IMG/VR virus record: IMGVR_UViG_3300030328_003511
Coordinates: 1 to 61,991 of that record
Length of the DNA: 61,991 nucleotides
Strand: one strand, 5' to 3'
DNA from: a virus
Taxonomy: Duplodnaviria; Caudoviricetes
In this document: in pieces, positions 1-61,991 of the stretch
How positions within the stretch are numbered: the first letter of the stretch is position 1
Layout: each line of letters opens with the position of its first letter
The notes under the pieces: model-generated
What the model was told of the DNA's origin: nothing
The model's input: only the letters and a program-made list of their open reading frames with translations
Database searches by the model: none
Made by a program: the position numbers and the translations under genes

Positions 1-100
1 AACAGCGCCCACAATTTCTATTTGATACCCTTTATATTTAAACGGAATCATATTTATTTAATCTCCAATTTGTAATTGGTTCTTAATTCGTTTGATTCAC
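1..100. repeat. Terminal direct repeat, copy 1 (circular closure)
   Basis: Identical to 61892-61991 except position 99 (a vs g). ORF 54..407 runs directly into the start of ORF 61736..61942 across the junction. Confidence 0.95.
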
Positions 101-407
101 CGCCTATTAGATATTGTCTATACAATTCCGGGTTCTCTTCCTTGAATTTAGTTATATCAAATCTAGTAGTTTTTTTATTTAATAACTGAATCGATCCAAT
201 ATAAACGCCCTTCTTACCAATTGTTTTTTGGTGTTTAAATTGAAAGTAGTTATCGTTATTTTCACAATATTCAACTAATTCTGGTTTTAATAATTTGTTA
301 ACCTTCGAATAGTTTTTTATTGTGTCTGAAAATTGACTGTAGACTAATGCCTTATAGTCAATTTTTTTGCTGTTAACATCTGACAGCATTTGTTTAAGTG
401 TTTTCAT
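54..407 (-). CDS. Hypothetical phage protein
   Basis: Strong RBS (AAGGAGG). C-terminal RFDITKFKEENPELY motif resembles YqaJ-associated C-terminal segments. Confidence 0.7.
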   Translation of the reverse strand: MKTLKQMLSDVNSKKIDYKALVYSQFSDTIKNYSKVNKLLKPELVEYCENNDNYFQFKHQKTIGKKGVYIGSIQLLNKKTTRFDITKFKEENPELYRQYLIGGESNELRTNYKLEIK

Positions 408-510
408 AATTAAACCTCCTTTGTTAGTTTGTTTTTTTATTTAACACTATCTCATTAATATAAAATTTAATAAGATACGTCAAGAAGATTCGAAAAAAAA
501 ATAAAAATAT

Positions 511-538
511 TTACAGCCTACAACCGTAGGCTGTAAAT
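511..538. terminator. Hairpin, probable intrinsic terminator
   Basis: Inverted repeat ttacagcctac-aacc-gtaggctgtaa, followed on the minus strand by T-rich sequence. Confidence 0.55.
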
Positions 539-553
539 TAGAATCATTCTAAA
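537..553. promoter_or_regulatory. Irr/ICE-like palindrome, one mismatch
   Basis: ATTAGAA-TCA-TTCTAAA versus ICE consensus TTTAGAA-N3-TTCTAAA. Confidence 0.5.
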
Positions 554-644
554 CAGCCGTGAAAATTACTATTAAAATGATTAATACTGTTACTGGATAG
601 AAAACTACCGCCCGAATAAAAAAAGCCAGTAATATATCTATCAT
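549..644 (-). CDS. Small hydrophobic peptide (31 aa), paralogue of 5898..5996
   Basis: Manual translation MIDILLAFFIRAVVFYPVTVLIILIVIFTAV; ATG overlaps the stop of 641..1327. Confidence 0.7.
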   Translation of the reverse strand: MIDILLAFFIRAVVFYPVTVLIILIVIFTAV

Positions 645-1327
645 GCAGCAGCCTTAATAAATCGATTGTTTATGTTACGTCCTAAGCCCTTAGCAATGAG
701 ACCGACTATAACACCCGCTGGATCTTTAAAGCGCAGGTCGTGTTTATCTCCATTAATCACTTTTTTTTGCATCCAGATTCGAGGTAACACGTCCTTGAAA
801 ACTACCGCAACATTAACAGATTTTTTTATAGCTTTTTTTATATCTGCTAAGTTACGGCCCGAGTCTGAAAACGTCTGATGGTAGTTCTCCAGATCATGAT
901 CTAAATAATTCAAAACTTTTGTATAATCGTAGAATTGAACGTCCTGGTGAATCTCCATCAGTGAGCCGCCGCCGTCTACTTTCATTCGATGGAATGGCAG
1001 GTCACTTGTCCCGTTTAAACGTACAGCAAATTTATAACCTTGATTCGCAGCCCGTTTTTTTAGTTGCTGGATCTCCAGGCTTAAATCATGTAAGAACCCG
1101 TTTTTATTGGTCCAGAAATATTTTGTTTTATTTATTCTGGCCTTCTGGACAGAGCCCATCTGGCCCCGTCCCGATGTATTTAAACAAGCTGCAGCGCATT
1201 CCGGAGAAGCTTTAGGACATACATTCTTGCCGCTTAGATCGAATGGCGCTAGATGCAAAATAGCTGTTTTAAACCCTAACGCTTCACCCTTAGCCATCTT
1301 AGTTTGAGAATAATAATTTAATAACAT
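641..1327 (-). CDS. GP88-like (mycobacteriophage gene 88 family) Cys-cluster protein, possibly Fe-S binding
   Basis: CPxxxxxCxxxC, RLNGTSD and FYDYTK motifs recalled for this family. Confidence 0.6.
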   Translation of the reverse strand: MLLNYYSQTKMAKGEALGFKTAILHLAPFDLSGKNVCPKASPECAAACLNTSGRGQMGSVQKARINKTKYFWTNKNGFLHDLSLEIQQLKKRAANQGYKFAVRLNGTSDLPFHRMKVDGGGSLMEIHQDVQFYDYTKVLNYLDHDLENYHQTFSDSGRNLADIKKAIKKSVNVAVVFKDVLPRIWMQKKVINGDKHDLRFKDPAGVIVGLIAKGLGRNINNRFIKAAA

Positions 1328-1557
1328 TATAGATCCTCCACTAATTTTTTTAATTTATCTAATTTATTTTCATAATCAAACGGAGCCCTTAAAAAATGAA
1401 ATAGATCCATATCACCTATTTTTATATATTCGCTCCGACTGTAACTATAGCGCTCCTGCTCAAGCATTTTTTCAATATCACACGGCGTTTTTTTGCCAGT
1501 AATTATTTTTATTATTTTTGCCAATTGAATTAGAGTCATGCCTTCACCTCCTCCCAT
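1327..1557 (-). CDS. Hypothetical protein (true start probably the Met near 1539)
   Basis: Coupled to neighbouring ORFs in the operon. Confidence 0.55.
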   Translation of the reverse strand: MGGGEGMTLIQLAKIIKIITGKKTPCDIEKMLEQERYSYSRSEYIKIGDMDLFHFLRAPFDYENKLDKLKKLVEDL

Positions 1558-1778
1558 CTGCCGGCTGCATTCTTAGCCAATTTTATATTGTGACTATAGA
1601 CGCTGCCCGCTTCACTGAATAAGCCCACCTCTGCCCCGTTTGAATGAATTAAAATTATTTTTTTAATTCCTTTACCCTGGACCGGTGATTCAAGTAGTTT
1701 ACCAGTAACCAGCAAGAACGGATGCAATTGATCGCTCTTAATTTCTTGGCCCTTCTTTAGATCTTTAAAGTTTATCAT
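1536..1778 (-). CDS. Hypothetical protein
   Basis: RBS AGGAAGG and an upstream sigma70-like promoter. Confidence 0.65.
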   Translation of the reverse strand: MINFKDLKKGQEIKSDQLHPFLLVTGKLLESPVQGKGIKKIILIHSNGAEVGLFSEAGSVYSHNIKLAKNAAGRWEEVKA

Positions 1779-1796
1779 TTTTTTTTCCTTCCTGTT

Positions 1797-1834
1797 ATCC
1801 CACGGTTATAAGATAAAGCTCTATAAGCTGTCAA
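1797..1834 (-). promoter_or_regulatory. Sigma70-like promoter with ATCYYAT-N4-RTRRGAT operator-like palindrome
   Basis: Minus strand TTGACA-N18-TATAAC; ATCTTAT-aacc-GTGGGAT overlaps the -10. Confidence 0.65.
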
Positions 1835-1870
1835 CTATTATTTTTAAATAATTCCAGGCCCTGGACTCAC

Positions 1871-1940
1871 GGCCCCCGGTTAGATTCAGTTAGATTCAGT
1901 TAGCCCCGGTTAGCTCCAGTTAGGCCCGGTTAGATCTAAG
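1871..1940. repeat. 10-bp tandem repeat, GTTAG six times at exact 10-bp period
   Basis: GTTAG at 1879, 1889, 1899, 1909, 1919 and 1929. Confidence 0.9.
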
Positions 1941-2147
1941 GACCAGAGAAAATGTTAATGTTAAGAATTAAAAAAAATCCCATATGAATAGTTAATGATA
2001 CACGCATATATAATGTGAATAACCGAAAAGAAAAAAATCCCATATGTAATGTTAATAATTGAAAAGAAAAATTTTGCCATATGTGAATTTAACTATTCAC
2101 TTTTTTTTCCATATTAAAGGTTAATGGTTCAATGTTAATGAAGCATG

Positions 2148-2178
2148 TTAATGACTATCCCATAGGGATAGTCATTAA
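2148..2178. repeat. Perfect inverted repeat, 14-bp arms and 3-nt loop
   Basis: ttaatgactatccc-ata-gggatagtcattaa. Confidence 0.9.
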
Positions 2179-2196
2179 GTCATGCGTGAGGCGAGG

Positions 2197-2559
2197 TTAT
2201 TGCGTCAAGATTTTAAATGCTTCAGTCAAGTTTAGGTTCTCACAAACTAGAACCAATTCTCTCGGTTCACGAACCACGAATAATTGTAGATTTTTGGAAG
2301 CCCTTTGCGAGAGGTCTTCTCGCAAGATAAAAGAAGTGCCTTTGTTTTGAAAATGTTTTAAATGCCAATTTATTTGGTACTTGGAAAGACCACAATTCTT
2401 GACATCATTAGACTTTAATTCTATCCAAATACTTTTACCATTTATCAAGTAAAATACATCTGGAATACCATTAATAGTGTTGCTTTCTATACGAAATATT
2501 TGACCTTTTAATTTTAATTTTTTAATCCTTTTCCATAAATTACTTTCATTTTTTTTCAT
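2197..2559 (-). CDS. VRR-NUC / Holliday junction resolvase-like PD-(D/E)XK nuclease
   Basis: N-terminal E, GIPD...WIELK and Q..W motifs. Confidence 0.75.
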   Translation of the reverse strand: MKKNESNLWKRIKKLKLKGQIFRIESNTINGIPDVFYLINGKSIWIELKSNDVKNCGLSKYQINWHLKHFQNKGTSFILREDLSQRASKNLQLFVVREPRELVLVCENLNLTEAFKILTQ

Positions 2560-2591
2560 TGTGTTATTCGGTCAATAACACAACAAAATTG

Positions 2592-2741
2592 TTAATTCAA
2601 TACTGACCTAAAGCAAAGGCAAGTTCCACTAATTCCTAACAAAAAACCGATAGCCAAATCGCCAGAAAAAAGAATTACAATACCAGAAATTGCTATTATA
2701 AAACTAGTTAATACAATAAATAAATGTAAAGCAAAATCCAT
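2592..2741 (-). CDS. Small membrane protein, 49 aa, two hydrophobic segments
   Basis: Manual translation MDFALHLFIVLTSFIIAISGIVILFSGDLAIGFLLGISGTCLCFRSVLN. Confidence 0.6.
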   Translation of the reverse strand: MDFALHLFIVLTSFIIAISGIVILFSGDLAIGFLLGISGTCLCFRSVLN

Positions 2742-2743
2742 AC

Positions 2744-3040
2744 TTAATGATTTTGAGTTATAAATCTTGTTGTATTGGGTATAGATATATAAGTTGTTGC
2801 GCTTTGAATATCTTCAATAGAATTAATAGAAGAATAATTTTTTTTATATTCTTCTAGATTTTCATATTCAGAAAAATCACCACATAAGGCAATTACATCT
2901 AGTTCTATTTCTTGTCCTGTATCTTGCTCTAAATCTTCTAAATGATTATACAAAGCAGTCAGTCCTTCATAAGTAAAATTATCTGGTCTTAACTTTATAA
3001 ATGCGTTTCTAAAATCATATTCATTAATTGATTGTTTCAT
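2744..3040 (-). CDS. Conserved hypothetical phage protein
   Basis: NFTYEGLTALY...ELDVIALC pattern; coupled ORF. Confidence 0.7.
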   Translation of the reverse strand: MKQSINEYDFRNAFIKLRPDNFTYEGLTALYNHLEDLEQDTGQEIELDVIALCGDFSEYENLEEYKKNYSSINSIEDIQSATTYISIPNTTRFITQNH

Positions 3041-3249
3041 TTTAAATAATCCTTGTTAATAATAAATTGTTTTATCAATTTTAAGTAAGTTGGGTTTTGA
3101 GTTCTTAAAATTGCTCTAAAGATTGTTGACTGTTCTTCTATGTTTTCCAAATCATAAAAAAGTTTGTCAATATCGTTTACTAAATCCATTTTCTTTAAAA
3201 GTGTTTTAGTAAAAACATTTTTTTGTGTGTTTGTTTCTTGCGTTCCCAT
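3037..3249 (-). CDS. Hypothetical protein
   Basis: RBS leader ACAGAAAGG and upstream promoter. Confidence 0.65.
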   Translation of the reverse strand: MGTQETNTQKNVFTKTLLKKMDLVNDIDKLFYDLENIEEQSTIFRAILRTQNPTYLKLIKQFIINKDYLK

Positions 3250-3268
3250 TTTTTCCTTTCTGTTGATA

Positions 3269-3302
3269 ATGGGATATTATGGGAGATATAAAAAAATGTC
3301 AA
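3269..3302 (-). promoter_or_regulatory. Sigma70-like promoter with TCCCAT direct repeats
   Basis: Minus strand TTGACA-N17-TAATAT with two TCCCAT copies 10 bp apart. Confidence 0.65.
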
Positions 3303-3311
3303 TTAAATTAG

Positions 3312-3328
3312 TTTAGAATGGTTCTAAA
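3312..3328. promoter_or_regulatory. Perfect Irr/ICE-like box
   Basis: TTTAGAA-TGG-TTCTAAA, just upstream of a TTGACA -35. Confidence 0.6.
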
Positions 3329-3361
3329 AAAAGAGGGCTTCCACTCTCGCTTCCACCCTCT
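3326..3361 (-). terminator. Terminator-like hairpin with GGAA/GGAA internal loop and GAGA tetraloop
   Basis: Minus strand AGAGGGT-GGAA-GC-GAGA-GT-GGAA-GCCCTCT followed by a T run. Confidence 0.6.
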
Positions 3362-3425
3362 AATTTAGCAGTCCTTTAGCTTTCCTTTATATACTAGCTT
3401 CAAGGAAATACAGGTTCTAGCTTAC

Positions 3426-3797
3426 CTATTCTTCGTCAAGAATTTTGTTAAGTGCTTTTGCAATCTCATTAGCATATGCGCTATCGCATGCAAACGCAAT
3501 ATCCTCTATTTTGCCATTTTGCATATCTCTTTTTACAATATGCCCTTCAGTAAAAAATATATTTTCTTCATCATCTTCATCATCTTCATCTTTAGCTTCT
3601 ATTTCTTCTAAAGAATATTCATTATCATGCCCACACTCTACATTATAATCTTCTTCCCAATCATTGTTTCCTTCATTTTCTACAATTTCTTGGGCTTCAT
3701 CTTCATCTTTAGCTTCTATTATTTTTGTTTTAACTAAAGTTCCCGAAGTTATATCTTCTATTATTTTTGCTTTGTATTTTTTCATTCTTCCTCCCAT
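3426..3797 (-). CDS. Acidic hypothetical protein with DpnD/PcfM-like N-terminus
   Basis: MKKYK...IEAKDEDEA pattern; internal duplication of IEAKDED. Confidence 0.55.
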   Translation of the reverse strand: MGGRMKKYKAKIIEDITSGTLVKTKIIEAKDEDEAQEIVENEGNNDWEEDYNVECGHDNEYSLEEIEAKDEDDEDDEENIFFTEGHIVKRDMQNGKIEDIAFACDSAYANEIAKALNKILDEE

Positions 3798-3967
3798 ACA
3801 TCATCAATTACAAAGCCACTATCATCATTTGAATTTTGCAATTCGTCCCAATGTGAAATTCCTATTTTTTCTGCTTTTTTAATTGCATCTTTACTATCTT
3901 CAGCTTGTACATTTATTTGATACTGTTCGTAAACTGTAAAGCCACCTATAACTTTGTATGTTTTCAT
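3782..3967 (-). CDS. Small acidic DpnD/PcfM-like protein
   Basis: MKTYKV...VQAEDSKDA pattern. Confidence 0.55.
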   Translation of the reverse strand: MKTYKVIGGFTVYEQYQINVQAEDSKDAIKKAEKIGISHWDELQNSNDDSGFVIDDVWEEE

Positions 3968-4005
3968 ATTATCCCTTCAGTAAAAAATATATTTTCTTCG
4001 TCCAT

Positions 4006-4275
4006 TTATTCCTCCCTATGTTTTTCGCAATCATCACACCAATAGTTGCCATTTTCAGATTGATAGCTTTCACCTTGATATTTATTATTTTTGTCAACCC
4101 AAACTAGCCATTGTAAATTATCGCTTTTGCATTTATTACATTTAATATCTTTATTAACCTCTTTCTTTTTAATGATTATTTTTTCTAGTTCTGAAATAAA
4201 ACCAGAATATTCGGAAGTCATATCCTCGCCATATACTTTGTTCCAAGCGTCCATTATTTCTTTAATTGTCAACAT
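4006..4275 (-). CDS. Hypothetical protein with zinc ribbon
   Basis: CNKC and WCDDC motifs; RBS GAGG precedes the internal Met at 4275. Confidence 0.6.
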   Translation of the reverse strand: MLTIKEIMDAWNKVYGEDMTSEYSGFISELEKIIIKKKEVNKDIKCNKCKSDNLQWLVWVDKNNKYQGESYQSENGNYWCDDCEKHREE

Positions 4276-4420
4276 TATTCCCTCTCGCTTGTTTATTTTC
4301 TTTTTCTGCATCTATATGGTCGTAATCAATAATTTCATAATTAAGTTTATTATGAAATTCTTTTGGAATTACAACGTCAGTACAAACTCCACCCTCTATA
4401 TATACTTTAATTGTTTTCAT
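4262..4420 (-). CDS. Hypothetical protein, 52 aa
   Basis: Manual translation MKTIKVYIEGGVCTDVVIPKEF...; fills the gap in the operon. Confidence 0.6.
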   Translation of the reverse strand: MKTIKVYIEGGVCTDVVIPKEFHNKLNYEIIDYDHIDAEKENKQARGNNVDN

Positions 4421-4436
4421 ATTATTTCTTGCTTTA

Positions 4437-4469
4437 TTAAAGGTGTTGTGCAGAACACAACACCTTTAA
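4437..4469. terminator. Stem-loop downstream of 4476..5021
   Basis: ttaaaggtgttgtg-cagaa-cacaacacctttaa. Confidence 0.55.
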
Positions 4470-4475
4470 ATAAGA

Positions 4476-5021
4476 TTATTTTTTATAACCTAAAGATTTG
4501 AAACTATTCCATTGAATACCAACATATCCCAACATTTCATTCAGTTGTTTAGTTAGTTCGCCTTGTGTTGAAGCTTCCATTATTAAATCATCACAAGCTT
4601 CTTCAAGAGTTTCAAGTTTATTAAGTTTTTTGCCTTGTTCAGTTTTAGCTACCTCTCTTTCAGCAAACTTCTCACTCCACTCTCTCATTTGTTCACGACA
4701 TTTTTCAGAAGTAATTTTTTTACTTTCGCCATTTCTAAATTCATAATTTAATGAATCTCTATATGCTACATTACTCCTACTATGTTTTTTAAAAAAGCTA
4801 GTAGCTGACCTAACTGCGTTGTCATGCTCTAGTTCTGCTTTAGCTAATTGGTCTATAACTTTATCAGCACCAATTTTTTTTGACAAAGCTACATATCCTT
4901 TTTGCGCCATGTCAGAAACTAAAGACTTCAACATTAATTTTTCATCTTCAATTAATGGGTTTAGTTTTTTTCTTACTTTTTGTCTTAAATGGTCTTGCGT
5001 TCTTACTTGTACTCCACTCAT
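4476..5021 (-). CDS. Hypothetical helical or coiled-coil protein
   Basis: 181 aa ORF with RBS leader ACAGAAAGG. Confidence 0.75.
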   Translation of the reverse strand: MSGVQVRTQDHLRQKVRKKLNPLIEDEKLMLKSLVSDMAQKGYVALSKKIGADKVIDQLAKAELEHDNAVRSATSFFKKHSRSNVAYRDSLNYEFRNGESKKITSEKCREQMREWSEKFAEREVAKTEQGKKLNKLETLEEACDDLIMEASTQGELTKQLNEMLGYVGIQWNSFKSLGYKK

Positions 5022-5222
5022 AACTACCTTTCTGTTGTTAGTTTTAAAGTGTATGTTTTATGTGAGGAAAAACATACAAAAACCCAAATTTCATTTTAAG
5101 GTTTGAAATTCAAACTTACCTAATTATTTTTATATTACCCTTGACTAGCCACCACTATTACAGATGGACATTACAATCTAAAGCAGTTCTTTGGACATCT
5201 TAAAAAACAATTAAAAATTCTT

Positions 5223-5819
5223 TTAGCCAATAGTGAACCCTCCACTATTTTTACAAAAATCAGCAAACTCTTTTACATTTTCTACTGAAAAAGGATAACT
5301 TGCGTCAGAATTTCTTTTTTTATAAATTCTATCCCATGTTTTTTTGTCATCTATTGGAAAATCGCATGGTGCAAGATTTTTCTTCTTCATTTTCTTGCAT
5401 ACTCTTTTAGAAAAAAGAGATAATTCTTTTTCAACTTTGTCGTTCTGAAGCTCTAAAGTCTTTCTTCTTGCTTCATAGGTTGCTTCAAATCGTTTAGTAT
5501 GACCTTTTTTTATTAGCGCATTTAATTGATTAGCAATTTGTGTAGCATGTTCTTCATCAACTATATATTCATCATTATACGACCAATTTTTTTTATCTTT
5601 TTCATCAATAACTTTCGTATGTTCTAATACATAGAAAGCTAAAGGTCGCCACCACCAAACATTATTTCTAAAATAAGTACCAGATTGAGAAGTATATTTT
5701 TCTCTTTCTTCAAAATATTTTTCTACTTCTTCTTTTGATAAGTCGTGTAATCTATCTGGTCTTTCTGGTGCTTGCACTTTTATATTTTTTGGGTTTAGCC
5801 CTGTTAAATCAAATCCCAT
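5223..5819 (-). CDS. Conserved hypothetical phage protein
   Basis: MGFD...YFRNNVWWWRPL...F..FC..SGGF pattern; RBS leader. Confidence 0.8.
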   Translation of the reverse strand: MGFDLTGLNPKNIKVQAPERPDRLHDLSKEEVEKYFEEREKYTSQSGTYFRNNVWWWRPLAFYVLEHTKVIDEKDKKNWSYNDEYIVDEEHATQIANQLNALIKKGHTKRFEATYEARRKTLELQNDKVEKELSLFSKRVCKKMKKKNLAPCDFPIDDKKTWDRIYKKRNSDASYPFSVENVKEFADFCKNSGGFTIG

Positions 5820-5849
5820 AATTACCTTTCTGTTAGTTAATTAATAATT

Positions 5850-5883
5850 ATCCCATGAATATAGGATAAAATAGTAATGTCAA
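5850..5883 (-). promoter_or_regulatory. Promoter with operator-like palindrome
   Basis: Minus strand TTGACA followed by ATCCTAT-attc-ATGGGAT. Confidence 0.6.
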
Positions 5884-5897
5884 GTATAAAAAGTAAT

Positions 5898-5996
5898 TTA
5901 TTTGAAAATAAAATAGACCAATAAAGCTAATAAAATAAGGGTTGGAACAGGGTAAAATACTAATAATCTAATAAAAAGAGCAAAAATTGTTTCCAT
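5898..5996 (-). CDS. Small hydrophobic peptide (32 aa), paralogue of 549..644
   Basis: Manual translation METIFALFIRLLVFYPVPTLILLALLVYFIFK. Confidence 0.7.
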   Translation of the reverse strand: METIFALFIRLLVFYPVPTLILLALLVYFIFK

Positions 5997-6170
5997 AGTG
6001 TAAGTAGGAATAAGGATAATTTTTTAAAAATCAAGAAGTAAATTTTTTTATTTTTGAATAGATAAAAGACCATAGCACTACCAACAAAAAAGCAATCAAC
6101 ATTAACCCAATAAAGAAAAAATAAATAATATTAAAGAAGGCAGTTTCAAGAAAAGTAAATATTTTTTTTA

Positions 6171-6497
6171 TCAAATTTTCTTAATTTCTTTTATTACTGA
6201 ATTAGGAATAATTGTAGAATTTCCAATAGTTTCAATTCTTTTTTTATCTTCGGATAAAGAATAATCGCCAAATATTCTAGTAATACCTTTAGATTGAGAT
6301 AATAAATGTCCTTTAGTAATACAGGTTGCTAAAGTGCTATTTTTTATTTGTTCAAAACTACTCCATGAGCTATCACTAACAATATCAAACCACTCAACAG
6401 AAACCATAGGATATTTTTCTATCTCATTATAAATTTTTTTTGGGATAGAAATTTTTTTATTTTTTTTAAAATTTTTTTTTAATCTATTTTTTCTCAT
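6171..6497 (-). CDS. Conserved hypothetical phage protein
   Basis: VEWFDI.SDSSW...G...IP pattern. Confidence 0.7.
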   Translation of the reverse strand: MRKNRLKKNFKKNKKISIPKKIYNEIEKYPMVSVEWFDIVSDSSWSSFEQIKNSTLATCITKGHLLSQSKGITRIFGDYSLSEDKKRIETIGNSTIIPNSVIKEIKKI

Positions 6498-6503
6498 TCA
6501 AAT

Positions 6504-6599
6504 ATTCCCATAAAGATAGTCAGCTATTCATTTTATTTCCCATATGGATAGTCACCTGTTCATTTTATTTCCCATATGGATAGTCACCTATTCATTTTT
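6504..6599. repeat. Three tandem 32-bp repeats
   Basis: Unit tttcccatatggatagtcacctrttcatttta; CCC at 6507, 6539 and 6571. Confidence 0.9.
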
Positions 6600-6687
6600 A
6601 TTTGTTGTTAACACAGAAACAATGCCGATTGAAGTATTTAAATGGCTGTTGTGAACCTCATTAAAAACAGTCATCCAATTATCTGTT

Positions 6688-7227
6688 CTAAGTAATTTCT
6701 TTTGGCGTAACGTCAATGATGTTTTTGGCTTCTCCGATTTTACCTTCAAGTTCGGATAACCTCTTTTCAAGTTGCTCACGACTCATTCCCTCCAATCCAA
6801 CATGTGTAACTTCTTTCTTATCTACAAACATACCGGCCATTTGACCAGATCTATATTCAGCATTTACTGCTACTGAAAATTGTTTTTTGTCTTCTGCTTT
6901 CTTACTTAATGTTTCAAATCTTTTATATTTTTTTAATTTATCACCTTCATGTTTTTTTAACTCTTGGTTATACTTCATTTCCATATAACGCACTACATGA
7001 GGGTTCTTGTTAGGATCGGTTAATCTGCTCGCAATCTCTGTCGGGCCCTCTGGTTTATTAGATTGATACCCGGCTCTCTTTGCTGCTTCAACTTTACTTA
7101 TCTCTCCCCAATTACTTACATATATATCTACAAACGCTTTTTGTTTCAGCGTTAATTCAGAAGTAGATTTTAATACATTTTTTCTTTTGGGCATTCTTGA
7201 CCGGATACTATCATAATTTTTTCCCAA
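6688..7227 (-). CDS. terS: Terminase small subunit (probable start MPKRK near 7194)
   Basis: LTLKQKAFV..Y...EAAKRAGY HTH signature and C-terminal GMFVDKKEV. Confidence 0.7.
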   Translation of the reverse strand: MGKNYDSIRSRMPKRKNVLKSTSELTLKQKAFVDIYVSNWGEISKVEAAKRAGYQSNKPEGPTEIASRLTDPNKNPHVVRYMEMKYNQELKKHEGDKLKKYKRFETLSKKAEDKKQFSVAVNAEYRSGQMAGMFVDKKEVTHVGLEGMSREQLEKRLSELEGKIGEAKNIIDVTPKEIT

Positions 7228-7452
7228 TACACTTCCTTACAAACAATTTTTTATAAAAATTTAAGCACAAAATGCCTCCTCTGTATCTTATTTCTGTCAT
7301 ATTCCTAAAACTGTCTAGGAATTTCCCAGTGTTTTCCCAGTGTAAAATGCTCTAGAAGTATTGATTTAATTAGGATTTTCCTAGTTTCCTAGAAAAAAGT
7401 CTGTTTTAAAAAAAAAAAAATAAAATGTTTGTAAGAAACAGTATTGGGAAAA
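7219..7452. repeat. Long-range imperfect inverted repeat enclosing TTTCCYAG repeats
   Basis: ttttcccaatac...cttacaaaca pairs with tgtttgtaag...gtattgggaaaa; four inner TTTCC(C/T)AG copies. Confidence 0.7.
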
Positions 7453-7584
7453 TGAACCGGGAGCCGTGGGACGTGGTTCCTGTACCCACTATAATTATCG
7501 AAAAAAAATTTTTCGCTTTCTAAGAATCAACGGTCACGAACCACGAGGTTTGACAAAGGGTATTCAATAACGTAATACTGAAGT

Positions 7585-7666
7585 AAGCAAAAATTTTCAT
7601 TTTTGCCTCTTTGTTAGTTATCTAGGTCATTATCTTTTTTTAAAATTGTTTCAATAATGGCCTAGA
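7585..7666 (+). ncRNA. Candidate small RNA 1 (hairpin, anti-SD linker, hairpin)
   Basis: TTGACA(7550)-N17-TAATAC upstream; two stem-loops; linker cctctttgttagtt. Confidence 0.4.
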
Positions 7667-7704
7667 AATACTTCTTGTAATTTCTGAAAATACGTATATC
7701 TATA

Positions 7705-7781
7705 TAGATATGTTTCATATATCTAATATGAACCTTTCTGTCTTAGGCGGTGCTAAAGATAGCTCCTTAATGCCGCCTAAG
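7705..7781 (+). ncRNA. Candidate small RNA 2, same architecture
   Basis: 5' hairpin containing TTTCAT, linker aacctttctgt, 3' stem cttaggcggt/gccgcctaag; promoter weak. Confidence 0.35.
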
Positions 7782-7810
7782 TTAAAATCCCCCTCAGAGT
7801 TAAAATTTTT

Positions 7811-8284
7811 TTATCCGCCGTGACTAAAATCTTTTAAGAATTTATCTACATAGACATTATCTGCATCCATAATCTGTCTTCTTTTGTTTTCAATATTTCT
7901 TCTTAATTCTCTCCTGGAATCTAAATCACTTTCTTCCTTAAGTCTTTGAAATAACTTACTATATTCGTGCCAAAGAAAATGCCTTCGTTTAAACTTTATC
8001 AGTCCATCTCTTAAAGCTTTTAAATATCTATACCTAACGTTATCCGGTTCCCAACCTGCCCACCAACAAATTTGTTCGAAGTCTTTAGATCTCGCTATCC
8101 AGAAATGAGCATCGCATTTATTGAGACTTGATTTTCTATCCCCGGATAATAATCTAACATCTTCAAAAGCATTTAAGATTACATGCCGCCAAAGTTTTTG
8201 TTCATTACATACATGATTTTCAGCAATTATATCAGACGCAATATTAGTGCCCATAAGCTTTAACAAGTCTAGAGAGTAGATCAC
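7811..8284 (-). CDS. Conserved hypothetical protein
   Basis: EQKLWRHVILNAFED...DF..IC..AG pattern. Confidence 0.7.
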   Translation of the reverse strand: MIYSLDLLKLMGTNIASDIIAENHVCNEQKLWRHVILNAFEDVRLLSGDRKSSLNKCDAHFWIARSKDFEQICWWAGWEPDNVRYRYLKALRDGLIKFKRRHFLWHEYSKLFQRLKEESDLDSRRELRRNIENKRRQIMDADNVYVDKFLKDFSHGG

Positions 8285-8459
8285 GGTAATGGCCTTTCGA
8301 TTTTCTTAAATGTAAACGATCGGCGACCTCGTAATGTTTATAGACATCATCAATTAGTATTGTGATGGCAGCACCTTCTAAGTTAGTGTCAGAGATATAC
8401 GATTGTATATCTTTGAAATCTTGAAACATCTCTTTTTTAGTATAGTTATCCATTCTCAT
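8244..8459 (-). CDS. Hypothetical protein
   Basis: Coupled ORF. Confidence 0.6.
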   Translation of the reverse strand: MRMDNYTKKEMFQDFKDIQSYISDTNLEGAAITILIDDVYKHYEVADRLHLRKSKGHYRDLLSRLVKAYGH

Positions 8460-8767
8460 ATTTTAACATCTTCTTTTCGATATGAGCTTATGTCAATAAC
8501 GTTGGACTTGTTATTTTTTATTTTTACTATTACTTTTTTTGTTTGCTTTGTTTTCTTGCTGTGAAAAGAATATAGATCATTGGAGTCGGTTAAGAATTGT
8601 GGACCTAATTCGGTGTAACCAAATTGAACCCCATTAAGTAAAGAAAAAACTACGGTTTGATATAGTTTAAATTGATTCGGTGTAAGCTTCTCTGCCGCTA
8701 AGACAGAAAGCCTAGTTAAATCAGTGATACCATCCTTTTTCTTTCCCATTAATATAATCCCATGCAA
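8456..8767 (-). CDS. Hypothetical protein
   Basis: Coupled ORF. Confidence 0.6.
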   Translation of the reverse strand: MHGIILMGKKKDGITDLTRLSVLAAEKLTPNQFKLYQTVVFSLLNGVQFGYTELGPQFLTDSNDLYSFHSKKTKQTKKVIVKIKNNKSNVIDISSYRKEDVKI

Positions 8768-8957
8768 TTTTAAATAACATAACTTGTTGTGATTCTGATT
8801 GTTGGCCGTGAAACGTGGTTCCTGCTCCGTTGCAAATAATACAAGAAACTATCGACTTAGAAAAAGGTGTAATAATATATCCTGTACCTTCGCAGTCTTT
8901 ACATTTATTGTAGTTGCTTCTATTAACACTCATATAAAAAAAATAATTTAGTTGCAA
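8721..8957 (-). CDS. DnaJ-type zinc-finger protein
   Basis: CKDCEGTG and CIICNGAG (CxxCxGxG) repeats. Confidence 0.7.
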   Translation of the reverse strand: MQLNYFFYMSVNRSNYNKCKDCEGTGYIITPFSKSIVSCIICNGAGTTFHGQQSESQQVMLFKIAWDYINGKEKGWYH

Positions 8958-9019
8958 GTTAAAATTATAAAATTAAATTTAGATGGGATCAATGGGTTGG
9001 CTTATAACCCACGACAAAA

Positions 9020-9574
9020 TTAATATAAAAGTTCGGAATTAAAAGCTATTACACTCTTTCTTTCACTCGCATTTGTCTTAGAAGAATGCAAAATATATGC
9101 AGGAAAAGTAATGATTTGGCCCTCTTTAACTTCATATTCATACTCTTTGTTGTTAACTAATATAGAAGTTTTAAAATTTAAATCGGGAAGTTCTAAAAAA
9201 TAAACATTAGTTAAATTAGTTCTAGGATGAGTATGATAAAAATGACGAGAACCTTCACCATATTGCTGGAACCAAGTTGCACTATTAGCGATATTTTTTA
9301 CATTAAAATATTTCTGGTGTTCTGCTATACAACGATTTCCAATGTTATCCCAAAAATATTTATGATATTTTCTTTCGAAGTTTGGAGGAAGGTTATAATC
9401 TGTTTTGCTTACATCTTCGTAAGGGTTATTAGGTATCTCATTAATTAAATCTAATATCTTATCTTTATGCCGGTCATGATCCGGAACATCATAGATTAAA
9501 AGTTCAGTTTTAAGTTCTTTTGTTTGCATATTTTTTAAAGTGACACATCCATAACCAATTCCAAAAAGAACCAC
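9020..9574 (-). CDS. Fe(II)/2OG oxygenase-like protein, HxH type (start probably near 9529)
   Basis: WFQQY...HTH...VYFL...FPAYILH...R motifs. Confidence 0.8.
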   Translation of the reverse strand: MVLFGIGYGCVTLKNMQTKELKTELLIYDVPDHDRHKDKILDLINEIPNNPYEDVSKTDYNLPPNFERKYHKYFWDNIGNRCIAEHQKYFNVKNIANSATWFQQYGEGSRHFYHTHPRTNLTNVYFLELPDLNFKTSILVNNKEYEYEVKEGQIITFPAYILHSSKTNASERKSVIAFNSELLY

Positions 9575-9734
9575 CTCTTCTTATATGAAATCTATTTAAC
9601 CATTTAATTTCTGTTGGTGTATCTTTACCATATAAATTTTCTGTGCTTTTAATATCATACTCAACTTGTAATTTTTTTCTTTCTGGCTTAGAGAGTGCCA
9701 TAAATAATTTATATGCTTTTCTATTATTTTTCAT
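9510..9734 (-). CDS. Hypothetical protein
   Basis: Coupled ORF. Confidence 0.55.
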   Translation of the reverse strand: MKNNRKAYKLFMALSKPERKKLQVEYDIKSTENLYGKDTPTEIKWLNRFHIRRGGSFWNWLWMCHFKKYANKRT

Positions 9735-10243
9735 TAGATCTCTACAATTATATTTAAATTAATTCTATATGTTTCTGTTGATGGCCCATGTCCAGCATGA
9801 GGTAATTTACTTTTAAAAATTTTTGCTTCATCTTTCTTATCTTCTACTTTCTCGTCTTCAACCTGTAAGTAACCATCACAAGTATTAAAAGAATAAATGA
9901 TAGTCAGAAAATTTTCATCTTTGTGGTCTATATGCATATTACATTTTTGATCTTTTGTATAATAGTTCCACATAAATCTCTCTATACGTTTATATTGTAA
10001 ATTAATTTTTTTACATATTAACTCGGTGATTATAAATGCATACATATTAAGTTTAATTTCATTTTCATTTTTAGGTGGTATTGTACATTTACTCATACCT
10101 TCAAATTGCATATTATTTGTAAAAAGTTTATTTTGACTTTCTTTTGTTGTGCTCCCTATTTCAAACTCCAAAGATTTTAATTCGTTTTTAATGGTATCAA
10201 TAATGTTATCGGTTAATATATAATTAACTTTTTGTATTTTCAT
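9734..10243 (-). CDS. Fe(II)/2OG oxygenase-like protein, HxD type
   Basis: HID...TIIY...H.G...R.NLN motifs. Confidence 0.8.
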   Translation of the reverse strand: MKIQKVNYILTDNIIDTIKNELKSLEFEIGSTTKESQNKLFTNNMQFEGMSKCTIPPKNENEIKLNMYAFIITELICKKINLQYKRIERFMWNYYTKDQKCNMHIDHKDENFLTIIYSFNTCDGYLQVEDEKVEDKKDEAKIFKSKLPHAGHGPSTETYRINLNIIVEI

Positions 10244-10406
10244 TTTTATTAAATTGTTTATTTGTTTTATCTCTATATTTTTCTGCCGTAGTTTTATCAG
10301 TGAAAGCTTTAGAGTTAAAGGAATGCTTATTTAATCTCTTTAATAGAGTAGATAAATTAATTCTTTCTAATCTTTTTTTACCATGTCGTACTATGTATAT
10401 CTTCAT
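10224..10406 (-). CDS. Hypothetical basic protein
   Basis: Coupled ORF. Confidence 0.5.
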   Translation of the reverse strand: MKIYIVRHGKKRLERINLSTLLKRLNKHSFNSKAFTDKTTAEKYRDKTNKQFNKNENTKS

Positions 10407-10618
10407 TAGTTTTGGGTTTCTTGACGCATTTTTAAAAATCTAAATTTTGCAATTTTTAACATACGGTCAAATAAAGGTTCTGCTTTGACCGTATGTATTT
10501 TATTTCTTAATTCTCCGTTAACATATAACGTAACGGTGTCAGTAGTATGATCGAGTTCAATTGTAAAAAACTCTTTAGCTTTTATTTTTTTTGGGTCCAT
10601 CTTTCGATTCACCACCAT
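10406..10618 (-). CDS. Hypothetical protein
   Basis: Coupled ORF. Confidence 0.6.
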   Translation of the reverse strand: MVVNRKMDPKKIKAKEFFTIELDHTTDTVTLYVNGELRNKIHTVKAEPLFDRMLKIAKFRFLKMRQETQN

Positions 10619-10802
10619 TTAAAAGTTTTTTCTTAAAAGCTTCTGGTGTCATCTTATGTTTTTTAGCTTGATGCCCAACATAGTCATTGAGAATTTTAGA
10701 GATCATTGCTCCGGGAGCTCTAAACTTTTCTATACACATGCCTTTAAGAATTAAATAATCTTCTTTTTTAATTGCAACGGACTTCCATTTATTTATGTCC
10801 AT
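10575..10802 (-). CDS. Possible ribbon-helix-helix DNA-binding protein
   Basis: N-terminal beta strand (KSVAI) followed by two predicted helices, CopG/Arc-like pattern. Confidence 0.5.
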   Translation of the reverse strand: MDINKWKSVAIKKEDYLILKGMCIEKFRAPGAMISKILNDYVGHQAKKHKMTPEAFKKKLLNGGESKDGPKKNKS

Positions 10803-11091
10803 CTTTAACCTCCATATCCGGGGTTAACTTAAGAACATCTAATTTTAATCTCATGTCTTTTTTATCTTCGACTGTTTCGTAGATATTTAAAAGTTCTTTA
10901 AGTTTATTATTTTCTTCTGTTAACTTTTTTAGATTTTTTTGAAGTTCATCTAAATTGTTAAACAGACTTTTCATCGCTTCTTCTAATCTACCTAGCGAAT
11001 CTAAATTACCTTCGGGTTGTTGTCCTAATGGTAAGTCTAAGCTAACTGTAGGTAATATTTTCTCTTTTAGTTTATTTAATGTCAGTGCCAT
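10789..11091 (-). CDS. Coiled-coil hypothetical protein
   Basis: Heptad leucine pattern; RBS GGAGG. Confidence 0.6.
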   Translation of the reverse strand: MALTLNKLKEKILPTVSLDLPLGQQPEGNLDSLGRLEEAMKSLFNNLDELQKNLKKLTEENNKLKELLNIYETVEDKKDMRLKLDVLKLTPDMEVKDGHK

Positions 11092-11359
11092 TTATGTCCT
11101 CCTTTGTTGGTTCATTGTTTCGGCCTTCGATTTCGTCTTCTACTAAGATTGTTGCAATAGTTTTAGAAATTGGATAATGTTTTCTTCCTATCCCATCTAT
11201 AAAATGTATATTTGCAATACCATCTATAAGCATATCCAAATGTAATGAATCTTCAATAGGGCTACCAAACACATCGCTTGTTGGAATAGCCGCTAATTGT
11301 TTATCCAAATCAGTTATGATATTCTCTAGTATAAGACTTTTACTTTTTAATTGCTTCAT
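11072..11359 (-). CDS. Hypothetical protein
   Basis: First gene after a divergent promoter. Confidence 0.65.
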   Translation of the reverse strand: MKQLKSKSLILENIITDLDKQLAAIPTSDVFGSPIEDSLHLDMLIDGIANIHFIDGIGRKHYPISKTIATILVEDEIEGRNNEPTKEDINGTDIK

Positions 11360-11362
11360 GAA

Positions 11363-11395
11363 ATCTTACATATATGGGATAAACAAGAAAGTCAA
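11363..11395. promoter_or_regulatory. Divergent promoter region with operator-like palindrome
   Basis: ATCTTAC-atat-ATGGGAT; TTGACT on the minus strand. Confidence 0.6.
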
Positions 11396-11402
11396 ATAAA
11401 TT

Positions 11403-11615
11403 ATGAAATATATTTTAACAATTTTATTATGTACGGCAGTAGAAAAAACATGCCTTCCTCCTCATACATTTGAGGAAACTTACCCCGATATATATACATG
11501 CCACTTAGACGGGTATAAAAAATCGATAGACAAAATTAAAGAAATAGGTAGTGTAGAAGTAAATAAGCATCAAATTTATACATCATTTTGGTGTAGGGAG
11601 TTAAAGACTATTTAG
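11403..11615 (+). CDS. Small Cys-containing protein with hydrophobic N-terminus
   Basis: MKYILTILLC...; four Cys. Confidence 0.65.
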   Translation: MKYILTILLCTAVEKTCLPPHTFEETYPDIYTCHLDGYKKSIDKIKEIGSVEVNKHQIYTSFWCRELKTI

Positions 11616-11627
11616 AATGATTCTAAA
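11611..11627. promoter_or_regulatory. Perfect Irr/ICE-like box
   Basis: TTTAGAA-TGA-TTCTAAA spanning the stop/start junction. Confidence 0.55.
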
Positions 11628-11877
11628 ATATATACTATTAGGTACTTTATGCTGGAATTTTCCAGATACAGGTACTCAATGCTCACAATATCTAGTAGAT
11701 GACCTCTCAGATGGTGCTATATGCAAGGAAAGAGCTTTAGCTGTTGGTAGGCACAATAAGGCCAAGATCAAAGAATTAGGGGGTTCTATGGAAGAATACA
11801 ACGTACATTGCATGGCTATTGATAAAGAAGGATATAATGTTGACGAATCCTTTAGAATATCTTATACTATCTTATGA
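11617..11877 (+). CDS. Small Cys-containing protein, similar to 11403..11615
   Basis: MILKYILLGTLC...; four Cys. Confidence 0.65.
   Translation: MILKYILLGTLCWNFPDTGTQCSQYLVDDLSDGAICKERALAVGRHNKAKIKELGGSMEEYNVHCMAIDKEGYNVDESFRISYTIL
11840..11875 (+). promoter_or_regulatory. Sigma70 promoter, probably leaderless transcript, with ATCTTAT direct repeats
   Basis: TTGACG-N17-TATACT, 5 nt before ATG 11874; ATCTTAT at 11859 and 11869. Confidence 0.65.
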
Positions 11878-12116
11878 AGGCTTATCGTATCCAAGCGAGA
11901 GTGGGAGATTACTACTTAGATCATAAGCTAGAAGCTGAGAATGATCGGGATGCGTTAAATAAGTTTTCTAAAGCAGTAGACTCGGGGACTGTAAAAACTG
12001 AAGATGAAGGTTTTTATGGAAATAAAGATGGGAGTAGAGTTTACATAACATACGAGGAGATCGTAAATGTTGAGCCCGGAAAAGATAAAGTTGTTGAAAG
12101 AACTTCAACACCTTGA
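11874..12116 (+). CDS. Hypothetical protein
   Basis: Directly downstream of the promoter. Confidence 0.65.
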   Translation: MKAYRIQARVGDYYLDHKLEAENDRDALNKFSKAVDSGTVKTEDEGFYGNKDGSRVYITYEEIVNVEPGKDKVVERTSTP

Positions 12117-12252
12117 GCATAAATGGTCGGCTGAGTTAATGACCAATGGTAATTGCACAGTTGATATGCTTAAGACAGAAGCTGATATTAAATCAAAAAG
12201 AAATGCGATTAAATATCAAGATGTACAAGAAACTTTAGCCTTCGCTGGTTAA
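12067..12252 (+). CDS. Hypothetical protein
   Basis: RBS GAGGAG. Confidence 0.6.
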   Translation: MLSPEKIKLLKELQHLEHKWSAELMTNGNCTVDMLKTEADIKSKRNAIKYQDVQETLAFAG

Positions 12253-12680
12253 TTTTTCTTAGCTTTAATAAAAGGAAACTTTTGTCCTAGGGCTTCTATC
12301 GGTTTTTTAAACTCATAGTGATTTATAATTTTAAATAATTTTTCTCTTTTACTTACTGAATAAGGTATAAATAATTTTGCTAATTGAAGAGCTTTTTGGT
12401 GAGAGCATCGCCACCTCCATTGATCCTTTTTAGCTAGAGAACCTTTTGGAATTCCTTTAAAATTAATAGAGCCTACTTTAACAATATCATAAAAATTTTT
12501 TATACAATCTAAATCTGCCATAGCTATTTCCATTGCAATATTCCATTTAAGATAAACTTTACCACTTGGTTTTTTACATTTGTATTGCGCATAATTAATA
12601 TTACCTTCTCCATCAAATAATCCTGCAGCGTAAGCAATCATATCTTTGTTATCGTGTGGAAAATTTTTTTTATTTTGCAT
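12249..12680 (-). CDS. Free-standing single-motif LAGLIDADG homing endonuclease-like protein
   Basis: YAAGLFDGEG motif; C-terminal PY...K pattern. Confidence 0.8.
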   Translation of the reverse strand: MQNKKNFPHDNKDMIAYAAGLFDGEGNINYAQYKCKKPSGKVYLKWNIAMEIAMADLDCIKNFYDIVKVGSINFKGIPKGSLAKKDQWRWRCSHQKALQLAKLFIPYSVSKREKLFKIINHYEFKKPIEALGQKFPFIKAKKN

Positions 12681-14541
12681 CTCCCCAACTTTCTCCTAGA
12701 CCATAATCAACTACACTTGGTACTTTAAATTCAATTGCATTTTGCATAATTTTTTGTATTTCTTTTGCATGCTTATCATCTTTAATATTAAAACATAATT
12801 CATCATGTATTTGTAACATTGGTAAGTGCCCAGCTTTATAACAATCCAACATAGATTGTTTTGTTTGGTCTGCAGAGGAACCTTGGATTAATCTATTTAA
12901 AGCTTTATAGGTGTAAGCTCTTTTAATATTATCTTTACCATATTTTGCAACTGCATCTTCATATTTTTCTGCCATATGTAAACCAAAATCTCTTGTTTCC
13001 CACATATCAAATCTGCACTTCCTTCCTTTTTTAGTTCTAATAACTCCTCTATCATCCGCTGCATATTTACATCTATCAGATAATTTTTTAACAAAAGGAA
13101 CCTTCTTGTTATATTTAATAATTAATTCATCTGCTTCTTCCTTGGTAACACCTAAAGAATTAGCTAATTTATTTTTTCCCATTCCATACATCAAACCTAA
13201 ACCAATTGTTTTAGCTTGAGTTCTTTCTATACCTACAAGATCTGCAACTGTTTGGTGGAAGTCTGCACTAGCATTTTGATAAGCAGCTACTAACTCATTA
13301 GATCCTTCATAACCATCCCCAATTGAAGCTGCATAGTGAACCGTCATTCGTGGTTCTTGTTGTGAATAGTCAAAGCTTCCCCATTTATAACCTTCTTCCG
13401 GAATAAATAAGCTACGAATCTTAGGACCAAAATCTTTGTTTCTAGCTGGAACCTGTTGTAAATTTGGATTACTCATACTTAATCTACCCGATACTGTTCC
13501 TCCATTGTCTCCTCTTAATTGATTTATCTCCCCATGTATTCTCCCATTTATTTGGTATTTCATAATAGAGGCTAAAAAAGTTCCATGAAATTTATTGACC
13601 TCTCTTGCTTGAACAATAAGTTGTGCTATCTTGTTTTTATTATTAATCAACCAATTTTGAGTAAAGGAAGGTTCTTTTGTTTTTTCAGTACGTGGGTATT
13701 CTAGCTTCAACTTATCAAAAGCTTTGGCAATCTGGCGTGGGGCCCAAATGTCTATGTTTATTCCTGCTTCTTTTTTTATGGCCGATAGTAATCCTTTTTC
13801 TTGGTGCATCATTTCTTTTTGTAATTCTTGAGCTTTTTCCACTTGCACTCTTACTCCTCTTTGGCGCATTTTAATTAGCATCGGAAGTAGTTGTTGTTCC
13901 ATTTCCCAAACAGTAGTTAAACTTTGGGTTATTATTTCTTGTTTAAATCTTTGCCATAATTTTAAAGTTAATTCTGCATCTTGTTCTGCATAATATCCAA
14001 CATGCTCTGCGGGTAGTTTCCACATTTCTGCTTTAGGATCTATGCCATGAGCTGCAGCCGCTTCTCTTAATTCTGTTTCAGCTTTTATTTCATTTAAGTA
14101 ATCAATTGATAATGCATTTAATGAATATGAAAATCTATTCTCATCTACTAATGCTGCCGCTATCATTGTATCAACTATCTCTCCATTTACTTTTATTCCC
14201 GATGCTTCTAGCCAACCAACATCATACTGTGCATTGTGAAATATTTTTGTAGAAGGAAGTGCGCATACATCTTTCATATATTTTTTTACTTGTTGAGGTA
14301 TCATATTACCACCACCTAAATGTCCAAAAGGAAAATAACCTTTCCATCCCTCAACAGCTACTGCAAATCCTACAATCTCTCCTTTACCTAAAGCCCATCC
14401 AGCCCCAAGTTTTTGATTAATACCATCATCCCTAGTTTCTAAGTCAATAGCTATTTCTTTATAACTAGATAAATCTTTATATTCACTAGGTGTATTCCAC
14501 ATAGATTTTTTAAATGTTAATGTAAGTTGAAGACCGTTCAT
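12670..14541 (-). CDS. polA: Family A DNA polymerase with 3'-5' exonuclease (Leu762 type)
   Basis: Exo motifs DLET and HNAQYD; motif A DYSQQEPR; motif B RTQAKTIGLGLMYG; motif C QIHDE. Confidence 0.97.
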   Translation of the reverse strand: MNGLQLTLTFKKSMWNTPSEYKDLSSYKEIAIDLETRDDGINQKLGAGWALGKGEIVGFAVAVEGWKGYFPFGHLGGGNMIPQQVKKYMKDVCALPSTKIFHNAQYDVGWLEASGIKVNGEIVDTMIAAALVDENRFSYSLNALSIDYLNEIKAETELREAAAAHGIDPKAEMWKLPAEHVGYYAEQDAELTLKLWQRFKQEIITQSLTTVWEMEQQLLPMLIKMRQRGVRVQVEKAQELQKEMMHQEKGLLSAIKKEAGINIDIWAPRQIAKAFDKLKLEYPRTEKTKEPSFTQNWLINNKNKIAQLIVQAREVNKFHGTFLASIMKYQINGRIHGEINQLRGDNGGTVSGRLSMSNPNLQQVPARNKDFGPKIRSLFIPEEGYKWGSFDYSQQEPRMTVHYAASIGDGYEGSNELVAAYQNASADFHQTVADLVGIERTQAKTIGLGLMYGMGKNKLANSLGVTKEEADELIIKYNKKVPFVKKLSDRCKYAADDRGVIRTKKGRKCRFDMWETRDFGLHMAEKYEDAVAKYGKDNIKRAYTYKALNRLIQGSSADQTKQSMLDCYKAGHLPMLQIHDELCFNIKDDKHAKEIQKIMQNAIEFKVPSVVDYGLGESWGDAK

Positions 14542-15137
14542 TATATACTTTTAATATTATTAGTATTAAAAGCAACACTTATTCTTTCTACCTCTGATTT
14601 AAAAGGAGCAACCGTATGTTCTAAACCTGCAGGAAATATATAGATATCTCCTTCTCTTGGAAATTCACCGTGAGAACCTATAAAATAGGAAGGCTTATAA
14701 GATAATAGATTAAAGGTTATAGATCCCGGGCCAGCATCATTTCCCATAAATTTGTTTTGTTCTTCTTGTAGTTCTTTAGGTACATTTAAATATATAACTC
14801 CAGAGAACACACATTTAGAGTGAGTGTGTAAAGGATTAAAGTCTCCTTTCTTCATATAATTAACCCATGCATCATTTATACCTTGTTTCTTACATTGTTG
14901 GTTATAAAACCTTGAATAACCATCATAAAACAAATCAAAAGTGTTTTTTAAAATACAATTTAACTTTGCCCGATCTATTGAATATTCATTATATATATGA
15001 CCTGCTAAGTCATGTCTTTTACTATTCTTTTGATCCTTACTACATAAAGATTTTATATCCTCTATTTCTTTTTGAGATAATTTTGCTTTAAACAGAATAG
15101 GACCAAAGGGTAATACTTTATATGAGTTACTTATCAT
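14541..15137 (-). CDS. Fe(II)/2OG oxygenase-like protein, HxH type
   Basis: WVNY...FNPLHTH...SGVIYL...IFPAGLEH.V.P...RISVAFN. Confidence 0.85.
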   Translation of the reverse strand: MISNSYKVLPFGPILFKAKLSQKEIEDIKSLCSKDQKNSKRHDLAGHIYNEYSIDRAKLNCILKNTFDLFYDGYSRFYNQQCKKQGINDAWVNYMKKGDFNPLHTHSKCVFSGVIYLNVPKELQEEQNKFMGNDAGPGSITFNLLSYKPSYFIGSHGEFPREGDIYIFPAGLEHTVAPFKSEVERISVAFNTNNIKSI

Positions 15138-15366
15138 CTTTTATTTTTAAAATTTCTAGTTGGCAGTAGTGAATTATTTTTTCCAAATCTTCTATTTTAT
15201 TTTTAAATAAATATCTACAAACATACTTCACAACATTTCCTTGAAAGAAAGATAAGTTATTTTTACTTATAAATTCATAGGGCTGAATTTTAAAATTTTT
15301 ATAATGGTTTCCTCCGATTTGTTTATCTTGCGGAAAAGCATCTTCAAGTAAGTCTTTATTTGTCAT
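15127..15366 (-). CDS. DUF3310 / T7 gp1.7-like putative nucleotide kinase
   Basis: QIGGNHYK...GNVVKYVCRY..K...EDLEK. Confidence 0.85.
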   Translation of the reverse strand: MTNKDLLEDAFPQDKQIGGNHYKNFKIQPYEFISKNNLSFFQGNVVKYVCRYLFKNKIEDLEKIIHYCQLEILKIKDDK

Positions 15367-16999
15367 TTTTCTCCTGTATATAAACTAAATAATCTTGTCC
15401 AATAGGATAGTTAAACTTATAGTCACTTCTTAATAAATGTAAAGTTTTTCTTGCTCTAGTTACCCCAGTGTACCAAACCTTACGTTCATCACTTTTTTCC
15501 TGTTTATTTTTTTTAGAGTAATCAGATGGATAGTTACCTTTACTATAAAGAACCACATGGTTTGCTTCTCCACCTTTAACAGAATGTATTGTATCAATGG
15601 TTACTAAAGGTTCTTTATCTAATTCTTTTTGTCCATACCTCCTAAGTAATCTTATAAAGTGTCTTACTTGTTTAGGTTTAAAATTTCTTCTTAATATCCA
15701 AAACCAAGGTTTTTGTTTTTGATTATTTTCTAATGTTAATCCACACCATTCTTTTAAATCTTTAAAATTATATTCTTTAAAATCGGGTTCACTTCTCCAA
15801 AACTTATCTGCTCTATATCCGGGATCTTCTAATTCTCTAATATACTTATACATATTCTTTGCTGCTTTCTTATCTAGCTTTTTACCTTTAGTTATTGCCG
15901 TCCATGCTTTAATTGCTTCCCATTGTTTTTGATCAAAACATTTAGTACCTTTATTATCCTTGTAATAAAGGCCAGCATCTTTAGCTAACATTCTTAATTC
16001 ATTAACAGTTTCATTAATGCGTCCTAGGATGTACCAATCTTCTTTAAATGTTTCAAAAGGTATTTCTTTAAAAGATAAATAAGCTTTAACATAACCTTTA
16101 GTACCTCCCGGTAAATATTCTTTTTCTTCACTATCACTAATACCTCTTCTAATTACTTGAGAGAAACGATGTATAGCTTCTCCAAATCTTTGAGTCTTTC
16201 TTAATTTTACTTTACGTCCTGGAAAAAAAGTTGTGAAGTATTTTGGATCTGCTCCATTCCATTTATATATTGCTTGATCGTCATCCCCGGCTAGATATAT
16301 TCTTTTAACTTTAGAAGCCATCTTATATATAACCGACCATTGAAGAGGAGTGCAATCTTGAGCTTCATCTAATATTAAAACTTTAAGTGAAGGAAAGTCT
16401 ATTTCTGTTATAGCTCTTTCAATCATATCATCAAAATCTATAAATGATCTTTCTCCCCCTCCACTTTTATAATGTTCATATGTACTAATCTTTCTAAGAA
16501 ATACAGTTAGAGAATCTCTTTTATAGCTTTCTCTTTTGTAAGCATCTGCTGGAGGAATTAATAAATTTCTTGCTTTACTATATACACCAAGCGACCAGTC
16601 CTTATACATAAAGTTATCATCAGCTAATCTCTTGTCACTTGTTTTAATTACTTTTGTTTTTAACGCAAAATCTATTGTACAATCTTTAGGATCAAATACT
16701 TCTTCTGGAAAGTATCTTCGACAATAAGTGTGTAGAGTTTTAAATCTTGAAAAGTCATCGGTAGTGTAATTGGGAAAAGATTCCATAGCTCTTCTAACTG
16801 CAGTATTAACTGCTTTGTTAGTAAAAGATAGATAAGCTATATCTTGAGGCTTTATACCTTTTCTTAAATAACTTTTTAAAACTTTTTCAATTAAAGTATA
16901 AGTTTTCCCAGTTCCAGGAGGCCCAAATATTTTTACTGTTTTATGGTATAGCTCCTTTAATATCTTAAGTTCTGAACTTTCCTGTGTGGAATTCTTCAT
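15356..16999 (-). CDS. UvrD/Rep-like superfamily 1 helicase
   Basis: GPPGTGKT, DEAQD, GDDDQAIY, TIHSVKGGE and YTGVTRA motifs. Confidence 0.92.
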   Translation of the reverse strand: MKNSTQESSELKILKELYHKTVKIFGPPGTGKTYTLIEKVLKSYLRKGIKPQDIAYLSFTNKAVNTAVRRAMESFPNYTTDDFSRFKTLHTYCRRYFPEEVFDPKDCTIDFALKTKVIKTSDKRLADDNFMYKDWSLGVYSKARNLLIPPADAYKRESYKRDSLTVFLRKISTYEHYKSGGGERSFIDFDDMIERAITEIDFPSLKVLILDEAQDCTPLQWSVIYKMASKVKRIYLAGDDDQAIYKWNGADPKYFTTFFPGRKVKLRKTQRFGEAIHRFSQVIRRGISDSEEKEYLPGGTKGYVKAYLSFKEIPFETFKEDWYILGRINETVNELRMLAKDAGLYYKDNKGTKCFDQKQWEAIKAWTAITKGKKLDKKAAKNMYKYIRELEDPGYRADKFWRSEPDFKEYNFKDLKEWCGLTLENNQKQKPWFWILRRNFKPKQVRHFIRLLRRYGQKELDKEPLVTIDTIHSVKGGEANHVVLYSKGNYPSDYSKKNKQEKSDERKVWYTGVTRARKTLHLLRSDYKFNYPIGQDYLVYIQEKNDK

Positions 17000-18521
17000 C
17001 CATCTCCGATACTGTTTTCTTTTTGTCTTTTATTTTTATAACTTTTTTATAATCTACAAACTTAGGCATTTCAACAGACCAAACATTTTTAACTCCTTCG
17101 TGATAATCTATTCTTTCACAACCTAATAAGTGCATTGCTTCAGCAGCGCTTTTAAATGTTTTGTCATTACCTAAAAATTTTTCAAATGTAATTTTTTTAA
17201 AATAACAAACATTTGTTTTAGAATCTAACACTACATAGTTATCTTGCAGCTTTTCAAAATCATCCTCTTCAATATGACTCTCAAAGAATTTTTTAAGGAA
17301 GTTATATTTCTCTTCCCCTAAAGTATCTTCAAATTTCATTTTCTCATTCTCAACTGCTTTCTTAACCATTGTAGACATAAGCATTTCAAATGGAGAAGCT
17401 CCAGACCTTGGTCGTGGTAAAGTTATCCAATATATTCCATATCTTAAAAGTTTAACTCTAAATGATTTTTCATCTTTCATATCTTCTGGGCCAATAACAA
17501 TTTTTTCTCCTTGAAACGAAAATGAATATTCAATTGATTTTGTACTTCTAATAAATTCAATATCTTCAAAGTCATCAATTAAATCTGGAACTTGAGATCC
17601 TATTCCTAACTTTCTAAACTTACATAAATCTTTATTACATATAGGTGTAATAGCTCCTAGCTTAGGTGGACATTTATAATTATAATCTTTTTTAATTACA
17701 GATTTAGCTACAGAGTTTTCTACTTCTCTAGGATCCATTGGTGTAACAAAAATTTCTTGATTTCTTTTTTGAAGGATTGTTCTCATTTCTTCAATATTAA
17801 TTTTGCCATCAGACTTTTTCATTTCAAGAACACCAACATTATAAAGTAAATCATTTCTATGATTGCCCGACCATTTATCCATAATCATTTTTTGAACACA
17901 TGGAGGATAATGTTTCCAATCTTCTTCGGGCTCATATTCTTTTACTTTAATATTTTGTAATTGTTCTAAAGATAAAGTTTTACTTTTAATCATTTCTATA
18001 AAAGAACCAATCATTACTGGAGTGTTGGTTTCATTATAAGCAAACTCAGTTGTAGCATTCATATTAAAGTAAGGCATGTTCATACACTTATTCATAGGAA
18101 ACACTTCTAATGCTTGAAAGAAATTTTTATTCCATTCATTTAATTTTTTTAATACTTCTTTTACAGGATACCAATTATCTAAAAATAAAAATAAATGTAA
18201 TCCACCGGATTTTGATCTAACTGGAACTAATGGTAATCGATTATCTCTAAGTATGTTTATTACTTTCTTTTGTGAATAGTCTTTGTAGCTTTGTGGATCT
18301 ATATCTATACAACCCCACTTACATACATCACCCTTCTCGGGTTTGATGCCGATACGTTTCTTACCTTCTAAATGTTCCTTCCATATTTCAAGAGTAACTG
18401 GTTCGTGAACCGTGATTGTTTGGCCAACCGTCTTTCCCCGTTCATCTACCTCTCCGGTGAGAGAGGTAGTAATGAACAGTTCAGAATTACCCTCAAAAAT
18501 TTTTAAGAGCTCCTGTTCCAT
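16965..18521 (-). CDS. Archaeo-eukaryotic primase (AEP/PrimPol-like) with C-terminal domains
   Basis: CIDID motif I, SKSGGLH motif II, PPC and Cys-containing C-terminal region. Confidence 0.8.
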   Translation of the reverse strand: MEQELLKIFEGNSELFITTSLTGEVDERGKTVGQTITVHEPVTLEIWKEHLEGKKRIGIKPEKGDVCKWGCIDIDPQSYKDYSQKKVINILRDNRLPLVPVRSKSGGLHLFLFLDNWYPVKEVLKKLNEWNKNFFQALEVFPMNKCMNMPYFNMNATTEFAYNETNTPVMIGSFIEMIKSKTLSLEQLQNIKVKEYEPEEDWKHYPPCVQKMIMDKWSGNHRNDLLYNVGVLEMKKSDGKINIEEMRTILQKRNQEIFVTPMDPREVENSVAKSVIKKDYNYKCPPKLGAITPICNKDLCKFRKLGIGSQVPDLIDDFEDIEFIRSTKSIEYSFSFQGEKIVIGPEDMKDEKSFRVKLLRYGIYWITLPRPRSGASPFEMLMSTMVKKAVENEKMKFEDTLGEEKYNFLKKFFESHIEEDDFEKLQDNYVVLDSKTNVCYFKKITFEKFLGNDKTFKSAAEAMHLLGCERIDYHEGVKNVWSVEMPKFVDYKKVIKIKDKKKTVSEMDEEFHTGKFRT

Positions 18522-18524
18522 AAT

Positions 18525-19334
18525 TTAAAACGGAACAGATTCTTTATTATTATTTCCTTGAGCTTGATTCTCTGCAGTAAAGTCAACTTTACCAAAGATA
18601 TCACTCTTCATGGCACTCTTATAAAAGCCTTGAGTAGTTTCTAAACATTTAAGATGTTCGTTAGTGTTTAAAAATTTATCAAACTCTACTACCCAACCAT
18701 ACCAAGAATTTTGTGAATTAGATTCTTTGGTAGTAGTTAGTCTATATGCAGAAGACCAAGATGGTGGATTAAACATTCCATTTTTACCTTGGACTCTTCT
18801 AGACATAATCATAGAGTTCCATGTTTTAGACTTTTTCTTTTGAGTGGATTTCATAGCAATCAATGCTTGTTCAATTGGATTATACTCTTCATCCAAAATG
18901 AAAACAAAATGATTTCCAGTATCTTCAACATAGTTACCATTCTTTAGTCTATCTTTATTGTCTGCACCTCTAGTAGTTTCAGACATGATAGCTGGATCAG
19001 TATGAATACCTACTGGTCTTCCCGGACTGTCCCCTTTGTCTTTCCACTCATTAAAAGTGTTTATATAAAGACAAGGTACTACTATTAGTCCTTGTTTACC
19101 TTTCCAAACTTTACCAGATGTTTCACTCCATATGTCTCCTTGCTTTGCAGTCTCAACATACTTACCATCAGTCTCATCCAATACTGGAGAGTTAGCGTAA
19201 AGTATTTTTAGGATTGGTAGTTTTTGATCTCGAGCTGTTACAAACTCTTGACCTTGACCCGCCATCTGCTCTAAATTAATTGCAGTAGGAAGGTTGTCTT
19301 TTTTGGTTGTCATTGCTTTTTTTTCTATTTGCAT
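18525..19334 (-). CDS. Putative ssDNA-binding or recombination protein
   Basis: Lies in the replication module; C-terminal PF tail. Confidence 0.55.
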   Translation of the reverse strand: MQIEKKAMTTKKDNLPTAINLEQMAGQGQEFVTARDQKLPILKILYANSPVLDETDGKYVETAKQGDIWSETSGKVWKGKQGLIVVPCLYINTFNEWKDKGDSPGRPVGIHTDPAIMSETTRGADNKDRLKNGNYVEDTGNHFVFILDEEYNPIEQALIAMKSTQKKKSKTWNSMIMSRRVQGKNGMFNPPSWSSAYRLTTTKESNSQNSWYGWVVEFDKFLNTNEHLKCLETTQGFYKSAMKSDIFGKVDFTAENQAQGNNNKESVPF

Positions 19335-19336
19335 GA

Positions 19337-19882
19337 TTATTCCTTCGTGGTTATTTTAGTTTTACTTGCAACATAAGTTCCAAACAGTTCAACAGGTACA
19401 TCTTTTCCAAGATCTTGAATTTGTTCTCTAACAAATCCTCTAAGACTACTTGGATGCACAGATGTTTTTTGTTGTACTGCAAGTCCCTTCTGCTTCAGCT
19501 CTTCTACAAGTGCTTTAGCTTCATTGTCTTGCTTCATTCCAAATTCCATAGATACTTGGTTTTTAATCAAATCTCCATGGCCATTTTCCCTAAGCCAGTC
19601 AAAAGCTTCTTCACTTTTAGAGGCCGGTATTCTAGCTGAATAGAATGGCTTAACTTCGACAGACGAACCGTCTGCTAATTTAAGCATCGAGATACCAGCT
19701 TGTTGCATTAAGTTTGGAATTGTTTGCTCAGAAAGAGTAGTTTCAACTTCTTTTAACTTTTTTAGTTCTTCTTCAGCCGTTGATATTTTTTTCTGAGTTT
19801 CCAATAACTTATTGCAAGATTTGGCAATGTCTGATGACATGCCAGTATCTACCGTTACGATAGATTCTGCTTCTAAGTCCAT
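19337..19882 (-). CDS. Conserved replication-module protein
   Basis: Coiled coil plus AFDWLRENGHGDLIK and VHPSSL motifs. Confidence 0.7.
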   Translation of the reverse strand: MDLEAESIVTVDTGMSSDIAKSCNKLLETQKKISTAEEELKKLKEVETTLSEQTIPNLMQQAGISMLKLADGSSVEVKPFYSARIPASKSEEAFDWLRENGHGDLIKNQVSMEFGMKQDNEAKALVEELKQKGLAVQQKTSVHPSSLRGFVREQIQDLGKDVPVELFGTYVASKTKITTKE

Positions 19883-19955
19883 AAGAACCTCCTTGTGTCA
19901 GAATCAATATATTATTTATTTGATATTTGCAAACAAATAATTTAAATAATTCTTC

Positions 19956-21362
19956 GTGTATAATTATAAAACAAAACCGTTTAAACATCAAAGACAATCA
20001 CTAATTGAAGGGGCTAAACCTTACAATTTTGCCTATTTTATGGAAATGGGAACTGGTAAAACTAAGGTGGCTATTGATAATGCTGCTTATTTATTCCAAG
20101 CTAAAAGAATTGATTTTGCATTTGTTGTTGCTCCTAATTCAGTTTATCAAAATTGGAAAAAAGAAATTGACTTTCATTGTCCAGAAAAAACTAACATTTA
20201 TATTTGGAAGGTTACTAAAGATAAGGAATTTAAATATGAGCCCGACAAACTAACCTTTATTTTAATGAATGTTGAAGCTTTATCTCATGCATCTGGTAAA
20301 AAATGGCTTGAGAAGAAACTATCAGTGCACGGTATGAGAAGTCTATTTATATTAGACGAAAGTACATCTATTAAAAATTTAAGAGCTTCTAGAACTAAAG
20401 CTTTAATTAAATTAGGTCAATTAGCTAGATATAGAAGAATATTAACTGGATCCCCTATAACTAAATCACCTTTAGATTTATTTTCTCAATGTGCTTTTTT
20501 AGATAAAAAATTATTAGGGTATGATAGTTTTACAGTTTTTAAATCTAGGTATGCAGTTATGTATAGTATTGAAAGAGGTGGATATAATATACAAATTCCT
20601 AAATACTATATTAATTTAGAAGAGCTTGAATATAAACTAAAAAATTTTTCCTATAGGGTTCGCAAAAAAGATTGTTTGGATTTGCCTCCCAAGATGCATA
20701 TAAAAAGAGAGATAGAATTACCTTTGGAACAAAGAGAGGCTTATGAAAAGTTAAAAGCTTCTGCATTAATTATACTTAAAAACGATGAAGTATCTTACAA
20801 TAATAAACTAACTGAATTATTAAAACTCCAACAAGTAGCAAATGGGTTTGTTAAAACAAACGATGGAAAAATTATTGATTTTAAAACAAATGCAAAACTA
20901 AAAGAATTAATGAGTATATTGGAGGAGAGTGAAGACAAGTGTATTATATGGGCTAACTATGTACATAATATAGAAACTATTAAAAAGAAATTAGAGGAGA
21001 CTTATGGAACAGATTCGGTGGTTTCGATTTACGGAAAAGATTCTGTTGAAGTACGTAACCGGGCTGTTGAAAGTTTTCAATCTGATGATAGATGTCGTTT
21101 CCTCATTGGGAATCCTACTGTTGGTGGTTATGGTCTCACCCTTACTGCTGCTAAGTATGTTATATATTTTAGTAATTCTTATAACTTGGAAGTCCGTCAA
21201 CAAAGCGAAGATCGTGCTCATAGATATGGTCAAACTTCTCAAGTCACATACATAGATTTAATTGCAAGGGATACTATTGATGAAATGGTATTATATAATT
21301 TAGAAAATAAACTTAAGCTTTCTGCTCAGACTCTTGGGGAACAGGTTCAGAAGTGGTTTTAG
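19956..21362 (+). CDS. SNF2-like superfamily 2 helicase (GTG start)
   Basis: MEMGTGKT, DES, LTGSP and QSEDRAHRYGQ motifs. Confidence 0.92.
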   Translation: MYNYKTKPFKHQRQSLIEGAKPYNFAYFMEMGTGKTKVAIDNAAYLFQAKRIDFAFVVAPNSVYQNWKKEIDFHCPEKTNIYIWKVTKDKEFKYEPDKLTFILMNVEALSHASGKKWLEKKLSVHGMRSLFILDESTSIKNLRASRTKALIKLGQLARYRRILTGSPITKSPLDLFSQCAFLDKKLLGYDSFTVFKSRYAVMYSIERGGYNIQIPKYYINLEELEYKLKNFSYRVRKKDCLDLPPKMHIKREIELPLEQREAYEKLKASALIILKNDEVSYNNKLTELLKLQQVANGFVKTNDGKIIDFKTNAKLKELMSILEESEDKCIIWANYVHNIETIKKKLEETYGTDSVVSIYGKDSVEVRNRAVESFQSDDRCRFLIGNPTVGGYGLTLTAAKYVIYFSNSYNLEVRQQSEDRAHRYGQTSQVTYIDLIARDTIDEMVLYNLENKLKLSAQTLGEQVQKWF

Positions 21363-22065
21363 TATTGTGAAACTTTTCTACTCTTTCTAACCATTTGTCT
21401 TCATACTCTTTTAATTTTTCCTCATTCATTTTAAATTCTTGATATAAAATATCTTTAGTACAAATACATATAAGACCTTGAGTAATTGGACCGTATTGTT
21501 TTTTATGAGCTAACGAATAAGCTGCTATTTGATAATAATAATCTTCAACGTATTCTTCTCTCTTTGGTTTATTACTTTGTTTAAAATCTATAATAGTTGG
21601 TTGCTGATCATAAAGTCCTACAACATCAGTAGCCCCAGCCCATCTATCTTCATAAGCAAGACTTACTTCATTACCCCAAACAGTTTTTAACTTTTCTAAA
21701 TTGTTTACTATTTCATGAGCCATTAATCTTGCTTGAGCTCCATCTTGAGAAAGATTTAAATATCCTCGACCATCAATATAATTTTCAAGAACATAATGCA
21801 TTTCTGTTCCTCGAGTAGATGCTTGTTTAGTTATTCTAGCTGCTTCTGCATAGCCTACTCTTTCTCTCCATTTATCTAGTCCTTGTCTTTTTTCTAGAGA
21901 TTGAGTGGCAGATAGTATCGTAGTAACACTTGGTATTTTTTTATCACCTACATTATAGGTTCGTGAGCCATTCTCTTCTTGGCGGCTATATTTTTTATAT
22001 TTATATTTATTTTCTTTTTTAAGATCAGTAATTATAAATTTATTATTTTCTTTAAGTAGAAGCAC
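21313..22065 (-). CDS. PD-(D/E)XK exonuclease
   Basis: PSVTTIL, RGTEMH, E...AGATD...IDFK and QIAAY motifs. Confidence 0.88.
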   Translation of the reverse strand: MLLLKENNKFIITDLKKENKYKYKKYSRQEENGSRTYNVGDKKIPSVTTILSATQSLEKRQGLDKWRERVGYAEAARITKQASTRGTEMHYVLENYIDGRGYLNLSQDGAQARLMAHEIVNNLEKLKTVWGNEVSLAYEDRWAGATDVVGLYDQQPTIIDFKQSNKPKREEYVEDYYYQIAAYSLAHKKQYGPITQGLICICTKDILYQEFKMNEEKLKEYEDKWLERVEKFHNTKTTSEPVPQESEQKA

Positions 22066-22073
22066 ATGGCTTT

Positions 22074-22289
22074 TTAGAATACTTTGAATAAAAGAGCAAC
22101 AATTAATCCTAGCATAGATGTTGTTAAAAATGCAGAAGAAGATATCATTATTTTTTCTATACGATGAATATCTGTGTGTAATTCATTTATTTTACGATTT
22201 GTTTCGCTTTGCATTATTTGGCAAAGCTTTTCGTGATCATCAATTCTTTGATGAGCAAGTAGGTCTTTACTAGAAATTTTTCTTGGCAC
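22074..22289 (-). CDS. Small protein with C-terminal transmembrane segment
   Basis: RIDDHEKLC...coiled coil...hydrophobic tail. Confidence 0.6.
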   Translation of the reverse strand: MPRKISSKDLLAHQRIDDHEKLCQIMQSETNRKINELHTDIHRIEKIMISSSAFLTTSMLGLIVALLFKVF

Positions 22290-24900
22290 TAACTATTCCT
22301 CCCTTATTAAAAAGGTTAAGGGCTTGCGCCAATTGATAATTAGGTTGCTGACCTCCGCCACCACCGCCTCCACCTAAAGGAAGATTAGAAGGAGTCACTT
22401 TTGGTAAAGGTATACTTCCCGAATCTTGAGTCTGAGAAGATAAAGTTTGTGTTGCTTTATTTAACTCATATGGAATAGATGGTTCAGTAGAAGGATTATA
22501 TGTGTCTTCACCTGTCATAAAAGTATTGTCGGGTAGTTCACCTTTAAAAATTTTTTCTAAATTTTCTTGATTTGTCTTTATATTAGCTTGAACCATAGAA
22601 TTATTTTCTTCAGAGATTACACCTTCGGCAACTAATGCAGAACCAAATTGTCCCATAAATCTTGAGAATTGATTAAAGTCTCTAGCTTTAGCACCTTTAG
22701 TTCCATCAATTAAAAATTTCATTAATCTTGGATTTGTAAATATTCTTGATAAAGCCCAAGGCGCAGCAACAAAAGCCATTGCAGAACCTGGATCTATTGC
22801 ACCACCACTTGCTAAAGCTACTGTACCCAATTGAGTTAATGCACCCATTTCTTTTAATTGAATAAAGATTGTACCTCTACCGGCTTTTGCCCCGGGAGCC
22901 GTGATTGCTCCATCTGCAAATTTTAATGCATTAGTAAATTCTTTTAAGTGATCTGTTTGTTTGGCAGTAAGTAAGCCCCCCTTCTCTATAAATTCTTTAA
23001 AATCTCTTTCTACAAAATCTCTAGCTTTGTTAGCTCTTAAATATAAATACTGATCTTTCATATCTGTAGAATCAGCTATAAATTTTTTTATAAAGTTTCC
23101 TCTTATTCCATCTTTAATTTTATTCGCTTCATCAACTGGTAATAATCTCTTACCGGCTCCTTCTAGACCATCAACTATTCCAGTATCAGTCATATCTAAT
23201 TTATTTAAGAAATCTTGCGCAACGTCATTTTTACCCTTAACTAATATTTGATCTAAAACTTTTTTCTGGCCGATATCGGTATTAGCTATTCTATTAAATA
23301 TACCAGCATTAAACATTGGATGGCCCATTTTAGTTAGATTACTTAACTTATTATATTCTGCTCTTATCCCTACAGGTAAATTCATTTTATCTAATTCTGC
23401 TTTTAAAAGTTTTTGAATAGCTCTTCCTGTTTCTTGATAAGAAGGAGATTTTCCTCCTACACTTAAATTACGACTTAAATCTCTATACGTTTCTAACACT
23501 CTACCAAATGTAACCTGGTTATCCATTGCATCTAATTGATTAATTAAATTCAGTGAATCTTCAGTTCCTTCTTTTATAGCTTTATTAGCAATTTTGTTAC
23601 GTTCTTTAGCTAGTAATGCTTTTAAACTAATTGCATCTTCTGCTTTTCTAGTTGTTGAATTCCATACATAATTTTTTCTTACACCCTCCCATGATAAATC
23701 TATTCCATAACCAGGCTTAGGAATAATTTTTCCATTAACTACTTGCTCAGTAGCTTCAGCTAACATAGGATATAAATTTTTATATCCTGTATCCAAAGCT
23801 CTATCATATCCAAGTCTGCTGTTTTTAACTGCCGTTTGAATTAAAACATTTAAACTGTTTGGGTCCAATACACCTTTATCAACTCCTTTTATAACTTGTT
23901 CTGTAAACTCATCCATAGAACCTAGTAAGCCTAATCGAGCTCCTTCTTTAGCAGTTAACATTCTACCTCCTCCAAAGAATGAAGATCCAATAATACTTTC
24001 TAAAGTATCAATTACATTATTTTCTGTAACAAGTGCTGGTGTAAGTGTACCTTCTTCAACTCTTTTAAAAAAATCTGCTCCTCTTTCAGTTGTTAATCTT
24101 TCTACATTTTTAGAAGCAAGTTCTGGGTTTTTTAAAATTTTAAGTTGCTCTTCTGTCATCTGTCCGCCAATTTTATTTTGAGTTTTGGCAATTAAATCAT
24201 CTGTAATTGTTTCTCCTTTAGCAGCTTTTTCCAATAATGAATAATAAGCTTTTTGTCTTAAGACAACTTGTGAAGCAGCTCTTCCACCTTTAATCATTTG
24301 AATTTTTTGTCCGGCAACTTTGTTATAAACTTTACCTAATGCACCAGCCATACCAAAACCAAGCACTTCACCAAATCCCCCTTGGAAAGCACCTCTTGCA
24401 ACTTCTTTAACTATATCTTCTTTTGGATCAAAAGTTTGTGCAATCGCAGCACCCGATCCTCCTCCAGCTGCAGCTCCAACTATACCAGATCCCATTTTAG
24501 CCACTTGTCTTGAAGATACATTTAAAAGAGGTCTTGCTATTCTTGCTATTCTTCCGGCCATAGCAGCGGTACCAATTAATGATGATCCACCTGTAAATGG
24601 AGCGGCAGCAAAACCTGCTATACCACCTACTATAGATAAACCAACTTCAGTAATAATTCTTTTAAATGTTGGGGATGCTAAAAAAGATTCTGTGTCTTTA
24701 TTATACTTACCCTTTTGTGCTTCTGTTAAAACATCTTCTGGAGTAATATAAACTAAACCATCATCAATATCTTTGAGGCCAGTTTGTTCATCAGCTGTAT
24801 TTCTAGCTTGTAAAAAAGTATCAATCCCTACTTGTTCTTGAGGAGTAGGCTCGTTTCCTTTTATTTCGAATGTTTGTCCTGCGACTACTATTTCTCCCAT
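22270..24900 (-). CDS. Large internal virion (ejection) protein
   Basis: Gly/Ala-rich helical protein at the end of the structural module; C-terminal FNKGG. Confidence 0.65.
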   Translation of the reverse strand: MGEIVVAGQTFEIKGNEPTPQEQVGIDTFLQARNTADEQTGLKDIDDGLVYITPEDVLTEAQKGKYNKDTESFLASPTFKRIITEVGLSIVGGIAGFAAAPFTGGSSLIGTAAMAGRIARIARPLLNVSSRQVAKMGSGIVGAAAGGGSGAAIAQTFDPKEDIVKEVARGAFQGGFGEVLGFGMAGALGKVYNKVAGQKIQMIKGGRAASQVVLRQKAYYSLLEKAAKGETITDDLIAKTQNKIGGQMTEEQLKILKNPELASKNVERLTTERGADFFKRVEEGTLTPALVTENNVIDTLESIIGSSFFGGGRMLTAKEGARLGLLGSMDEFTEQVIKGVDKGVLDPNSLNVLIQTAVKNSRLGYDRALDTGYKNLYPMLAEATEQVVNGKIIPKPGYGIDLSWEGVRKNYVWNSTTRKAEDAISLKALLAKERNKIANKAIKEGTEDSLNLINQLDAMDNQVTFGRVLETYRDLSRNLSVGGKSPSYQETGRAIQKLLKAELDKMNLPVGIRAEYNKLSNLTKMGHPMFNAGIFNRIANTDIGQKKVLDQILVKGKNDVAQDFLNKLDMTDTGIVDGLEGAGKRLLPVDEANKIKDGIRGNFIKKFIADSTDMKDQYLYLRANKARDFVERDFKEFIEKGGLLTAKQTDHLKEFTNALKFADGAITAPGAKAGRGTIFIQLKEMGALTQLGTVALASGGAIDPGSAMAFVAAPWALSRIFTNPRLMKFLIDGTKGAKARDFNQFSRFMGQFGSALVAEGVISEENNSMVQANIKTNQENLEKIFKGELPDNTFMTGEDTYNPSTEPSIPYELNKATQTLSSQTQDSGSIPLPKVTPSNLPLGGGGGGGGQQPNYQLAQALNLFNKGGIVSAKKNF

Positions 24901-24903
24901 ACA

Positions 24904-25761
24904 TTACTCCGTTACTAATTTAATTGCACCACTTTTTGTTTTTTCATAACCAATAGGTACTGAAAAATCTACAAATTGACTTACACCGCCAGATTCATTA
25001 AGTATTTCTATTGCTGTTTTTAAATTACCACCCGATTGTTCTGATATGTCTTGAGCGGCACCTAAATATGTTTCAAGGGCTTCAATTTTAGCTTCAAAAA
25101 CAACTTCAGTATCTCCGACTTGAGGTATTAATTCTTTTATTCTTTCTCTTTCTTGGTCTGATACTTGAGCACCAGAAATTGCTTTTGTTAAGAAAATAGT
25201 TGCTTCATCTATTTTAGTTTTAAATCCTGCATATTGTTTTGCATATTGGGTTCCAGCTGCTTTACCCATAAACCCTTTTATTCGATCAAAATCCATAAAT
25301 CCAACTGGTTTTCCTAAATCTTTATAATCCTGTGCAATGCTACCTAAAAGTTTTCTTGTAGATTGAAAACCTCTTCTTTCTTCTAATTCTTTTGATGTAG
25401 GTTTAGATACAACAGTAATTTTACCGGTTGCATCTATTTGAGCAACAGTTCCCTTTGGAAGTTTATATTCTGCGAGTTCTGCTTCTCCCAAAGTTCTTAC
25501 ACCTTTTCCCGCCCCTTTTTGTTTTTCTACAGCTAATATAGTGGAAGGCATTTTACCCATTCCTTCACCTAGAGCACTAAAGACTGGGGAAATACCAGAA
25601 CCTTTAGCTTGTAATAAAGGAGCAGCAAAAGTAGCTGCGTAGATAGCTTTTTCTTTTGGTGATAGCATACTAATTCCACCTGTAGCAAAATGTTTTACTT
25701 TAGGTTTTAAAGATTTAAAATATCTATCTTTGAATAATTTTCTTGTTAATACTGAATCCAT
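24904..25761 (-). CDS. Internal virion (ejection) protein
   Basis: FATGG motif; SGAQVSDQE pattern; position in module. Confidence 0.6.
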   Translation of the reverse strand: MDSVLTRKLFKDRYFKSLKPKVKHFATGGISMLSPKEKAIYAATFAAPLLQAKGSGISPVFSALGEGMGKMPSTILAVEKQKGAGKGVRTLGEAELAEYKLPKGTVAQIDATGKITVVSKPTSKELEERRGFQSTRKLLGSIAQDYKDLGKPVGFMDFDRIKGFMGKAAGTQYAKQYAGFKTKIDEATIFLTKAISGAQVSDQERERIKELIPQVGDTEVVFEAKIEALETYLGAAQDISEQSGGNLKTAIEILNESGGVSQFVDFSVPIGYEKTKSGAIKLVTE

Positions 25762-26606
25762 TACGAAGCCTTTGGTTGCATCATGTTGTATGTAGCATAA
25801 GCTCCAAGTCCCGCACCTAATGCTTGCCCAATTGGATTAGCGCCGGGAGCCGTGGTTGCTGTAAGTGTACTCTGTGTTGTTGGTAAATTTGTCATAATAC
25901 CTTTTAAGAATTCTATTCTTTGATAAGGCTCGTATGCTCTTTGTAATGCAGTTTGTCTTGCCGCATCAAGGCCAGCTTGTCCAACACCTCTTTGTAAAGC
26001 ACCTGCTTGCATTTGTGCTTGGATGTCCGCAAGAGACATAGCTTGTTGTTGAGCACCTATTTGTCCTAAAGCTTGTCCGGCACTTAATTGTTGTTGTCTT
26101 TGATTTTGTGCTGCCGCTAATGCAGTTTGAAAACCTTGAGCTTGAGCTGCACCAATATTTGCCAGTCTTCCTCTTTCAATTTCTGCTTCGGCAATTCCTT
26201 GTCTGCCTCCTCCAAATGCACCGCTTTGAACAGCTTGAGCTCCTAATCTATTTGTTGCCATTTGAGCTTGTCTAGTTATTTCATCAGTTACATATGATTG
26301 ATAAGGATTTAAAAATTGATTTATATTTGGCGCACTTACTCCTGCTGCAATCTGTCCAATACCACCTAAAACTGTAGGAGCACCTACACCTGTTTGTCCT
26401 GCTTGAGTTACAGCTGCTTGTTCAATTCCGGATAAAGGTGCAACTTGAACTGCCGGTAATGATACTGGCGAAGTTGCTAACTTAGCTGCTTGATCATAAA
26501 GTGAAAGTTTTCTAGCTTCAACTCCTGGAGCTTCTCTTTGTGTAACAGTTGATGATCCCGATTGTTGTGGAGCACTTCCGCCGCCACCACCAAAAATAAA
26601 ACTCAT
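25761..26606 (-). CDS. Gln/Ala/Gly-rich internal virion (DNA pilot-like) protein
   Basis: FLNPYQ...GAFGGGRQ pattern. Confidence 0.7.
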   Translation of the reverse strand: MSFIFGGGGGSAPQQSGSSTVTQREAPGVEARKLSLYDQAAKLATSPVSLPAVQVAPLSGIEQAAVTQAGQTGVGAPTVLGGIGQIAAGVSAPNINQFLNPYQSYVTDEITRQAQMATNRLGAQAVQSGAFGGGRQGIAEAEIERGRLANIGAAQAQGFQTALAAAQNQRQQQLSAGQALGQIGAQQQAMSLADIQAQMQAGALQRGVGQAGLDAARQTALQRAYEPYQRIEFLKGIMTNLPTTQSTLTATTAPGANPIGQALGAGLGAYATYNMMQPKAS

Positions 26607-27067
26607 TATTTAATCTCCTTTGTATATAAATATCTTTTTACATCCCAACCTTTTGTTTTTAAAAAAGGCTGCCATCCAGGTCTTGCATGCACCGCTACTC
26701 TTTTACATTGTGTGCTCTTAGCTAAACCTTCTATAGTATTAGCAAGATCATCTTGCCATAATTCTCTTTTTTCCCCTTTTAATAAAATTACTTCACATTG
26801 ATTAAAGTTAGGAAGGGCCGTGATTCGTGTTACACAAACACCGAATACTTTATATTTAATCTCATCATCTGAGCCAAACATAATGAATAGCTGCAGCTGT
26901 CCTTGTTTAATCAACTTCTTAAGATCTAAAATACTCATAGGATCTCCATCATATTTTAAACCTTCTCTCAACATAAAGTCTACCAAATTCCAATACTCAT
27001 CTAAAGATGATGGAAATATTTCAAGCACTTCTACTTGCTTTTTTATTTTATTTTTGTGTGTTTGCAT
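26606..27067 (-). CDS. GNAT-fold-like virion assembly protein
   Basis: AK...C..V...RPGW pattern; sits among internal protein genes. Confidence 0.55.
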   Translation of the reverse strand: MQTHKNKIKKQVEVLEIFPSSLDEYWNLVDFMLREGLKYDGDPMSILDLKKLIKQGQLQLFIMFGSDDEIKYKVFGVCVTRITALPNFNQCEVILLKGEKRELWQDDLANTIEGLAKSTQCKRVAVHARPGWQPFLKTKGWDVKRYLYTKEIK

Positions 27068-27917
27068 TGACTAAATCAAAAACCCTTTTTAAATCTTTTT
27101 GTTGTTTATAAAAAAAATTAGCACCCGCTTTTCTCATACTCTTAAAATTTTTTGGATCACCTCCGGATAATATACCAGCTCCTAATACTGCATCTGCTCT
27201 AGATACAAACTCTCCGTCTGCTAATTGAGCCAGCATGGTATCTTCATCTTTATCTCCTACACCACTACCATCTTCAACATAGCCTTCTGCTCTTACATAA
27301 TTATTAAAATCATTCTCGTCATGACTGACTTTAGATGGTAAATAACTTACACCACCAGTATTAAATTTTTTTACAACTTCTGCTAAACCACCTTCGTTTG
27401 CATAAAACATATTTTGACCGTATATTTCAGAATCGGAAGGTAATGCCGAAGAACCCGGTTCAAAGCCACCTTCTAATTTTTGTGACTGTTCTTTGTAAGC
27501 TTGTTTATAATCTTCTTCAGTGAATTGTGGTTTTGCTGTTTCTTCTTCGCCTTCTAAAAATGGAAGTAGCATTGAAGCAGTCATTAGTTGACCGCCTGTT
27601 CCCATTCCTTTTAATCCAGAGCCTTTCATAGCTGCTGCGATTGCTTCTTCAGAAGCACCTTTACCTAAAGCTTCTTTAGCCGCTACTTCACTCATACCTT
27701 TTTTACCAAGTACAGAGCCTATACCGCTAAGTGGTTTACCTTGTCCTATACTTCCTAAAAAACCTCCAGAACCGCCTAACATACCTTTAGAGGTAGCTTG
27801 GCCTATACCATAAGAACCTATACCAAATAAAGCTGCGTCTCTTAAAGCTCTCTTTGTAGATTTTCCTCTAAGTTTTTGTACACCAAATGTGGCTAATGCT
27901 ATTGTAAATGGATCCAT
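27048..27917 (-). CDS. Internal virion protein
   Basis: NEGG and NTGG motifs; D...AQLADGEFV..ADAV domain. Confidence 0.65.
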   Translation of the reverse strand: MDPFTIALATFGVQKLRGKSTKRALRDAALFGIGSYGIGQATSKGMLGGSGGFLGSIGQGKPLSGIGSVLGKKGMSEVAAKEALGKGASEEAIAAAMKGSGLKGMGTGGQLMTASMLLPFLEGEEETAKPQFTEEDYKQAYKEQSQKLEGGFEPGSSALPSDSEIYGQNMFYANEGGLAEVVKKFNTGGVSYLPSKVSHDENDFNNYVRAEGYVEDGSGVGDKDEDTMLAQLADGEFVSRADAVLGAGILSGGDPKNFKSMRKAGANFFYKQQKDLKRVFDLVNANTQK

Positions 27918-27954
27918 ATACTATTTTCCTAATTATAGCATACATTATACCTTC

Positions 27955-28839
27955 TTACCTCTTCGTTATCAACTCATCCCCAAAACGACCTTCATAAGCA
28001 TGTTCGCCAATATGAACTATTCCCGACTTAACATAGGCATAACATTTACCACCTATATCTTTCCATAATTTACAAAAACTAAAATCTTCTCCTAAATATG
28101 TTTTAGTTTTAGGATCATGAAGACAATCAAAAAAATTCCACATATTTGGTCTATCTACATACTCACCATTTATAACTGTTTTTTGAACAATAGCTTTCTG
28201 TGGATAAGCTTTTATCATTTTTTCAAATACTGATCTTTTAATTAACATACATCCTGTTGGGCTGTGGGTTACTTCCATAACACCATCGTCCAGCATAATA
28301 CTGTTAGGGTTATCTACTTTCATAGGATAAGTGTTAAGCCATTTTTTTAAATCTTCTGGTTTTTTTACTTGGCCTTCTTGAATTTTTTTAAACAATTTAT
28401 CCCACATCATAGTCTTAAGAGGATAAGGTATAGATATTAATTCTTTATCTTTTTCAATCATCCTAAATATTGAAGGAGAGTGAAAGTATATATCTGAATC
28501 AATAAATAACATATGGGTATGATTTGTTTCTAAAAAACTAGATACACATAAATTTCTTCCTTGAGTAACCAAGGAAGACTTTAGTAAACAGAACTGAGTT
28601 TCAACACCTTTGTCTAAACCTAGTTTCTGTAATTCAAGTAATGCTTGTGCATAATGAATTGAACAGTCACTATGAACTGGAGTTGCTACAAATATTGAGT
28701 AATCAGCTTTTGATTTTTTTTCTTTAGCTTTATCTTTCCATAATGGAATAACTGCCTTTTGATCTGATTGAGGATCAGTTTTTATTTCAGTTAAAGTTTG
28801 ATAGGTGTCTTCATTTATAAATTGATTACTTTCTTTCAT
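27955..28839 (-). CDS. GT-A fold glycosyltransferase-like protein
   Basis: VATP...SLVTQGRN...LFIDSD...TGCMLIKR...GEDFSFC..W. Confidence 0.75.
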   Translation of the reverse strand: MKESNQFINEDTYQTLTEIKTDPQSDQKAVIPLWKDKAKEKKSKADYSIFVATPVHSDCSIHYAQALLELQKLGLDKGVETQFCLLKSSLVTQGRNLCVSSFLETNHTHMLFIDSDIYFHSPSIFRMIEKDKELISIPYPLKTMMWDKLFKKIQEGQVKKPEDLKKWLNTYPMKVDNPNSIMLDDGVMEVTHSPTGCMLIKRSVFEKMIKAYPQKAIVQKTVINGEYVDRPNMWNFFDCLHDPKTKTYLGEDFSFCKLWKDIGGKCYAYVKSGIVHIGEHAYEGRFGDELITKR

Positions 28840-29755
28840 TTAAAGCTCCTCTTAAAAAACTTGTCCATTCTTGTCCTTTTTTATTCCAATTATAAAATCT
28901 TTTATAAAACTTTTGTTGTTCGTCTAAATGCTCTTGAATAAAATCTTCATGTAAATAAGTAGCGGCAGTTTTAATTGCTGCAGCGGTATCAATCGCCATT
29001 TGTTCATAGTTAGTAGAATAATTTATATATATAGGCCACTCAGCGCATGTTTCATATAAGGCTCCAAAATTATTTGTAATTACATGTACACCTGCCGTTA
29101 GTGCTTCTAATGCAGATACACAAGATGTTTCTTCAAATATAGAAGGATATACAAACATATCATAATTAGGCATTTGTTCTAAAATATATTCATTAGGTTT
29201 ATATCCAATATAATTTACATTGGGTAAACTCTTAGCTTGTTCATATAATGGTATGTACTCTTTATCATTAAGTTTACTAAACTCGCTACCATATACTTGT
29301 GAAGAAGAATACACATCTAATGTAATATTAGGATCTGTTATTTCCTGCATTGCCCTTAATACTATGTTTAAACCTCTCCAAGGAGTACAATGATGGATTA
29401 ATTTTATTGGATCACCTTTTTTATAAATTTTTCTTTTTGGAAAATGTTCACAGGCATTTTTAATTACAATAGATTTTTCTGTGGGAATATTAAAAAAGTA
29501 TCTAAACTTTTCATAATTCCAATGGCTATTAAAAATATACCAATCATATTCTTGGTGTCTTGGTTTATCTCTAAAAAATTTTTGAAGGTTTGGCTGATCC
29601 CAAGAATTTTTTTGCCAAAGAATATTTAGTTTATTAGGATCAAGTGGAACCTTACCGGGAATAGATGTACATATTTGTACTTGATCTAAAAGTTCTTTTG
29701 GGACATGCTTATAAAGCATTTCCATTTGAAGTTCAGTTGCACCTCTGGGTTTCAT
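28826..29755 (-). CDS. GT-B (family 4-like) glycosyltransferase
   Basis: P.RGL...YPSIFEETSCVSALEA...GALYET. Confidence 0.85.
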   Translation of the reverse strand: MKPRGATELQMEMLYKHVPKELLDQVQICTSIPGKVPLDPNKLNILWQKNSWDQPNLQKFFRDKPRHQEYDWYIFNSHWNYEKFRYFFNIPTEKSIVIKNACEHFPKRKIYKKGDPIKLIHHCTPWRGLNIVLRAMQEITDPNITLDVYSSSQVYGSEFSKLNDKEYIPLYEQAKSLPNVNYIGYKPNEYILEQMPNYDMFVYPSIFEETSCVSALEALTAGVHVITNNFGALYETCAEWPIYINYSTNYEQMAIDTAAAIKTAATYLHEDFIQEHLDEQQKFYKRFYNWNKKGQEWTSFLRGALNERK

Positions 29756-29979
29756 TTTACTGTATCTATAGTAGTCTTTTCTTGTGTTTGTAGTTCAGTA
29801 AGTTTAGGATGATCTTTAGAAAATCGAATGTGGAGCTCTCCCACAATCTTTGATAAATTATTTACTAAATGTCTAATGTTCTCGTATTGAAATACTATTT
29901 TTTGTGTTTCTTGTAAATTTCTAATTTCTTCTTCACTAAAATGCATTTCTGCTTGTTTGTCTTTATAAACAAAGTTCAT
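29752..29979 (-). CDS. Hypothetical protein
   Basis: Coupled ORF. Confidence 0.6.
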   Translation of the reverse strand: MNFVYKDKQAEMHFSEEEIRNLQETQKIVFQYENIRHLVNNLSKIVGELHIRFSKDHPKLTELQTQEKTTIDTVK

Positions 29980-30173
29980 TATTCTTTAGTTTTAGATTCC
30001 ATAGAAACTCTAGCAACTGTTATTTCTAAATCTTGTCTAAAGTCTTCTGCCGTAGTATCTGTATTTGGATCTGCAACATCTGCATCAAATTCAGCTTTGT
30101 CTGCGTAGACTTTACCACTTCTTTTATTTTTAATTATTTCTTTTGCTTGAGCTGGTATTTTATTTATTGCCAT
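29979..30173 (-). CDS. Conserved hypothetical protein
   Basis: RBS present; DVADPNTDT motif. Confidence 0.65.
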   Translation of the reverse strand: MAINKIPAQAKEIIKNKRSGKVYADKAEFDADVADPNTDTTAEDFRQDLEITVARVSMESKTKE

Positions 30174-30217
30174 ATTTTTTCCTTTAGGTTTTTATATAAG
30201 GGGTTTTGTTTCTAATG

Positions 30218-30355
30218 TCAAACACGACCTTGTCCTTTATATCTAGTTAATTTTTTGTTTCTTTTTTCTGATTTGTTTAAGCTCTTTTTATGACGACCCG
30301 GGCGCTTACGAGGTTTTGGTCTGGGTACAAAATGGGTAAATTTAATTCTAGCCAT
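30218..30355 (-). CDS. Very basic 45-aa peptide
   Basis: Manual translation MARIKFTHFVPRPKPRKRPGRHKKSLNKSEKRNKKLTRYKGQGRV. Confidence 0.65.
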   Translation of the reverse strand: MARIKFTHFVPRPKPRKRPGRHKKSLNKSEKRNKKLTRYKGQGRV

Positions 30356-30689
30356 TTTCTTGAGATCTATCTATTTGAGCATAACTTACAATGCCTTGTA
30401 TCTCTCCGCCAGTCCCCGCAGTCATTTTTAAAATATCATTTTCTTCAAGTATTAAAGTTTGGTTAATAATATTTTCTACAGTTTCGGCAGCTATAGCTTT
30501 TCTCCAAATTGAAAAAGTAGTTGAAGCAGAACTATCAGTTACTTGTACAGATAAATTTACTGGACTACTAGAAGAATTATCAACTTGTATTTGTTTTATC
30601 AAGCATCGTGCATTTGAAGGTGATGTTAAAACAGAAGTAGTTCCTGTTGTTGTTAAATTTATACCTGCGTTTTTATATTGTATTGTCAT
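30348..30689 (-). CDS. Virion structural protein, beta-rich
   Basis: Position in the tail module; LILEENDILK pattern. Confidence 0.65.
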   Translation of the reverse strand: MTIQYKNAGINLTTTGTTSVLTSPSNARCLIKQIQVDNSSSSPVNLSVQVTDSSASTTFSIWRKAIAAETVENIINQTLILEENDILKMTAGTGGEIQGIVSYAQIDRSQENG

Positions 30690-30850
30690 GATATAAAAAA
30701 GTTAAAAGCATCTTGTTCATTTTTTAATTCTTGTTGGTATGATGTATTTAACTTATCCTTTAAAGTTTGTAAAGTCTGTGCAATCTGTCTTTGATTTTCT
30801 GCTGAATAATTTACAGTTGGCTCTGGTATTACAATATCTACTCTTGCCAT
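30686..30850 (-). CDS. Small tail-module protein, 54 aa
   Basis: Manual translation MARVDIVIPEPTVNYSAENQRQI...; coupled on both sides. Confidence 0.65.
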   Translation of the reverse strand: MARVDIVIPEPTVNYSAENQRQIAQTLQTLKDKLNTSYQQELKNEQDAFNFFIS

Positions 30851-33000
30851 TATCTCATTCCATCTGGTTGAACATCTGCTCTAAAAGTACCATATCTCCA
30901 ATTTTCATCTGTAGAAGTATTAGCTATTTTTAAACTAGCAAATCTTGATCTTGCTCTAGTATCAACTTTTTCTGTTGAGCTAGTAACAGTGAATGGTCCG
31001 AGAGGCGAGGATGATGCTGTGTCAGCCGGCCATTTTCTTAAGTTAATAGTTATTTGAGCATTACCAGTTAGTAATTTAAAATCTGGAACAAACCTTCTCA
31101 TGCTCATAAAAAATTCACCGTCTCCTCCTTGAGATAAATCAAAGTCTCCAGATTGAATATAAGCGGCAATAGCTGTCTTAGCTCCTGTATAATCTACTTG
31201 GTTATTACCTACCTCTTGAGCATAATATGTAGAAGCTCCATTTATTCCAGTTGCTCCTTGAATTGTAGGAAAACCTGGAGTAGCTGTTGAATTAAATTCA
31301 GTTGCATAAGGACTATCGAATAGTGTTGCATCGGCCCACGAAGTTCGAGACATAGATCCTGTTGTCCAAATATTTTCTGTATAATTATAAGTTACTACTC
31401 TATCAATTAATGAAGATCCATCTTTTGGATAAAACCAATTTATTTCATCATATAAATGATTTAGACCTGCATATATTTGTTCACCAGCAGAATAATTTAT
31501 ACCAAGGTTATCTCCTTTATTAGTAAATACAAAATCTTCAACTAAACATGGAACAGATTTTACTGTACCATCATAAACAAAAAAGCCACCGGCTTGGCCC
31601 ATCCACCACACCATACCATTTACATATTTAATAGCATGCTGTCCAATTAATCCACAATTTGATCCTACTTGTCTAATTGAAAAAGTAAAAGGAGGACCTA
31701 CAAACTGCATTACATACGCAGAAGTATCTGTTAAAATTAAAATATAATCTTTTGCTTTTGCAGCTCCTACAATTTTAACACCGGAATCTATTCTAAAAGT
31801 TCCAGCAGTATTAATTGATGTTGGTGCATAATCAGATATATCTTCTTGATCTGAAAACCTAATAAACATTTTATCTTGTGTTGAAGTTGTTGATATTGTG
31901 GTTTCAGTTCCAAGCATTATTAAATGTCTATCTCTTTCAGAAACAATAGACATAACCGATGCTGTTGGAGCTCCACTTACAACAGTTGCTCTTGTGGTTA
32001 ATGCTCCCGCTACAGAAGCAATTGGAGACCATTCATATGTTACTCCATTTTTAACTGTTGCAATTAATTTTTCTCCAAAATGATCTAAAGACCATGCTGC
32101 TGGATCTAAAACTACAGTTGATGTTAATGAAGCTACACCCCATCCTAAATAAACTTCTACCGAAGCTCCAGTAGAATGCGCTGATCTAGTTCCAGCTACG
32201 TCTCTAGTAATACCTGTTAAATCGTTTGTTGATATTCCAGTATAAGAAATAAATTCTGCTCCAACTTTTATAGTGCCGGACGTAGGAAAACCTGTAGTTG
32301 ACGAAAGAGTAATACTTGTACCCGAACCTCCAGTTCCGTTCGTGTCATCATTTAGAGATCCGTTTAACGTGCTTATAACTCCCGATGCTCCACCATAACC
32401 AGATGTACCCCAACCATACCCAGAGGTTTGGTTTAATGGGCCCACTGTAATGTATGGGTTTATAGTTGCTGAACCACTTGTTGCAACACTCGTTCCAGCG
32501 TTAGATGCCATAGTAATTTTAAATGTATCATTAGTTGGTACAGTGACTACTTGAAAAGTATTGGTTTCAAAATCAGCTGCTGTGTACCCAGCTCCAGTAG
32601 GAGGAGTAACAGAAGTAAATGTAAATAAATCTCCCTCAAGTAATCCGTGAGCAACTTTATTAACAGTTACCGAAGGATCAGTATTTACAGTTGTAAATGT
32701 TGCTCCTGTAATTGCAGTGCTTAAAGGTGTAATATCGTAAAAAGAATTTTCATAATAAATAAATAAACCTTTGTTAGTACCTAACGCAGCATATCTTCTA
32801 CCATCCAAATCAGCCCACACTAATTGTTCTCTGACTGCGCCAACAATAGTGTTCGTTGTTATTTGTTCCCATCCACCAATTTTTTCTGGTAGTCCATATC
32901 TAAATCTAACAAAGTCTCCATCTGTCCACTGACCTTCTGCGCCAGTAGGAGTAACTTGTTTATTAAATCCAGGTTTTATCTGTACATTTGTCAAAGGCAT
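30850..33000 (-). CDS. Tail tubular / DNA-stabilisation protein (P22 gp10-like)
   Basis: 716 aa beta-rich; W.DGD.VRFRYG.PEKIGGW and IRFSDQE patterns. Confidence 0.7.
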   Translation of the reverse strand: MPLTNVQIKPGFNKQVTPTGAEGQWTDGDFVRFRYGLPEKIGGWEQITTNTIVGAVREQLVWADLDGRRYAALGTNKGLFIYYENSFYDITPLSTAITGATFTTVNTDPSVTVNKVAHGLLEGDLFTFTSVTPPTGAGYTAADFETNTFQVVTVPTNDTFKITMASNAGTSVATSGSATINPYITVGPLNQTSGYGWGTSGYGGASGVISTLNGSLNDDTNGTGGSGTSITLSSTTGFPTSGTIKVGAEFISYTGISTNDLTGITRDVAGTRSAHSTGASVEVYLGWGVASLTSTVVLDPAAWSLDHFGEKLIATVKNGVTYEWSPIASVAGALTTRATVVSGAPTASVMSIVSERDRHLIMLGTETTISTTSTQDKMFIRFSDQEDISDYAPTSINTAGTFRIDSGVKIVGAAKAKDYILILTDTSAYVMQFVGPPFTFSIRQVGSNCGLIGQHAIKYVNGMVWWMGQAGGFFVYDGTVKSVPCLVEDFVFTNKGDNLGINYSAGEQIYAGLNHLYDEINWFYPKDGSSLIDRVVTYNYTENIWTTGSMSRTSWADATLFDSPYATEFNSTATPGFPTIQGATGINGASTYYAQEVGNNQVDYTGAKTAIAAYIQSGDFDLSQGGDGEFFMSMRRFVPDFKLLTGNAQITINLRKWPADTASSSPLGPFTVTSSTEKVDTRARSRFASLKIANTSTDENWRYGTFRADVQPDGMR

Positions 33001-33041
33001 GAGATATTATAACATATTAGACAATTATTTTAAATTACTGA

Positions 33042-33593
33042 CTAATTTTTAATTAAAGGTGCCCCTAAACTTACTCTTCTATCAAACTTATGCTCAGTAT
33101 ATGGCCCATCTTTATATACCCAATGTAAAAAAAGCTGCGCTTGTCCATCTCCTTGAAACTCTTCTCTCCAATGCTTTAGTTTTGCACCATGATATAAAGC
33201 AGCATCCCCGGGCTTTATAATTATTTTTTTATCTTCTACATGTAGAGGCCATTCAGTTCCACATCCACCTAGATTAATAGTAGCTGTAAGTTCACAACTA
33301 TCTCTATCTTTATGACTATCTAATACTGAATATTTAATATAGTACCTCCAAAAACTATAAGTAGGATGTAATTCTTTTTTAATTACTTCTTCAAATATTT
33401 TTGTTTTAAAGTGTAATAAAGTTTCCATAGCGGGATCAGCATAAAAAGCTGTTTCTCCTAATTTGGTTTGTTTATCATCAAAATTTGAAAAGTTATATGT
33501 ATGTCTCATTTGAGTATAAAAATTTAAAAACTTTAATTCTTCTTTACTCAAAACATTAGGCACATACCAAAAATTATCTTTTAATACATCCAT
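33042..33593 (-). CDS. Fe(II)/2OG oxygenase-like protein
   Basis: HKDRDSCE...PGDA..Y.G...HWRE...QLFLH. Confidence 0.8.
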   Translation of the reverse strand: MDVLKDNFWYVPNVLSKEELKFLNFYTQMRHTYNFSNFDDKQTKLGETAFYADPAMETLLHFKTKIFEEVIKKELHPTYSFWRYYIKYSVLDSHKDRDSCELTATINLGGCGTEWPLHVEDKKIIIKPGDAALYHGAKLKHWREEFQGDGQAQLFLHWVYKDGPYTEHKFDRRVSLGAPLIKN

Positions 33594-34159
33594 GAGACCA
33601 CTACATATCGCTTTCCAGAAATAAGAGGCTTAACCTTATGAGGAAAAAGTGTGTTACTAGGCCATACAATTAACCTACCTCCTTTTGGAGTTATTTCTTT
33701 AATTAATTCTTCTCCGTCAAAAAATTGTAAATCCCCTCCTTTATAATCATCATTTAGCATTAAAATAAAAGATAATTCTCTATATGCCGTAGGACAACAA
33801 TCTACATGTTTATTATAATGTCCTCCTACTTCATATTTTAAAATTGAAACATTAGTTACATTCTTTATTTGAGAAACATATTTATATTTGTTTGTAAAAT
33901 CAGCTCCTGCTTGAGAAATTCTATAAGATAAATATCTTAACCAATGAGTTTCAGTGTGACTTTTATTTGTACCTAAAGGATATTCTCCAACCTTTCTATC
34001 TTCTTCATTTATAATTTCAGTTCCATCATCTTTAATTATTTTTGCTTGTATAAACTCTGAATCTTTAAATGTTCTTATTATTGCAGAAACTGATTCTAAT
34101 GAAATAATATTATCATAAATTCTTATATATTTTTCTAATCCCATTGTTTTCTTTTCCAT
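33581..34159 (-). CDS. Prolyl-4-hydroxylase-like Fe(II)/2OG oxygenase
   Basis: Y..GGHY..HVD...LNDDYKGG.L...PS...PH.V.P...G.RY. Confidence 0.88.
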   Translation of the reverse strand: MEKKTMGLEKYIRIYDNIISLESVSAIIRTFKDSEFIQAKIIKDDGTEIINEEDRKVGEYPLGTNKSHTETHWLRYLSYRISQAGADFTNKYKYVSQIKNVTNVSILKYEVGGHYNKHVDCCPTAYRELSFILMLNDDYKGGDLQFFDGEELIKEITPKGGRLIVWPSNTLFPHKVKPLISGKRYVVVSWMY

Positions 34160-34881
34160 ATGTTGTCTCTATACCATCTTTTAAGTTTTGTAGCATATTG
34201 AAAATAACTGGATTCATATTGTTCTTTATTTTTAATTTTAATATTCATTTTCCATTTTTCTCTTTTAAAAGGAATAACTCCAACTATTGGTTCTCCTTTT
34301 TTTAAAAGCCAAGTACCTTTTTTTCTTAATACTATTGGAAAATTAGTAGGAAGATCATAACCTTCATCTACAATTCCAGATAAAACCGTGAACCGTGGTT
34401 CTGGTCTATTTATTAAAGGACAAAATAAAACACTATAACCTGGAGGTAATACCATACTAAAAGGATTTATTATTTTATAGAGAGCTCTATCGGCATTCAT
34501 TTTAACAAAAGGACATCCACCCTCTGTTCCTCCAAGCTGCTCAATTGGATGGGTTTCTATTCCTGCATTAATATTATAAAATAATTGATTATGTTGTAAG
34601 TATGCTAATTGTTTATTGATATCTACAGAAATATGCTCATTACCATCTTCATCTGGTGTTAGGAAATTAAACTGTTGATCTATTGGATTTTTTAAAATGT
34701 ACCCAGCCATTAAAGAATCTTGAAATGGCATACAAGCTTTTATAGTTAATCCTACTCTATCATGTTTAAGTTTAAGTGGAATTTTTTTATACCATTCTGG
34801 TAAATGTAATTTAGCTGGTTCCGGCTGAATAGCCTTATCTTCTGCAATATCCTTTGCAGCAAGGAATGTAATGTCTGGCAT
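34135..34881 (-). CDS. DUF6065-like hypothetical protein
   Basis: PEWYK..TIKACMPF.D...GY...PPGYS...GIVD...KGEP...IPFKRE; a family often found beside phage oxygenases. Confidence 0.55.
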   Translation of the reverse strand: MPDITFLAAKDIAEDKAIQPEPAKLHLPEWYKKIPLKLKHDRVGLTIKACMPFQDSLMAGYILKNPIDQQFNFLTPDEDGNEHISVDINKQLAYLQHNQLFYNINAGIETHPIEQLGGTEGGCPFVKMNADRALYKIINPFSMVLPPGYSVLFCPLINRPEPRFTVLSGIVDEGYDLPTNFPIVLRKKGTWLLKKGEPIVGVIPFKREKWKMNIKIKNKEQYESSYFQYATKLKRWYRDNIWKRKQWD

Positions 34882-34884
34882 AAT

Positions 34885-35319
34885 CTATACTTCTAATACA
34901 AGAGGTATAGGTATACTATTTTTTTCCGATGCGTCAACCCAATTATATCCAGTAACAGAAGCCATTGCGCCTCCATCATCTAGTGAGTCGTAGTTAGTTG
35001 ATTTTAAAGTGTTAAGATCAGTTGCCCAGTGTGAAGGAGCATTGTCATGATTAGCTACACTATGTTCTGCTATTGTAACAAATTTAGCTAATTCTTCTTC
35101 TAGTTCTAATCTTGTAAAAGTTATTACTGGTGCTTCAGAGTTATCTACCCAAGTTCCATCTTTCTCGTAAGATTTAGTTGACCATCTAACTCCATTAAAT
35201 TGATCGTCACTTATTGATGAAGAAGTGTATCCTTGAGCTTCCCAAAAATCTTTAGCTTCATCAGTAGAAGCTAATCTTGAGAAAGATCCGTCTGTGTTTA
35301 ATATAATATGCTTTGCCAT
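34885..35319 (-). CDS. Hypothetical protein, possible tail-fibre chaperone
   Basis: Immediately downstream of the tail fibre gene. Confidence 0.55.
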   Translation of the reverse strand: MAKHIILNTDGSFSRLASTDEAKDFWEAQGYTSSSISDDQFNGVRWSTKSYEKDGTWVDNSEAPVITFTRLELEEELAKFVTIAEHSVANHDNAPSHWATDLNTLKSTNYDSLDDGGAMASVTGYNWVDASEKNSIPIPLVLEV

Positions 35320-35328
35320 TTTTTATCC

Positions 35329-36513
35329 TTAACTTATATGGTTATCAATTACAATTAAGAATCCAGCTGATTGTGAAGCTCCACCAGGAGCCATAAATCC
35401 ATCATCTGCATCTAAAGTTATTGTTGCACTTGGAGCCGTACCAGCTGTGCCCGGAGAGGGAGTAAATGGAGGAGATCTTCTTCCTCCTGCTCCACCGTTT
35501 CCGCCGTTTACAGTTAATAAGTTTGTAACTTCTGTTGCACCACCAGCATTTCCAGCAGGTGCATTTCCACCCGAAGCATTTCCATTGTTTCCTTGAGATC
35601 CAACAGAATAAGCATAACCAGTTCCACCAGTAGGAGTGACTTCGTAATAACCATAGCCACCTTTTCCACCAGTTCCCCCAGAACCCCAACCTTGTGAAGG
35701 CCCACCGTTTCCGCCACCGCCAGCACATGCAAAAATTCTTGCTTTACTTACTGATGGATGTGGAGTGTATGTTCCAGATGCAGGTCCTTTTGTCATTATT
35801 ACCTCTCCCATATTTGCTGCACTTACTGTTCCCGAAGAGGCTGCAGTAAGTCTTCCCTGTGCATCAACTGTAATTGAAGCAAGAGTGTATGAGGCTGCTG
35901 TTACAGCAGTGTCTGCTAATTTATCTGCAGTTACTGCATCGTCTGCAATTTTAGCAGTAGTTACATTTTTATTTGAAATATGTGCAGTCAATACTGCATT
36001 GTCTGAGATAGCTACACTTAAAATTGCATCATCATCAATTTTAGCTGCAGTTACTGCATCGTCTGCAATTTGTGCAGTTCCAATAGTTCCACCTAAAGTA
36101 TCTAGAGATACTTCTACAATGTTTGTGCCATTTGAATAAGCAGCATAAATTTTTGCGGCATCTGGAGTAAATCCAGTTCCACTTGCAGTTTTAATTGTAA
36201 GATTACTTGGATTCGTTAAAGCTGTACAATCAAAAATATAAAATTTTTCTATTGAATCTGGGATGGTACAAATTGTGCTTGCAGCAATTGAAGCTGAAGC
36301 AAATTTAATTACCATATTTCTAGCATTAGAAATAGTTTTATCAGTCATTGCTAAAGCTAAAGTTCCACCACTTGATAGTGTTACTTGCTCGTATCCTGCA
36401 ATAGCTTGTTGTATTAAATTTAAATTGTTATTAGTGTTATCGCCCCAAGTACCAGCATTTTCACCGGTTACCATTAATTCTAATTTTAAGTCTGCCGAAT
36501 AAGTAGATGTCAT
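35329..36513 (-). CDS. Tail fibre protein
   Basis: N-terminal GENAGTWG..TN.NL anchor, 10-aa AVTAAKIADD-type repeats, Gly-rich C-terminus. Confidence 0.8.
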   Translation of the reverse strand: MTSTYSADLKLELMVTGENAGTWGDNTNNNLNLIQQAIAGYEQVTLSSGGTLALAMTDKTISNARNMVIKFASASIAASTICTIPDSIEKFYIFDCTALTNPSNLTIKTASGTGFTPDAAKIYAAYSNGTNIVEVSLDTLGGTIGTAQIADDAVTAAKIDDDAILSVAISDNAVLTAHISNKNVTTAKIADDAVTADKLADTAVTAASYTLASITVDAQGRLTAASSGTVSAANMGEVIMTKGPASGTYTPHPSVSKARIFACAGGGGNGGPSQGWGSGGTGGKGGYGYYEVTPTGGTGYAYSVGSQGNNGNASGGNAPAGNAGGATEVTNLLTVNGGNGGAGGRRSPPFTPSPGTAGTAPSATITLDADDGFMAPGGASQSAGFLIVIDNHIS

Positions 36514-36552
36514 ATATATGTATTCTCCTAAATAATTATAATTTTACCTTAA

Positions 36553-38199
36553 TCAAGCTGCCAAATCAACCTCATGCCAAATATTAGTAACTCCAATATC
36601 TATTTCACCCCATGCGGTAATATCTACCTCTCCTGTGGAAGCTGTAAATTGTATGCCTGTTACTTCTACAGTAGCATGTCCCGTGATTGTTGTCGATCCT
36701 ACGCTACCTGTAATCTGAGATCCTGTTACACCAACAATTTGGTCTGGAACCTCTTCTGCATCACCAATAGTTAATGTACCTTGAATTCCAGTAGGAGCTT
36801 CAATTGTTGATTGGATTAAATTAATACTACCAAGACTCGTTGTAGCTTGAGAACCCGTAACTGGAACATCTTGTCGTGTTCCACCTACTACTGTTCCAAC
36901 TGAAAAAGTAGATTGACTTCCAGTAACGGAAACAGTCGCATCCCCAGTTATACTTGATGATCCTATTGTAAAATCTAATTGATCTTCAGAAGCTAATACA
37001 AATATATCTTGGTCTATTTGAATAGAGAATGAAGGACTTGCAAAAGTCATGTTAACTTGAGAACCACTAACTATTGCCAAATTATCAGTAAATGCTCCCG
37101 ATGCCGGGAAATTTATAGATGAAGTTAATTGTTGGCCTGTCGCTATTGCTGAATATGCGTCACCCCAAGCTAAGTTACCCCAAGTTCTTCTACCCCATCC
37201 AGCTCCAGTTAACCATTCGTCATCAATTGTAGCTGTACCTATACTTGAAGATAAAGTTCCTGCTGTTGTAACTGGAACTATTATTTCAATTACTTCTTCT
37301 CCCATTGAAGAAGTTAATTGTTGTCCTGTTACTGTTTGATCAACAGAAGTTCCACCTACTGCTCCTGCATTTGTAAGTGTTGTTTGCATTCCAGATAATG
37401 AAATGTTAGCATCAGCACCCATAGTTACTGATCCTATTGAAGATGTAAGTTGTGAACCAGCTGCAATTGGATTAGATCCCGATAGATCTCCCCATTCATT
37501 TTCATTCCAAGTATCTCCACCCCAACCAACTTGAATAATACCTGCACCCTCTACTGATCCTATTGAAAAAGTTGCAGAAACAGATCCAAGATTTATTATT
37601 TTACCAAGACCAGCTGTAGTGTTACCTTGCGATAATGTTGCAGCAATACCTGTTAATGTTTGATCAACAGAAGTTCCGCCTACGGCTCCAGCATTTGTAA
37701 GTGTTGCTTGTATTCCAGATACTGAAACATTAGCTTGACCAAAAGGTGTTTCGTTTCCGATTGAAGATGTTAATGATAAGCCCGCTTGTGATATATTTAC
37801 TTGACCTTGTTCACCCCAACCAGTATGGCCCCAATATAAACCACCCCAAGAGTTTGCGGTTAAATTTAAAGTTCCACCCATACCGGAGTCGTCTACCTCA
37901 TAATAGTACATAGTTAACGGAGGGCCAACTTCCGTTACAACAAATTGAGTGTAAGCTCCTGCTTGACCAGGAGTTCCAACTAATGTAACACCTGTCGTAT
38001 AGTCTGAACCCCCACCGTGAGTACCATCTGAAGTTGTAGAAATTTTTAAAGTATAACCTGCGTTTGAAGCATCTGATTGATCAAAACGATAGGTAGCCCC
38101 ATAAGCTAACGGGACAGCAGCTTGTAGGGCTCCGTCTATATAAAATTTGTTACCCGATCCAGGGTTAGAAACTGTAACAGTAAATGTTGTGTATGACAC
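36553..38199 (-). CDS. Repetitive virion surface protein with WG triplets
   Basis: Thr/Ser/Gly-rich; three W-G clusters; duplicated TLTNAGAVGGTSVDQT. Confidence 0.7.
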   Translation of the reverse strand: MSYTTFTVTVSNPGSGNKFYIDGALQAAVPLAYGATYRFDQSDASNAGYTLKISTTSDGTHGGGSDYTTGVTLVGTPGQAGAYTQFVVTEVGPPLTMYYYEVDDSGMGGTLNLTANSWGGLYWGHTGWGEQGQVNISQAGLSLTSSIGNETPFGQANVSVSGIQATLTNAGAVGGTSVDQTLTGIAATLSQGNTTAGLGKIINLGSVSATFSIGSVEGAGIIQVGWGGDTWNENEWGDLSGSNPIAAGSQLTSSIGSVTMGADANISLSGMQTTLTNAGAVGGTSVDQTVTGQQLTSSMGEEVIEIIVPVTTAGTLSSSIGTATIDDEWLTGAGWGRRTWGNLAWGDAYSAIATGQQLTSSINFPASGAFTDNLAIVSGSQVNMTFASPSFSIQIDQDIFVLASEDQLDFTIGSSSITGDATVSVTGSQSTFSVGTVVGGTRQDVPVTGSQATTSLGSINLIQSTIEAPTGIQGTLTIGDAEEVPDQIVGVTGSQITGSVGSTTITGHATVEVTGIQFTASTGEVDITAWGEIDIGVTNIWHEVDLAA

Positions 38200-38220
38200 T
38201 AGATCGGGCTCCCATAATTA

Positions 38221-38673
38221 TTATGCTAATCTTAAGATTGCAGCAGCAGTTGTAAATGCAGGGAACTGAATAGTAAACGTTCCAGATGTTGCAGTTTTAT
38301 CGCTTCCAAAATCTAAAACACAAACAGCATCAGTAGTGTTTGAACCACCGTTAGTTTGTGTGTTGTAAATTAGTGCTCCTCTAGCAGTTAGTGTAACTCC
38401 AGTAAAAGATAAATCAGCAAAATCAGTAATAGCTACTGATGATGATACTTTACATCCTTGATTAACTAATGCGCTTCCACCTGCAGTATATCCAGATGAT
38501 GATACTTCATTACCTGTTGCATAGTTTGCTGTTGATTTTCCCAAAGATGCTGAGTTAGTGTACATTGCTAATTTGAATGTATCTCCACCACCACCCGAAG
38601 TATCGAAATCGTGACTTCCTTGAAGTAATTCTTTTTTAAAAGAATCACAAATTGCGTTTGTTGTTATTGCCAT
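38221..38673 (-). CDS. Virion structural protein
   Basis: SFKKELL.G.HDF...FKLAMY...GYTAGG...LDFG.DKT...GTFTIQFP. Confidence 0.75.
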   Translation of the reverse strand: MAITTNAICDSFKKELLQGSHDFDTSGGGGDTFKLAMYTNSASLGKSTANYATGNEVSSSGYTAGGSALVNQGCKVSSSVAITDFADLSFTGVTLTARGALIYNTQTNGGSNTTDAVCVLDFGSDKTATSGTFTIQFPAFTTAAAILRLA

Positions 38674-38695
38674 AGTTTATTCTCCTTTTTAAACT

Positions 38696-39382
38696 TTATT
38701 TTGTATCTTGATTCGGAGAGGGTGACGGGATAACCATTCTTGGCACTCCATCTTGATACTCTCCTCTTCTTCTTCTGCCCATTTGTTGTAGAGCAAAATT
38801 CTGTACAGATTCATTATACTTGGTATTATAGAGCGTGTATAGATTGTCGGGTCCTTTTAAAAATCTATAAGCTTCAGCTAAAACTCCATATAATAACATT
38901 GATTCTTGATATGTTGAAAGATAAGTATTATCTGTGCTGGTAAAATTAGGTGGCTGTTTAATAAAATTTATTTGAACAGTATCAGCAGCTGAAGGTGTTG
39001 GTGCTACTAAAATTACGGGTCCTTGTTGAACATTATCTTCCCAATTAGCCCAATATTTAGGTGTGCCAGTAGTTGCACTATTTGGGTTTACTTCTGATAT
39101 AAAACTTGTGTCTCTTTTTTCTAAAAAAGTTCTTGCGCCTCCACTTGAAATGTGTTGCACTGATCTAACTACTATACAGTCAGCTGGTAAAACTACATAT
39201 CTTTTATCTTTAGTAAAATTAGATGTAGAATATTTTCTTAAATCATCATAGTCCACTTTACCTGCAACATCTAATTCAACTGATCTTATAAAATCTTGAA
39301 TAATTGCGTCAGTTAAAACTGTACTACCTACTTCAGTATAGTTTCTTACTTGTGTTAAAAAATTTGCGTGTGTTACTGCCAT
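38696..39382 (-). CDS. Head-tail adaptor / tail tubular A-like protein
   Basis: GTPKYW...APTP...LLYGVLAEA pattern. Confidence 0.65.
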   Translation of the reverse strand: MAVTHANFLTQVRNYTEVGSTVLTDAIIQDFIRSVELDVAGKVDYDDLRKYSTSNFTKDKRYVVLPADCIVVRSVQHISSGGARTFLEKRDTSFISEVNPNSATTGTPKYWANWEDNVQQGPVILVAPTPSAADTVQINFIKQPPNFTSTDNTYLSTYQESMLLYGVLAEAYRFLKGPDNLYTLYNTKYNESVQNFALQQMGRRRRGEYQDGVPRMVIPSPSPNQDTK

Positions 39383-39840
39383 TATGTTATACTCACTGTT
39401 ACAATTCCTACTGTTGGAATAAGTTCTCTTCTTCTATTTTGTAAAGATGGATTTTCTGGAAACATACTTGAAACAGAAGTTGTAATTCCATTTGAAGTTG
39501 TTTGATAAGTTTGTGTTCTAAAAGCAAAATCTCCCGGTAAACTTAGATTAGCTACTGCTACAGTTATTCCACCAGAATCTACAATAGTATCATCATTAGG
39601 TGCAAAAACTGGATTTAATACAGAGATATCTTGTGGTTGTTGAAAATGTTGTACTCTAGGATTTCTCAAAGCAATAGGATCTGGTTTATGATAAGGTGGA
39701 TCCAGTTGTGGTTGCTTAGGTTCAAATTCAGAAATATGAACTAATGCACCAGTCCATTCTCTTACCATTTCTCTATATGGAAAAGCTTGTCCCGATCTAT
39801 CAGAAATTGCTAATGATCTCTTACCGGATGCGTAACTCAT
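39382..39840 (-). CDS. Conserved structural-module protein
   Basis: ASGK...ISDRSG..FPY..M..EW.G..VH..EFEPKQPQL. Confidence 0.7.
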   Translation of the reverse strand: MSYASGKRSLAISDRSGQAFPYREMVREWTGALVHISEFEPKQPQLDPPYHKPDPIALRNPRVQHFQQPQDISVLNPVFAPNDDTIVDSGGITVAVANLSLPGDFAFRTQTYQTTSNGITTSVSSMFPENPSLQNRRRELIPTVGIVTVSIT

Positions 39841-39924
39841 GATATTTCCTTCCTATTAAAAAGCCAATTCCAAAACTAATTCCAATAACCGTACAAATAG
39901 CTAAGATATGATATACCCAAAACA

Positions 39925-40620
39925 TTATACCCCATCACCAAAATAAGTTTGAGGAGAAATGTAAACAGAAGCTCTTTGACCGTCTTCGTTTAATGCTCTT
40001 AGTAACTCGTCTTCATAAAGTTGTTTTAATAATTGAACTCTTTCTAAAGATTTTTTTATAGATAAATAGTATGCCAGTCCTGCACACATACAAGGTAAAA
40101 ATCTGTAAGCAACGTCTGCTTGGTTTGTATAAGAACCAGCATCTTCAATTCTATTAATTGTATAAAATTTTACGTAAGTGTATGTATTTGCATCCGGTGC
40201 TAAATATAAATTAATTTTAGGATCACCTAATCTATCAACATAATATTGAGAAGGTTGTCCTGTTGAATACTTATTAGGTACAGCTGCGTATGCAGATCTA
40301 TCAATTTTTGTTAATGCTATATCGTTGGTTTCAGTATTATTAGATCCAGTTGCTGTTGTAGAAATATAAGCTTCTAAAACATCATTTACATTGGAAGCTA
40401 CCGTATAAGTAGCTTGTCCTGCAACTAATTGTTTTTCATCTAGTGTAACTTTCCAAAGATGAATTCCTCTATTTCCCCATTCTGCAAAAAGCAAATCTAA
40501 ACTTCTTCTAGCACTTTTTAAATCATAGCCACTATTAGTTCGCATCCCACATCTCTCGTAGGCTTCCTCAATAATAGTATCAATATCTAAATTGAATGAT
40601 GTAGTTCCAGAAGTTCCCAT
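39925..40620 (-). CDS. Head-tail adaptor-like protein
   Basis: IEEAYERCG...ARRSL.LLF.EW.NRG...GQPSQYY. Confidence 0.7.
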   Translation of the reverse strand: MGTSGTTSFNLDIDTIIEEAYERCGMRTNSGYDLKSARRSLDLLFAEWGNRGIHLWKVTLDEKQLVAGQATYTVASNVNDVLEAYISTTATGSNNTETNDIALTKIDRSAYAAVPNKYSTGQPSQYYVDRLGDPKINLYLAPDANTYTYVKFYTINRIEDAGSYTNQADVAYRFLPCMCAGLAYYLSIKKSLERVQLLKQLYEDELLRALNEDGQRASVYISPQTYFGDGV

Positions 40621-40626
40621 AGATCA

Positions 40627-40896
40627 TTAGATTAAATCTTTGATGTAATCTCCACCTTTTAGAATTTCATAGTTCTGACCTGGTTTTAACTTCTCATCTT
40701 GTAATCCCATTCCAGAAGTTCTAGCCGCACCAAATCCTCTTGTAGAAACGTGTGCACCTGTAGATGCTTTTTTAATTTCACTAACTACTCTTTTTTTCTC
40801 TGATTTAAGATTTTTCTTACCTTTTTTTGTCCATGCTTTTTCAGCATCAACACGACCTAGTTCTTCTAGTTCGTTCATTTTCTTTGTATTTGACAT
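40627..40896 (-). CDS. Small basic protein
   Basis: RBS AAGGAG; Lys-rich. Confidence 0.6.
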   Translation of the reverse strand: MSNTKKMNELEELGRVDAEKAWTKKGKKNLKSEKKRVVSEIKKASTGAHVSTRGFGAARTSGMGLQDEKLKPGQNYEILKGGDYIKDLI

Positions 40897-40948
40897 TATA
40901 TTCTCCTTTAATTTATAATTTATTTATTTTATCACTTTGTATACGTCA

Positions 40949-41173
40949 TTAAAAGATCCCCTTAAATCCAGTTCCTCTAACCGCTGCTCCAGAACCGGGA
41001 ACCCTAATTTCTCCCCCATGACTCTTTTTCTTAGGTTTTTTCTTTGGGATAATTGTCCAAGGTGGTAAATCTCTTGATTCAGCTGTAAGACCGGGATTAT
41101 GTTTTCTTAAATAAGCTTCCCCTTCTTTTGTACCTAAATCAATAACTTTCTTTTTTTTATTTTTACTACTCAT
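40949..41173 (-). CDS. Small basic protein, possibly internal virion
   Basis: KSHGG motif and C-terminal GSGAAVRGTGFKGIF. Confidence 0.65.
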   Translation of the reverse strand: MSSKNKKKKVIDLGTKEGEAYLRKHNPGLTAESRDLPPWTIIPKKKPKKKSHGGEIRVPGSGAAVRGTGFKGIF

Positions 41174-41426
41174 CTACCATTCCTTTATAATAGCTTGTTA
41201 AATTCTTATTACTTACTTCGTGTCCCGCTAAATTACCTTTAAGGTAAGAACCATTATAAGGTTGTAAGTTATTTACGAACATAGAAGGTTTAGCAGTAGT
41301 CGTGGCAAATTGAGCACGGCCCATGGCTGCTTTATATACAGGTATACCTTCTTTTTTAGCATAAGCTTTCGCTTCAGCTTTGCCTTCTTTCGTATAAGCA
41401 AATTTCTTATTTCCTACGTGTGGCAC
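41166..41426 (-). CDS. Small basic protein (GTG start)
   Basis: RBS AGGAGG; MPHVGNKKFAYTKEG N-terminus. Confidence 0.65.
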   Translation of the reverse strand: MPHVGNKKFAYTKEGKAEAKAYAKKEGIPVYKAAMGRAQFATTTAKPSMFVNNLQPYNGSYLKGNLAGHEVSNKNLTSYYKGMVDE

Positions 41427-41563
41427 TATTCCTCCTTTTTAGCGGCCGCTTTGAGAGCGTTAGACTTCTCCTTTTTGCGGTTGTACAACTTCTTAGATTG
41501 TAACACTTTTGATCGAAAGATTCTAGACCGGAGCAGTCTAGCCATAAAATTTGGCTTTTTCAT
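41426..41563 (-). CDS. ArfA-like basic peptide, 45 aa
   Basis: Manual translation MKKPNFMARLLRSRIFRSKVLQSKKLYNRKKEKSNALKAAAKKEE. Confidence 0.55.
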   Translation of the reverse strand: MKKPNFMARLLRSRIFRSKVLQSKKLYNRKKEKSNALKAAAKKEE

Positions 41564-41572
41564 ATAGGATAC

Positions 41573-42154
41573 TTAATTACCTTCGTATCCTTTTTCTTTA
41601 TCTACTTGATCCACGACAGCTTCTTTTTCTATTATGTCAGTGACTGTAAGATTACCCGCATATGATTCTGTCCCACTTGATTTTTTTACCATGTGTTCAA
41701 TGAAGCTTGGGAATATTACTATCTGTCCTGGTCTGAATTCTGATTCATAGCTTACTGGAAAAAATTTATCTTTACCTACTTCTCCATAAAATGATTCTAG
41801 AATAAATTTATGAGGTGCAAAAAAAACAGTTTGTGAGCCACCTTTAACATACACAATAAAACTAAAATGAGATCCAGCATGAATATGATTTTCTTGAAAA
41901 TCATCTTTAATATATTTATTTCTCCAAATCCCTTGTAAATTAATTTTTGATTTAGCTGGAAGAATAGGCATTAACATATGACATATTTTTGTCATAAGAG
42001 TATTATAACTATGCGAAGTAAGTTTATTTCCTTGGTTAAAAGAACTATTAGTATTAGAAAACCATTTGTTATTCATTTTAGGAGATTCGAGCTCTATATC
42101 ATCTAAATTTATAGTAGATACGAATAAAGGTACTTCAAATAAGTTTAATTTCAT
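41573..42154 (-). CDS. Fe(II)/2OG oxygenase-like protein, HxH type
   Basis: WRNKY...FQENHIH...SFIVY...IFPSFIEH.V. Confidence 0.82.
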   Translation of the reverse strand: MKLNLFEVPLFVSTINLDDIELESPKMNNKWFSNTNSSFNQGNKLTSHSYNTLMTKICHMLMPILPAKSKINLQGIWRNKYIKDDFQENHIHAGSHFSFIVYVKGGSQTVFFAPHKFILESFYGEVGKDKFFPVSYESEFRPGQIVIFPSFIEHMVKKSSGTESYAGNLTVTDIIEKEAVVDQVDKEKGYEGN

Positions 42155-43752
42155 TTTTTTATAATTAATGTGTTTATATCTGCAAGATATGCATATTTTA
42201 AATTAGTTTCAAGCATCATATTTTTTAAATCATTTAAATCTTCAACTATAGGTAAACCGGGCTTGTTTAAAGAAGTGTTTAAAAGAAACGGAATATTATA
42301 GATATCATTAAATGCTTTTATCAAGTCATAAAAGTTATTATTTTTTTCTCTTTTAAGCTCTTGCACTCTAGATGTTCCTTGAGGACAAGTAACATTTTCT
42401 AAATGATTCTTTTTAGTTTCTTTAACATTAAATACATTCATCATAAATTCTGCGCTTCGATTTGTATCTCTTATAAAGTATTCTTCAAAATATTCTGATA
42501 AAATTGTACAAGCAAAAGGTCTATACCATTCTCTTTTTTTTATTGTGTTAATTTTATCAATACAAGTTAGATTAGTAGCATTCATTAAAAGACTTCTATT
42601 ACCTAAAGCTCTTTGTCCTTGTTCTGATCTTCCTTGAAATAAGGCTACAGGTTCATCAAAAAGTATTTTAGCTACTTCTCCTTCAGTAACTTTTTTTATA
42701 TTAAATTTTGTAGTAAATAGATTTAAATCATAATTAGGTTTAAAACCTAAATAACAATGATTAGGTCTTTCAAGTTTATGTTCTAAAAAATAATTTAGAT
42801 GGCCTAAAGAAATACTTTGATCATTACATATAGGATCAACAAAAACATCAAAATTGAATGACTTTGAAATATCAGTATTAATTAATATATTCTGGGCAAC
42901 ACCTCCGGTTAATGTTACGGGTCCATTAATATTTAAATCTTTAAAATATCTTCTAGCTACAAACTCACAAGATTTTTGAAAAGTAAAAGCAAAATTTTGA
43001 ACGTTTATATTTTTTAAATCTACATTATTAGGTAAATTTCTTTCTTTTTCCCATGCCTTATCGGGTAAAAGAAACTCTTTAGGAAAATAAATATCATCGG
43101 TAAAAATTTTATTCATACATTTCTCTTGATACTTACCATATGATGATAAGGCCATTGCTTTACCTTCTGAGAAAATATCATGTTTAAATAAACCCAATGC
43201 TCTTGTTAAATGAGAATAGGCTTCTCCTATTCCTAAATTCTTTTCTGAAATACTAAATCCTTTAGATTCATACTTAGAAATATCTGGATTAAATAAATAT
43301 TTATAAAGATTATTTACATTATTGTCATAATAACTGGTTTGTTCTACACCTCGTTTATCTCCATGGTGAAATATTGTTCCGTTACCATCCCAAACTAAAT
43401 AATTTGTATTTTTTTGAAAAGATTGAGCGCAAGATGCATGAAATTGATGATGTTCTTCTGATATAATAACTTTTGTTTTTTTTCTTAAGAATTGTTTAAA
43501 AAATTTAACAGGACTATGCTCCTCTAAGATTAATTCAACCCATAACTCTAAAACACTATTCGAAAGATGAGAAAATAAAATTACATCAAAAACTATATTT
43601 AAATCAGCAATCTTTTCTAATAAACCCACGGTAGGTAAAGCATGATGTTTTAATTTATTAAATCTACTTATTTCTGTATGAATAATTAATTCATTACCTT
43701 GAGATATAGAAATAGAACCATCGTGTGAAGCATGAATAGAAAGTACGTTCAT
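42151..43752 (-). CDS. NodU/CmcH-family carbamoyltransferase
   Basis: SHD, HHQFHA, DGNG, EGKAMALSSYG, GGVAQN, GRSEQGQRALGNRS, KKREWYRPF and LNTSLN motifs. Confidence 0.92.
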   Translation of the reverse strand: MNVLSIHASHDGSISISQGNELIIHTEISRFNKLKHHALPTVGLLEKIADLNIVFDVILFSHLSNSVLELWVELILEEHSPVKFFKQFLRKKTKVIISEEHHQFHASCAQSFQKNTNYLVWDGNGTIFHHGDKRGVEQTSYYDNNVNNLYKYLFNPDISKYESKGFSISEKNLGIGEAYSHLTRALGLFKHDIFSEGKAMALSSYGKYQEKCMNKIFTDDIYFPKEFLLPDKAWEKERNLPNNVDLKNINVQNFAFTFQKSCEFVARRYFKDLNINGPVTLTGGVAQNILINTDISKSFNFDVFVDPICNDQSISLGHLNYFLEHKLERPNHCYLGFKPNYDLNLFTTKFNIKKVTEGEVAKILFDEPVALFQGRSEQGQRALGNRSLLMNATNLTCIDKINTIKKREWYRPFACTILSEYFEEYFIRDTNRSAEFMMNVFNVKETKKNHLENVTCPQGTSRVQELKREKNNNFYDLIKAFNDIYNIPFLLNTSLNKPGLPIVEDLNDLKNMMLETNLKYAYLADINTLIIKK

Positions 43753-45125
43753 TAATAATATTTTAAAATTAAATCTATCGCAGCTCGGTGTCCTATTTTA
43801 GGACTTGTCCTATTAAAAGCTACAAAATTTTCTGTATCTTGTATCACTTTTGACTGTAAATTTAAAGGTAGATTTTCAAAAGCAGTTTTAATTTGATCAT
43901 TATTAAAATAATTTAAGCCATGTAAAACTTCAATATAGTTTCCTACTTCAAATAAACCGTAAGGCACAATTACATCTTCTTCTGTAGGCAAATAAGATTT
44001 CCACTTTTTTAATTTTTCATCTAGTTCTTTGTCTATGGTGCCGTTTAACTCACTCTTCAAATAATGTAATTGTATAAATTCTACTAACTGATCAAAAACC
44101 TTATCTATTAAATCATTATAAGATTTAGAATTATTTCTATGATACATATCTATAAACATAAAAACTTGATTAATGGTACTACCAATAGAAGTTGCTTCTA
44201 AGGGTTCAACAAACATTGCTGAAAGACCAACTGATAAACAATTTTTATTCCATATCTTTTCTAATTTTCCAGGATAAAAATTAAATTCTCTTTTACCTTT
44301 TGAAATTAATTTTTTAGTTTCATCATTGATTAAGCTATCGTTATAGACCACACCATTACCGGTTCTATCTTGTGCAGGAATTTTCCAAACCCATCCTCCA
44401 GTAACTTTTTGTGCTAGGGTCCACGCATTGTATTCCTCTAGTTTTTCTGTTTGAAATGCAACAGCTTTATTACAAATTAATTTATCTGAATAACTTTTCC
44501 ATTTTGATTTATTTAAAAGTCTTTTAAAACCTGTGCAATCAAAATAAAAATTTGAAATATATTTTTGATTACCTTTTATAAAATTTATTTTATCTGTTTC
44601 ATTTACTTCAGTAATAATGTCATCAATAATTTTAATCTCTCTACTAACTGCTAACTTATTCAAAAAATCATTTAGCTTAAATGTATCAAAATGATACTGA
44701 TTTACAGGAGATTGATTTGGGTTTTCTAAAAAATTAGGATAGAACTGATTATCAAAATAACATTGATCGCTTAAAGGTGTATTTAAATTATTACCTATAT
44801 GATGTAAATAATATGGTTTAGTTTTAAACCAGTTATTATCATGGAATGAAGATCGTGTGTGTAAAAAATTTTTATTAGACCAGTCTTTAAAATGAATACC
44901 TGCTTTAAAAGTTGCGCCAGAATGTTTTAAAATATCGTAAGGCTTTATTCCAATATAATTTATAAAAGACGTAAATTCTTTTGTAGATCCTTCACCAACA
45001 CCTATGATTCCTATTTTATCAGATTTAATTAAACCTATAGATGTTTCCGGATAAGCTGATTTAAGTATTAAAGCTGTTACATATCCAGCTGTTCCTCCAC
45101 CTACAATTAAAAAATCAAAATTCAT
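43752..45125 (-). CDS. Flavin-dependent tryptophan halogenase-family protein
   Basis: GGGTAG FAD motif, GVGEGS, TFKAGI (catalytic Lys position), WVWKIP, FVEPLEAT. Confidence 0.92.
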   Translation of the reverse strand: MNFDFLIVGGGTAGYVTALILKSAYPETSIGLIKSDKIGIIGVGEGSTKEFTSFINYIGIKPYDILKHSGATFKAGIHFKDWSNKNFLHTRSSFHDNNWFKTKPYYLHHIGNNLNTPLSDQCYFDNQFYPNFLENPNQSPVNQYHFDTFKLNDFLNKLAVSREIKIIDDIITEVNETDKINFIKGNQKYISNFYFDCTGFKRLLNKSKWKSYSDKLICNKAVAFQTEKLEEYNAWTLAQKVTGGWVWKIPAQDRTGNGVVYNDSLINDETKKLISKGKREFNFYPGKLEKIWNKNCLSVGLSAMFVEPLEATSIGSTINQVFMFIDMYHRNNSKSYNDLIDKVFDQLVEFIQLHYLKSELNGTIDKELDEKLKKWKSYLPTEEDVIVPYGLFEVGNYIEVLHGLNYFNNDQIKTAFENLPLNLQSKVIQDTENFVAFNRTSPKIGHRAAIDLILKYY

Positions 45126-45642
45126 TTATATTAGTTTTATTAAATACTTCTTTTGTAGATTGTTTTGTTAAAAGTTCAAGATTTAAAGATATTCTTTGTT
45201 CATCACTGTCTGAAACATTGGGATGATGCCATAGGGTACTTGGAAATATTAGAAGTTCATTTTCAACAGGAATATAATTTATTACTTTACCATTATCTAA
45301 AAAATCTATTCCTTTTTCATTATTTCTTACTTTTAAATAAATTACTCCATTTATATTAGCTGTCTTTTCATGATTGTGCCAATTGGTAGAAGAAAAATTT
45401 TTATCAGATACTGAGCACCAAACCAGTAACTCTTGCTGTATTAATTCAAACTCTTTAAAAAGACTTTTACATTTTTCCTCAAAAAGTAAATATAACTCTT
45501 TTCTAAATCTTGTATTTAAATTAAAATTAAAACCATTAGGATCAATAGTTCTTTTTTCCAGTATTTCTTTTATAAGCTCTTCTTTAAATGGTAATGATAT
45601 TTTAAAACTATGTATGTCTTTTATCATAAGGTATATAGACAA
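45115..45642 (-). CDS. Fe(II)/2OG oxygenase-like protein, HxH type
   Basis: WHNH...INGVIYL...IFPS.LWH.P...RISLN. Confidence 0.82.
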   Translation of the reverse strand: MSIYLMIKDIHSFKISLPFKEELIKEILEKRTIDPNGFNFNLNTRFRKELYLLFEEKCKSLFKEFELIQQELLVWCSVSDKNFSSTNWHNHEKTANINGVIYLKVRNNEKGIDFLDNGKVINYIPVENELLIFPSTLWHHPNVSDSDEQRISLNLELLTKQSTKEVFNKTNINEF

Positions 45643-46096
45643 AATTTATTACAATTCTTCTTTTACTATTAGTAGTTGTAGTTCCAGTATGCTTTGTATT
45701 AGAGTTTATAATTAATAATTTATTTTCTTCACTTTTTATAATTTTTTCACCAACTCTACAATACCCATCACAGTTATTTATAAAAAATATTGCCGATTTT
45801 AATTTACTATCATCACTATCTATATGCTCTCCTGTTTCTATAATCTTTGAAGTTTGCCAATTTAAATTACCTTTTATTCTTAAAAATTGTTGGGCTGGTA
45901 TTTCTTCTAAAATTGGTTGTAGTATTCCAGTATATGAACTTGGAATATTTTTGTATAAAAAACTATGTACTAATTGGGGTTCTGAATTTGGATGTGTAGA
46001 ATAGTCGTTGTAGTACCATGGAAAAGTAGTAGCTTCTATTTGTTCTTTAATATTTTTAAAAACAGTATTGGGTAAATAATTCTCAATAATTTTCAT
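45608..46096 (-). CDS. Fe(II)/2OG oxygenase-like protein, HxD type
   Basis: FPWYY...HID...AIFFIN.CDG...H.GT...RIVINF. Confidence 0.82.
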   Translation of the reverse strand: MKIIENYLPNTVFKNIKEQIEATTFPWYYNDYSTHPNSEPQLVHSFLYKNIPSSYTGILQPILEEIPAQQFLRIKGNLNWQTSKIIETGEHIDSDDSKLKSAIFFINNCDGYCRVGEKIIKSEENKLLIINSNTKHTGTTTTNSKRRIVINFVYIPYDKRHT

Positions 46097-46105
46097 AAGT
46101 AGTTA

Positions 46106-46591
46106 TTAGCCTACTACTTTACCGTCTTTCCATTCCATTTCTGGTAAACCATTTTCGAATTTTTTTCCATCGTAAGTGAGGATTTGTTTTCTATTAGCAC
46201 CTTTTTCATTATAGGACACGTGCACCCAGCCCCCTGCTGGATCATCTGGGTTATAGAACTCGAGAATTAATTGATCAAAGTCTACGTTATTAGAAAGCCA
46301 GTAAGCCGTCTTAATATTTGGAACACCAGCTATTTCAAAATCAACCGCCTGCCCCTTAGCATGCTGACTCGTTTTTTTGCTGCCGATCGCCTCACAAAGC
46401 GCCTCGGAGCGGTAGCCCGATGTAATAGTAATAGGCTTATCAAAATGAGCTCTAACTGGTTCTAATATTTCGTAGCATACGTTTTCTAAATTTTTTATAT
46501 CTCCAGATCCTGGAGAGTTATCAATGCCTTTTCGTGTAGCGGTCATTGATTTAGTAAATTCTTCTAGTTTAAAATGTTTTGATAATTGCAT
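46106..46591 (-). CDS. Peptidase M15A endolysin-like protein
   Basis: LSKHF.LEEF, SGYRS, SQHAKGQAVD and WVHVS zinc ligands. Confidence 0.9.
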   Translation of the reverse strand: MQLSKHFKLEEFTKSMTATRKGIDNSPGSGDIKNLENVCYEILEPVRAHFDKPITITSGYRSEALCEAIGSKKTSQHAKGQAVDFEIAGVPNIKTAYWLSNNVDFDQLILEFYNPDDPAGGWVHVSYNEKGANRKQILTYDGKKFENGLPEMEWKDGKVVG

Positions 46592-46593
46592 AG

Positions 46594-47115
46594 TTAAAAA
46601 TCTTTAATTGGATCTCCATTAAATGACAAAGCATATTTTGGAGTTTGGGTTAAATTACGATTTGCATAATGTCTTAGTATACCATCAAATAGGACAAATT
46701 TCCCCCTTGCTGGAACTACTTCTTTTTTAATTTCTGGAAAATATAATGTTTGATTAACATCATTCAAATATATTACACCAGAGCAAACACTTGGGATATG
46801 ATCATGCTCTTTTGTTCTACCAGAATAAGCTTCTTCAAGTCCCCATACTTCATTAATTTTAAAATTACGTAGCTTCATTATTTTCTCCAACTCATTCATT
46901 ATTGGCCACATCACCTCCCAAAATTTTTGATCCTTTAAAAAGTAAGTCCAATCTGTCATACCCCCATGAACATTTGTTCTAAAACTCCAATTACCCTCTT
47001 TGTGAATACCTTCTTTTATTTTATCTATAAAATATTCAGCATCAATATTACAAAATCCTTCTAAGAAAAAATAATCTTTTTTAACTTGAGATTGAATAAG
47101 GGTATTGATCTTCAC
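46594..47115 (-). CDS. Fe(II)/2OG oxygenase-like protein, HxH type
   Basis: WG...HDH...SGVIYL...F...L.H...KYALSFN. Confidence 0.8.
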   Translation of the reverse strand: MKINTLIQSQVKKDYFFLEGFCNIDAEYFIDKIKEGIHKEGNWSFRTNVHGGMTDWTYFLKDQKFWEVMWPIMNELEKIMKLRNFKINEVWGLEEAYSGRTKEHDHIPSVCSGVIYLNDVNQTLYFPEIKKEVVPARGKFVLFDGILRHYANRNLTQTPKYALSFNGDPIKDF

Positions 47116-47127
47116 AAATTGAGATAC

Positions 47128-47244
47128 TTAATTAGTTATTAAATGATATAATATGACTATAGCAATAATAACGCCAGCAGCAACTTTTTTATTTGCCATA
47201 GCTAATCCCCATATTCTTTTAGCTTCGCTTATAACTTTTTCCAT
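47128..47244 (-). CDS. Small single-TM peptide, 38 aa
   Basis: Manual translation MEKVISEAKRIWGLAMANKKVAAGVIIAIVILYHLITN; RBS AAGGAG. Confidence 0.6.
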   Translation of the reverse strand: MEKVISEAKRIWGLAMANKKVAAGVIIAIVILYHLITN

Positions 47245-47291
47245 AGTGTTCTCCTTTTTATTTGAGTTAAATTTTATAGTAAGATAAGTGT

Positions 47292-47507
47292 TTATTCAAG
47301 TATTAACTTTTTAATAGTTAAAGATCCATCGATATTCGACTCGAGCTCCGCCATCGATTTCACGCATTGATAAACTACATTTTTTGAAGTATTTCCCCTC
47401 ATTGCGACACGCTTACCTTTAAGGCAATCGGACATCGCCGGTTGTATACGTGCTTCCTTAATCTCTCCGTTGATTATCAGAAGTAAAGCCACCACTAATT
47501 CTGTCAA
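47292..47507 (-). CDS. Small protein with hydrophobic N-terminus and two Cys
   Basis: RBS GGAGG; lysis-region position. Confidence 0.65.
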   Translation of the reverse strand: MTELVVALLLIINGEIKEARIQPAMSDCLKGKRVAMRGNTSKNVVYQCVKSMAELESNIDGSLTIKKLILE

Positions 47508-47887
47508 TGTGTACCTCCATTTTTATTTGCTCTAACCTTATCTTTTAGAACCTCAACATCAACTAAAAGCTTCTCGGTTTGTTTTTGAATAAATTGGATA
47601 TTCACTTTATTATGCATCATGTCCTCAATTCTTGTTTCAATTTGCTCTACACTTTTATAAAGATCTTCCAATAAAAAATGTTGCTCCTGGTCCACGGGTA
47701 CCTGTTCAGATTTTTTAAGCAAATCATTTTCAAACAGCTCACGTGAAGTTTCTAACGATACTAATCTTGAAGTCAGCTCTGCGTATACGAACACGCCGGC
47801 TGCAACGAGCACGATCAGACTAGCAACCGTTTTCATCGGCATTTGCACAGCGGCTTCTTCAGAAATATTAAGTGGTTGTTTAGCCAT
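47504..47887 (-). CDS. TM plus coiled-coil protein, possibly spanin or holin accessory
   Basis: One TM segment followed by heptads. Confidence 0.6.
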   Translation of the reverse strand: MAKQPLNISEEAAVQMPMKTVASLIVLVAAGVFVYAELTSRLVSLETSRELFENDLLKKSEQVPVDQEQHFLLEDLYKSVEQIETRIEDMMHNKVNIQFIQKQTEKLLVDVEVLKDKVRANKNGGTH

Positions 47888-48138
47888 TAGTTATAACTAT
47901 ACCCCGTGTTGCCTTGTTCTAATTTTTTAAATAATTTTTCGTGTTGTTCCATAATCTCTTCATCCGAATCCATCATATCATCCATCTTATCTTCTAATTT
48001 TTCTACTTGTCTTTCAAGTTTAGAAACTTTATCTAGCTGTACTGCTTGATTAGTAGAGAGATCAAACGTTCTAGTAAGAGTCCAACCAGCTAATGCCAGT
48101 AGAATTCCAACTAATAATGTCATTAATTTTTCAATCAT
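47887..48138 (-). CDS. TM plus coiled-coil protein, paralogue of 48279..48506
   Basis: LALAGWTLTRTF. Confidence 0.65.
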   Translation of the reverse strand: MIEKLMTLLVGILLALAGWTLTRTFDLSTNQAVQLDKVSKLERQVEKLEDKMDDMMDSDEEIMEQHEKLFKKLEQGNTGYSYN

Positions 48139-48278
48139 AGAAGAATTATACTTTCTTTAACCTTATGTTTCAATGAGGTGGGTTGGACTGGTTTTACGCA
48201 AAAAGCTAATAAACATAGCAGTATTATAAGTATTGCTGTAAAACGGTAGTCCATTTTGTTTCTCTCCATTATTAGGCA

Positions 48279-48506
48279 TTAATCCTGCTTTTTCTTTTTT
48301 TTCTTTTTACGTTTTTCTTTTTTCTTTTCAGATTTAATATCTTGAAGAGTGTTCCACACAGCTTCTTCCATATCTTTTTCAATTTGAGTAATTTTTTCTT
48401 TAACCAATACCATATCTTGGGAGAGCGAGAAGGTTCTGGATAACGTCCATCCGCCGAGAGCGATGAGAATAGCAAGTAGTGCGGCGATAAGTTTATCATT
48501 GACCAT
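48279..48506 (-). CDS. TM plus coiled-coil protein with Lys-rich tail
   Basis: IALGGWTLSRTF; RBS GAGG. Confidence 0.65.
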   Translation of the reverse strand: MVNDKLIAALLAILIALGGWTLSRTFSLSQDMVLVKEKITQIEKDMEEAVWNTLQDIKSEKKKEKRKKKKKKKQD

Positions 48507-48678
48507 TTTTCACCTCGTTTTCATAAGACATATCAGTCCCATGATCTTTAATATTAGTGTAGGTTCTTTTGTCTTCCTTACAATTACAATTACCACAAGG
48601 ACAATAATCTAGATATTCATCTATATGCTTACCCTCTTTACAATGGCAATCGTGGTTACAATCTTTACATGTACTCAT
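48496..48678 (-). CDS. Cys/His-rich metallothionein-like peptide
   Basis: CKDCNHDCHC...H...CPCGNCNC, eight Cys in about 30 aa. Confidence 0.6.
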   Translation of the reverse strand: MSTCKDCNHDCHCKEGKHIDEYLDYCPCGNCNCKEDKRTYTNIKDHGTDMSYENEVKNGQ

Positions 48679-48684
48679 TTAATA

Positions 48685-49224
48685 TTAATAATAATTTAAA
48701 TTAATATAATATCTTACCATTGAGTTATTGTTTCTAACAGACCTATGCAAAATTTTTGGATTAAAAATCAATATCCTATTTTCTTGGGATTTAACAAATA
48801 TTTCTTTATTATCTACCATTAAATGAGTTCCACCATCACAATTAGTAAGATTAAGAATAGCTGTAAAATTTCCAGTCAAATTATCTGTGTGATAATTTGA
48901 AGCATGGTTGATAAAGAGTTCTTTAAGCATTAAATTTGCTCTTGCTTGAATAAGAGCTTTTGCATTTAATTGTTTCATAATGGGAATAATTAAAGGATCG
49001 TATAATTCACTTGAACTTTTAAAATCATTAAAAAAATTGTAAGTAAAATATCCGTTATCAACTTCACTTCCCGGGCCTACTGTCATTCTAGGTCGTCTTC
49101 GCCACGGAAAATCTTGATCTGTAATTGTATCTTTTAAAAAATTAAAAAAATCTTGTTCAAGAAAATTATCAATAATGTTGTAGGTAAATTGATTATTATT
49201 TTCCATTACAGAAAATAATAACAT
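48685..49224 (-). CDS. Fe(II)/2OG oxygenase-like protein, HxD type
   Basis: FPW...RANL...YHTD...TAIL.L..CDGGT...H.S...R..IN.NY. Confidence 0.82.
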   Translation of the reverse strand: MLLFSVMENNNQFTYNIIDNFLEQDFFNFLKDTITDQDFPWRRRPRMTVGPGSEVDNGYFTYNFFNDFKSSSELYDPLIIPIMKQLNAKALIQARANLMLKELFINHASNYHTDNLTGNFTAILNLTNCDGGTHLMVDNKEIFVKSQENRILIFNPKILHRSVRNNNSMVRYYINLNYY

Positions 49225-49274
49225 CTAAGTAAGACATAGTCTAATTAATTATCTACGTCTTACTTAATAAAATA

Positions 49275-49604
49275 TTATTTGTTAGTTGTAGTTAAAGTTG
49301 GACCAGAGTATTTATCAGTTAACAAAGTATAAGCTGCTACTTTTGTTTTTGTTTTACAATAAACCCCTGCTGGAAATAAAATACCATCTTCTGGAAAAGA
49401 AAAATTAATTACATCTCCATCTGGTACATCTAAATAAAGTAAACTTGTTCCAGTGTTTGAAGTAGTCGTTAATTCTAATGCCCCAGCACCAGTTCCATCC
49501 GAAGCGATTATTATACCTCTAACTCTTATTGGTTGAGCAATAATTGCAGTAACACCTGCCGCTGCAATTGATCTTGTTGCTTGGATGTCGTTTTTGAACC
49601 CCAT
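49275..49604 (-). CDS. Virion structural protein
   Basis: FPEDGILF..G pattern; RBS; follows the capsid genes. Confidence 0.7.
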   Translation of the reverse strand: MGFKNDIQATRSIAAAGVTAIIAQPIRVRGIIIASDGTGAGALELTTTSNTGTSLLYLDVPDGDVINFSFPEDGILFPAGVYCKTKTKVAAYTLLTDKYSGPTLTTTNK

Positions 49605-49622
49605 AAAAATTCTCCTTTGTTT

Positions 49623-49642
49623 GTGGCTCCCGAAGGAGCCAC
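49623..49642. terminator. GC-rich hairpin with UUCG loop on the minus strand
   Basis: gtggctcc-cgaa-ggagccac. Confidence 0.6.
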
Positions 49643-49652
49643 TAATTATTTA

Positions 49653-50198
49653 TTACTGTGTATCAAAAGGTGTTGCTAAAGATCCAGTAGCATTAAGTAA
49701 TCCCTCTACAAAGTAAAGGTTTGCTGCGACTGCAGTAAACTTAATGTAAGAACCTTTTAAACCACCTGTTGTTGCAACAGCAGCACCAGCTTCACCATTT
49801 AGATTAACTTCATTGTTAGCTGCTGCCGGAACCCATTGTTTTCCAGAAACTGAAGCAGTAATACCAGATGTTATCATACCAATAAATTTGTCATTAGTAT
49901 CAGCTGTCTTGATTGTACCAGTGAAATCGTCTGTAAAAAGAATTTCAAAAGTTGTACCAATTGTGCTTGGATTACTTGGATCACTTCCAGGTCCTGCAAC
50001 TGCTGAATCAGCAGTAGAATTAATTGCTGGTATTGTGATTGCAGTTGGTGTTCCTGCAGGATCCATTAATACAAGTCTTCCTGCATGAGCAGCGACAGAT
50101 AAATCTGTAGCTAAAGTTAATGCAGGGATTGCTCCTGGTCCAATTGATTGAAAACCATTTTTCGATCTTACCGGACCATCAAAAGTAGTGTTTGCCAT
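49653..50198 (-). CDS. Capsid-associated (decoration or fibre) protein
   Basis: MANTTFDGPVRSKNGF N-terminus; directly after the MCP. Confidence 0.7.
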   Translation of the reverse strand: MANTTFDGPVRSKNGFQSIGPGAIPALTLATDLSVAAHAGRLVLMDPAGTPTAITIPAINSTADSAVAGPGSDPSNPSTIGTTFEILFTDDFTGTIKTADTNDKFIGMITSGITASVSGKQWVPAAANNEVNLNGEAGAAVATTGGLKGSYIKFTAVAANLYFVEGLLNATGSLATPFDTQ

Positions 50199-50299
50199 AA
50201 TTTTCTCCTTTGTGTATAGCTTTTAATTTTGTAGTCTCTATACCGTCCGCCTAGCCGGTCTACAAAATAATAATTAATCTAGGTTTTTATATTATACAT

Positions 50300-50331
50300 A
50301 AAAAAAGGGGCAGAGTAAACTCCGCCCCTTT
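50300..50331 (-). terminator. Intrinsic terminator after the major capsid gene
   Basis: Minus strand aaaggggcggag-ttta-ctctgcccc followed by a T run. Confidence 0.8.
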
Positions 50332-50353
50332 CTAATTACTTACGTATTATTTA

Positions 50354-51271
50354 TTAAGTAGTTGGTAGATTTCCGTTACCAAAAACACATCTTGGATCAC
50401 TCCATCCAAAGCTGTATCTTTCTCTAGCTTTAAATCTTACGTTACCAGTATCGAAGTCTCCTTCAATTGCAGTTTTGATTGGTGATCTAACGAAATGTTT
50501 AAGTCCATTAGGTACATCAGTCAATAAGAAGAATGAATCAGTGTCAGTTAAAAAGTTATTCACTCTGTAACCTTCTGGTACCATTCCCATACTAACAATT
50601 GCGTTGATATCGTTATCAGCTGTGCCGACTCTTTGAGGAGATTTCATCAATCTCTCAGCAGTAAATTGTAATTCTTTTGGAATTATCATTTTTCTACCTT
50701 GAGTAGCGATTCTTAATCCTCTTTCGTCTACAAACCCAGCGATGTCGATTAACGACTGCTCTAAAGAAGTTTCGTTTAAGTCTGCAGCAGTAGCAAGAAC
50801 ATTTGAGAAAGTTCCACCAGTTGCAAGTGGGTGAGCGTTTCCGATTAAAGATTCGCCATCACCACCTGTTACAGTAGTAACTTGCGCATTGTTCAATACA
50901 TTAGCAGCTTTAACTTGCTTCGTATTTGCCATAGATCTTGCAAGAGCTCTTGTGTATCTTGCAGCTAATCTGTCATATAGGTTGTCTTCGATTGCTTCTT
51001 CAGTAATAGCAAATGCCAAAGCGATAGTTTCGTGATTGTATCTTGCTGTGAAAGTTTCACCTGCTTGATCAAACACTACTCCAGCACCTTCTGCTTTAGT
51101 CGGTGCAGAAGCAAATCCGCTTAACATTACTTCTTCTTCAAAAGCTCTGTCAGATGTTTCTGTTGCGAAAATCTCTGCGTCTTGATTTTCGTATCTATTA
51201 TATTCCAGGCCGAATAGTGCATTCAAACCTGGCTCTAGTTCTTTAACTAGTTGCGATCGTGATATAGCCAT
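50354..51271 (-). CDS. Major capsid protein
   Basis: MAISRSQLVKELEPGLNALFG...DFDTGNVRFKARERYSFGWSDPR; position after the scaffold; strong terminator. Confidence 0.9.
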   Translation of the reverse strand: MAISRSQLVKELEPGLNALFGLEYNRYENQDAEIFATETSDRAFEEEVMLSGFASAPTKAEGAGVVFDQAGETFTARYNHETIALAFAITEEAIEDNLYDRLAARYTRALARSMANTKQVKAANVLNNAQVTTVTGGDGESLIGNAHPLATGGTFSNVLATAADLNETSLEQSLIDIAGFVDERGLRIATQGRKMIIPKELQFTAERLMKSPQRVGTADNDINAIVSMGMVPEGYRVNNFLTDTDSFFLLTDVPNGLKHFVRSPIKTAIEGDFDTGNVRFKARERYSFGWSDPRCVFGNGNLPTT

Positions 51272-51287
51272 AGTTATTTATCTCCTA

Positions 51288-51872
51288 TTATAGACCTGTT
51301 CCACCTTGACGGTAGAAATGATTGTTGATTCTAACAAGAATATTTGCATTTGATGTTGTCTGATCGTCATTCTCTGGATCTTGACATATATCAATTGCTT
51401 GTACTACATAAGACCCTGCTGTACCTGTGACAGCTACGTCTAGCATTACTTCTGATATTCCTGTTGTTGTACTTCCGCCGCCGTTATCTACCGAATAGTT
51501 TGTAAATAGATTCGCCTGCGCAAAAACCGCATCTGCATTCATCAAAAATACTGCGTCTGGATCGTCAACAATAAAAGCAGTTATCTGCCCTTGAGTTGGT
51601 GTAACTCCACCAGGATAGTAATTTGAGTAAGTTGGTTTTTGAGTAGTTGGATCATTATAAAAACATCCGTTAAATACACCCACAACAGCATAAGACGTAT
51701 TATAAGTGTGTCTTGAAATAGTACCATCAGTTAATGGTCTTACTAAGTCACCTTGATAAATTGCAGTAGCGTAGCCATCTGCGATCTTATATCTGTTTTG
51801 AGCTCCGACTAGTGGAGTACCATCTAGTTTTCGGTAAGGTCTCAGACCAAACTTTTCTAGTTGATTTGCCAT
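51288..51872 (-). CDS. Capsid minor or cement protein
   Basis: FGLRP...IYQGDLV...GVFNGCFY.DPT; directly upstream of the MCP. Confidence 0.7.
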   Translation of the reverse strand: MANQLEKFGLRPYRKLDGTPLVGAQNRYKIADGYATAIYQGDLVRPLTDGTISRHTYNTSYAVVGVFNGCFYNDPTTQKPTYSNYYPGGVTPTQGQITAFIVDDPDAVFLMNADAVFAQANLFTNYSVDNGGGSTTTGISEVMLDVAVTGTAGSYVVQAIDICQDPENDDQTTSNANILVRINNHFYRQGGTGL

Positions 51873-51928
51873 AGTTATGTTCTCCTTTAACAGTTTATTT
51901 TAATAACCCAGCAGCAATAGCAAAAAAA

Positions 51929-52399
51929 TTATTTTTTGCGACTACCACCAAAGGTCACTCTTGACTGTCTATCAATATTGATAGGCATGTCTGGGTGCTG
52001 TTCCTTCATGAGATCGTTGTCAACTGCGTTCATTCTATCTTGAGTAATTTTTTTAAAATACTCAGCACGTGCAACCAGTATCTCTTCTGGTATCCTTGCC
52101 AGCACAAGGCCCCCAATTCCTATACACCCCTGGTATTTTCCTTCGGCATAGAAAGGATATTTATTTTCGCCAATCTCTTCTTTAATTTGATCGACTCTAA
52201 CAAACTCCCATCCTTCCCTTTGTTTTTTAGATACATTAGCTGTATCTTCAAAACCTTGAACGGTTGTACGTATCCATCTGTGGGCGTACCCGTTCGGTGC
52301 AGGTGGTGCATCCAAACTGGATGGTGGAGCCCAGGTTTTCTTAGCTTCTTTTGAAGCTTTGTTTTCTGACTCCCGTGAAGTTCTCTTAATTGTACTCAT
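51929..52399 (-). CDS. Conserved head-module protein
   Basis: WAPPSSLDAP.AP.GY..RWIR...REGWEFVR. Confidence 0.75.
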   Translation of the reverse strand: MSTIKRTSRESENKASKEAKKTWAPPSSLDAPPAPNGYAHRWIRTTVQGFEDTANVSKKQREGWEFVRVDQIKEEIGENKYPFYAEGKYQGCIGIGGLVLARIPEEILVARAEYFKKITQDRMNAVDNDLMKEQHPDMPINIDRQSRVTFGGSRKK

Positions 52400-53482
52400 T
52401 TATTTATCCTCCTTCACGTATCTAGCGTATTCCTCTAGTGGCACATTTAATCTTTTAGCAATTGCTACCTGTGATTTTGTGAGTCTCACAGTTCTACGTC
52501 CTTGTTGGCTACGACCAGCCGAGGCAACCGTTTGGACGGGTTTCGGTTTCTCTTTTGGCTCGTCTTTAGCGCCTTCAAAACTCTCGGGAAAGTACCTTTT
52601 GAGTCTTGCATTAACTTCATTATAATACTCATCGCTATCAACTGCAATACCCTCTTGAGAAATATTGTTGTGAATAGTGATGGCAGCATTAGTCATGACT
52701 TCATCATTTCCAAACCATTTATTATCCTCGGCCCACTTCTTGGCTCGAGGTGTAATTTGTGGCGCAGGTTCTGATGTTCCGCTGTTTGAGGTATCAGCTT
52801 GTACGTTTGGTTGTTGTTTATTTTTTTCTTCTTCAGCTTTCTTAAGCTCTTCTCGATTAGCTATCTCTAATCTAGCTTTTTCTTTTTCGACAGCTAATTG
52901 AGTTAACTTATCATTTGCTTCCATAATTTGAGAAGCATCTTGCTTTTCGATTGCTGACTGAAGAGCAACTTTGACTTGGTCTCTTTGAGCATCTACTCTA
53001 GCATCTAATTCTTTTAGATACTGATCATCAGTAGCACTTAACTTTTTAAGATTGACATCAAATTTCTTTTGTACTCCCTTGGCATATTCAAGAGCTGCTT
53101 TTTCTCTTCGTTCAGCTTCTTTTTTTTGAAAGACGAGTTTATTAATTCTTTTTTGATAATCTCTTCTTGATTCACCAAGGTTTGGTTTTTCTTCTTCCTT
53201 ACTTTCATCAGAAGATTCTTCTTTAGAAGTTTCACGTGAAACTTCTTCTGGTTGATCTTCTTTTATTTCGATTTCGGGTTTCTCGGGTTTTTTATCATCT
53301 TCTTGTTTGGGATGATCAGTATAACCTAAGTCTACTTCTCCAACATTTAAATTGGGAACATCTTCTTTTTCTTTAGTCTCTTTGACTTCAATGTTTTCTT
53401 CTTTAACATCATCAGTATCAAGTTCGACTTCGTTTTCTTTGGCTAATAATGCTTCCGCACTATAATCTTTAACTTCTGCCAT
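52400..53482 (-). CDS. Capsid scaffolding protein
   Basis: Acidic N-terminus, long coiled coil, W...N.WFG and C-terminal A.RL.VPLEEYA. Confidence 0.75.
   Translation of the reverse strand: MAEVKDYSAEALLAKENEVELDTDDVKEENIEVKETKEKEDVPNLNVGEVDLGYTDHPKQEDDKKPEKPEIEIKEDQPEEVSRETSKEESSDESKEEEKPNLGESRRDYQKRINKLVFQKKEAERREKAALEYAKGVQKKFDVNLKKLSATDDQYLKELDARVDAQRDQVKVALQSAIEKQDASQIMEANDKLTQLAVEKEKARLEIANREELKKAEEEKNKQQPNVQADTSNSGTSEPAPQITPRAKKWAEDNKWFGNDEVMTNAAITIHNNISQEGIAVDSDEYYNEVNARLKRYFPESFEGAKDEPKEKPKPVQTVASAGRSQQGRRTVRLTKSQVAIAKRLNVPLEEYARYVKEDK
53225..53246. promoter_or_regulatory. parS-like 22-bp perfect palindrome inside the scaffold gene
   Basis: AGAAGTTTCACGTGAAACTTCT; central 14 bp match parS consensus TGTTTCACGTGAAACA. 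Confidence 0.6.
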
Positions 53483-53497
53483 GTTTATCCTCCTATA

Positions 53498-53941
53498 TTA
53501 AAATAAATGGAGAATATCTTCTGGCTTTCCTATCGTTCCTATTATCTCATCGTCATTAAGAATACGGTGTTCACCAAATTTAGTTTGAAATCGTGAACCC
53601 GAATATCTACCATATACTACGAATGTACCTTCTTTACACCAAGCGCCACTAGGAAATTTTTCTTTGTCTTGATAACAAAGATCTCCCATTTTAACTACAA
53701 GTCCAACAACTGTTGTCATTGCAATTTTGTCGTTCGTTTCGTCAGAAAGTATTATTCCGCCTTTAGTCTTCTTTTTACCAGACCATGGTCTAACTAACAT
53801 ACGGTAACCTACGGGTGTAGGTATGATATTAAGATATTCTTTTATGCCTTTGGGATCTGTAGGAATCTGTGATTCAACCTCTTCTTTATTTTTTTCGTCT
53901 TTACCGAAATCAGTAAGTTTAGGTTTTATCAATTGGACCAT
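53498..53941 (-). CDS. groES: Co-chaperonin GroES-like protein
   Basis: P.GYRMLV.P, mobile loop KTKGGIIL, Y.G..F and LNDDEII. Confidence 0.88.
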   Translation of the reverse strand: MVQLIKPKLTDFGKDEKNKEEVESQIPTDPKGIKEYLNIIPTPVGYRMLVRPWSGKKKTKGGIILSDETNDKIAMTTVVGLVVKMGDLCYQDKEKFPSGAWCKEGTFVVYGRYSGSRFQTKFGEHRILNDDEIIGTIGKPEDILHLF

Positions 53942-54122
53942 CGTTATCCTCCTTATGCAAGCTTTTTATATCTTGAAGCAGCGCTTCTAAAGCACTGAGT
54001 CTGCCCCTAGCATACATCAGTTGAGATTCGGTTTCAACCCCATAGCAAATATGATCTTTAATATCTCGTATTGATCTATTTATAACGTTTTTTATTTGTT
54101 CGGCTGTATAAGGATCTAACAT
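53919..54122 (-). CDS. Small conserved head-module protein
   Basis: Y..GRL.AL pattern; coupled to groES. Confidence 0.65.
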   Translation of the reverse strand: MLDPYTAEQIKNVINRSIRDIKDHICYGVETESQLMYARGRLSALEALLQDIKSLHKEDNDGPIDKT

Positions 54123-54237
54123 TAAAATAATATTCCACCAGTAATCATGCCTAAAACAAAACAGATAATTTCAGTTCTATAATATAAGGATGATACAGCT
54201 AACCATTGTTTAAACTTTTCTATTTCTTTTTTCATAG

Positions 54238-54816
54238 CTAATTCCTTTTTAATGATATTTTATTTTTACCTTGTTTAAGTAGCATAAAACCAAAATCATT
54301 TACTATAATTTTTAAAATTGAATCCATGTTATATTTTGGATAATCATCAAAAATAAAAACTGTCCCTGCTTTTGATCTTTCTGCAAAAAATATTGCTTCC
54401 TTAATAACATCTAAAGACTTATGTGGTCCATCAAAATGGACTAAATCATATTGATTTCTAATTTCTTTTTTATCTCTATAAATAGGTACACCATCATGAA
54501 ATCGTTCCATAAATTCATCATCACCTAAACTAAATAAAGTAAAGTTTGGATAGTTTAAATCTTTTAATAATTGAAGTTTCATTTCATTTGTATAATCACA
54601 AACATAAGAAGAGCTACTATCATAGTGTTGATAATTTAAATTGCCGTATGGATCAATTCCTATATGCCAATGTTTTTTAGAAACAAATGAATCTAAAATA
54701 ATTTTAGAACCCTGTCCTTCACGGACACCTATCTCAGCTGTAAATAAATCATCACCTTCTAAAGATTTACAAGCTTCTTCTAGGATTTCGTATTCGGTAC
54801 TATCTCCTCTAATCAT
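54238..54816 (-). CDS. Class I SAM-dependent methyltransferase (Methyltransf_24-like)
   Basis: EIGVREG.GS, GIDPY, DLVHFDGPH and FDD motifs. Confidence 0.82.
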   Translation of the reverse strand: MIRGDSTEYEILEEACKSLEGDDLFTAEIGVREGQGSKIILDSFVSKKHWHIGIDPYGNLNYQHYDSSSSYVCDYTNEMKLQLLKDLNYPNFTLFSLGDDEFMERFHDGVPIYRDKKEIRNQYDLVHFDGPHKSLDVIKEAIFFAERSKAGTVFIFDDYPKYNMDSILKIIVNDFGFMLLKQGKNKISLKRN

Positions 54817-54867
54817 AGATGAGAATTTATATTAATTAAAAAATTTATGCAATAGTTAAATTGGTAA

Positions 54868-54883
54868 ACACTACATGTTGTGT
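54868..54883. promoter_or_regulatory. NrdR-box-like palindrome
   Basis: ACACTACATGTTGTGT versus consensus acaCwAtATaTwGtgt; overlaps a minus-strand TTGACA. Confidence 0.45.
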
Positions 54884-54918
54884 CAAGAAATTTATTTTGG
54901 TATATTTTTACTTTTTTC

Positions 54919-54947
54919 TTTACTCCCATTTTATCCCATGTTAGAAT
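54919..54947 (+). promoter_or_regulatory. Sigma70 promoter (extended -10) with TCCCAT direct repeats
   Basis: TTTACT-N17-TAGAAT preceded by TG; TCCCAT at 54924 and 54934. Confidence 0.65.
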
Positions 54948-54973
54948 GTTTTTATAAATAAAAGGAGAAAACT

Positions 54974-55369
54974 ATGAAACAAATAAAGTTTAAATATAAT
55001 GACGGAGGTTGGAAAGGTGCCAAAAGAGGGGATTGTGTAATAAGAGCAATCTCAATCGCTACTGAAAGATCTTATGACTTAGTCTTTAATGAACTAATGG
55101 ATATGGCTAGGGAAAAACAAAATCTCCCTAATGATAAAAAAATTTATACGCCATATCTTAAAAAGTTGGGCTGGACTTGGGTACCAACAATGGGAATTGG
55201 AACTGGTTGTAGGGTTCACTTAAAAGCAAGTGAGCTCCCTAAAGGAAAGATAATTTGTAGATTAAGTAAACACCTGGTTGCAGTTATAGATGGAGTAATG
55301 AATGATACTTACGATAGTTCCAGATATGGGAATAGATGTGTCTATGGTTATTTTGCTAAATTAAAGTAA
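54974..55369 (+). CDS. Conserved hypothetical protein with Cys/His/Asp, possibly peptidase-like; oppositely oriented insertion
   Basis: GDCVIRAI...H.VAVIDG...DT.D; own promoter and RBS AAGGAG. Confidence 0.75.
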   Translation: MKQIKFKYNDGGWKGAKRGDCVIRAISIATERSYDLVFNELMDMAREKQNLPNDKKIYTPYLKKLGWTWVPTMGIGTGCRVHLKASELPKGKIICRLSKHLVAVIDGVMNDTYDSSRYGNRCVYGYFAKLK

Positions 55370-55753
55370 CTATTTTTTACCGTTACGAAATATTTGAGTT
55401 CCCTTTATACCAAAAACGCTCGCCACGACAAGAATCCATAAATTTGTAAACCATGTCGGCAATGATTGGAAATGTTCGAAGAAAATTTTTATCTTGTCCA
55501 TAGCAGCCGGATCCTCTGACCATACCCCATATGCAAGCACCAAAATCGGGAGTGTGAGAATTGCCAAAATTACCTCGTCCTTATAATCTGTTTGACGGGC
55601 TTCTAAAAGTTTTCCTTGGTAAGCTTCCTCACCTCGGGCTTGTTTTTCTGCGTGCATTAATTGAGCATCAGACATAGCTATCTTTGCTCTTTGCTTGTTA
55701 GCATAAATTTTACTTCCAGCGCTAACGGCTAATTTAATTGCTGATAACCACAT
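55370..55753 (-). CDS. Holin-like membrane protein
   Basis: KDE followed by two TM segments, P.W....W...VAS.FG and a basic C-terminus. Confidence 0.6.
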   Translation of the reverse strand: MWLSAIKLAVSAGSKIYANKQRAKIAMSDAQLMHAEKQARGEEAYQGKLLEARQTDYKDEVILAILTLPILVLAYGVWSEDPAAMDKIKIFFEHFQSLPTWFTNLWILVVASVFGIKGTQIFRNGKK

Positions 55754-55754
55754 A

Positions 55755-55904
55755 TTATTTACTCCTATAAATATCGTTTGGATTTATCTTACCTTGTGCA
55801 GCAAGTTTTTTCAAATCCCCTTTGGAAAGTTTACTAAAATCAATAGGCTCTTCTTTTTTATTTATTATCTTATTAGAGAAAAATTTTTTTATCCATTTCC
55901 ACAT
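55755..55904 (-). CDS. Hypothetical peptide, 49 aa
   Basis: Manual translation MWKWIKKFFSNK...DLKKLAAQGKINPNDIYRSK; coupled. Confidence 0.55.
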   Translation of the reverse strand: MWKWIKKFFSNKIINKKEEPIDFSKLSKGDLKKLAAQGKINPNDIYRSK

Positions 55905-56971
55905 TATTTAACTCCTGTAAATTTATGACCTCTAATGGCAGCGCCCATTCCTCTTATGCCATCCGGTCTATGCGGGCATGATCCAACATATTTTTTTGTT
56001 AGTTTACCTTTTCTTAATTTAACTGGTGGTACTTGTGGATTAGGCCCTCTCTTAGGAGGAACAGTTTTTGTTAAGCCACCTTTATCATATGCTTGAAAAT
56101 CTCCTAAAAAAGTCTTTTGTTTTTTTGGAGTCACAGTTGTTGGAACTGCCGTTGTCTTACATGGAGGTAAAGTTCCATCGGGACATCTAACAGGAGCTCC
56201 ATCTCCTCCAGTTTGAGGTACTTTGTTTCTATCTTTATATTTATTAAACTCTGTTTGAGATACATTTCCTTTTTTAAGTTTATTCTCCATTTCAATATCT
56301 TGTCTTAAATCACCTAAAGTTTTAGCATCCCATTTATCTACTCCACCTTTTTTAGTGCTTGCAATTTCTCTTATAGAATCAAGATCAAATTTATGTGTTT
56401 CTTTTGGAACATGAAATGCATCTGCAATAGCAGCAACAGGCCCTAATGGAATTGATCTCTTACCAATATTAATTGTACCTTTACGTGGAACCATTCCTAA
56501 ATCTTTTAAGTTTGATGCTTTTGTTCTATGAGTAAACTTAAGCATTCCTTTATTTCTTCTATTTGCAATTCCTTCTTTAAATTTTTCTAATGTAGATTTT
56601 TCTTTTTTCTTATTTAAACCTAAATATTTTTTTGTATTTTGTTGTTGAGTAAAATTAGGTGTTACTCCTACTGATACTGTTTTTTGAGAACCATCAGTAC
56701 CAGATCCTCCGTGAGTAATTCTTCTTTTTGTATTTTGTTCATTGCCAGTCCCTAAAGTTTTTGTTGCTAACTGACTTGCAGTTTTATTATACTCTGGATG
56801 TCCAGGAGGTGGTTTAGAAGATTTAGTATTATATTTAGAGGCATCAGCTCCTCCGCCACCTTGAGCTTTAAATACATGACCTCCTTTTTTATATTCTTTC
56901 TCCCATGATTTAGCAATTGAAGGTTTATTAATGTGCATCCATCTTCTTTGTTTTTCTGATTTAAATGGCAT
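55904..56971 (-). CDS. Basic low-complexity protein, probably internal virion
   Basis: MPFKSEKQRRWM N-terminus, several xxGG motifs, C-terminal GMGAAIRG.KF.GV. Confidence 0.7.
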   Translation of the reverse strand: MPFKSEKQRRWMHINKPSIAKSWEKEYKKGGHVFKAQGGGGADASKYNTKSSKPPPGHPEYNKTASQLATKTLGTGNEQNTKRRITHGGSGTDGSQKTVSVGVTPNFTQQQNTKKYLGLNKKKEKSTLEKFKEGIANRRNKGMLKFTHRTKASNLKDLGMVPRKGTINIGKRSIPLGPVAAIADAFHVPKETHKFDLDSIREIASTKKGGVDKWDAKTLGDLRQDIEMENKLKKGNVSQTEFNKYKDRNKVPQTGGDGAPVRCPDGTLPPCKTTAVPTTVTPKKQKTFLGDFQAYDKGGLTKTVPPKRGPNPQVPPVKLRKGKLTKKYVGSCPHRPDGIRGMGAAIRGHKFTGVK

Positions 56972-59361
56972 TATTTTTCCTTTTTAGTTCTTCTATCTTC
57001 AGCTGTTCTTTTCATTCTTTCCATCTGAAGTTTTGCTTCCGCAATATCTCTAGTTTGTTTTAATTTTGTATCTGCAATTCTAATTCTTTCAGCTGCTTGG
57101 TCTTCATTATTTTCTAATTTCATTTTCTCAATTTCTAATTTTTCACCAATCTCATCTTCTCTAATATCATTAGAGACCATATCTTGTTCAGATTTTCTTT
57201 GAAGATCCATAGCTTTAATATCTAGTTCTCTTTGTTTTAAAGCAACTAGAGGATCTTGCTGTTGACCCATTTGTTCAGATTGTGCAAGTTCCATAGTTAG
57301 TTCAGCTACTCTTTGCGCAATCATAGCAGATACTCTTAACTCAGCTGCTTCTGGATCATTTTGTAACATCTGTTGCATTTGTGGATCCTCTTGTATTAAT
57401 GCACCTACTTCTCCTTGAGCTAACATTGAAACGTGCTGTGAGATATGAGCTTGTAAAGCTTGATAAACTTGTGGATTAATTTGTACCATTCTCGTAGACA
57501 TAAAAGCTCTATGAGCTGTAATATGAGCTTGATGGTCTTGAGTTGGAAAAGCTATTAATGGTTTTTGGTATAATGCTTCCATGTTTTCTGTAGCCGGATC
57601 TTTTGGTGTAGGCTTTTCTTGAGGTATTAATAATTGATCTATATCTTGAGTTCCTAAAGCTTCGTATACTCTTCGATATGCTTCTCTTAAATTATGCATC
57701 ATTGGATTTGACATAGCAATTTTTAAATTCTCATTCGCCATTGTAACTCTTTGTGCCATACTCATAATATTAGGATCAGCAACTGGAATAACATCTACTC
57801 TGTCATCAAAATCTGATTGTTTTACTGCTTGGTCTGCGCCGTATACTGAATAAGGATAAATGGGTGGTAAGTACACTGCAAAAACTTTTGATAAAAGTCT
57901 AAACTCTCTTCTCATTGAATAGTAACATCTTTTGTGTATAGCGCTCATGACTCTCGAACCACGTTCTAATAATGAAACAGTTGTGCCCACAGCTCTATTT
58001 TGTAAATCATTACCAGTATCCATATTAGTAATTGCTGCAAACTTTTGCCCAGCTTGAACAACAAAGCCCATTAACTGGTATAATGTAGCAGATGGTTCTT
58101 TAAATGGTAAAATTTGAAATTGATCTTTAATATTTCCACCGGGTGCATCTACATCTCTAAATTCTCCTGGTTGAAAAGGTTGATCATCGTCTCTAATTCT
58201 TATACCTCTAGATTTAAATCCAGCTGGTAAATTAGATAGTGTACCAGCATCAAGTAATTGTCTTAATGATTGTGTAGCAGTTCTAGATAAACCACCTATC
58301 ATATGAGTTAAACCAAAACCATAAAATCCTAGTCCCGGTAAAAATTTAAAGTGAACAAAGTATTCTTTTCTTTTTTTAGTTTCATCATTCATATCGTAGT
58401 TACGATATATAGATAAAATCTTTCCAGAGCCTTCATCAATTGTAACAATGTATGGAACTTTAACTTCTTTAGATTTATCGTTGTATTCAAAATCTTCTAA
58501 ATTACAATCAACATGCATTTCTAAAATTGAGAATGAAGTTTGTCTATCAGCTGCAGGAGTTACTCCTTCTAGCTCTTGATATTTTTTTTGAATTTCTGTA
58601 GGACCTGCTGCAGTTGGTTTTAATTCTACATCTCTATAAAATCCAGCTGCTTGTTTTTTAAGTATCTCGTTTTCCCCCATTTTAATAACATGAGTAATTC
58701 TTTCGCATTCCATTAAATCAGTTGCATAATAAGGTACAACTAAATCTTCAGCTGGAATAAATTTAGATACAGCTCTTTGCATTATTTCATCGTAATAAAC
58801 TTTTTTAAAAGCGGATCCAGCAAGAGCAAGATAAAATAACAACTGATCAAACTCTGGAGTGTATTCTTCCATTTCTTCCATAATCATATAGTTCATGAAA
58901 TCTTGAACACGTTGAGCTTGATTCATTTTTGCATTATCTTCTACACCTAGGACTCTTGTTCTTACTGGCCCATGGGAAGGTAATAATTCTTTATAAGCTT
59001 GTGCTTGAAATTGTGTAACTGCTTCAGATAAAAGTGGATGCGTAACAGATGCTGAACCTCTAAATGGTCTTGTCATTTCTCTTTGGTTTAAACCAAGGAG
59101 ATCTAAATTATTTGTGTAAGATGTTTCCCAATCTTTTCTTGAGATTCTATCTTTTTTAAAATCGTCAAGCAATTGATTAGACATTCTCTGTAATACTTCA
59201 TCAGACATATCTAAAGCTAAGTTGCTAAAGAATGCTTCAGTTTCATTTACAGTTTCTTCGACTGTCGTAGTCCCAGTATTTTCTGATTCTACTTCAACAT
59301 CGATTTCTTCTGTCTGAGGAGTTTCTGTCTCCTCAACAATTGCTTTTTCGATTTCAGCCAT
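56971..59361 (-). CDS. Portal protein
   Basis: HPLLSEA.TQFQAQAY.EL, GSAFKKVYYD, FLPGLGFYG.GL and RQL.DAGTLSN motifs; near terL. Confidence 0.9.
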   Translation of the reverse strand: MAEIEKAIVEETETPQTEEIDVEVESENTGTTTVEETVNETEAFFSNLALDMSDEVLQRMSNQLLDDFKKDRISRKDWETSYTNNLDLLGLNQREMTRPFRGSASVTHPLLSEAVTQFQAQAYKELLPSHGPVRTRVLGVEDNAKMNQAQRVQDFMNYMIMEEMEEYTPEFDQLLFYLALAGSAFKKVYYDEIMQRAVSKFIPAEDLVVPYYATDLMECERITHVIKMGENEILKKQAAGFYRDVELKPTAAGPTEIQKKYQELEGVTPAADRQTSFSILEMHVDCNLEDFEYNDKSKEVKVPYIVTIDEGSGKILSIYRNYDMNDETKKRKEYFVHFKFLPGLGFYGFGLTHMIGGLSRTATQSLRQLLDAGTLSNLPAGFKSRGIRIRDDDQPFQPGEFRDVDAPGGNIKDQFQILPFKEPSATLYQLMGFVVQAGQKFAAITNMDTGNDLQNRAVGTTVSLLERGSRVMSAIHKRCYYSMRREFRLLSKVFAVYLPPIYPYSVYGADQAVKQSDFDDRVDVIPVADPNIMSMAQRVTMANENLKIAMSNPMMHNLREAYRRVYEALGTQDIDQLLIPQEKPTPKDPATENMEALYQKPLIAFPTQDHQAHITAHRAFMSTRMVQINPQVYQALQAHISQHVSMLAQGEVGALIQEDPQMQQMLQNDPEAAELRVSAMIAQRVAELTMELAQSEQMGQQQDPLVALKQRELDIKAMDLQRKSEQDMVSNDIREDEIGEKLEIEKMKLENNEDQAAERIRIADTKLKQTRDIAEAKLQMERMKRTAEDRRTKKEK

Positions 59362-59946
59362 TTAGAAAGTTTCTGTATATAATTTTCCGTTTAACTTAGT
59401 ATTAACCATCACACCACCTCTAGCTTTTATTACACCACCAGAAGATTGATATCTAGCACTAAGTCCTTTTTTTGTACTTTTTTTAATTGCTGTCTCAGCT
59501 GCTTTATCAGATATTTGTGAGTTAGCTATTTTTTGCTTAATTGCTGCACTTCTTCTTCCGCCGCTGCCAGCTGGTCTAACAGAAGTAGATGATTTGTAAG
59601 TAACTTTTCCACTATCAGAAACACTTGATACTTTAGGATTCTTTGCAGCTAAATTTCTTGCTCTTTCTCCTCTACTAATATTTTCATTAACCTGTGGACC
59701 GTGGCCCGTCATTCTAGATTGAAAAGGTGATGATTTACTTGCTGGGGCTTTTCTATCCATTCCCATATTCTTAGATAGCATTCCCGGTTTGTTTGCTTTT
59801 CTTCTTGCAATAGCGCTTGCGCTATCTCCACCTCTTCCACTATCTACATTAGCAGCACCTCTGCCACCCATTAATTTACTTGCTCCGTAGATTGCTCCGG
59901 CTGCGACTGCAGCTCTCTTAAGTCTTTTTTTCCATTTTTTTCCCAT
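59362..59946 (-). CDS. Basic low-complexity protein between terL and portal
   Basis: RBS AAGGAG; C-terminal SSGG...ARGG. Confidence 0.65.
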   Translation of the reverse strand: MGKKWKKRLKRAAVAAGAIYGASKLMGGRGAANVDSGRGGDSASAIARRKANKPGMLSKNMGMDRKAPASKSSPFQSRMTGHGPQVNENISRGERARNLAAKNPKVSSVSDSGKVTYKSSTSVRPAGSGGRRSAAIKQKIANSQISDKAAETAIKKSTKKGLSARYQSSGGVIKARGGVMVNTKLNGKLYTETF

Positions 59947-59957
59947 TGGGTTCTCCT

Positions 59958-61439
59958 TTAATAATATATATATTTTCGTTCTTTCATACTTTTAACCTCA
60001 TCCTCGTCAGAATAAGTTGTAACAAAAGAACCTTGTCGGTATCTTAACATAGCTTGAGTAGTGCTGTCCACATAATCATCATATTCTCCATGAGGAAAAG
60101 CTGCACATTCCTCTATTACTTCATGAGCCCAATGTTCGTCTCTAGGGTAGTAAACTTGCCCACTTTCAAAAATTGGAGAGCAAGCGTTGACCCGTGAGTG
60201 TTTGTCCTGTCCTCGTCCGGGGGTGTAATCCATAACAGGTATACCCATTTTACGAAATTCTTGTAATAAACTTTGTCCACTTGCTTTAGCTTCGATGATT
60301 ACTGTTTCTGGTTGCCAGTATTTATATTGATCTAAAGCAACAGCTTTTAATTCTGGAAAATCATATTTACCTTTAATAGCATCTATTAACATAATTGCAT
60401 CGGGCTCACCTTCGTGAGGCGTGAATATTCCCCATGTAGTAATAGCTGAGTAGTCGGCAGTTTCTTTTTTACTAAAAGCCGTGTCGTACGATTGTATAAC
60501 ATGTTTTAAAGTAGGAATATCCTCGGGCCACGGAACCCACCAATCTCTTTTTAAGATTGCTCCTTCTTCTGAAGTTGGATTCTGCATGTATTGTGCAGAC
60601 CAATTCCTAATGGATATAGACGCTTTAACTTTTTCCAATTCATCTAAAGACCAATACTCTGGCCAAACCGGTACTGGGTTGTCTTCACCCATTAATGCAG
60701 GGAAAGAAATTTTTTCCCACTTGTCAGCTTTAGGTTCATTCTCTGCTTTTATTAATCTTCCTGTTAAATCATCTTGAGCCCATCTTGTCATTACAAGTAC
60801 AATTGAGCCTCCGGGTTGTAAACGTTGTCTGGGTCCCGATAAGTACCAGTCGTAAGTTCGTTCCATTGCAGAATCAGATAATGAATCTTGTTCCGTGTGT
60901 GGATCATCGATAATAAGTAAGTCCGCCCCTCGTCCTGTGATAGAACCGCCAACACCCGCTGCAAAATATTCCCCACCATGATTGGTCTCCCAACGTCCTT
61001 TTGCCTTACTATCTTCTCGTAGTTTAACATCTCCAAAGATTTGTTTATACTCTGGGCTATCAATTAAATTTCTTACCTTAGCACCGAACCTTGCTGATAA
61101 CTCTGCGTTGTGGGACACTTGCATTAATTTCATTTTAGGATACTTCCCTATCATCCAAGCTGGAAAGTATATAGATGCAAATTCTGATTTAGTATGTCTA
61201 GGAGGCATGTTTACTATGAGCCTTCCTTTTTTATCTGCAGCTATCTTTGTAAACTCATGAGCTATATGTTGATGGTGGCCCCATTTGTTTGGGTCCTTTT
61301 CAGTTCTACAAATAAAATCTGGCCAAACATTTTTTACAAAATATAAGAAGTTATCTTGGCATAATTTAATATGTCTAAGCCACACCTTTTCGAGCCTCTC
61401 TCGTAACTGATCGGTGGTCAATAAATCTGTATCGGTCAT
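59958..61439 (-). CDS. terL: Terminase large subunit
   Basis: Walker A variant PPRHTKS, Walker B LLIIDDP, nuclease residues SYDTA and DDYVD. Confidence 0.95.
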   Translation of the reverse strand: MTDTDLLTTDQLRERLEKVWLRHIKLCQDNFLYFVKNVWPDFICRTEKDPNKWGHHQHIAHEFTKIAADKKGRLIVNMPPRHTKSEFASIYFPAWMIGKYPKMKLMQVSHNAELSARFGAKVRNLIDSPEYKQIFGDVKLREDSKAKGRWETNHGGEYFAAGVGGSITGRGADLLIIDDPHTEQDSLSDSAMERTYDWYLSGPRQRLQPGGSIVLVMTRWAQDDLTGRLIKAENEPKADKWEKISFPALMGEDNPVPVWPEYWSLDELEKVKASISIRNWSAQYMQNPTSEEGAILKRDWWVPWPEDIPTLKHVIQSYDTAFSKKETADYSAITTWGIFTPHEGEPDAIMLIDAIKGKYDFPELKAVALDQYKYWQPETVIIEAKASGQSLLQEFRKMGIPVMDYTPGRGQDKHSRVNACSPIFESGQVYYPRDEHWAHEVIEECAAFPHGEYDDYVDSTTQAMLRYRQGSFVTTYSDEDEVKSMKERKYIYY

Positions 61440-61622
61440 ATATAATTCACTATATCCTAGGGTCCCCTAAAAAGAAACCCTATTCATTAGAAGCCTTACT
61501 ACTTCTATTTGTCATGCAATGTTAAGGGAAATAAAATAAAATAAAAAATAAAATAGTTAAAAAATAAAAAAAATAAAAATTTATTTTTTTGAGTTTTGGT
61601 TGGTACCTCTACGGAATTTTAA

Positions 61623-61680
61623 CTGCGCCTGCAATGCAGGCGCAGAAGGGAAACTGGGCTACAACTCTAGGTTGTAGCCC
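61623..61680. other. Two adjacent GC-rich hairpins upstream of terL
   Basis: ctgcgcctgca-a-tgcaggcgcag and gggctacaac-tctag-gttgtagccc. Confidence 0.7.
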
Positions 61681-61735
61681 TACTCTTTACCGATAGTCAT
61701 GCAGGGTTAATTAACTCTCATGACAGTAAGTAAAT

Positions 61736-61942
61736 TCAATTCATCTGCTCCAGATATTGAATTCGTTTATCTATGCATTTTTTAACTTTATTAATAAAGT
61801 TATGAAATAATAAATCTGATTTATTAAAATTCTTAAAATAGAAAATATTATCATCAGTATTATTATAAGCCTTAACTTTGGTTGTAGGCGCAACAGCGCC
61901 CACAATTTCTATTTGATACCCTTTATATTTAAACGGAATCAT
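61736..61942 (-). CDS. Hypothetical protein spanning the terminal repeat
   Basis: Starts 2 nt after the stop of ORF 54..407 on the circular map. Confidence 0.6.
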   Translation of the reverse strand: MIPFKYKGYQIEIVGAVAPTTKVKAYNNTDDNIFYFKNFNKSDLLFHNFINKVKKCIDKRIQYLEQMN

Positions 61943-61991
61943 ATTTATTTAATCTCCAATTTGTAATTGGTTCTTAATTCGTTTGATTCGC
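61892..61991. repeat. Terminal direct repeat, copy 2
   Basis: 99/100 identity to bases 1-100. Confidence 0.95.

Follow-up and report, generated by a model that had tools for sequence, protein, structure and literature searches.

Predicted Irr-type operators at transcription-unit boundaries of an HTVC023P-type pelagiphage

A 62-kb phage genome contains three near-identical palindromes that are probably real Irr-type operators, most likely bound by the Irr protein of the host and co-opted at the boundaries of phage transcription units. The window, i.e., the whole stretch of 61,991 nucleotides that was analysed, had been read as phage DNA in the initial annotation, and rightly so: it is a complete HTVC023P-type pelagiphage, a phage of the alphaproteobacterium SAR11. 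No integrase was seen in a Pfam search, as in a virulent-type phage. Most of the genes lie on the minus strand.

The palindrome TTTAGAA-N3-TTCTAAA is found exactly at 3312–3328 (box 2, TTTAGAATGGTTCTAAA) and 11611–11627 (box 3, TTTAGAATGATTCTAAA), and with one mismatch, at the outermost base, at 537–553 (box 1, ATTAGAATCATTCTAAA; TTTAGAATGATTCTAAT on the minus strand). The centres are TGG, TGA, and TCA, in agreement with the T(G/C)(A/G) pattern given in the initial annotation, which had also estimated far fewer than one perfect copy by chance; base composition indeed gives an expectation of 0.003 exact copies for the window. Exact copies averaged 0 in 100 first-order Markov simulations, sites with at most one mismatch averaged 0.13 with a maximum of 1, and none of the simulations reached 3. 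Allowing two mismatches, the window contained 8 sites, a number that none of 100 shuffles reached; as the shuffles contained 2.73 such sites on average, the five sites with two mismatches are near chance level. Among the 14 perfect palindromes of the 7-N3-7 type in the window, the one with the TTTAGAA arm was the only one to recur.

The motif had been assigned to the iron control element (ICE), and it does match the published ICE or Irr consensus, given as TTTAGAA-N3-TTCTAAA, with TTTRGAAYNRTTCYAAA as the Bradyrhizobiaceae profile, in the regulon description of PMC1698941. Two window sites satisfy this profile exactly and one with a single mismatch, all with a Y-N-R centre. In Rhizobiales, among them Bradyrhizobium japonicum, and in Rhodobacterales the ICE is described as the binding site of Irr (Rudolph et al., 2006, as cited in PMC1698941; Rodionov et al., 2006), and Irr as a regulator that represses under iron depletion, binds near promoters, and is inactivated via haem delivered by ferrochelatase (PMC3413700). 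The phage boxes share with this element the 17-bp inverted repeat, including the Y-N-R centre, and may share its location near promoters; however, they lie on a lytic phage genome instead of at host iron genes, and the one conserved copy lies over a stop codon with a terminator behind it, while the ICE overlaps the promoter.

For Candidatus Pelagibacter ubique, the published accounts report both Fur and Irr (PMC2864753), a diverged Irr ortholog with one to two candidate ICE sites (PMC1698941), and a predicted minimal Irr regulon (Rodionov et al., 2006, PMC1698941). We found an irr ortholog in 39 of 81 sampled Pelagibacteraceae genomes, many of which are incomplete. The best NCBIfam match of the 139-aa Fur-family protein of SAR11 is IrrA (1.6e-38, 131.7 bits), under the 150-bit cut-off. 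This sub-threshold score and the presence of irr in only 39/81 genomes count against host Irr as the binder. All 30 SAR11 irr loci examined had at least one box (≤2 mismatches) beside irr, and in about 102 kb of such loci 59 sites lay beside irr against 4 elsewhere. The box at irr is located between a TATAAT and the irr ATG, directly in front of the latter; the promoter of katG, the next gene, has two boxes, one 3 nt upstream of its TTGACA and one over the −10. To judge by these positions, the host uses the shared motif as a repressor site on irr and katG. Across whole SAR11 genomes no excess of the motif was detected (4–7 matches with at most one mismatch, 8–13 for the reversed control), a further point against host Irr as the binder.

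A matrix built from the host sites has T/C at position 8 (0.82/0.17), A/G at position 10, and the flanks TA(G)...(C)TA; as these sites were preselected by their likeness to the consensus, independence is limited to the centre and flank columns. The weakest host site scores 15.6 bits on this matrix, and exactly three window sites equal or exceed that value, namely box 2 (25.6 bits), box 1 (24.3 bits), and box 3 (23.3 bits). The next-best site scored 11.8 bits, and 200 simulations gave a mean of 0.025 sites above the threshold. In 936 kb of relatives of the phage we counted 59 box matches, compared to 5 for the reversed control. Of 59 phage matches chosen by their arms alone, 51 had the Y-N-R centre (24% expected), and the right flank nTA was present in 33 of the 41 distinct phage sites above the host-matrix threshold. 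The same extended motif, with Y-N-R centre and nTA flank, occurs at the host irr and katG sites and at the phage sites, and the sequence match reaches beyond the arms to positions that had not been used in site selection.

Box 1 lies at a junction that is kept among relatives. Transcribed from the minus strand, a GP88-family gene (641–1327; PF17338, Pfam E = 1e-37; PHROG 1617) is the last large gene of an operon that ends at the box. Its TGA stop overlaps the ATG of a small hydrophobic ORF of 31 codons (549–644, minus strand) in an ATGA, and the TAG stop of this ORF is formed by bases 3–5 of box 1. An intrinsic terminator follows directly (509–538, minus strand; hairpin of 13 pairs and T-run, −21.2 kcal/mol, z −5.0), and then a sigma-70-like promoter read from the sequence (TTGACG-17-TATTAA, 455–483, minus strand) that would serve the next unit. 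This unit starts with a predicted ORF of 117 aa without a function match (54–407, minus strand), followed in relatives by the large terminase. The terminator separates the box from the next −35 (spacing 53 nt), and the centre of the box lies about 97 nt upstream of the inferred transcription start. Such a non-classical position for a repressor counts against host Irr as the binder. The spacing in relatives is 43–65 nt, mostly 43–45 nt, with a conserved TTGACA 43–45 nt after the box in 17/51 distinct contexts; no second box covering this promoter was present in the relatives' contexts compared.

Positional conservation in related phages, proposed as a check in the initial annotation, was seen for box 1 but not for the other two. 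In most relatives the gene next upstream of the box is the GP88-family gene, and the junction box is kept at the same position in 39 of the 40 loci that cover the junction, in the order GP88-family gene, end of the small hydrophobic ORF (its stop likewise within the box), terminator, promoter. In 29 distinct junction sequences all seven bases of the left arm and five of the seven of the right arm are invariant, at a mean column identity of 60%. The hairpin and the coding sequence beside the box vary; several different, unrelated hairpin sequences occupy the place of the terminator. Box 1 is, on this comparative evidence, a conserved phage site under strong purifying selection at the boundary between transcription units. 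Box 2 had no counterpart in 80 relatives' loci, its context being unique to the window phage, and the position of box 3 is occupied by a box in only 2 of 37 relatives with the gene (L066 and L067). That two of the three window sites are unconserved also speaks against host Irr as the binder.

Box 2, outside any ORF, precedes the operon that ends at box 1. A terminator-like hairpin (3332–3361, minus strand), the T-run of which enters the box, has only moderate support as a terminator because of its z of −1.24 (−17.4 kcal/mol for 3305–3375). At 9 nt downstream of the box lies a TTGACA-17-TAATAT promoter (3274–3302, minus strand), which places the box centre at about −53; the left flank TAG equals the host flank. 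The first gene under this promoter is a predicted ORF (3037–3249, minus strand), from which the operon of small genes extends down to the GP88-family gene and box 1. Box 2 thus abuts the −35 as the upstream katG box does. The Pelagibacter irr-katG unit belongs to the same host clade and has the same extended motif; however, host sites mostly overlap the −10 or the transcript start, and no phage box overlaps a −10.

Box 3 covers a stop/start junction of two plus-strand genes at which no clear promoter was seen. Bases 3–5 of the box are the TAG stop of a 70-aa gene (11403–11615; PHROG 19893, homologs in 24 loci). Its centre provides the ATG of an 86-aa gene (11617–11877; homologs in 37 loci), and its right arm encodes the codons M-I-L-K. 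The box had been described as lying over the start of a Cys-rich gene, and the 86-aa product does contain 4 Cys.

These junctions raise the alternative that the box acts as an RNA hairpin, its stop and start serving translational coupling or RNA processing, or as a recombination linker between gene modules. In its favour, the left-arm TAG ends the preceding ORF in three different contexts and the central ATG opens the following one in two, and what lies downstream of the conserved box, genes and hairpins alike, varies greatly. Against it, the box alone folds into a weak hairpin (−2.8 and −2.9 kcal/mol), which is absent from the best fold of longer stretches around boxes 1 and 2, and box 2 lies outside ORFs. 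The arms are either invariant or broken without compensation, e.g., where the outermost A is replaced by T, G, or C, or a C by A in L041 and L054, while the neighbouring terminator changes with compensation. A 23–26-bit match to the host operator would moreover have to be a coincidence. We regard an RNA or linker function as very unlikely. A structured RNA or terminator hairpin as the identity of the box is ruled against by the weak stem, the uncompensated changes, and the absence of Rfam matches in the window.

On the favoured reading, in which the boxes are operators of host Irr, the binder is the Fur-family sensor of iron and haem status in SAR11, and via haem also of peroxide. In an iron-poor cell Irr would be active and the phage boxes would be occupied. 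At 3312 it would abut the −35/UP region of the promoter from which the small-gene/GP88 operon is transcribed. On the 537 site it would cover the last codons of that operon, ahead of the terminator and with the next unit starting about 97 nt further downstream, and could halt read-through as a roadblock or modulate the promoter of that next unit, which in relatives leads to terminase and structural genes. At 11611 it would occupy the stop/start junction of the small plus-strand genes. With plentiful iron and haem, Irr would leave the DNA and the box-adjacent units would be fully expressed. Repression is the favoured direction of control, as every well-defined host site has repressor geometry.

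The distribution of the box among phages bears on who binds it. The window phage has three boxes and five near-complete relatives have 1–3 each. Only two of seven cultured pelagiphages checked contain an exact box: HTVC134P (Autographiviridae) and HTVC035P, both of other lineages than the window phage and both with the box in non-coding terminal regions. None of five phages of other Alphaproteobacteria had one. No box was found in HTVC023P and HTVC027P, which both infect the irr-bearing strain HTCC1062; in HTVC023P the small hydrophobic ORF ends in a TGA overlapping the −35. The box is therefore dispensable, and such box-free relatives on an irr-bearing host count against host Irr as the binder. 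Exact boxes also occur within coding regions and in viral contigs unrelated to the window phage, and this, like the low share of cultured phages with a box, speaks against the host-Irr reading.

The palindrome could be the operator of a phage-encoded DNA-binding protein and merely resemble an Irr box. Most small genes near the sites are without known function, box-free relatives infect the same host species, and exact boxes occur in many viral contigs without a homolog of the window phage's proteins, one class of which has other flanks (TTA...TAA) and several copies per contig. However, a six-frame search of the window phage found no Fur-family gene, and Pfam and PHROG annotation found neither a DNA-binding domain beside the boxes nor a repressor-like domain. 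The likeness to host sites includes the centre and flank bases, the box is present in three unrelated pelagiphage lineages, and GP88, the sole family shared near it, is also present in the box-free HTVC023P, HTVC115P, and Bylgja and in mycobacteriophages. Exact boxes in HTVC134P and HTVC035P are better explained by a shared host factor than by a shared phage protein, and we consider a phage-encoded binder improbable.

Host Irr might also be bound in trans, the replicating phage copies acting as decoys that soak up a scarce regulator; host irr, katG or rubrerythrin, and other Irr targets would be de-repressed to the benefit of the phage. Host sites usually have one TTATAAA arm, while both arms are canonical in the two perfect phage boxes, which resemble the ideal palindrome more closely. 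The conserved site does not occlude a promoter in the classical way, and the place of the box differs between lineages while its sequence is kept, as expected if presence alone matters. PMC12753301 reports higher levels of host irr and iron-uptake transcripts upon infection by an HTVC023P-type phage, but the phage in that infection study is HTVC027P, which has no box, so this host response needs none. Moreover, there are merely 1–3 boxes per genome, and the strict keeping of one junction (39/40 loci) points to a local role in cis. Titration of Irr as the purpose of the boxes seems unlikely to us.

The boxes had been linked to roughly ten Fe(II)/2OG oxygenases, which is too high: Pfam gave 7 matches with E ≤ 1e-3, of which 6 exceed the curated cut-off. 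No box lies directly before a 2OG-Fe(II) oxygenase gene, such genes (e.g., 9020–10243 and 14541–15137) being located elsewhere, and by Pfam and PHROG none of the box-flanking genes has a known function. The link to lysis commitment suggested in the initial annotation found no support. Ferrochelatases are present in some relatives. A broader scenario is conceivable but in our view less likely than not: several unrelated SAR11 phage lineages, including the ocean's most abundant known pelagiphage group, would have acquired near-consensus Irr operators independently, either for timing phage expression by the cell's iron, haem, or peroxide state or for Irr titration that resets the response of the host, in an "iron module" together with oxygenases and ferrochelatases.

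Lytic marine phages carry boxes for host regulators; in cyanophages, for example, pstS is preceded by PhoB boxes, and NtcA sites occur as well. The Irr boxes would likewise be operators of a host nutrient regulator borrowed by a lytic marine phage, although Irr binding is predicted here, regulator and nutrient are different, and the boxes do not precede a matching auxiliary metabolic gene. A PhoB/pstS-type box is ruled out, as no function-matched gene directly follows any box. Iron-repressed toxin genes are found on temperate phages, with DtxR acting on corynephage tox and Fur on stx1. There, too, a host iron regulator acts on phage-borne DNA, for which the counterpart here is predicted; those are, however, single prophage cargo genes, whereas the Irr boxes lie at operon boundaries of a virulent-type phage. 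The stoperators of cluster A mycobacteriophages are asymmetric, occur 20–30 times per genome, and bind a repressor that the phage itself encodes. Like the phage boxes they are short operator-like sites at gene ends over stop codons with a possible transcription block, but the boxes are palindromic, number 1–3 per genome, and have no evident phage repressor. Stoperator-type identity is ruled out by the low copy number, the palindromic site, and the lack of a repressor-like domain in the Pfam, PHROG, and six-frame searches.

Given its near-perfect Irr sites, the phage may read or disturb the iron status of the host. If Irr binds, a simple DNA–protein contact would make the expression of viral genes, or the way the infected host responds to iron and peroxide, dependent on iron status. 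SAR11 and its phages are among Earth's most numerous host–virus pairs, and iron is limiting across large ocean areas; an iron module would wire viral production in such waters directly to a host metal sensor. The boxes also provide an entry point to the transcription programme of SAR11 phages, about which little is known, and HTVC035P on HTCC1062 and HTVC134P on HTCC7211 are cultured systems suited to the idea. Only one RNA run contained, as contigs, a small part of the window. We found no paper that deals with Irr boxes of phages.

The window (61,991 bases) represents the whole virus record, with a CheckV completeness of 100. Its sole close match among cultured phages was Pelagibacter phage HTVC023P, which infects Candidatus Pelagibacter sp. 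HTCC1062; the phage and the window share gene order. Most genes are located on the - strand, and Pfam searches of the window identified DNA polymerase A, a UvrD-type helicase, a primase, both terminase subunits, a capsid protein and GroES; neither an integrase nor an RNA polymerase was found. The initial annotation had counted roughly ten Fe(II)/2OG oxygenases. Such enzymes are indeed encoded, but their number was lower: seven Pfam matches to 2OG-Fe(II) oxygenase families were obtained at E ≤ 1e-3, six of them above the curated cut-off.

The palindrome TTTAGAA-N3-TTCTAAA was confirmed in the window as two exact copies at 3312-3328 (box 2) and 11611-11627 (box 3), and with one mismatch at 537-553 (box 1). 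The claim that such copies would rarely occur by chance was borne out, as base composition predicts 0.003 exact copies, and among 100 Markov simulations none contained an exact copy and none contained three copies with up to one mismatch. Five additional sites with two mismatches correspond to chance level. Box 1 contains the TAG stop codon of a small hydrophobic ORF of 31 codons (549-644, - strand), which is coupled by an ATGA overlap to the GP88-family gene (641-1327, - strand). A strong terminator (-21.2 kcal/mol, z -5) comes next, and beyond it the TTGACG promoter described earlier was present as TTGACG-17-TATTAA, ahead of gene 54-407. Box 2 lies 9 nt ahead of TTGACA-17-TAATAT on the - strand, a promoter that includes the -35 element seen earlier near this site, and a hairpin with a T-run lies immediately 5' of the box on the same strand. 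On the + strand, box 3 spans the TAG of ORF 11403-11615 and the ATG of ORF 11617-11877, and so covers a gene start as originally described. None of the oxygenase genes detected by Pfam in the window adjoins a box.

Metagenome contigs differed from the window close to boxes 1 and 2. The loop of the box-1 terminator (522-525) reads AACC in the window; contigs of three metagenome runs carry this loop in reverse orientation, as GGTT. In the A-run of the box-2 promoter spacer (3264-3266) metagenome contigs carry one inserted A or T, which would lengthen the spacer from 17 to 18. Three DNA runs covered both boxes without differences inside them, in runs that vary little anywhere. In metatranscriptomes, one run contained 6% of the window's words and yielded a single contig, at 1707-1929.

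Relatives were retrieved from IMG/VR via the small terminase subunit, and the best 80 loci of 224 were used. In these 936 kb, 59 boxes with at most one mismatch were found, compared to 5 in the reversed control, and they were distributed over 50 of the 80 loci; scoring by matrix gave 64 sites in 55 loci. The majority were located at the junction of box 1, 3' of the GP88 homolog and 5' of either the homolog of gene 54-407 or the large terminase gene. A box was present in 39 of the 40 loci covering this junction, which are not all independent and comprise 28 distinct sequences. In 32 of the 39 loci with a box, a small hydrophobic ORF precedes the box, which includes its stop codon; in the other 7, the GP88 gene stops and the small ORF starts (ATG) inside the box. 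When 29 distinct sequences were aligned, all seven bases of the left arm, five of seven in the right arm and the A of the nTA flank were invariant, at a mean column identity of 60% over the alignment. The terminator separates the conserved box from the next -35, which is 43-65 nt further downstream, and a second box, even a weaker one, was not detected over that promoter.

Conservation of position, suggested in the initial annotation as a check, was therefore observed for box 1 and not for the other two sites: homologs of the genes flanking box 2 were absent from the 80 loci (best 80 of 224), and box 3 recurred in 2 of the 37 loci with the gene (relatives L066 and L067). Two of the three window sites are lineage-specific. 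The right arm of box 3 provides the codons M-I-L-K of the gene family of ORF 11617-11877. Boxes also recurred at another position, 5' of the small terminase gene: 12 of the 61 loci had one there, and the window has none. Five near-complete relatives carried 1-3 boxes apiece.

We also considered whether the palindrome could act as RNA. Folded on its own, the box reaches only -2.8 to -2.9 kcal/mol, and the alignment of relatives contained no compensatory changes in its arms; an RNA hairpin was rejected on account of this weak fold and the missing covariation. No Rfam family was found in the window. A single mobile cassette of box and hairpin was rejected as well, since the hairpins of sites 1 and 2 are unrelated and several hairpin types occur in the relatives, where the terminator beside box 1 exists in several unrelated versions. 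A phage protein had been raised as the possible partner of the boxes; a phage-encoded Fur or Irr was ruled out, as no Fur-family gene was present in six frames of the window. A phage ferrochelatase was likewise rejected as a partner, being absent from the window (Pfam) and from the five box-bearing near-complete relatives.

The iron control element (ICE), the operator of Irr, has the consensus TTTAGAA-N3-TTCTAAA, and its profile in Bradyrhizobiaceae is TTTRGAAYNRTTCYAAA (Rodionov et al., 2006, PMC1698941). Both Fur and Irr are encoded by the P. ubique genome (Smith et al., 2010, PMC2864753). Retrieving SAR11 genomes via a 16S probe, we found neither an exact box nor a genome-wide motif excess in five genomes (4-7 one-mismatch matches, compared to 8-13 in the reversed control). 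Matches with a Y-N-R centre formed one cluster, on both sides of a 139-aa Fur-family gene that is followed by katG. The best NCBIfam matches of this gene were IrrA (1.6e-38; 131.7 bits, short of the 150-bit cut-off) and Irr. The box signal in SAR11 genomes is local to irr. The irr box follows TATAAT and ends 7 nt 5' of the irr start codon, and the katG promoter contains two boxes, one 3 nt upstream of TTGACA and the other over the -10; the host irr and katG boxes occupy repressor positions. Of the 81 Pelagibacteraceae genomes sampled, many being incomplete, 39 had an irr ortholog (E ≤ 1e-36). All 30 irr loci retrieved had at least one box (up to two mismatches) beside irr, with 59 sites beside the gene versus 4 elsewhere in about 102 kb. 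In the SAR11 loci L230-L259, a conserved TTAATA-16-TATAAT promoter lies ahead of irr, with the box just after this promoter, and beyond irr comes the boxed promoter of the next gene, katG in the SAR11 genome G004. SAR11 irr and its boxed neighbour are a compact self-regulated unit.

Because the host sites had been selected by their arms, the centre and flank columns alone allow an unbiased comparison with the phage. Host sites have T or C at position 8 (0.82/0.17), A or G at position 10, and the flanks TA(G)...(C)TA. Among phage sites picked by arms alone, the Y-N-R centre was found in 51 of 59, compared to 24% expected, and the right flank nTA in 33 of 41 distinct phage sites above the threshold of the host matrix, a weight matrix built from the boxes beside irr. 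Applied to the window, this matrix gave three sites and no more that reached the weakest host score, 15.6 bits, namely at 25.6, 24.3 and 23.3 bits; the next-best site reached 11.8 bits, and 200 simulations gave a mean of 0.025 sites at or above 15.6 bits. A chance origin of the boxes was rejected on composition and on both the Markov and the host-matrix simulations. With the consensus, the host irr and katG boxes, and the centre and flanks in agreement, the identification of the boxes as Irr-type operators, proposed in the initial annotation, is well supported in silico.

Several results weigh against this reading: the boxes missing from many cultured phages, the distance and terminator between the conserved box and the next -35, and the lack both of oxygenase genes beside the boxes and of a ferrochelatase in the window and five box-bearing relatives. 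HTVC023P contained no box and lacked the box-plus-terminator module; here the TGA end of a small ORF overlaps TTGACA. The second cultured representative of the type, HTVC027P, had no box either. Five further cultured pelagiphages were checked: HTVC134P and HTVC035P each had one exact box in a non-coding terminal region, and none was found in Bylgja, HTVC115P and HTVC120P. The boxes of HTVC035P (L394, record 35984-36000) and HTVC134P (L395, record 42483-42499) lie at the non-coding right ends of their records, and both phages belong to lineages other than that of the window. If the record ends join, the box would be upstream of the leftmost genes, including a GP88 homolog; the context in HTVC134P is shared with the IMG/VR locus L272. 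Five phages of other Alphaproteobacteria (HMO-2011, CRP-6, CRP-143, a Rhizobium phage and a Mesorhizobium phage) were without a box.

An exact-match scan of IMG/VR yielded at least 123 loci, and among the matches listed 42 of 123 carried homologs of window proteins, in many differing contexts. Where the box lies in frame within coding regions of related phages, it always reads F-R-T-I-L-K/N among the matches listed, be it in the polymerase exonuclease domain (L287, L290, L319, L330), in the protein upstream of a DUF3310 gene (L279, L291, L306) or at codons 6-11 of a small protein (L266, L311, L322); as these cases come from an exact-box search, selection and ascertainment are both possible. 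A second class among the matches listed consists of 23-bp palindromes, TTA + box + TAA, sometimes in several copies per contig (examples of the class are L276/L277, L300/L301 and L342), and 35 of its 38 boxes were in contigs without window homologs. This class possibly has a different binder. Given the TTA...TAA class and the in-frame boxes, an exact match in viral DNA is not necessarily a SAR11 Irr site. In L342, which had no match among cultured phages, two boxes are 427 bp apart, and the upstream ORF has its TAG stop inside the box; a phage irr between them was rejected, as the intervening ORF was not Fur-like by eye. In L273 and L312, an exact box is located in the middle of a non-coding region rich in repeated CCGATACC/GGTATCGG units; in a related phage, this region is a possible origin or iteron region.

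ICE motifs near promoters are Irr binding sites; haem inactivates or degrades Irr, with ferrochelatase as the most efficient haem delivery, and reactive oxygen species promote the inactivation (Peuser et al., 2012, PMC3413700). Given that the host sites have repressor geometry, the likeliest mode of action would be that Irr occupies the phage boxes in iron-poor cells. Bound there, it would dampen the adjoining promoter at box 2, stop read-through at box 1 into a unit that in relatives leads to terminase and structural genes, and block passage through box 3. Alternatively, Irr may activate, or the boxes may serve as decoys. Infection by HTVC027P raises host irr, zur and afuABC (PMC12753301). 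For 80 HTVC023P-type genomes, 2OG-Fe(II) oxygenase genes of eight kinds, along with partner ferrochelatases, were described in a study that also recalls the interaction of Irr with ferrochelatase (PMC9599517); its main text on these genomes contains neither "promoter" nor "palindrom". No report of Irr boxes in phages was found in the literature searched on pelagiphages and Irr or on phage iron control elements. The operator type and the use of host-regulator boxes by phages are already known; an Irr box conserved in pelagiphages with this arrangement of stop codon and terminator seems not to have been described before.

Further features of the window were observed. A LAGLIDADG homing endonuclease gene (12249-12680) lies directly 3' of the DNA polymerase gene, and HTVC023P has an "endonuclease" at the matching position. 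Upstream of the small terminase gene, a 580-bp non-coding stretch (7228-7810) combines a conserved G+C-rich segment with long T and A runs; it had no Rfam match and could be a packaging or regulatory region. At 41573-47115, three 2OG-Fe(II) oxygenase matches are clustered with a carbamoyltransferase, a tryptophan-halogenase-family protein (E 1.5e-69) and an M15 peptidase (Pfam), which looks like a small-molecule or surface-modification module.

Follow-up and report, generated by a model that had tools for sequence, protein, structure and literature searches.

To our knowledge, regulatory RNAs encoded by phages have been described in a handful of model systems. The c4 RNA of P1 and P7 (Rfam family C4) and the sar RNA of P22 are antisense RNAs that mask a ribosome-binding site, and they serve immunity and antirepressor control in temperate phages, sar being purely cis-antisense. 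Other points of comparison are the C-rich (UCCC-motif) sRNAs of Firmicutes, such as RsaE and RNAIII, the leaderless cI mRNA that lambda makes from PRM, and type I toxin-antitoxin systems, in which an antisense RNA overlaps a small ORF over its ribosome-binding site. A trans-acting phage sRNA has also been described in lytic growth: according to the accessible part of the preprint, lambda PreS (LPR1) acts on the host gene dnaN and enhances its translation (bioRxiv 10.1101/2024.10.31.621285).

Here we analyse a 61,991-nucleotide stretch of viral DNA (the window), a complete relative of Pelagibacter phage HTVC023P. Our literature search returned no description of a pelagiphage sRNA, and a term search in two of the ten HTVC023P papers gave no mention of small, non-coding or antisense RNA. 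HTVC027P, an HTVC023P-type phage, is stated in the accessible portion of one article to have no RNA polymerase of its own; the same text describes its group as lytic, and directional RNA-seq libraries exist for it under PRJNA1253180 (PMC12753301). An initial annotation of the window had proposed that two tandem plus-strand units are anti-Shine-Dalgarno (anti-SD) sRNAs acting in trans on an "early regulon", a label that is an assumption as far as the target genes are concerned.

Results

Two units at a fixed junction

Both units lie within a 583-base gap between the minus-strand gene orfA and a terS-like gene, that is, at the junction of the latter with a replication-side gene block that ends in orfA, and all the genes flanking them are on the opposite strand (Table 1). 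The gap also contains iterons and a divergent repeat beside the terS-like gene. The promoter that the initial annotation had placed before the first unit is there, with its two boxes and 17-nt spacer, and so are the two hairpin/linker/longer 3' stem units (7587-7666 and 7703-7781), the TTTCAT spanning loop and 3' arm of the first hairpin, and the lack of a T-tract after either stem. The gap had been called ORF-free, which is not the case: a plus-strand ORF of 37 aa spans unit 2. This ORF and orfA, a homologue of HTVC023P gp19, converge and overlap by 13 bases, the TGA of the former (7821-7823) lying inside the final codons of the latter. No minus-strand terminator was found 3' of orfA. orfA belongs to no Pfam or PHROG family, and neither database assigned a function to it, to the candidate target genes or to the ORF of 37 aa.

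Table 1. Positions in the window of the two units, their parts, the converging gene and the candidate target leaders.
Feature	Position	Strand	Details
Candidate target 1, leader of ORF 54..407	408..440	-	aacaaACTAACAAAGGAGGtttaattATGAAA; downstream of a TTGACG-N17-TATATT promoter
Candidate target 3, leader of ORF 4476..5021	5022..5052	-	aaaACTAACAACAGAAAGGtagttATG; linker match and duplex scan
Candidate target 2, leader of ORF 5223..5819	5820..5850	-	ttaACTAACAGAAAGGtaattATG; downstream of a TTGACA-N17-TATTCA promoter
Promoter P1 of unit 1	7550..7578	+	-35 TTGACA 7550-7555, 17-nt spacer, -10 TAATAC 7573-7578
RNA 1, predicted non-coding sRNA of ~85 nt	7585..7670	+	both ends inferred
RNA 1 5' hairpin	7587-7606	+	GCAAAAAT/ATTTTTGC; loop TTTC; TTTCAT spans loop and 3' arm
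RNA 1 single-stranded seed (linker)	7607-7620	+	CTCTTTGTTAGTTA
RNA 1 3' stem-loop	7621-7666	+	stem TCTAGGTCATTAT/ATAATGGCCTAGA
Promoter P2 of unit 2	7675..7702	+	-35 TTGTAA 7675-7680, 16-nt spacer, -10 TATCTA 7697-7702, 7 nt to ATG at 7710
RNA 2, ORF of 37 codons	7710..7823	+	MFHISNMN...KFFYPP*; from the ORF list; 28-29 codons in most relatives
RNA 2 small hairpin	7716-7730	+	CATAT/ATATG; within 7703-7730
RNA 2 linker	7731-7741	+	AACCTTTCTGT
Stem-loop 2	7742-7781	+	stem CTTAGGCGG/CCGCCTAAG
18-nt duplication in unit 2	7781-7788, 7799-7806	+	GTTAAAAT at both places
orfA	7811..8284	-	157 aa; last gene of the replication-side block

Units 1 and 2 are both found again in about 50 related IMG/VR loci, always at the same junction, with one strong copy per genome for our covariance model of unit 1 (R1). 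An exact 15-mer scan of IMG/VR with the seed gave 118 stretches, mostly unrelated coding sequence, among which the unit occurs only in HTVC023P-type loci and in one new variant (L169). R1 found no unit 1 in the first 20 kb of HTVC027P, whose gp33 is unrelated to ORF 5223..5819. Rfam 15 gave no match at gathering thresholds anywhere in the window, the best matches between 7200 and 7900 scoring 11-17 bits (E 0.7-6), far under the cut-offs. The single RNA run that we found (X1; 8% of sampled words) contributed three contigs, at 5205-5222, 8042-8192 and about 11058-11265; it covers none of 7338-8004 and therefore says nothing on transcription of the gap.

Structure and strand of unit 1

Conservation of unit 1 was studied with model R1 and an alignment of 48 copies (A3), in which the share of paired cells is 89.5%, compared with 65.4% for shuffles and 28-46% for slid controls. 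Compensatory changes occur at 19 of the 20 pairs, and the covariation score is 0.67 versus 0.24, a value of 0.67 being reached by none of 500 shuffles. The cells of A3 comprise 755 Watson-Crick pairs, 74 G.T and 9 A.C, so that pairing drops from 89.5% to 82.5% when the alignment is read as minus-strand RNA. Independent, strand-symmetric hairpin counts gave G.T to A.C ratios of 51:6, 15:8 and 62:7; as a wobble control, nine minus-strand terminators upstream of the gp27-family gene yielded one G.T and two A.C, too few to inform. Folding of the window alone cannot pick a strand, since both strands beat their shuffles (z from -3.8 to -5.8).

Upstream, P1 is kept in 43 of the 48 copies, with a TTGACA-like -35, a spacer of 16-18 nt and a -10 that ends 5-10 nt before the 5' hairpin, and its mean best score is 9.8 versus 7.8 in shuffles. 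P1 and P2 share their promoter type with ORFs 407, 1778, 3249 and 5819. Downstream, the 3' stem is followed by at least five T in eight positions in 29/48 copies, and by at least six in 23/48. The window has the G+C-rich stem and a tail, AAATACTTC, without a T-tract, so the 3' end of its RNA 1 is uncertain and the transcript may read through into unit 2. Between the two hairpins the seed TTGTTAGTT is nearly invariant: eight of its nine positions do not vary and the ninth is conserved in at least 90% of the 43 rows of alignment A1. As RNA it reads (CCUC)UUUGUUAGUU.

The plus-strand wobble pairs, the conserved sigma-70-type promoters and the T-tracts after the unit 1 stem in most relatives support the prediction that the structures of both units belong to plus-strand transcripts. 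The stems of both units covary across homologous loci, with wobble pairs on the plus strand, and what is conserved is structure and linker rather than minus-strand peptides, the comparison that had been named as deciding between an RNA and a peptide; it favours RNA.

Unit 2 as a predicted leaderless micro-gene

The organization of unit 2 is different, its ATG following the -10 of P2 almost immediately. Of 24 class-1 copies, 22 pass our promoter filter, with a -10-to-ATG gap of 6 nt in 19, 5 nt in one and 7 nt in two (the window and L066); the other two have TATAAG at the same place, as read by eye. This geometry is present in two unrelated upstream contexts. It is the same, again by eye, in the divergent loci L048, L075, L079 and L081, and across L048, L075 and L079-81 it is kept with unrelated ORFs of 18-32 aa. 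All 24 class-1 copies share the invariant ATG and the ...YPP* stop, with an open frame from one to the other. The indels that we read in alignment A4 are -3, a -2/-1 pair, +3 in L067 and, in the window, +6 and +18; none of them breaks the frame. No purine-rich box lies at working distance from the ATG.

The same predicted RNA carries a stem-loop under selection. In a MAFFT-only alignment of 41 relatives, with the window copy left out, 98.0% of the stem-loop 2 cells are paired versus 77.6% in shuffles, seven of the 12 pairs are compensatory and 83 cells are G.U. Two pairs alternate between U.G and U-A and between G.U and A-U, alternations that keep standard pairing on the plus strand alone. The loop of this 12-bp structure is CGAUUGCUCC in the relatives and has diverged in the window.

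Since the ORF runs through a covarying stem-loop from an ATG 6-7 nt after a -10, unit 2 is likely a leaderless micro-gene and probably not a simple sRNA. Its peptide may nevertheless be incidental. Across the GC-rich stem, an open frame is found in two of three cases; the entropies of the three codon positions are 0.22/0.28/0.45 for the whole ORF but flat over its first ten codons (0.43/0.43/0.40); the loop codons have zero synonymous variation and the stem changes are non-synonymous. Moreover, class-2 loci keep stem-loop 2, there abutting the orfA stop codon, without any ATG-started frame.

Complementarity to phage leaders

The linker complementarity reported for the leaders of ORFs 407, 5021, 5819 and 3249 is real and could be located by sequence match. 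The complement of linker 1 occurs as AACTAACAAAGGAG at 416-429(-), before ORF 54..407, and as AACTAACAGAAAGG at 5825-5838(-), before ORF 5223..5819; that of linker 2 occurs as ACAGAAAGGT before ORFs 5021 and 5819 and as CAGAAAGG before ORF 3249. Genome-wide, the linker-1 14-mer has 20 matches with up to three mismatches against 13.6 +/- 4.0 expected, a number reached by 4 of 100 shuffles, so that it is barely enriched. A duplex scan that covered both strands in about 24,800 windows of 40 nt (genome mean -6.1 kcal/mol, sd 2.7) places the 407 leader as the best non-self match of linker 1 (-18.1 kcal/mol) and the 5819 leader third (-17.3). For linker 2, the 5021 and 5819 leaders are only fourth to fifth among non-self matches, and the top matches are not leaders. 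The window contains 12 ACTAACA sites, and three of them are followed, 18-21 nt on, by a real start codon.

A ACTAACAA-like box stands directly before the SD in most of 31 distinct homologous leaders of the g5819 family, and all the gp27-family leaders seen keep such a box too. When the 86 annotated leaders of HTVC023P are ranked against the seed (mean -9.9, sd 3.6), the top four are those of gp27, gp61, gp23 and gp26, the gp27 leader being the best of the 86 at -19.9 kcal/mol, with a 15-nt perfect match. We read gp27 as the homologue of ORF 54..407, by position and leader; the candidate target genes lie between terS and terL in HTVC023P. The gp61 leader ranks second without the box. This, together with the bare enrichment of the 14-mer and the non-leader top matches of linker 2, means that complementarity to SD-like leaders is partly generic.

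Does the seed change together with its putative targets? Across 14 genomes, the longest perfect match between the RNA 1 seed and the gp27-family leader averages 10.43 for cognate pairs versus 9.46 +/- 0.26 for permuted ones (p=0.0002), and duplex energy gives p=0.035; these values carry no correction for phylogeny and depend on about three concordant changes, L072 and L073 being near-duplicates. The signal is weak, and gene conversion between paralogous leader-like sequences could be its source. When the leader of the g5819 family is used instead, permutation gives a p of only 0.033. In the divergent subgroup (L075, L079-81; record fragments), non-unit matches to the seed complement were no commoner than those of a reversed-pattern control. 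We also tried loop 2 against the g5819-family leader: an 8-nt GGAGCAAU complementarity is common, cognate pairs are no better than permuted ones (p=0.19), and the candidate was rejected.

These results support a conserved anti-leader design of unit 1, anti-SD plus anti-AUG, and we read unit 1 as a non-coding sRNA whose design is antisense to AACUAACAA-SD-AUGAAA leaders, as found on several phage genes with strong promoters. The anti-SD sRNA proposal made for the locus is strengthened for unit 1, by this design and a modest co-variation, and weakened for unit 2, by its ATG 6-7 nt after the -10 and its conserved open frame.

Discussion

Our overall reading, which we hold to be an even call, is that of two adjacent plus-strand small transcription units, the first a trans-acting anti-leader sRNA and the second a leaderless mRNA. 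We infer that both RNAs are made with roughly the ends proposed here, that the ORF is translated and that RNA 1 represses in trans. Each unit would have its own promoter. Host RNA polymerase would read unit 1 from P1 into a non-coding sRNA of about 85 nt, with a 5' hairpin whose loop contains UUUCAU, an unpaired near-invariant seed and a 3' stem-loop that would be an intrinsic terminator in most relatives. Such an RNA would mirror, in antisense, a translation-initiation region built as AACUAACAA-SD-spacer-AUGAAA, which ORFs 54..407, 5223..5819 and 4476..5021 of the window, and gp27, gp23 and gp26 of HTVC023P, carry in their leaders; most likely, it pairs across their Shine-Dalgarno and lowers translation. 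Transcription of unit 2 would start at the AUG. Its product is most likely a leaderless mRNA that encodes a protein of very small size (37 aa in the window, 28-29 aa in most relatives); this mRNA would also carry the selected 12-bp stem-loop with its conserved loop, and its ORF would end within the converging orfA. A more elaborate scenario, possible but in our view doubtful, is that a dedicated trans-acting anti-leader sRNA (against AACUAACAA box, SD and start codon) switches off, post-transcriptionally, a set of the phage's own strongly promoted genes that share this leader. Its partner would be the leaderless micro-gene: ribosomes translating it would run through a second anti-SD hairpin, located where the replication operon meets it head-on, and might gate that hairpin.

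Both units could instead act purely in cis, as convergent antisense transcripts that meet read-through from orfA and insulate the terS-side block, through transcriptional interference or through dsRNA processing at the 3' end of the orfA mRNA, with the likeness to leaders as a by-product of their origin. The constant junction with its one strong R1 copy per genome, the missing minus-strand terminator behind orfA, and the contact of unit 2 with the end of orfA, by ORF overlap or, in class-2 loci, by a stem-loop at its stop codon, all speak for this. However, a pure roadblock needs neither a near-invariant 9-nt unpaired seed, nor a loop complementary to AUGAAA, nor a seed that co-varies with the leader of a gene 7 kb off, and we deem action in cis alone unlikely. 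The locus also marks a hot spot of cargo exchange, with one unit on either side. Between the stop of orfA and the point where the tblastn match to terS begins, the distance ranges from 380 to 2270 nt. In 14 loci a plus-strand gene of 51-72 aa (65-72 aa in 13, 51 aa in one) comes right after the unit 1 T-tract, rows of A3 ending ...TTTTATT-ATGAGAAA; ten loci have a gene of 75-82 aa between the units on the other strand, like the plus-strand gene by eye only; the L009 protein matches phrog_4276; and HTVC023P and three other loci have a 132-aa plus-strand gene upstream of unit 1. The units could accordingly be control parts of a come-and-go gene cassette, unit 1 being the promoter and attenuator leader of plus-strand cargo, a role it could play in those 14 loci, and unit 2 the trailing end, with the cargo lost in the window. 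Yet at least 20 loci without an ORF of 45 aa or more in the gap, the window included, keep both units with compensatory changes, and the units are also kept where the cargo is inverted or upstream, so that their conservation is independent of a downstream gene, and we think a cassette origin for them decidedly improbable.

Signals in single- or double-stranded DNA, such as a replication origin, a packaging site or protein-binding palindromes, would suit a gap with iterons and a divergent repeat beside a terS-like gene, and ssDNA hairpins tolerate G.T mispairs too. But positionally conserved sigma-70-type promoters are aimed at each unit, T-tracts follow the unit 1 stem on the same strand, and stems that covary freely while loops and seed stay fixed are the usual pattern of RNA, all of which leaves a DNA signal very improbable. 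The locus had alternatively been read on the minus strand, as hairpin-RBS-micro-ORF units encoding MKIFAYF... and MKHIYID... peptides. These ORFs of 26 and 18 aa are present in the window, whose minus strand folds well, and an SD-like box with an ATG occurs in 46/48 unit 1 copies. Across the 48 copies, however, the ORF opposite unit 1 ranges from 1 to 58 codons and is unrelated between subgroups, being reduced to ATG-TAA in five copies and without ATG in two; the ATG opposite unit 2 is lost in L010, L056 and L069; neither stem has a T-tract 3' of it on that strand; and the 74 and 83 wobble cells would turn into A.C mismatches. We reject the minus-strand peptides on the ORF lengths, lost ATGs and plus-strand wobble pairs, and give them next to no credence.

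Two plus-strand units, an sRNA and a leaderless mRNA, thus remain our preferred reading. The locus holds an RNA family of the most abundant pelagiphage group that is well defined, is supported by covariation and has no match in Rfam, and a possible leaderless micro-protein missed by gene callers. It may help explain the timing of gene expression in a phage without its own RNA polymerase: if the more elaborate scenario is right, a lytic marine phage wholly dependent on the polymerase of its host would possess a temporal switch made of RNA. With candidate targets that have names, and with HTVC023P in culture on HTCC1062, the locus is open to testing.

Among known systems, type I toxin-antitoxin modules resemble the locus in that unit 1 RNA lies opposite a small minus-strand ORF and covers its ribosome-binding site; we discarded this comparison, since that ORF is conserved neither in length (1-58 codons) nor in sequence and the defining toxin is thus missing. 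Unit 2 is comparable to lambda cI, with a -10 placed for transcription to start at the A of the AUG, as predicted from the -10, and with no SD; it differs in that its ORF has only 18-37 codons, is not conserved in sequence between subgroups, crosses a selected stem-loop and runs into a converging gene. With RsaE and RNAIII, the units share unpaired pyrimidine-rich motifs (CCUC, CCUUUCU, GCUCC) in loops and linkers that resemble the 16S rRNA 3' end, which in SAR11 we take to be …CCUCCUUUCU, and that can pair with the SD; this is an analogy of design only, in another host lineage and without homology. The c4 and sar RNAs compare with RNA 1 as small phage RNAs with unpaired segments complementary to the SD region of phage genes, and an origin as a copy of a target leader is probably shared, by analogy, with both. 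RNA 1 matches neither C4 nor another Rfam family in sequence or structure, its group is described as lytic in the accessible text of PMC12753301, and its several candidate targets are 2-7 kb away. PreS, as the accessible part of the preprint presents it, acts on host genes and by enhancement, whereas RNA 1 has candidate phage leaders and expected repression as its mode, sequence relation between the two being judged by Rfam only; what PreS and RNA 1 would have in common is a phage-encoded base-pairing sRNA that acts in trans, as we propose for RNA 1, during lytic growth.

Genomic context and relatives

The window is a complete IMG/VR virus record of 61,991 bases that shows a DNA identity of about 77-80% to parts of the Pelagibacter phage HTVC023P (MN698239); between about 11,360 and 54, every gene lies on the minus strand. 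Both units sit in a 583-base gap between orfA and a terS-like gene. In HTVC023P, where gp19 is the counterpart of orfA, the equivalent junction parts the replication block (primase, helicase, polymerase ... gp19) from gp21 (terS), gp22-gp28 and terL. A passage of PMC12753301 states that HTVC027P, a phage of the HTVC023P type, has no RNA polymerase of its own, so sigma-70-type promoters are the relevant type here. The sequence elements listed in the initial annotation were all found where it had placed them; its description of the gap as ORF-free was wrong, since a plus-strand ORF of 37 codons spans unit 2. Both strands of the window fold with z-scores of -3.8 to -5.8, and folding of the window alone therefore cannot pick a strand.

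Features of the gap and of other parts of the window
Feature	Position	Strand	Details
R1 second match	374-479	plus	27.1 bits, E 0.025
32-base repeat	6505-6603		3.1 units, 91% matches; upstream of and right beside ORF 6171..6497
terS-like gene	6688-7227		phrog_51; Terminase_2 24.8 bits, under the 26.1 cut-off
25-base motif, copy 1	7221-7245	minus	just upstream of the terS-like gene
TTTCCYAG octamers	7322-7392	plus	4 of the genome's 6
25-base motif, copy 2	7426-7450	plus	directed toward the units
GC-rich hairpin	about 7455-7480		follows copy 2
Unit 1 (RNA 1)	7585-7670	plus
Unit 2 (ORF)	7710-7823	plus
Duplication in unit 2	7781-7806		18 bases, GTTAAAAT...GTTAAAAT, after the stem of stem-loop 2
orfA	7811-8284	minus	157 aa, no family match

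Searching with the orfA protein gave 81 matches in 79 distinct IMG/VR loci. Measured from the orfA stop to where the tblastn match to terS starts, the distance varies from 380 to 2270 nt among them, and the junction is a hot spot for cargo genes. In the window and in over 20 other loci, the gap lacks any ORF of at least 45 aa; it holds a minus-strand gene of 75-82 aa in 10 loci, a plus-strand gene of 51-72 aa in 14 (65-72 aa in 13, only 51 aa in one), and a plus-strand gene of 132 aa in HTVC023P and 3 other loci. By eye, we judged the plus-strand and minus-strand cargo genes homologous. A slot gene of about 65-82 aa between the units (e.g. L009:2746-2973:+; on the opposite strand in L012 and L020) begins with M..NLFETL.DVGSGL, and the L009 protein matches phrog_4276, a family of unknown function; in plus-strand orientation its ATG directly follows the T-tract of unit 1, without a Shine-Dalgarno (SD) sequence. 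Its occurrence in both orientations at one site, the likeness being judged by eye, suggests inversion or repeated cassette exchange.

The gap holds other motifs. The 25-base motif TGTTTGTAAGRAA..GTATTGGGAA has only two copies in the genome (0.01 expected), a divergent pair that is kept in HTVC023P and possibly represents divergent promoters under special regulation, or operator sites. Between them, the clustered octamers form two tandem pairs, TTTCCCAGTGT x2 and TTTCCTAG x2, and five or six of these boxes occur at the equivalent place in HTVC023P. The boxes resemble iterons recognised by a DNA-binding protein, or else an origin or a packaging site beside terS.

Unit 1

Comparison of its copies argues that unit 1 (a 5' hairpin, a linker with the seed and a 3' stem) is a structured plus-strand RNA. 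In a MAFFT alignment of 43 copies, 8 of the 9 positions of TTGTTAGTT are invariant and the ninth is at least 90% conserved; RNAalifold recovers the 3' stem, all 9 pairs of which show compensatory changes. When 48 copies were re-aligned with the covariance model R1, a fit that itself favours structure, 89.5% of cells pair, versus 65.4% after shuffling and 28-46% with the partner slid. Double changes occur at 19 of 20 pairs in this alignment, and its covariation score (0.67 versus 0.24) was reached by none of 500 shuffles. The strand test is independent of the R1 fit: the cells comprise 755 Watson-Crick, 74 G.T and only 9 A.C pairs. A strand-symmetric hairpin finder gave G.T:A.C ratios of 51:6 in the 3' stem and 15:8 in the 5' hairpin, whose A.C cases come from the doubtful outermost pair. 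A promoter (TTGACA, TTGACG or TTTACA, spacer 16-18 nt, -10 box ending 5-10 nt before the 5' hairpin) precedes 43 of the 48 copies. At least 5 T within 8 bases past the 3' stem are present in 29/48; such a T-tract is missing in the window, in those loci with a minus-strand cargo gene right next to the stem, and in a few others.

On the minus strand, unit 1 resembles a translation-initiation region, AACTAACAAAGAGG-N5-ATGAAA. This arrangement also precedes ORFs 54..407, 4476..5021 and 5223..5819, each of which has a strong promoter of the sigma-70 type; most also have a terminator of their own upstream. Three of the 12 ACTAACA sites in the window stand 18-21 nt ahead of these start codons, and the box is retained in most of 31 distinct ORF 5223..5819-family leaders and in gp27-family leaders. 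The complementarity of the linkers to leaders is real; in a simple pattern count the matches hardly exceed chance (20 versus 13.6 +/- 4.0 expected). When duplexes were scanned across the entire window (genome mean -6.1, sd 2.7), the best non-self partner of linker 1 is the ORF 54..407 leader (-18.1 kcal/mol) and the ORF 5223..5819 leader ranks third; the best matches of linker 2 in such a scan were not leaders.

HTVC023P served as an independent, annotated genome. Among its 86 leaders, ranked against its own RNA 1 seed, gp27 comes first (-19.9 kcal/mol with a 15-nt perfect match; mean -9.9, sd 3.6), followed by gp61, gp23 and gp26. Across the 14 genomes holding both unit 1 and gp27-family loci, cognate pairs beat permuted ones in longest perfect match (10.43 versus 9.46 +/- 0.26, p=0.0002) and in energy (p=0.035), kinship being ignored in both tests; about three concordant changes carry this signal (A-run length, a CAAG variant and an AACCAA variant). 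For the ORF 5223..5819-family leaders, p=0.033.

R1 also has a weak second match opposite the ORF 54..407 leader (see table), which means that this leader region resembles a reverse-complemented unit 1. This fits the idea that a leader of this kind was once copied to give rise to unit 1. The strongly promoted minus-strand ORFs 407, 1778, 3249 and 5819 share an upstream module (e.g. 5850-5900), which runs from a terminator hairpin (in most) through TTGAC(A/G)-N17 and a -10 box to an (A)TGGGA(T)A box and an ACTAACA leader. The (A)TGGGA(T)A box lies just past the -10 in 3 of 4 modules and is absent from 3249; many relatives' leaders retain TGGGATA.

Unit 2

Stem-loop 2 is very well supported. In a plain MAFFT alignment of 41 relatives, with the window copy left out, 98.0% of cells are paired, against 77.6% shuffled and 40-54% slid; 7 of 12 pairs show compensatory changes, and two alternate between U.G and U-A and between G.U and A-U. 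There are 83 G.U cells in all, and the symmetric finder gave 62:7. The loop, CGATTGCTCC, is nearly fixed in relatives and diverged in the window (GCTAAAGATAGCTCCTTAA). Unlike all relatives, the window has a longer loop and an 18-base duplication, which leave the plus-strand frame intact.

This frame is open in all 24 class-1 copies, starting at an invariant ATG and ending at a shared TGA within the final codons of orfA (consensus MFHI..GGDCSLPSK.KF.YPP). By our reading of the alignment, its indels are -3, a -2/-1 pair, +3 (L067), and +6 and +18 (window), every one of which preserves the frame. Leaderless mRNAs are marked by an ATG that stays fixed at the predicted start site. Here, 22 copies passed the promoter filter, with 6 nt between -10 box and ATG in 19, 5 in one and 7 in two (the window and L066); the remaining two have, by eye, TATAAG at the equivalent place. 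The geometry is common to two unrelated upstream contexts, and by eye the divergent L048, L075 and L079-81 share it with unrelated ORFs of 18-32 codons. Other features speak against a conserved protein: third-position bias is absent from the first ten codons, the loop codons have zero synonymous change, stem changes are compensatory yet non-synonymous, and the stem can be read through in two of three frames. In class-2 loci the hairpin is retained with no frame that starts at an ATG. These patterns point to selection on the RNA hairpin in its own right; translation from the 5'-terminal AUG may well occur, the chances for and against being about equal, and the act of translation may matter more than the peptide sequence.

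In class-2 loci (e.g. L020:3445-3589:-), a second plus-strand hairpin lies upstream of stem-loop 2. The loop of this hairpin, GGAGAAAUCA, resembles an SD sequence and is almost the complement of the loop of stem-loop 2 (GAUUGCUCC); the hairpin is followed by a start-stop or a 5-codon ORF and may be an internal target mimic or make a loop-loop contact.

Discussion

From these comparisons we infer the RNAs of both units, their ends, translation and regulation. The leader form, the HTVC023P ranking and the co-variation together make pairing in trans across the SD the most likely mechanism of unit 1: RNA 1 would pair with its target leaders over this sequence. Gene conversion could also have produced the co-variation between seeds and leaders. 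The initial annotation had offered hairpin-RBS-micro-ORF units on the minus strand as an alternative. An ATG is found there in 46 of 48 copies of unit 1, but we rejected this reading because the length of the unit 1 micro-ORF varies between 1 and 58 codons and its sequences are unrelated. Conservation falls on the complement of SD-spacer-AUG-AAA and not on a peptide. The initial annotation had named conservation of peptides, instead of structure and linker, as refuting its sRNA reading, and the comparison came out on the side of RNA; compensatory changes occur in unit 1 and stem-loop 2.

Other roles are less likely. Units 1 and 2 frame the variable slot, and they could be the leader and trailer of a cargo cassette. 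They could also have a purely cis role, in which convergent antisense transcription opposes read-through from orfA, or act at the DNA level.

A search of Rfam returned no family matches. The closest known systems are the antisense RNAs by which P1/P7 and P22 mask an RBS, and lambda's trans-acting sRNA PreS, which the units resemble in design, not as members of a family.
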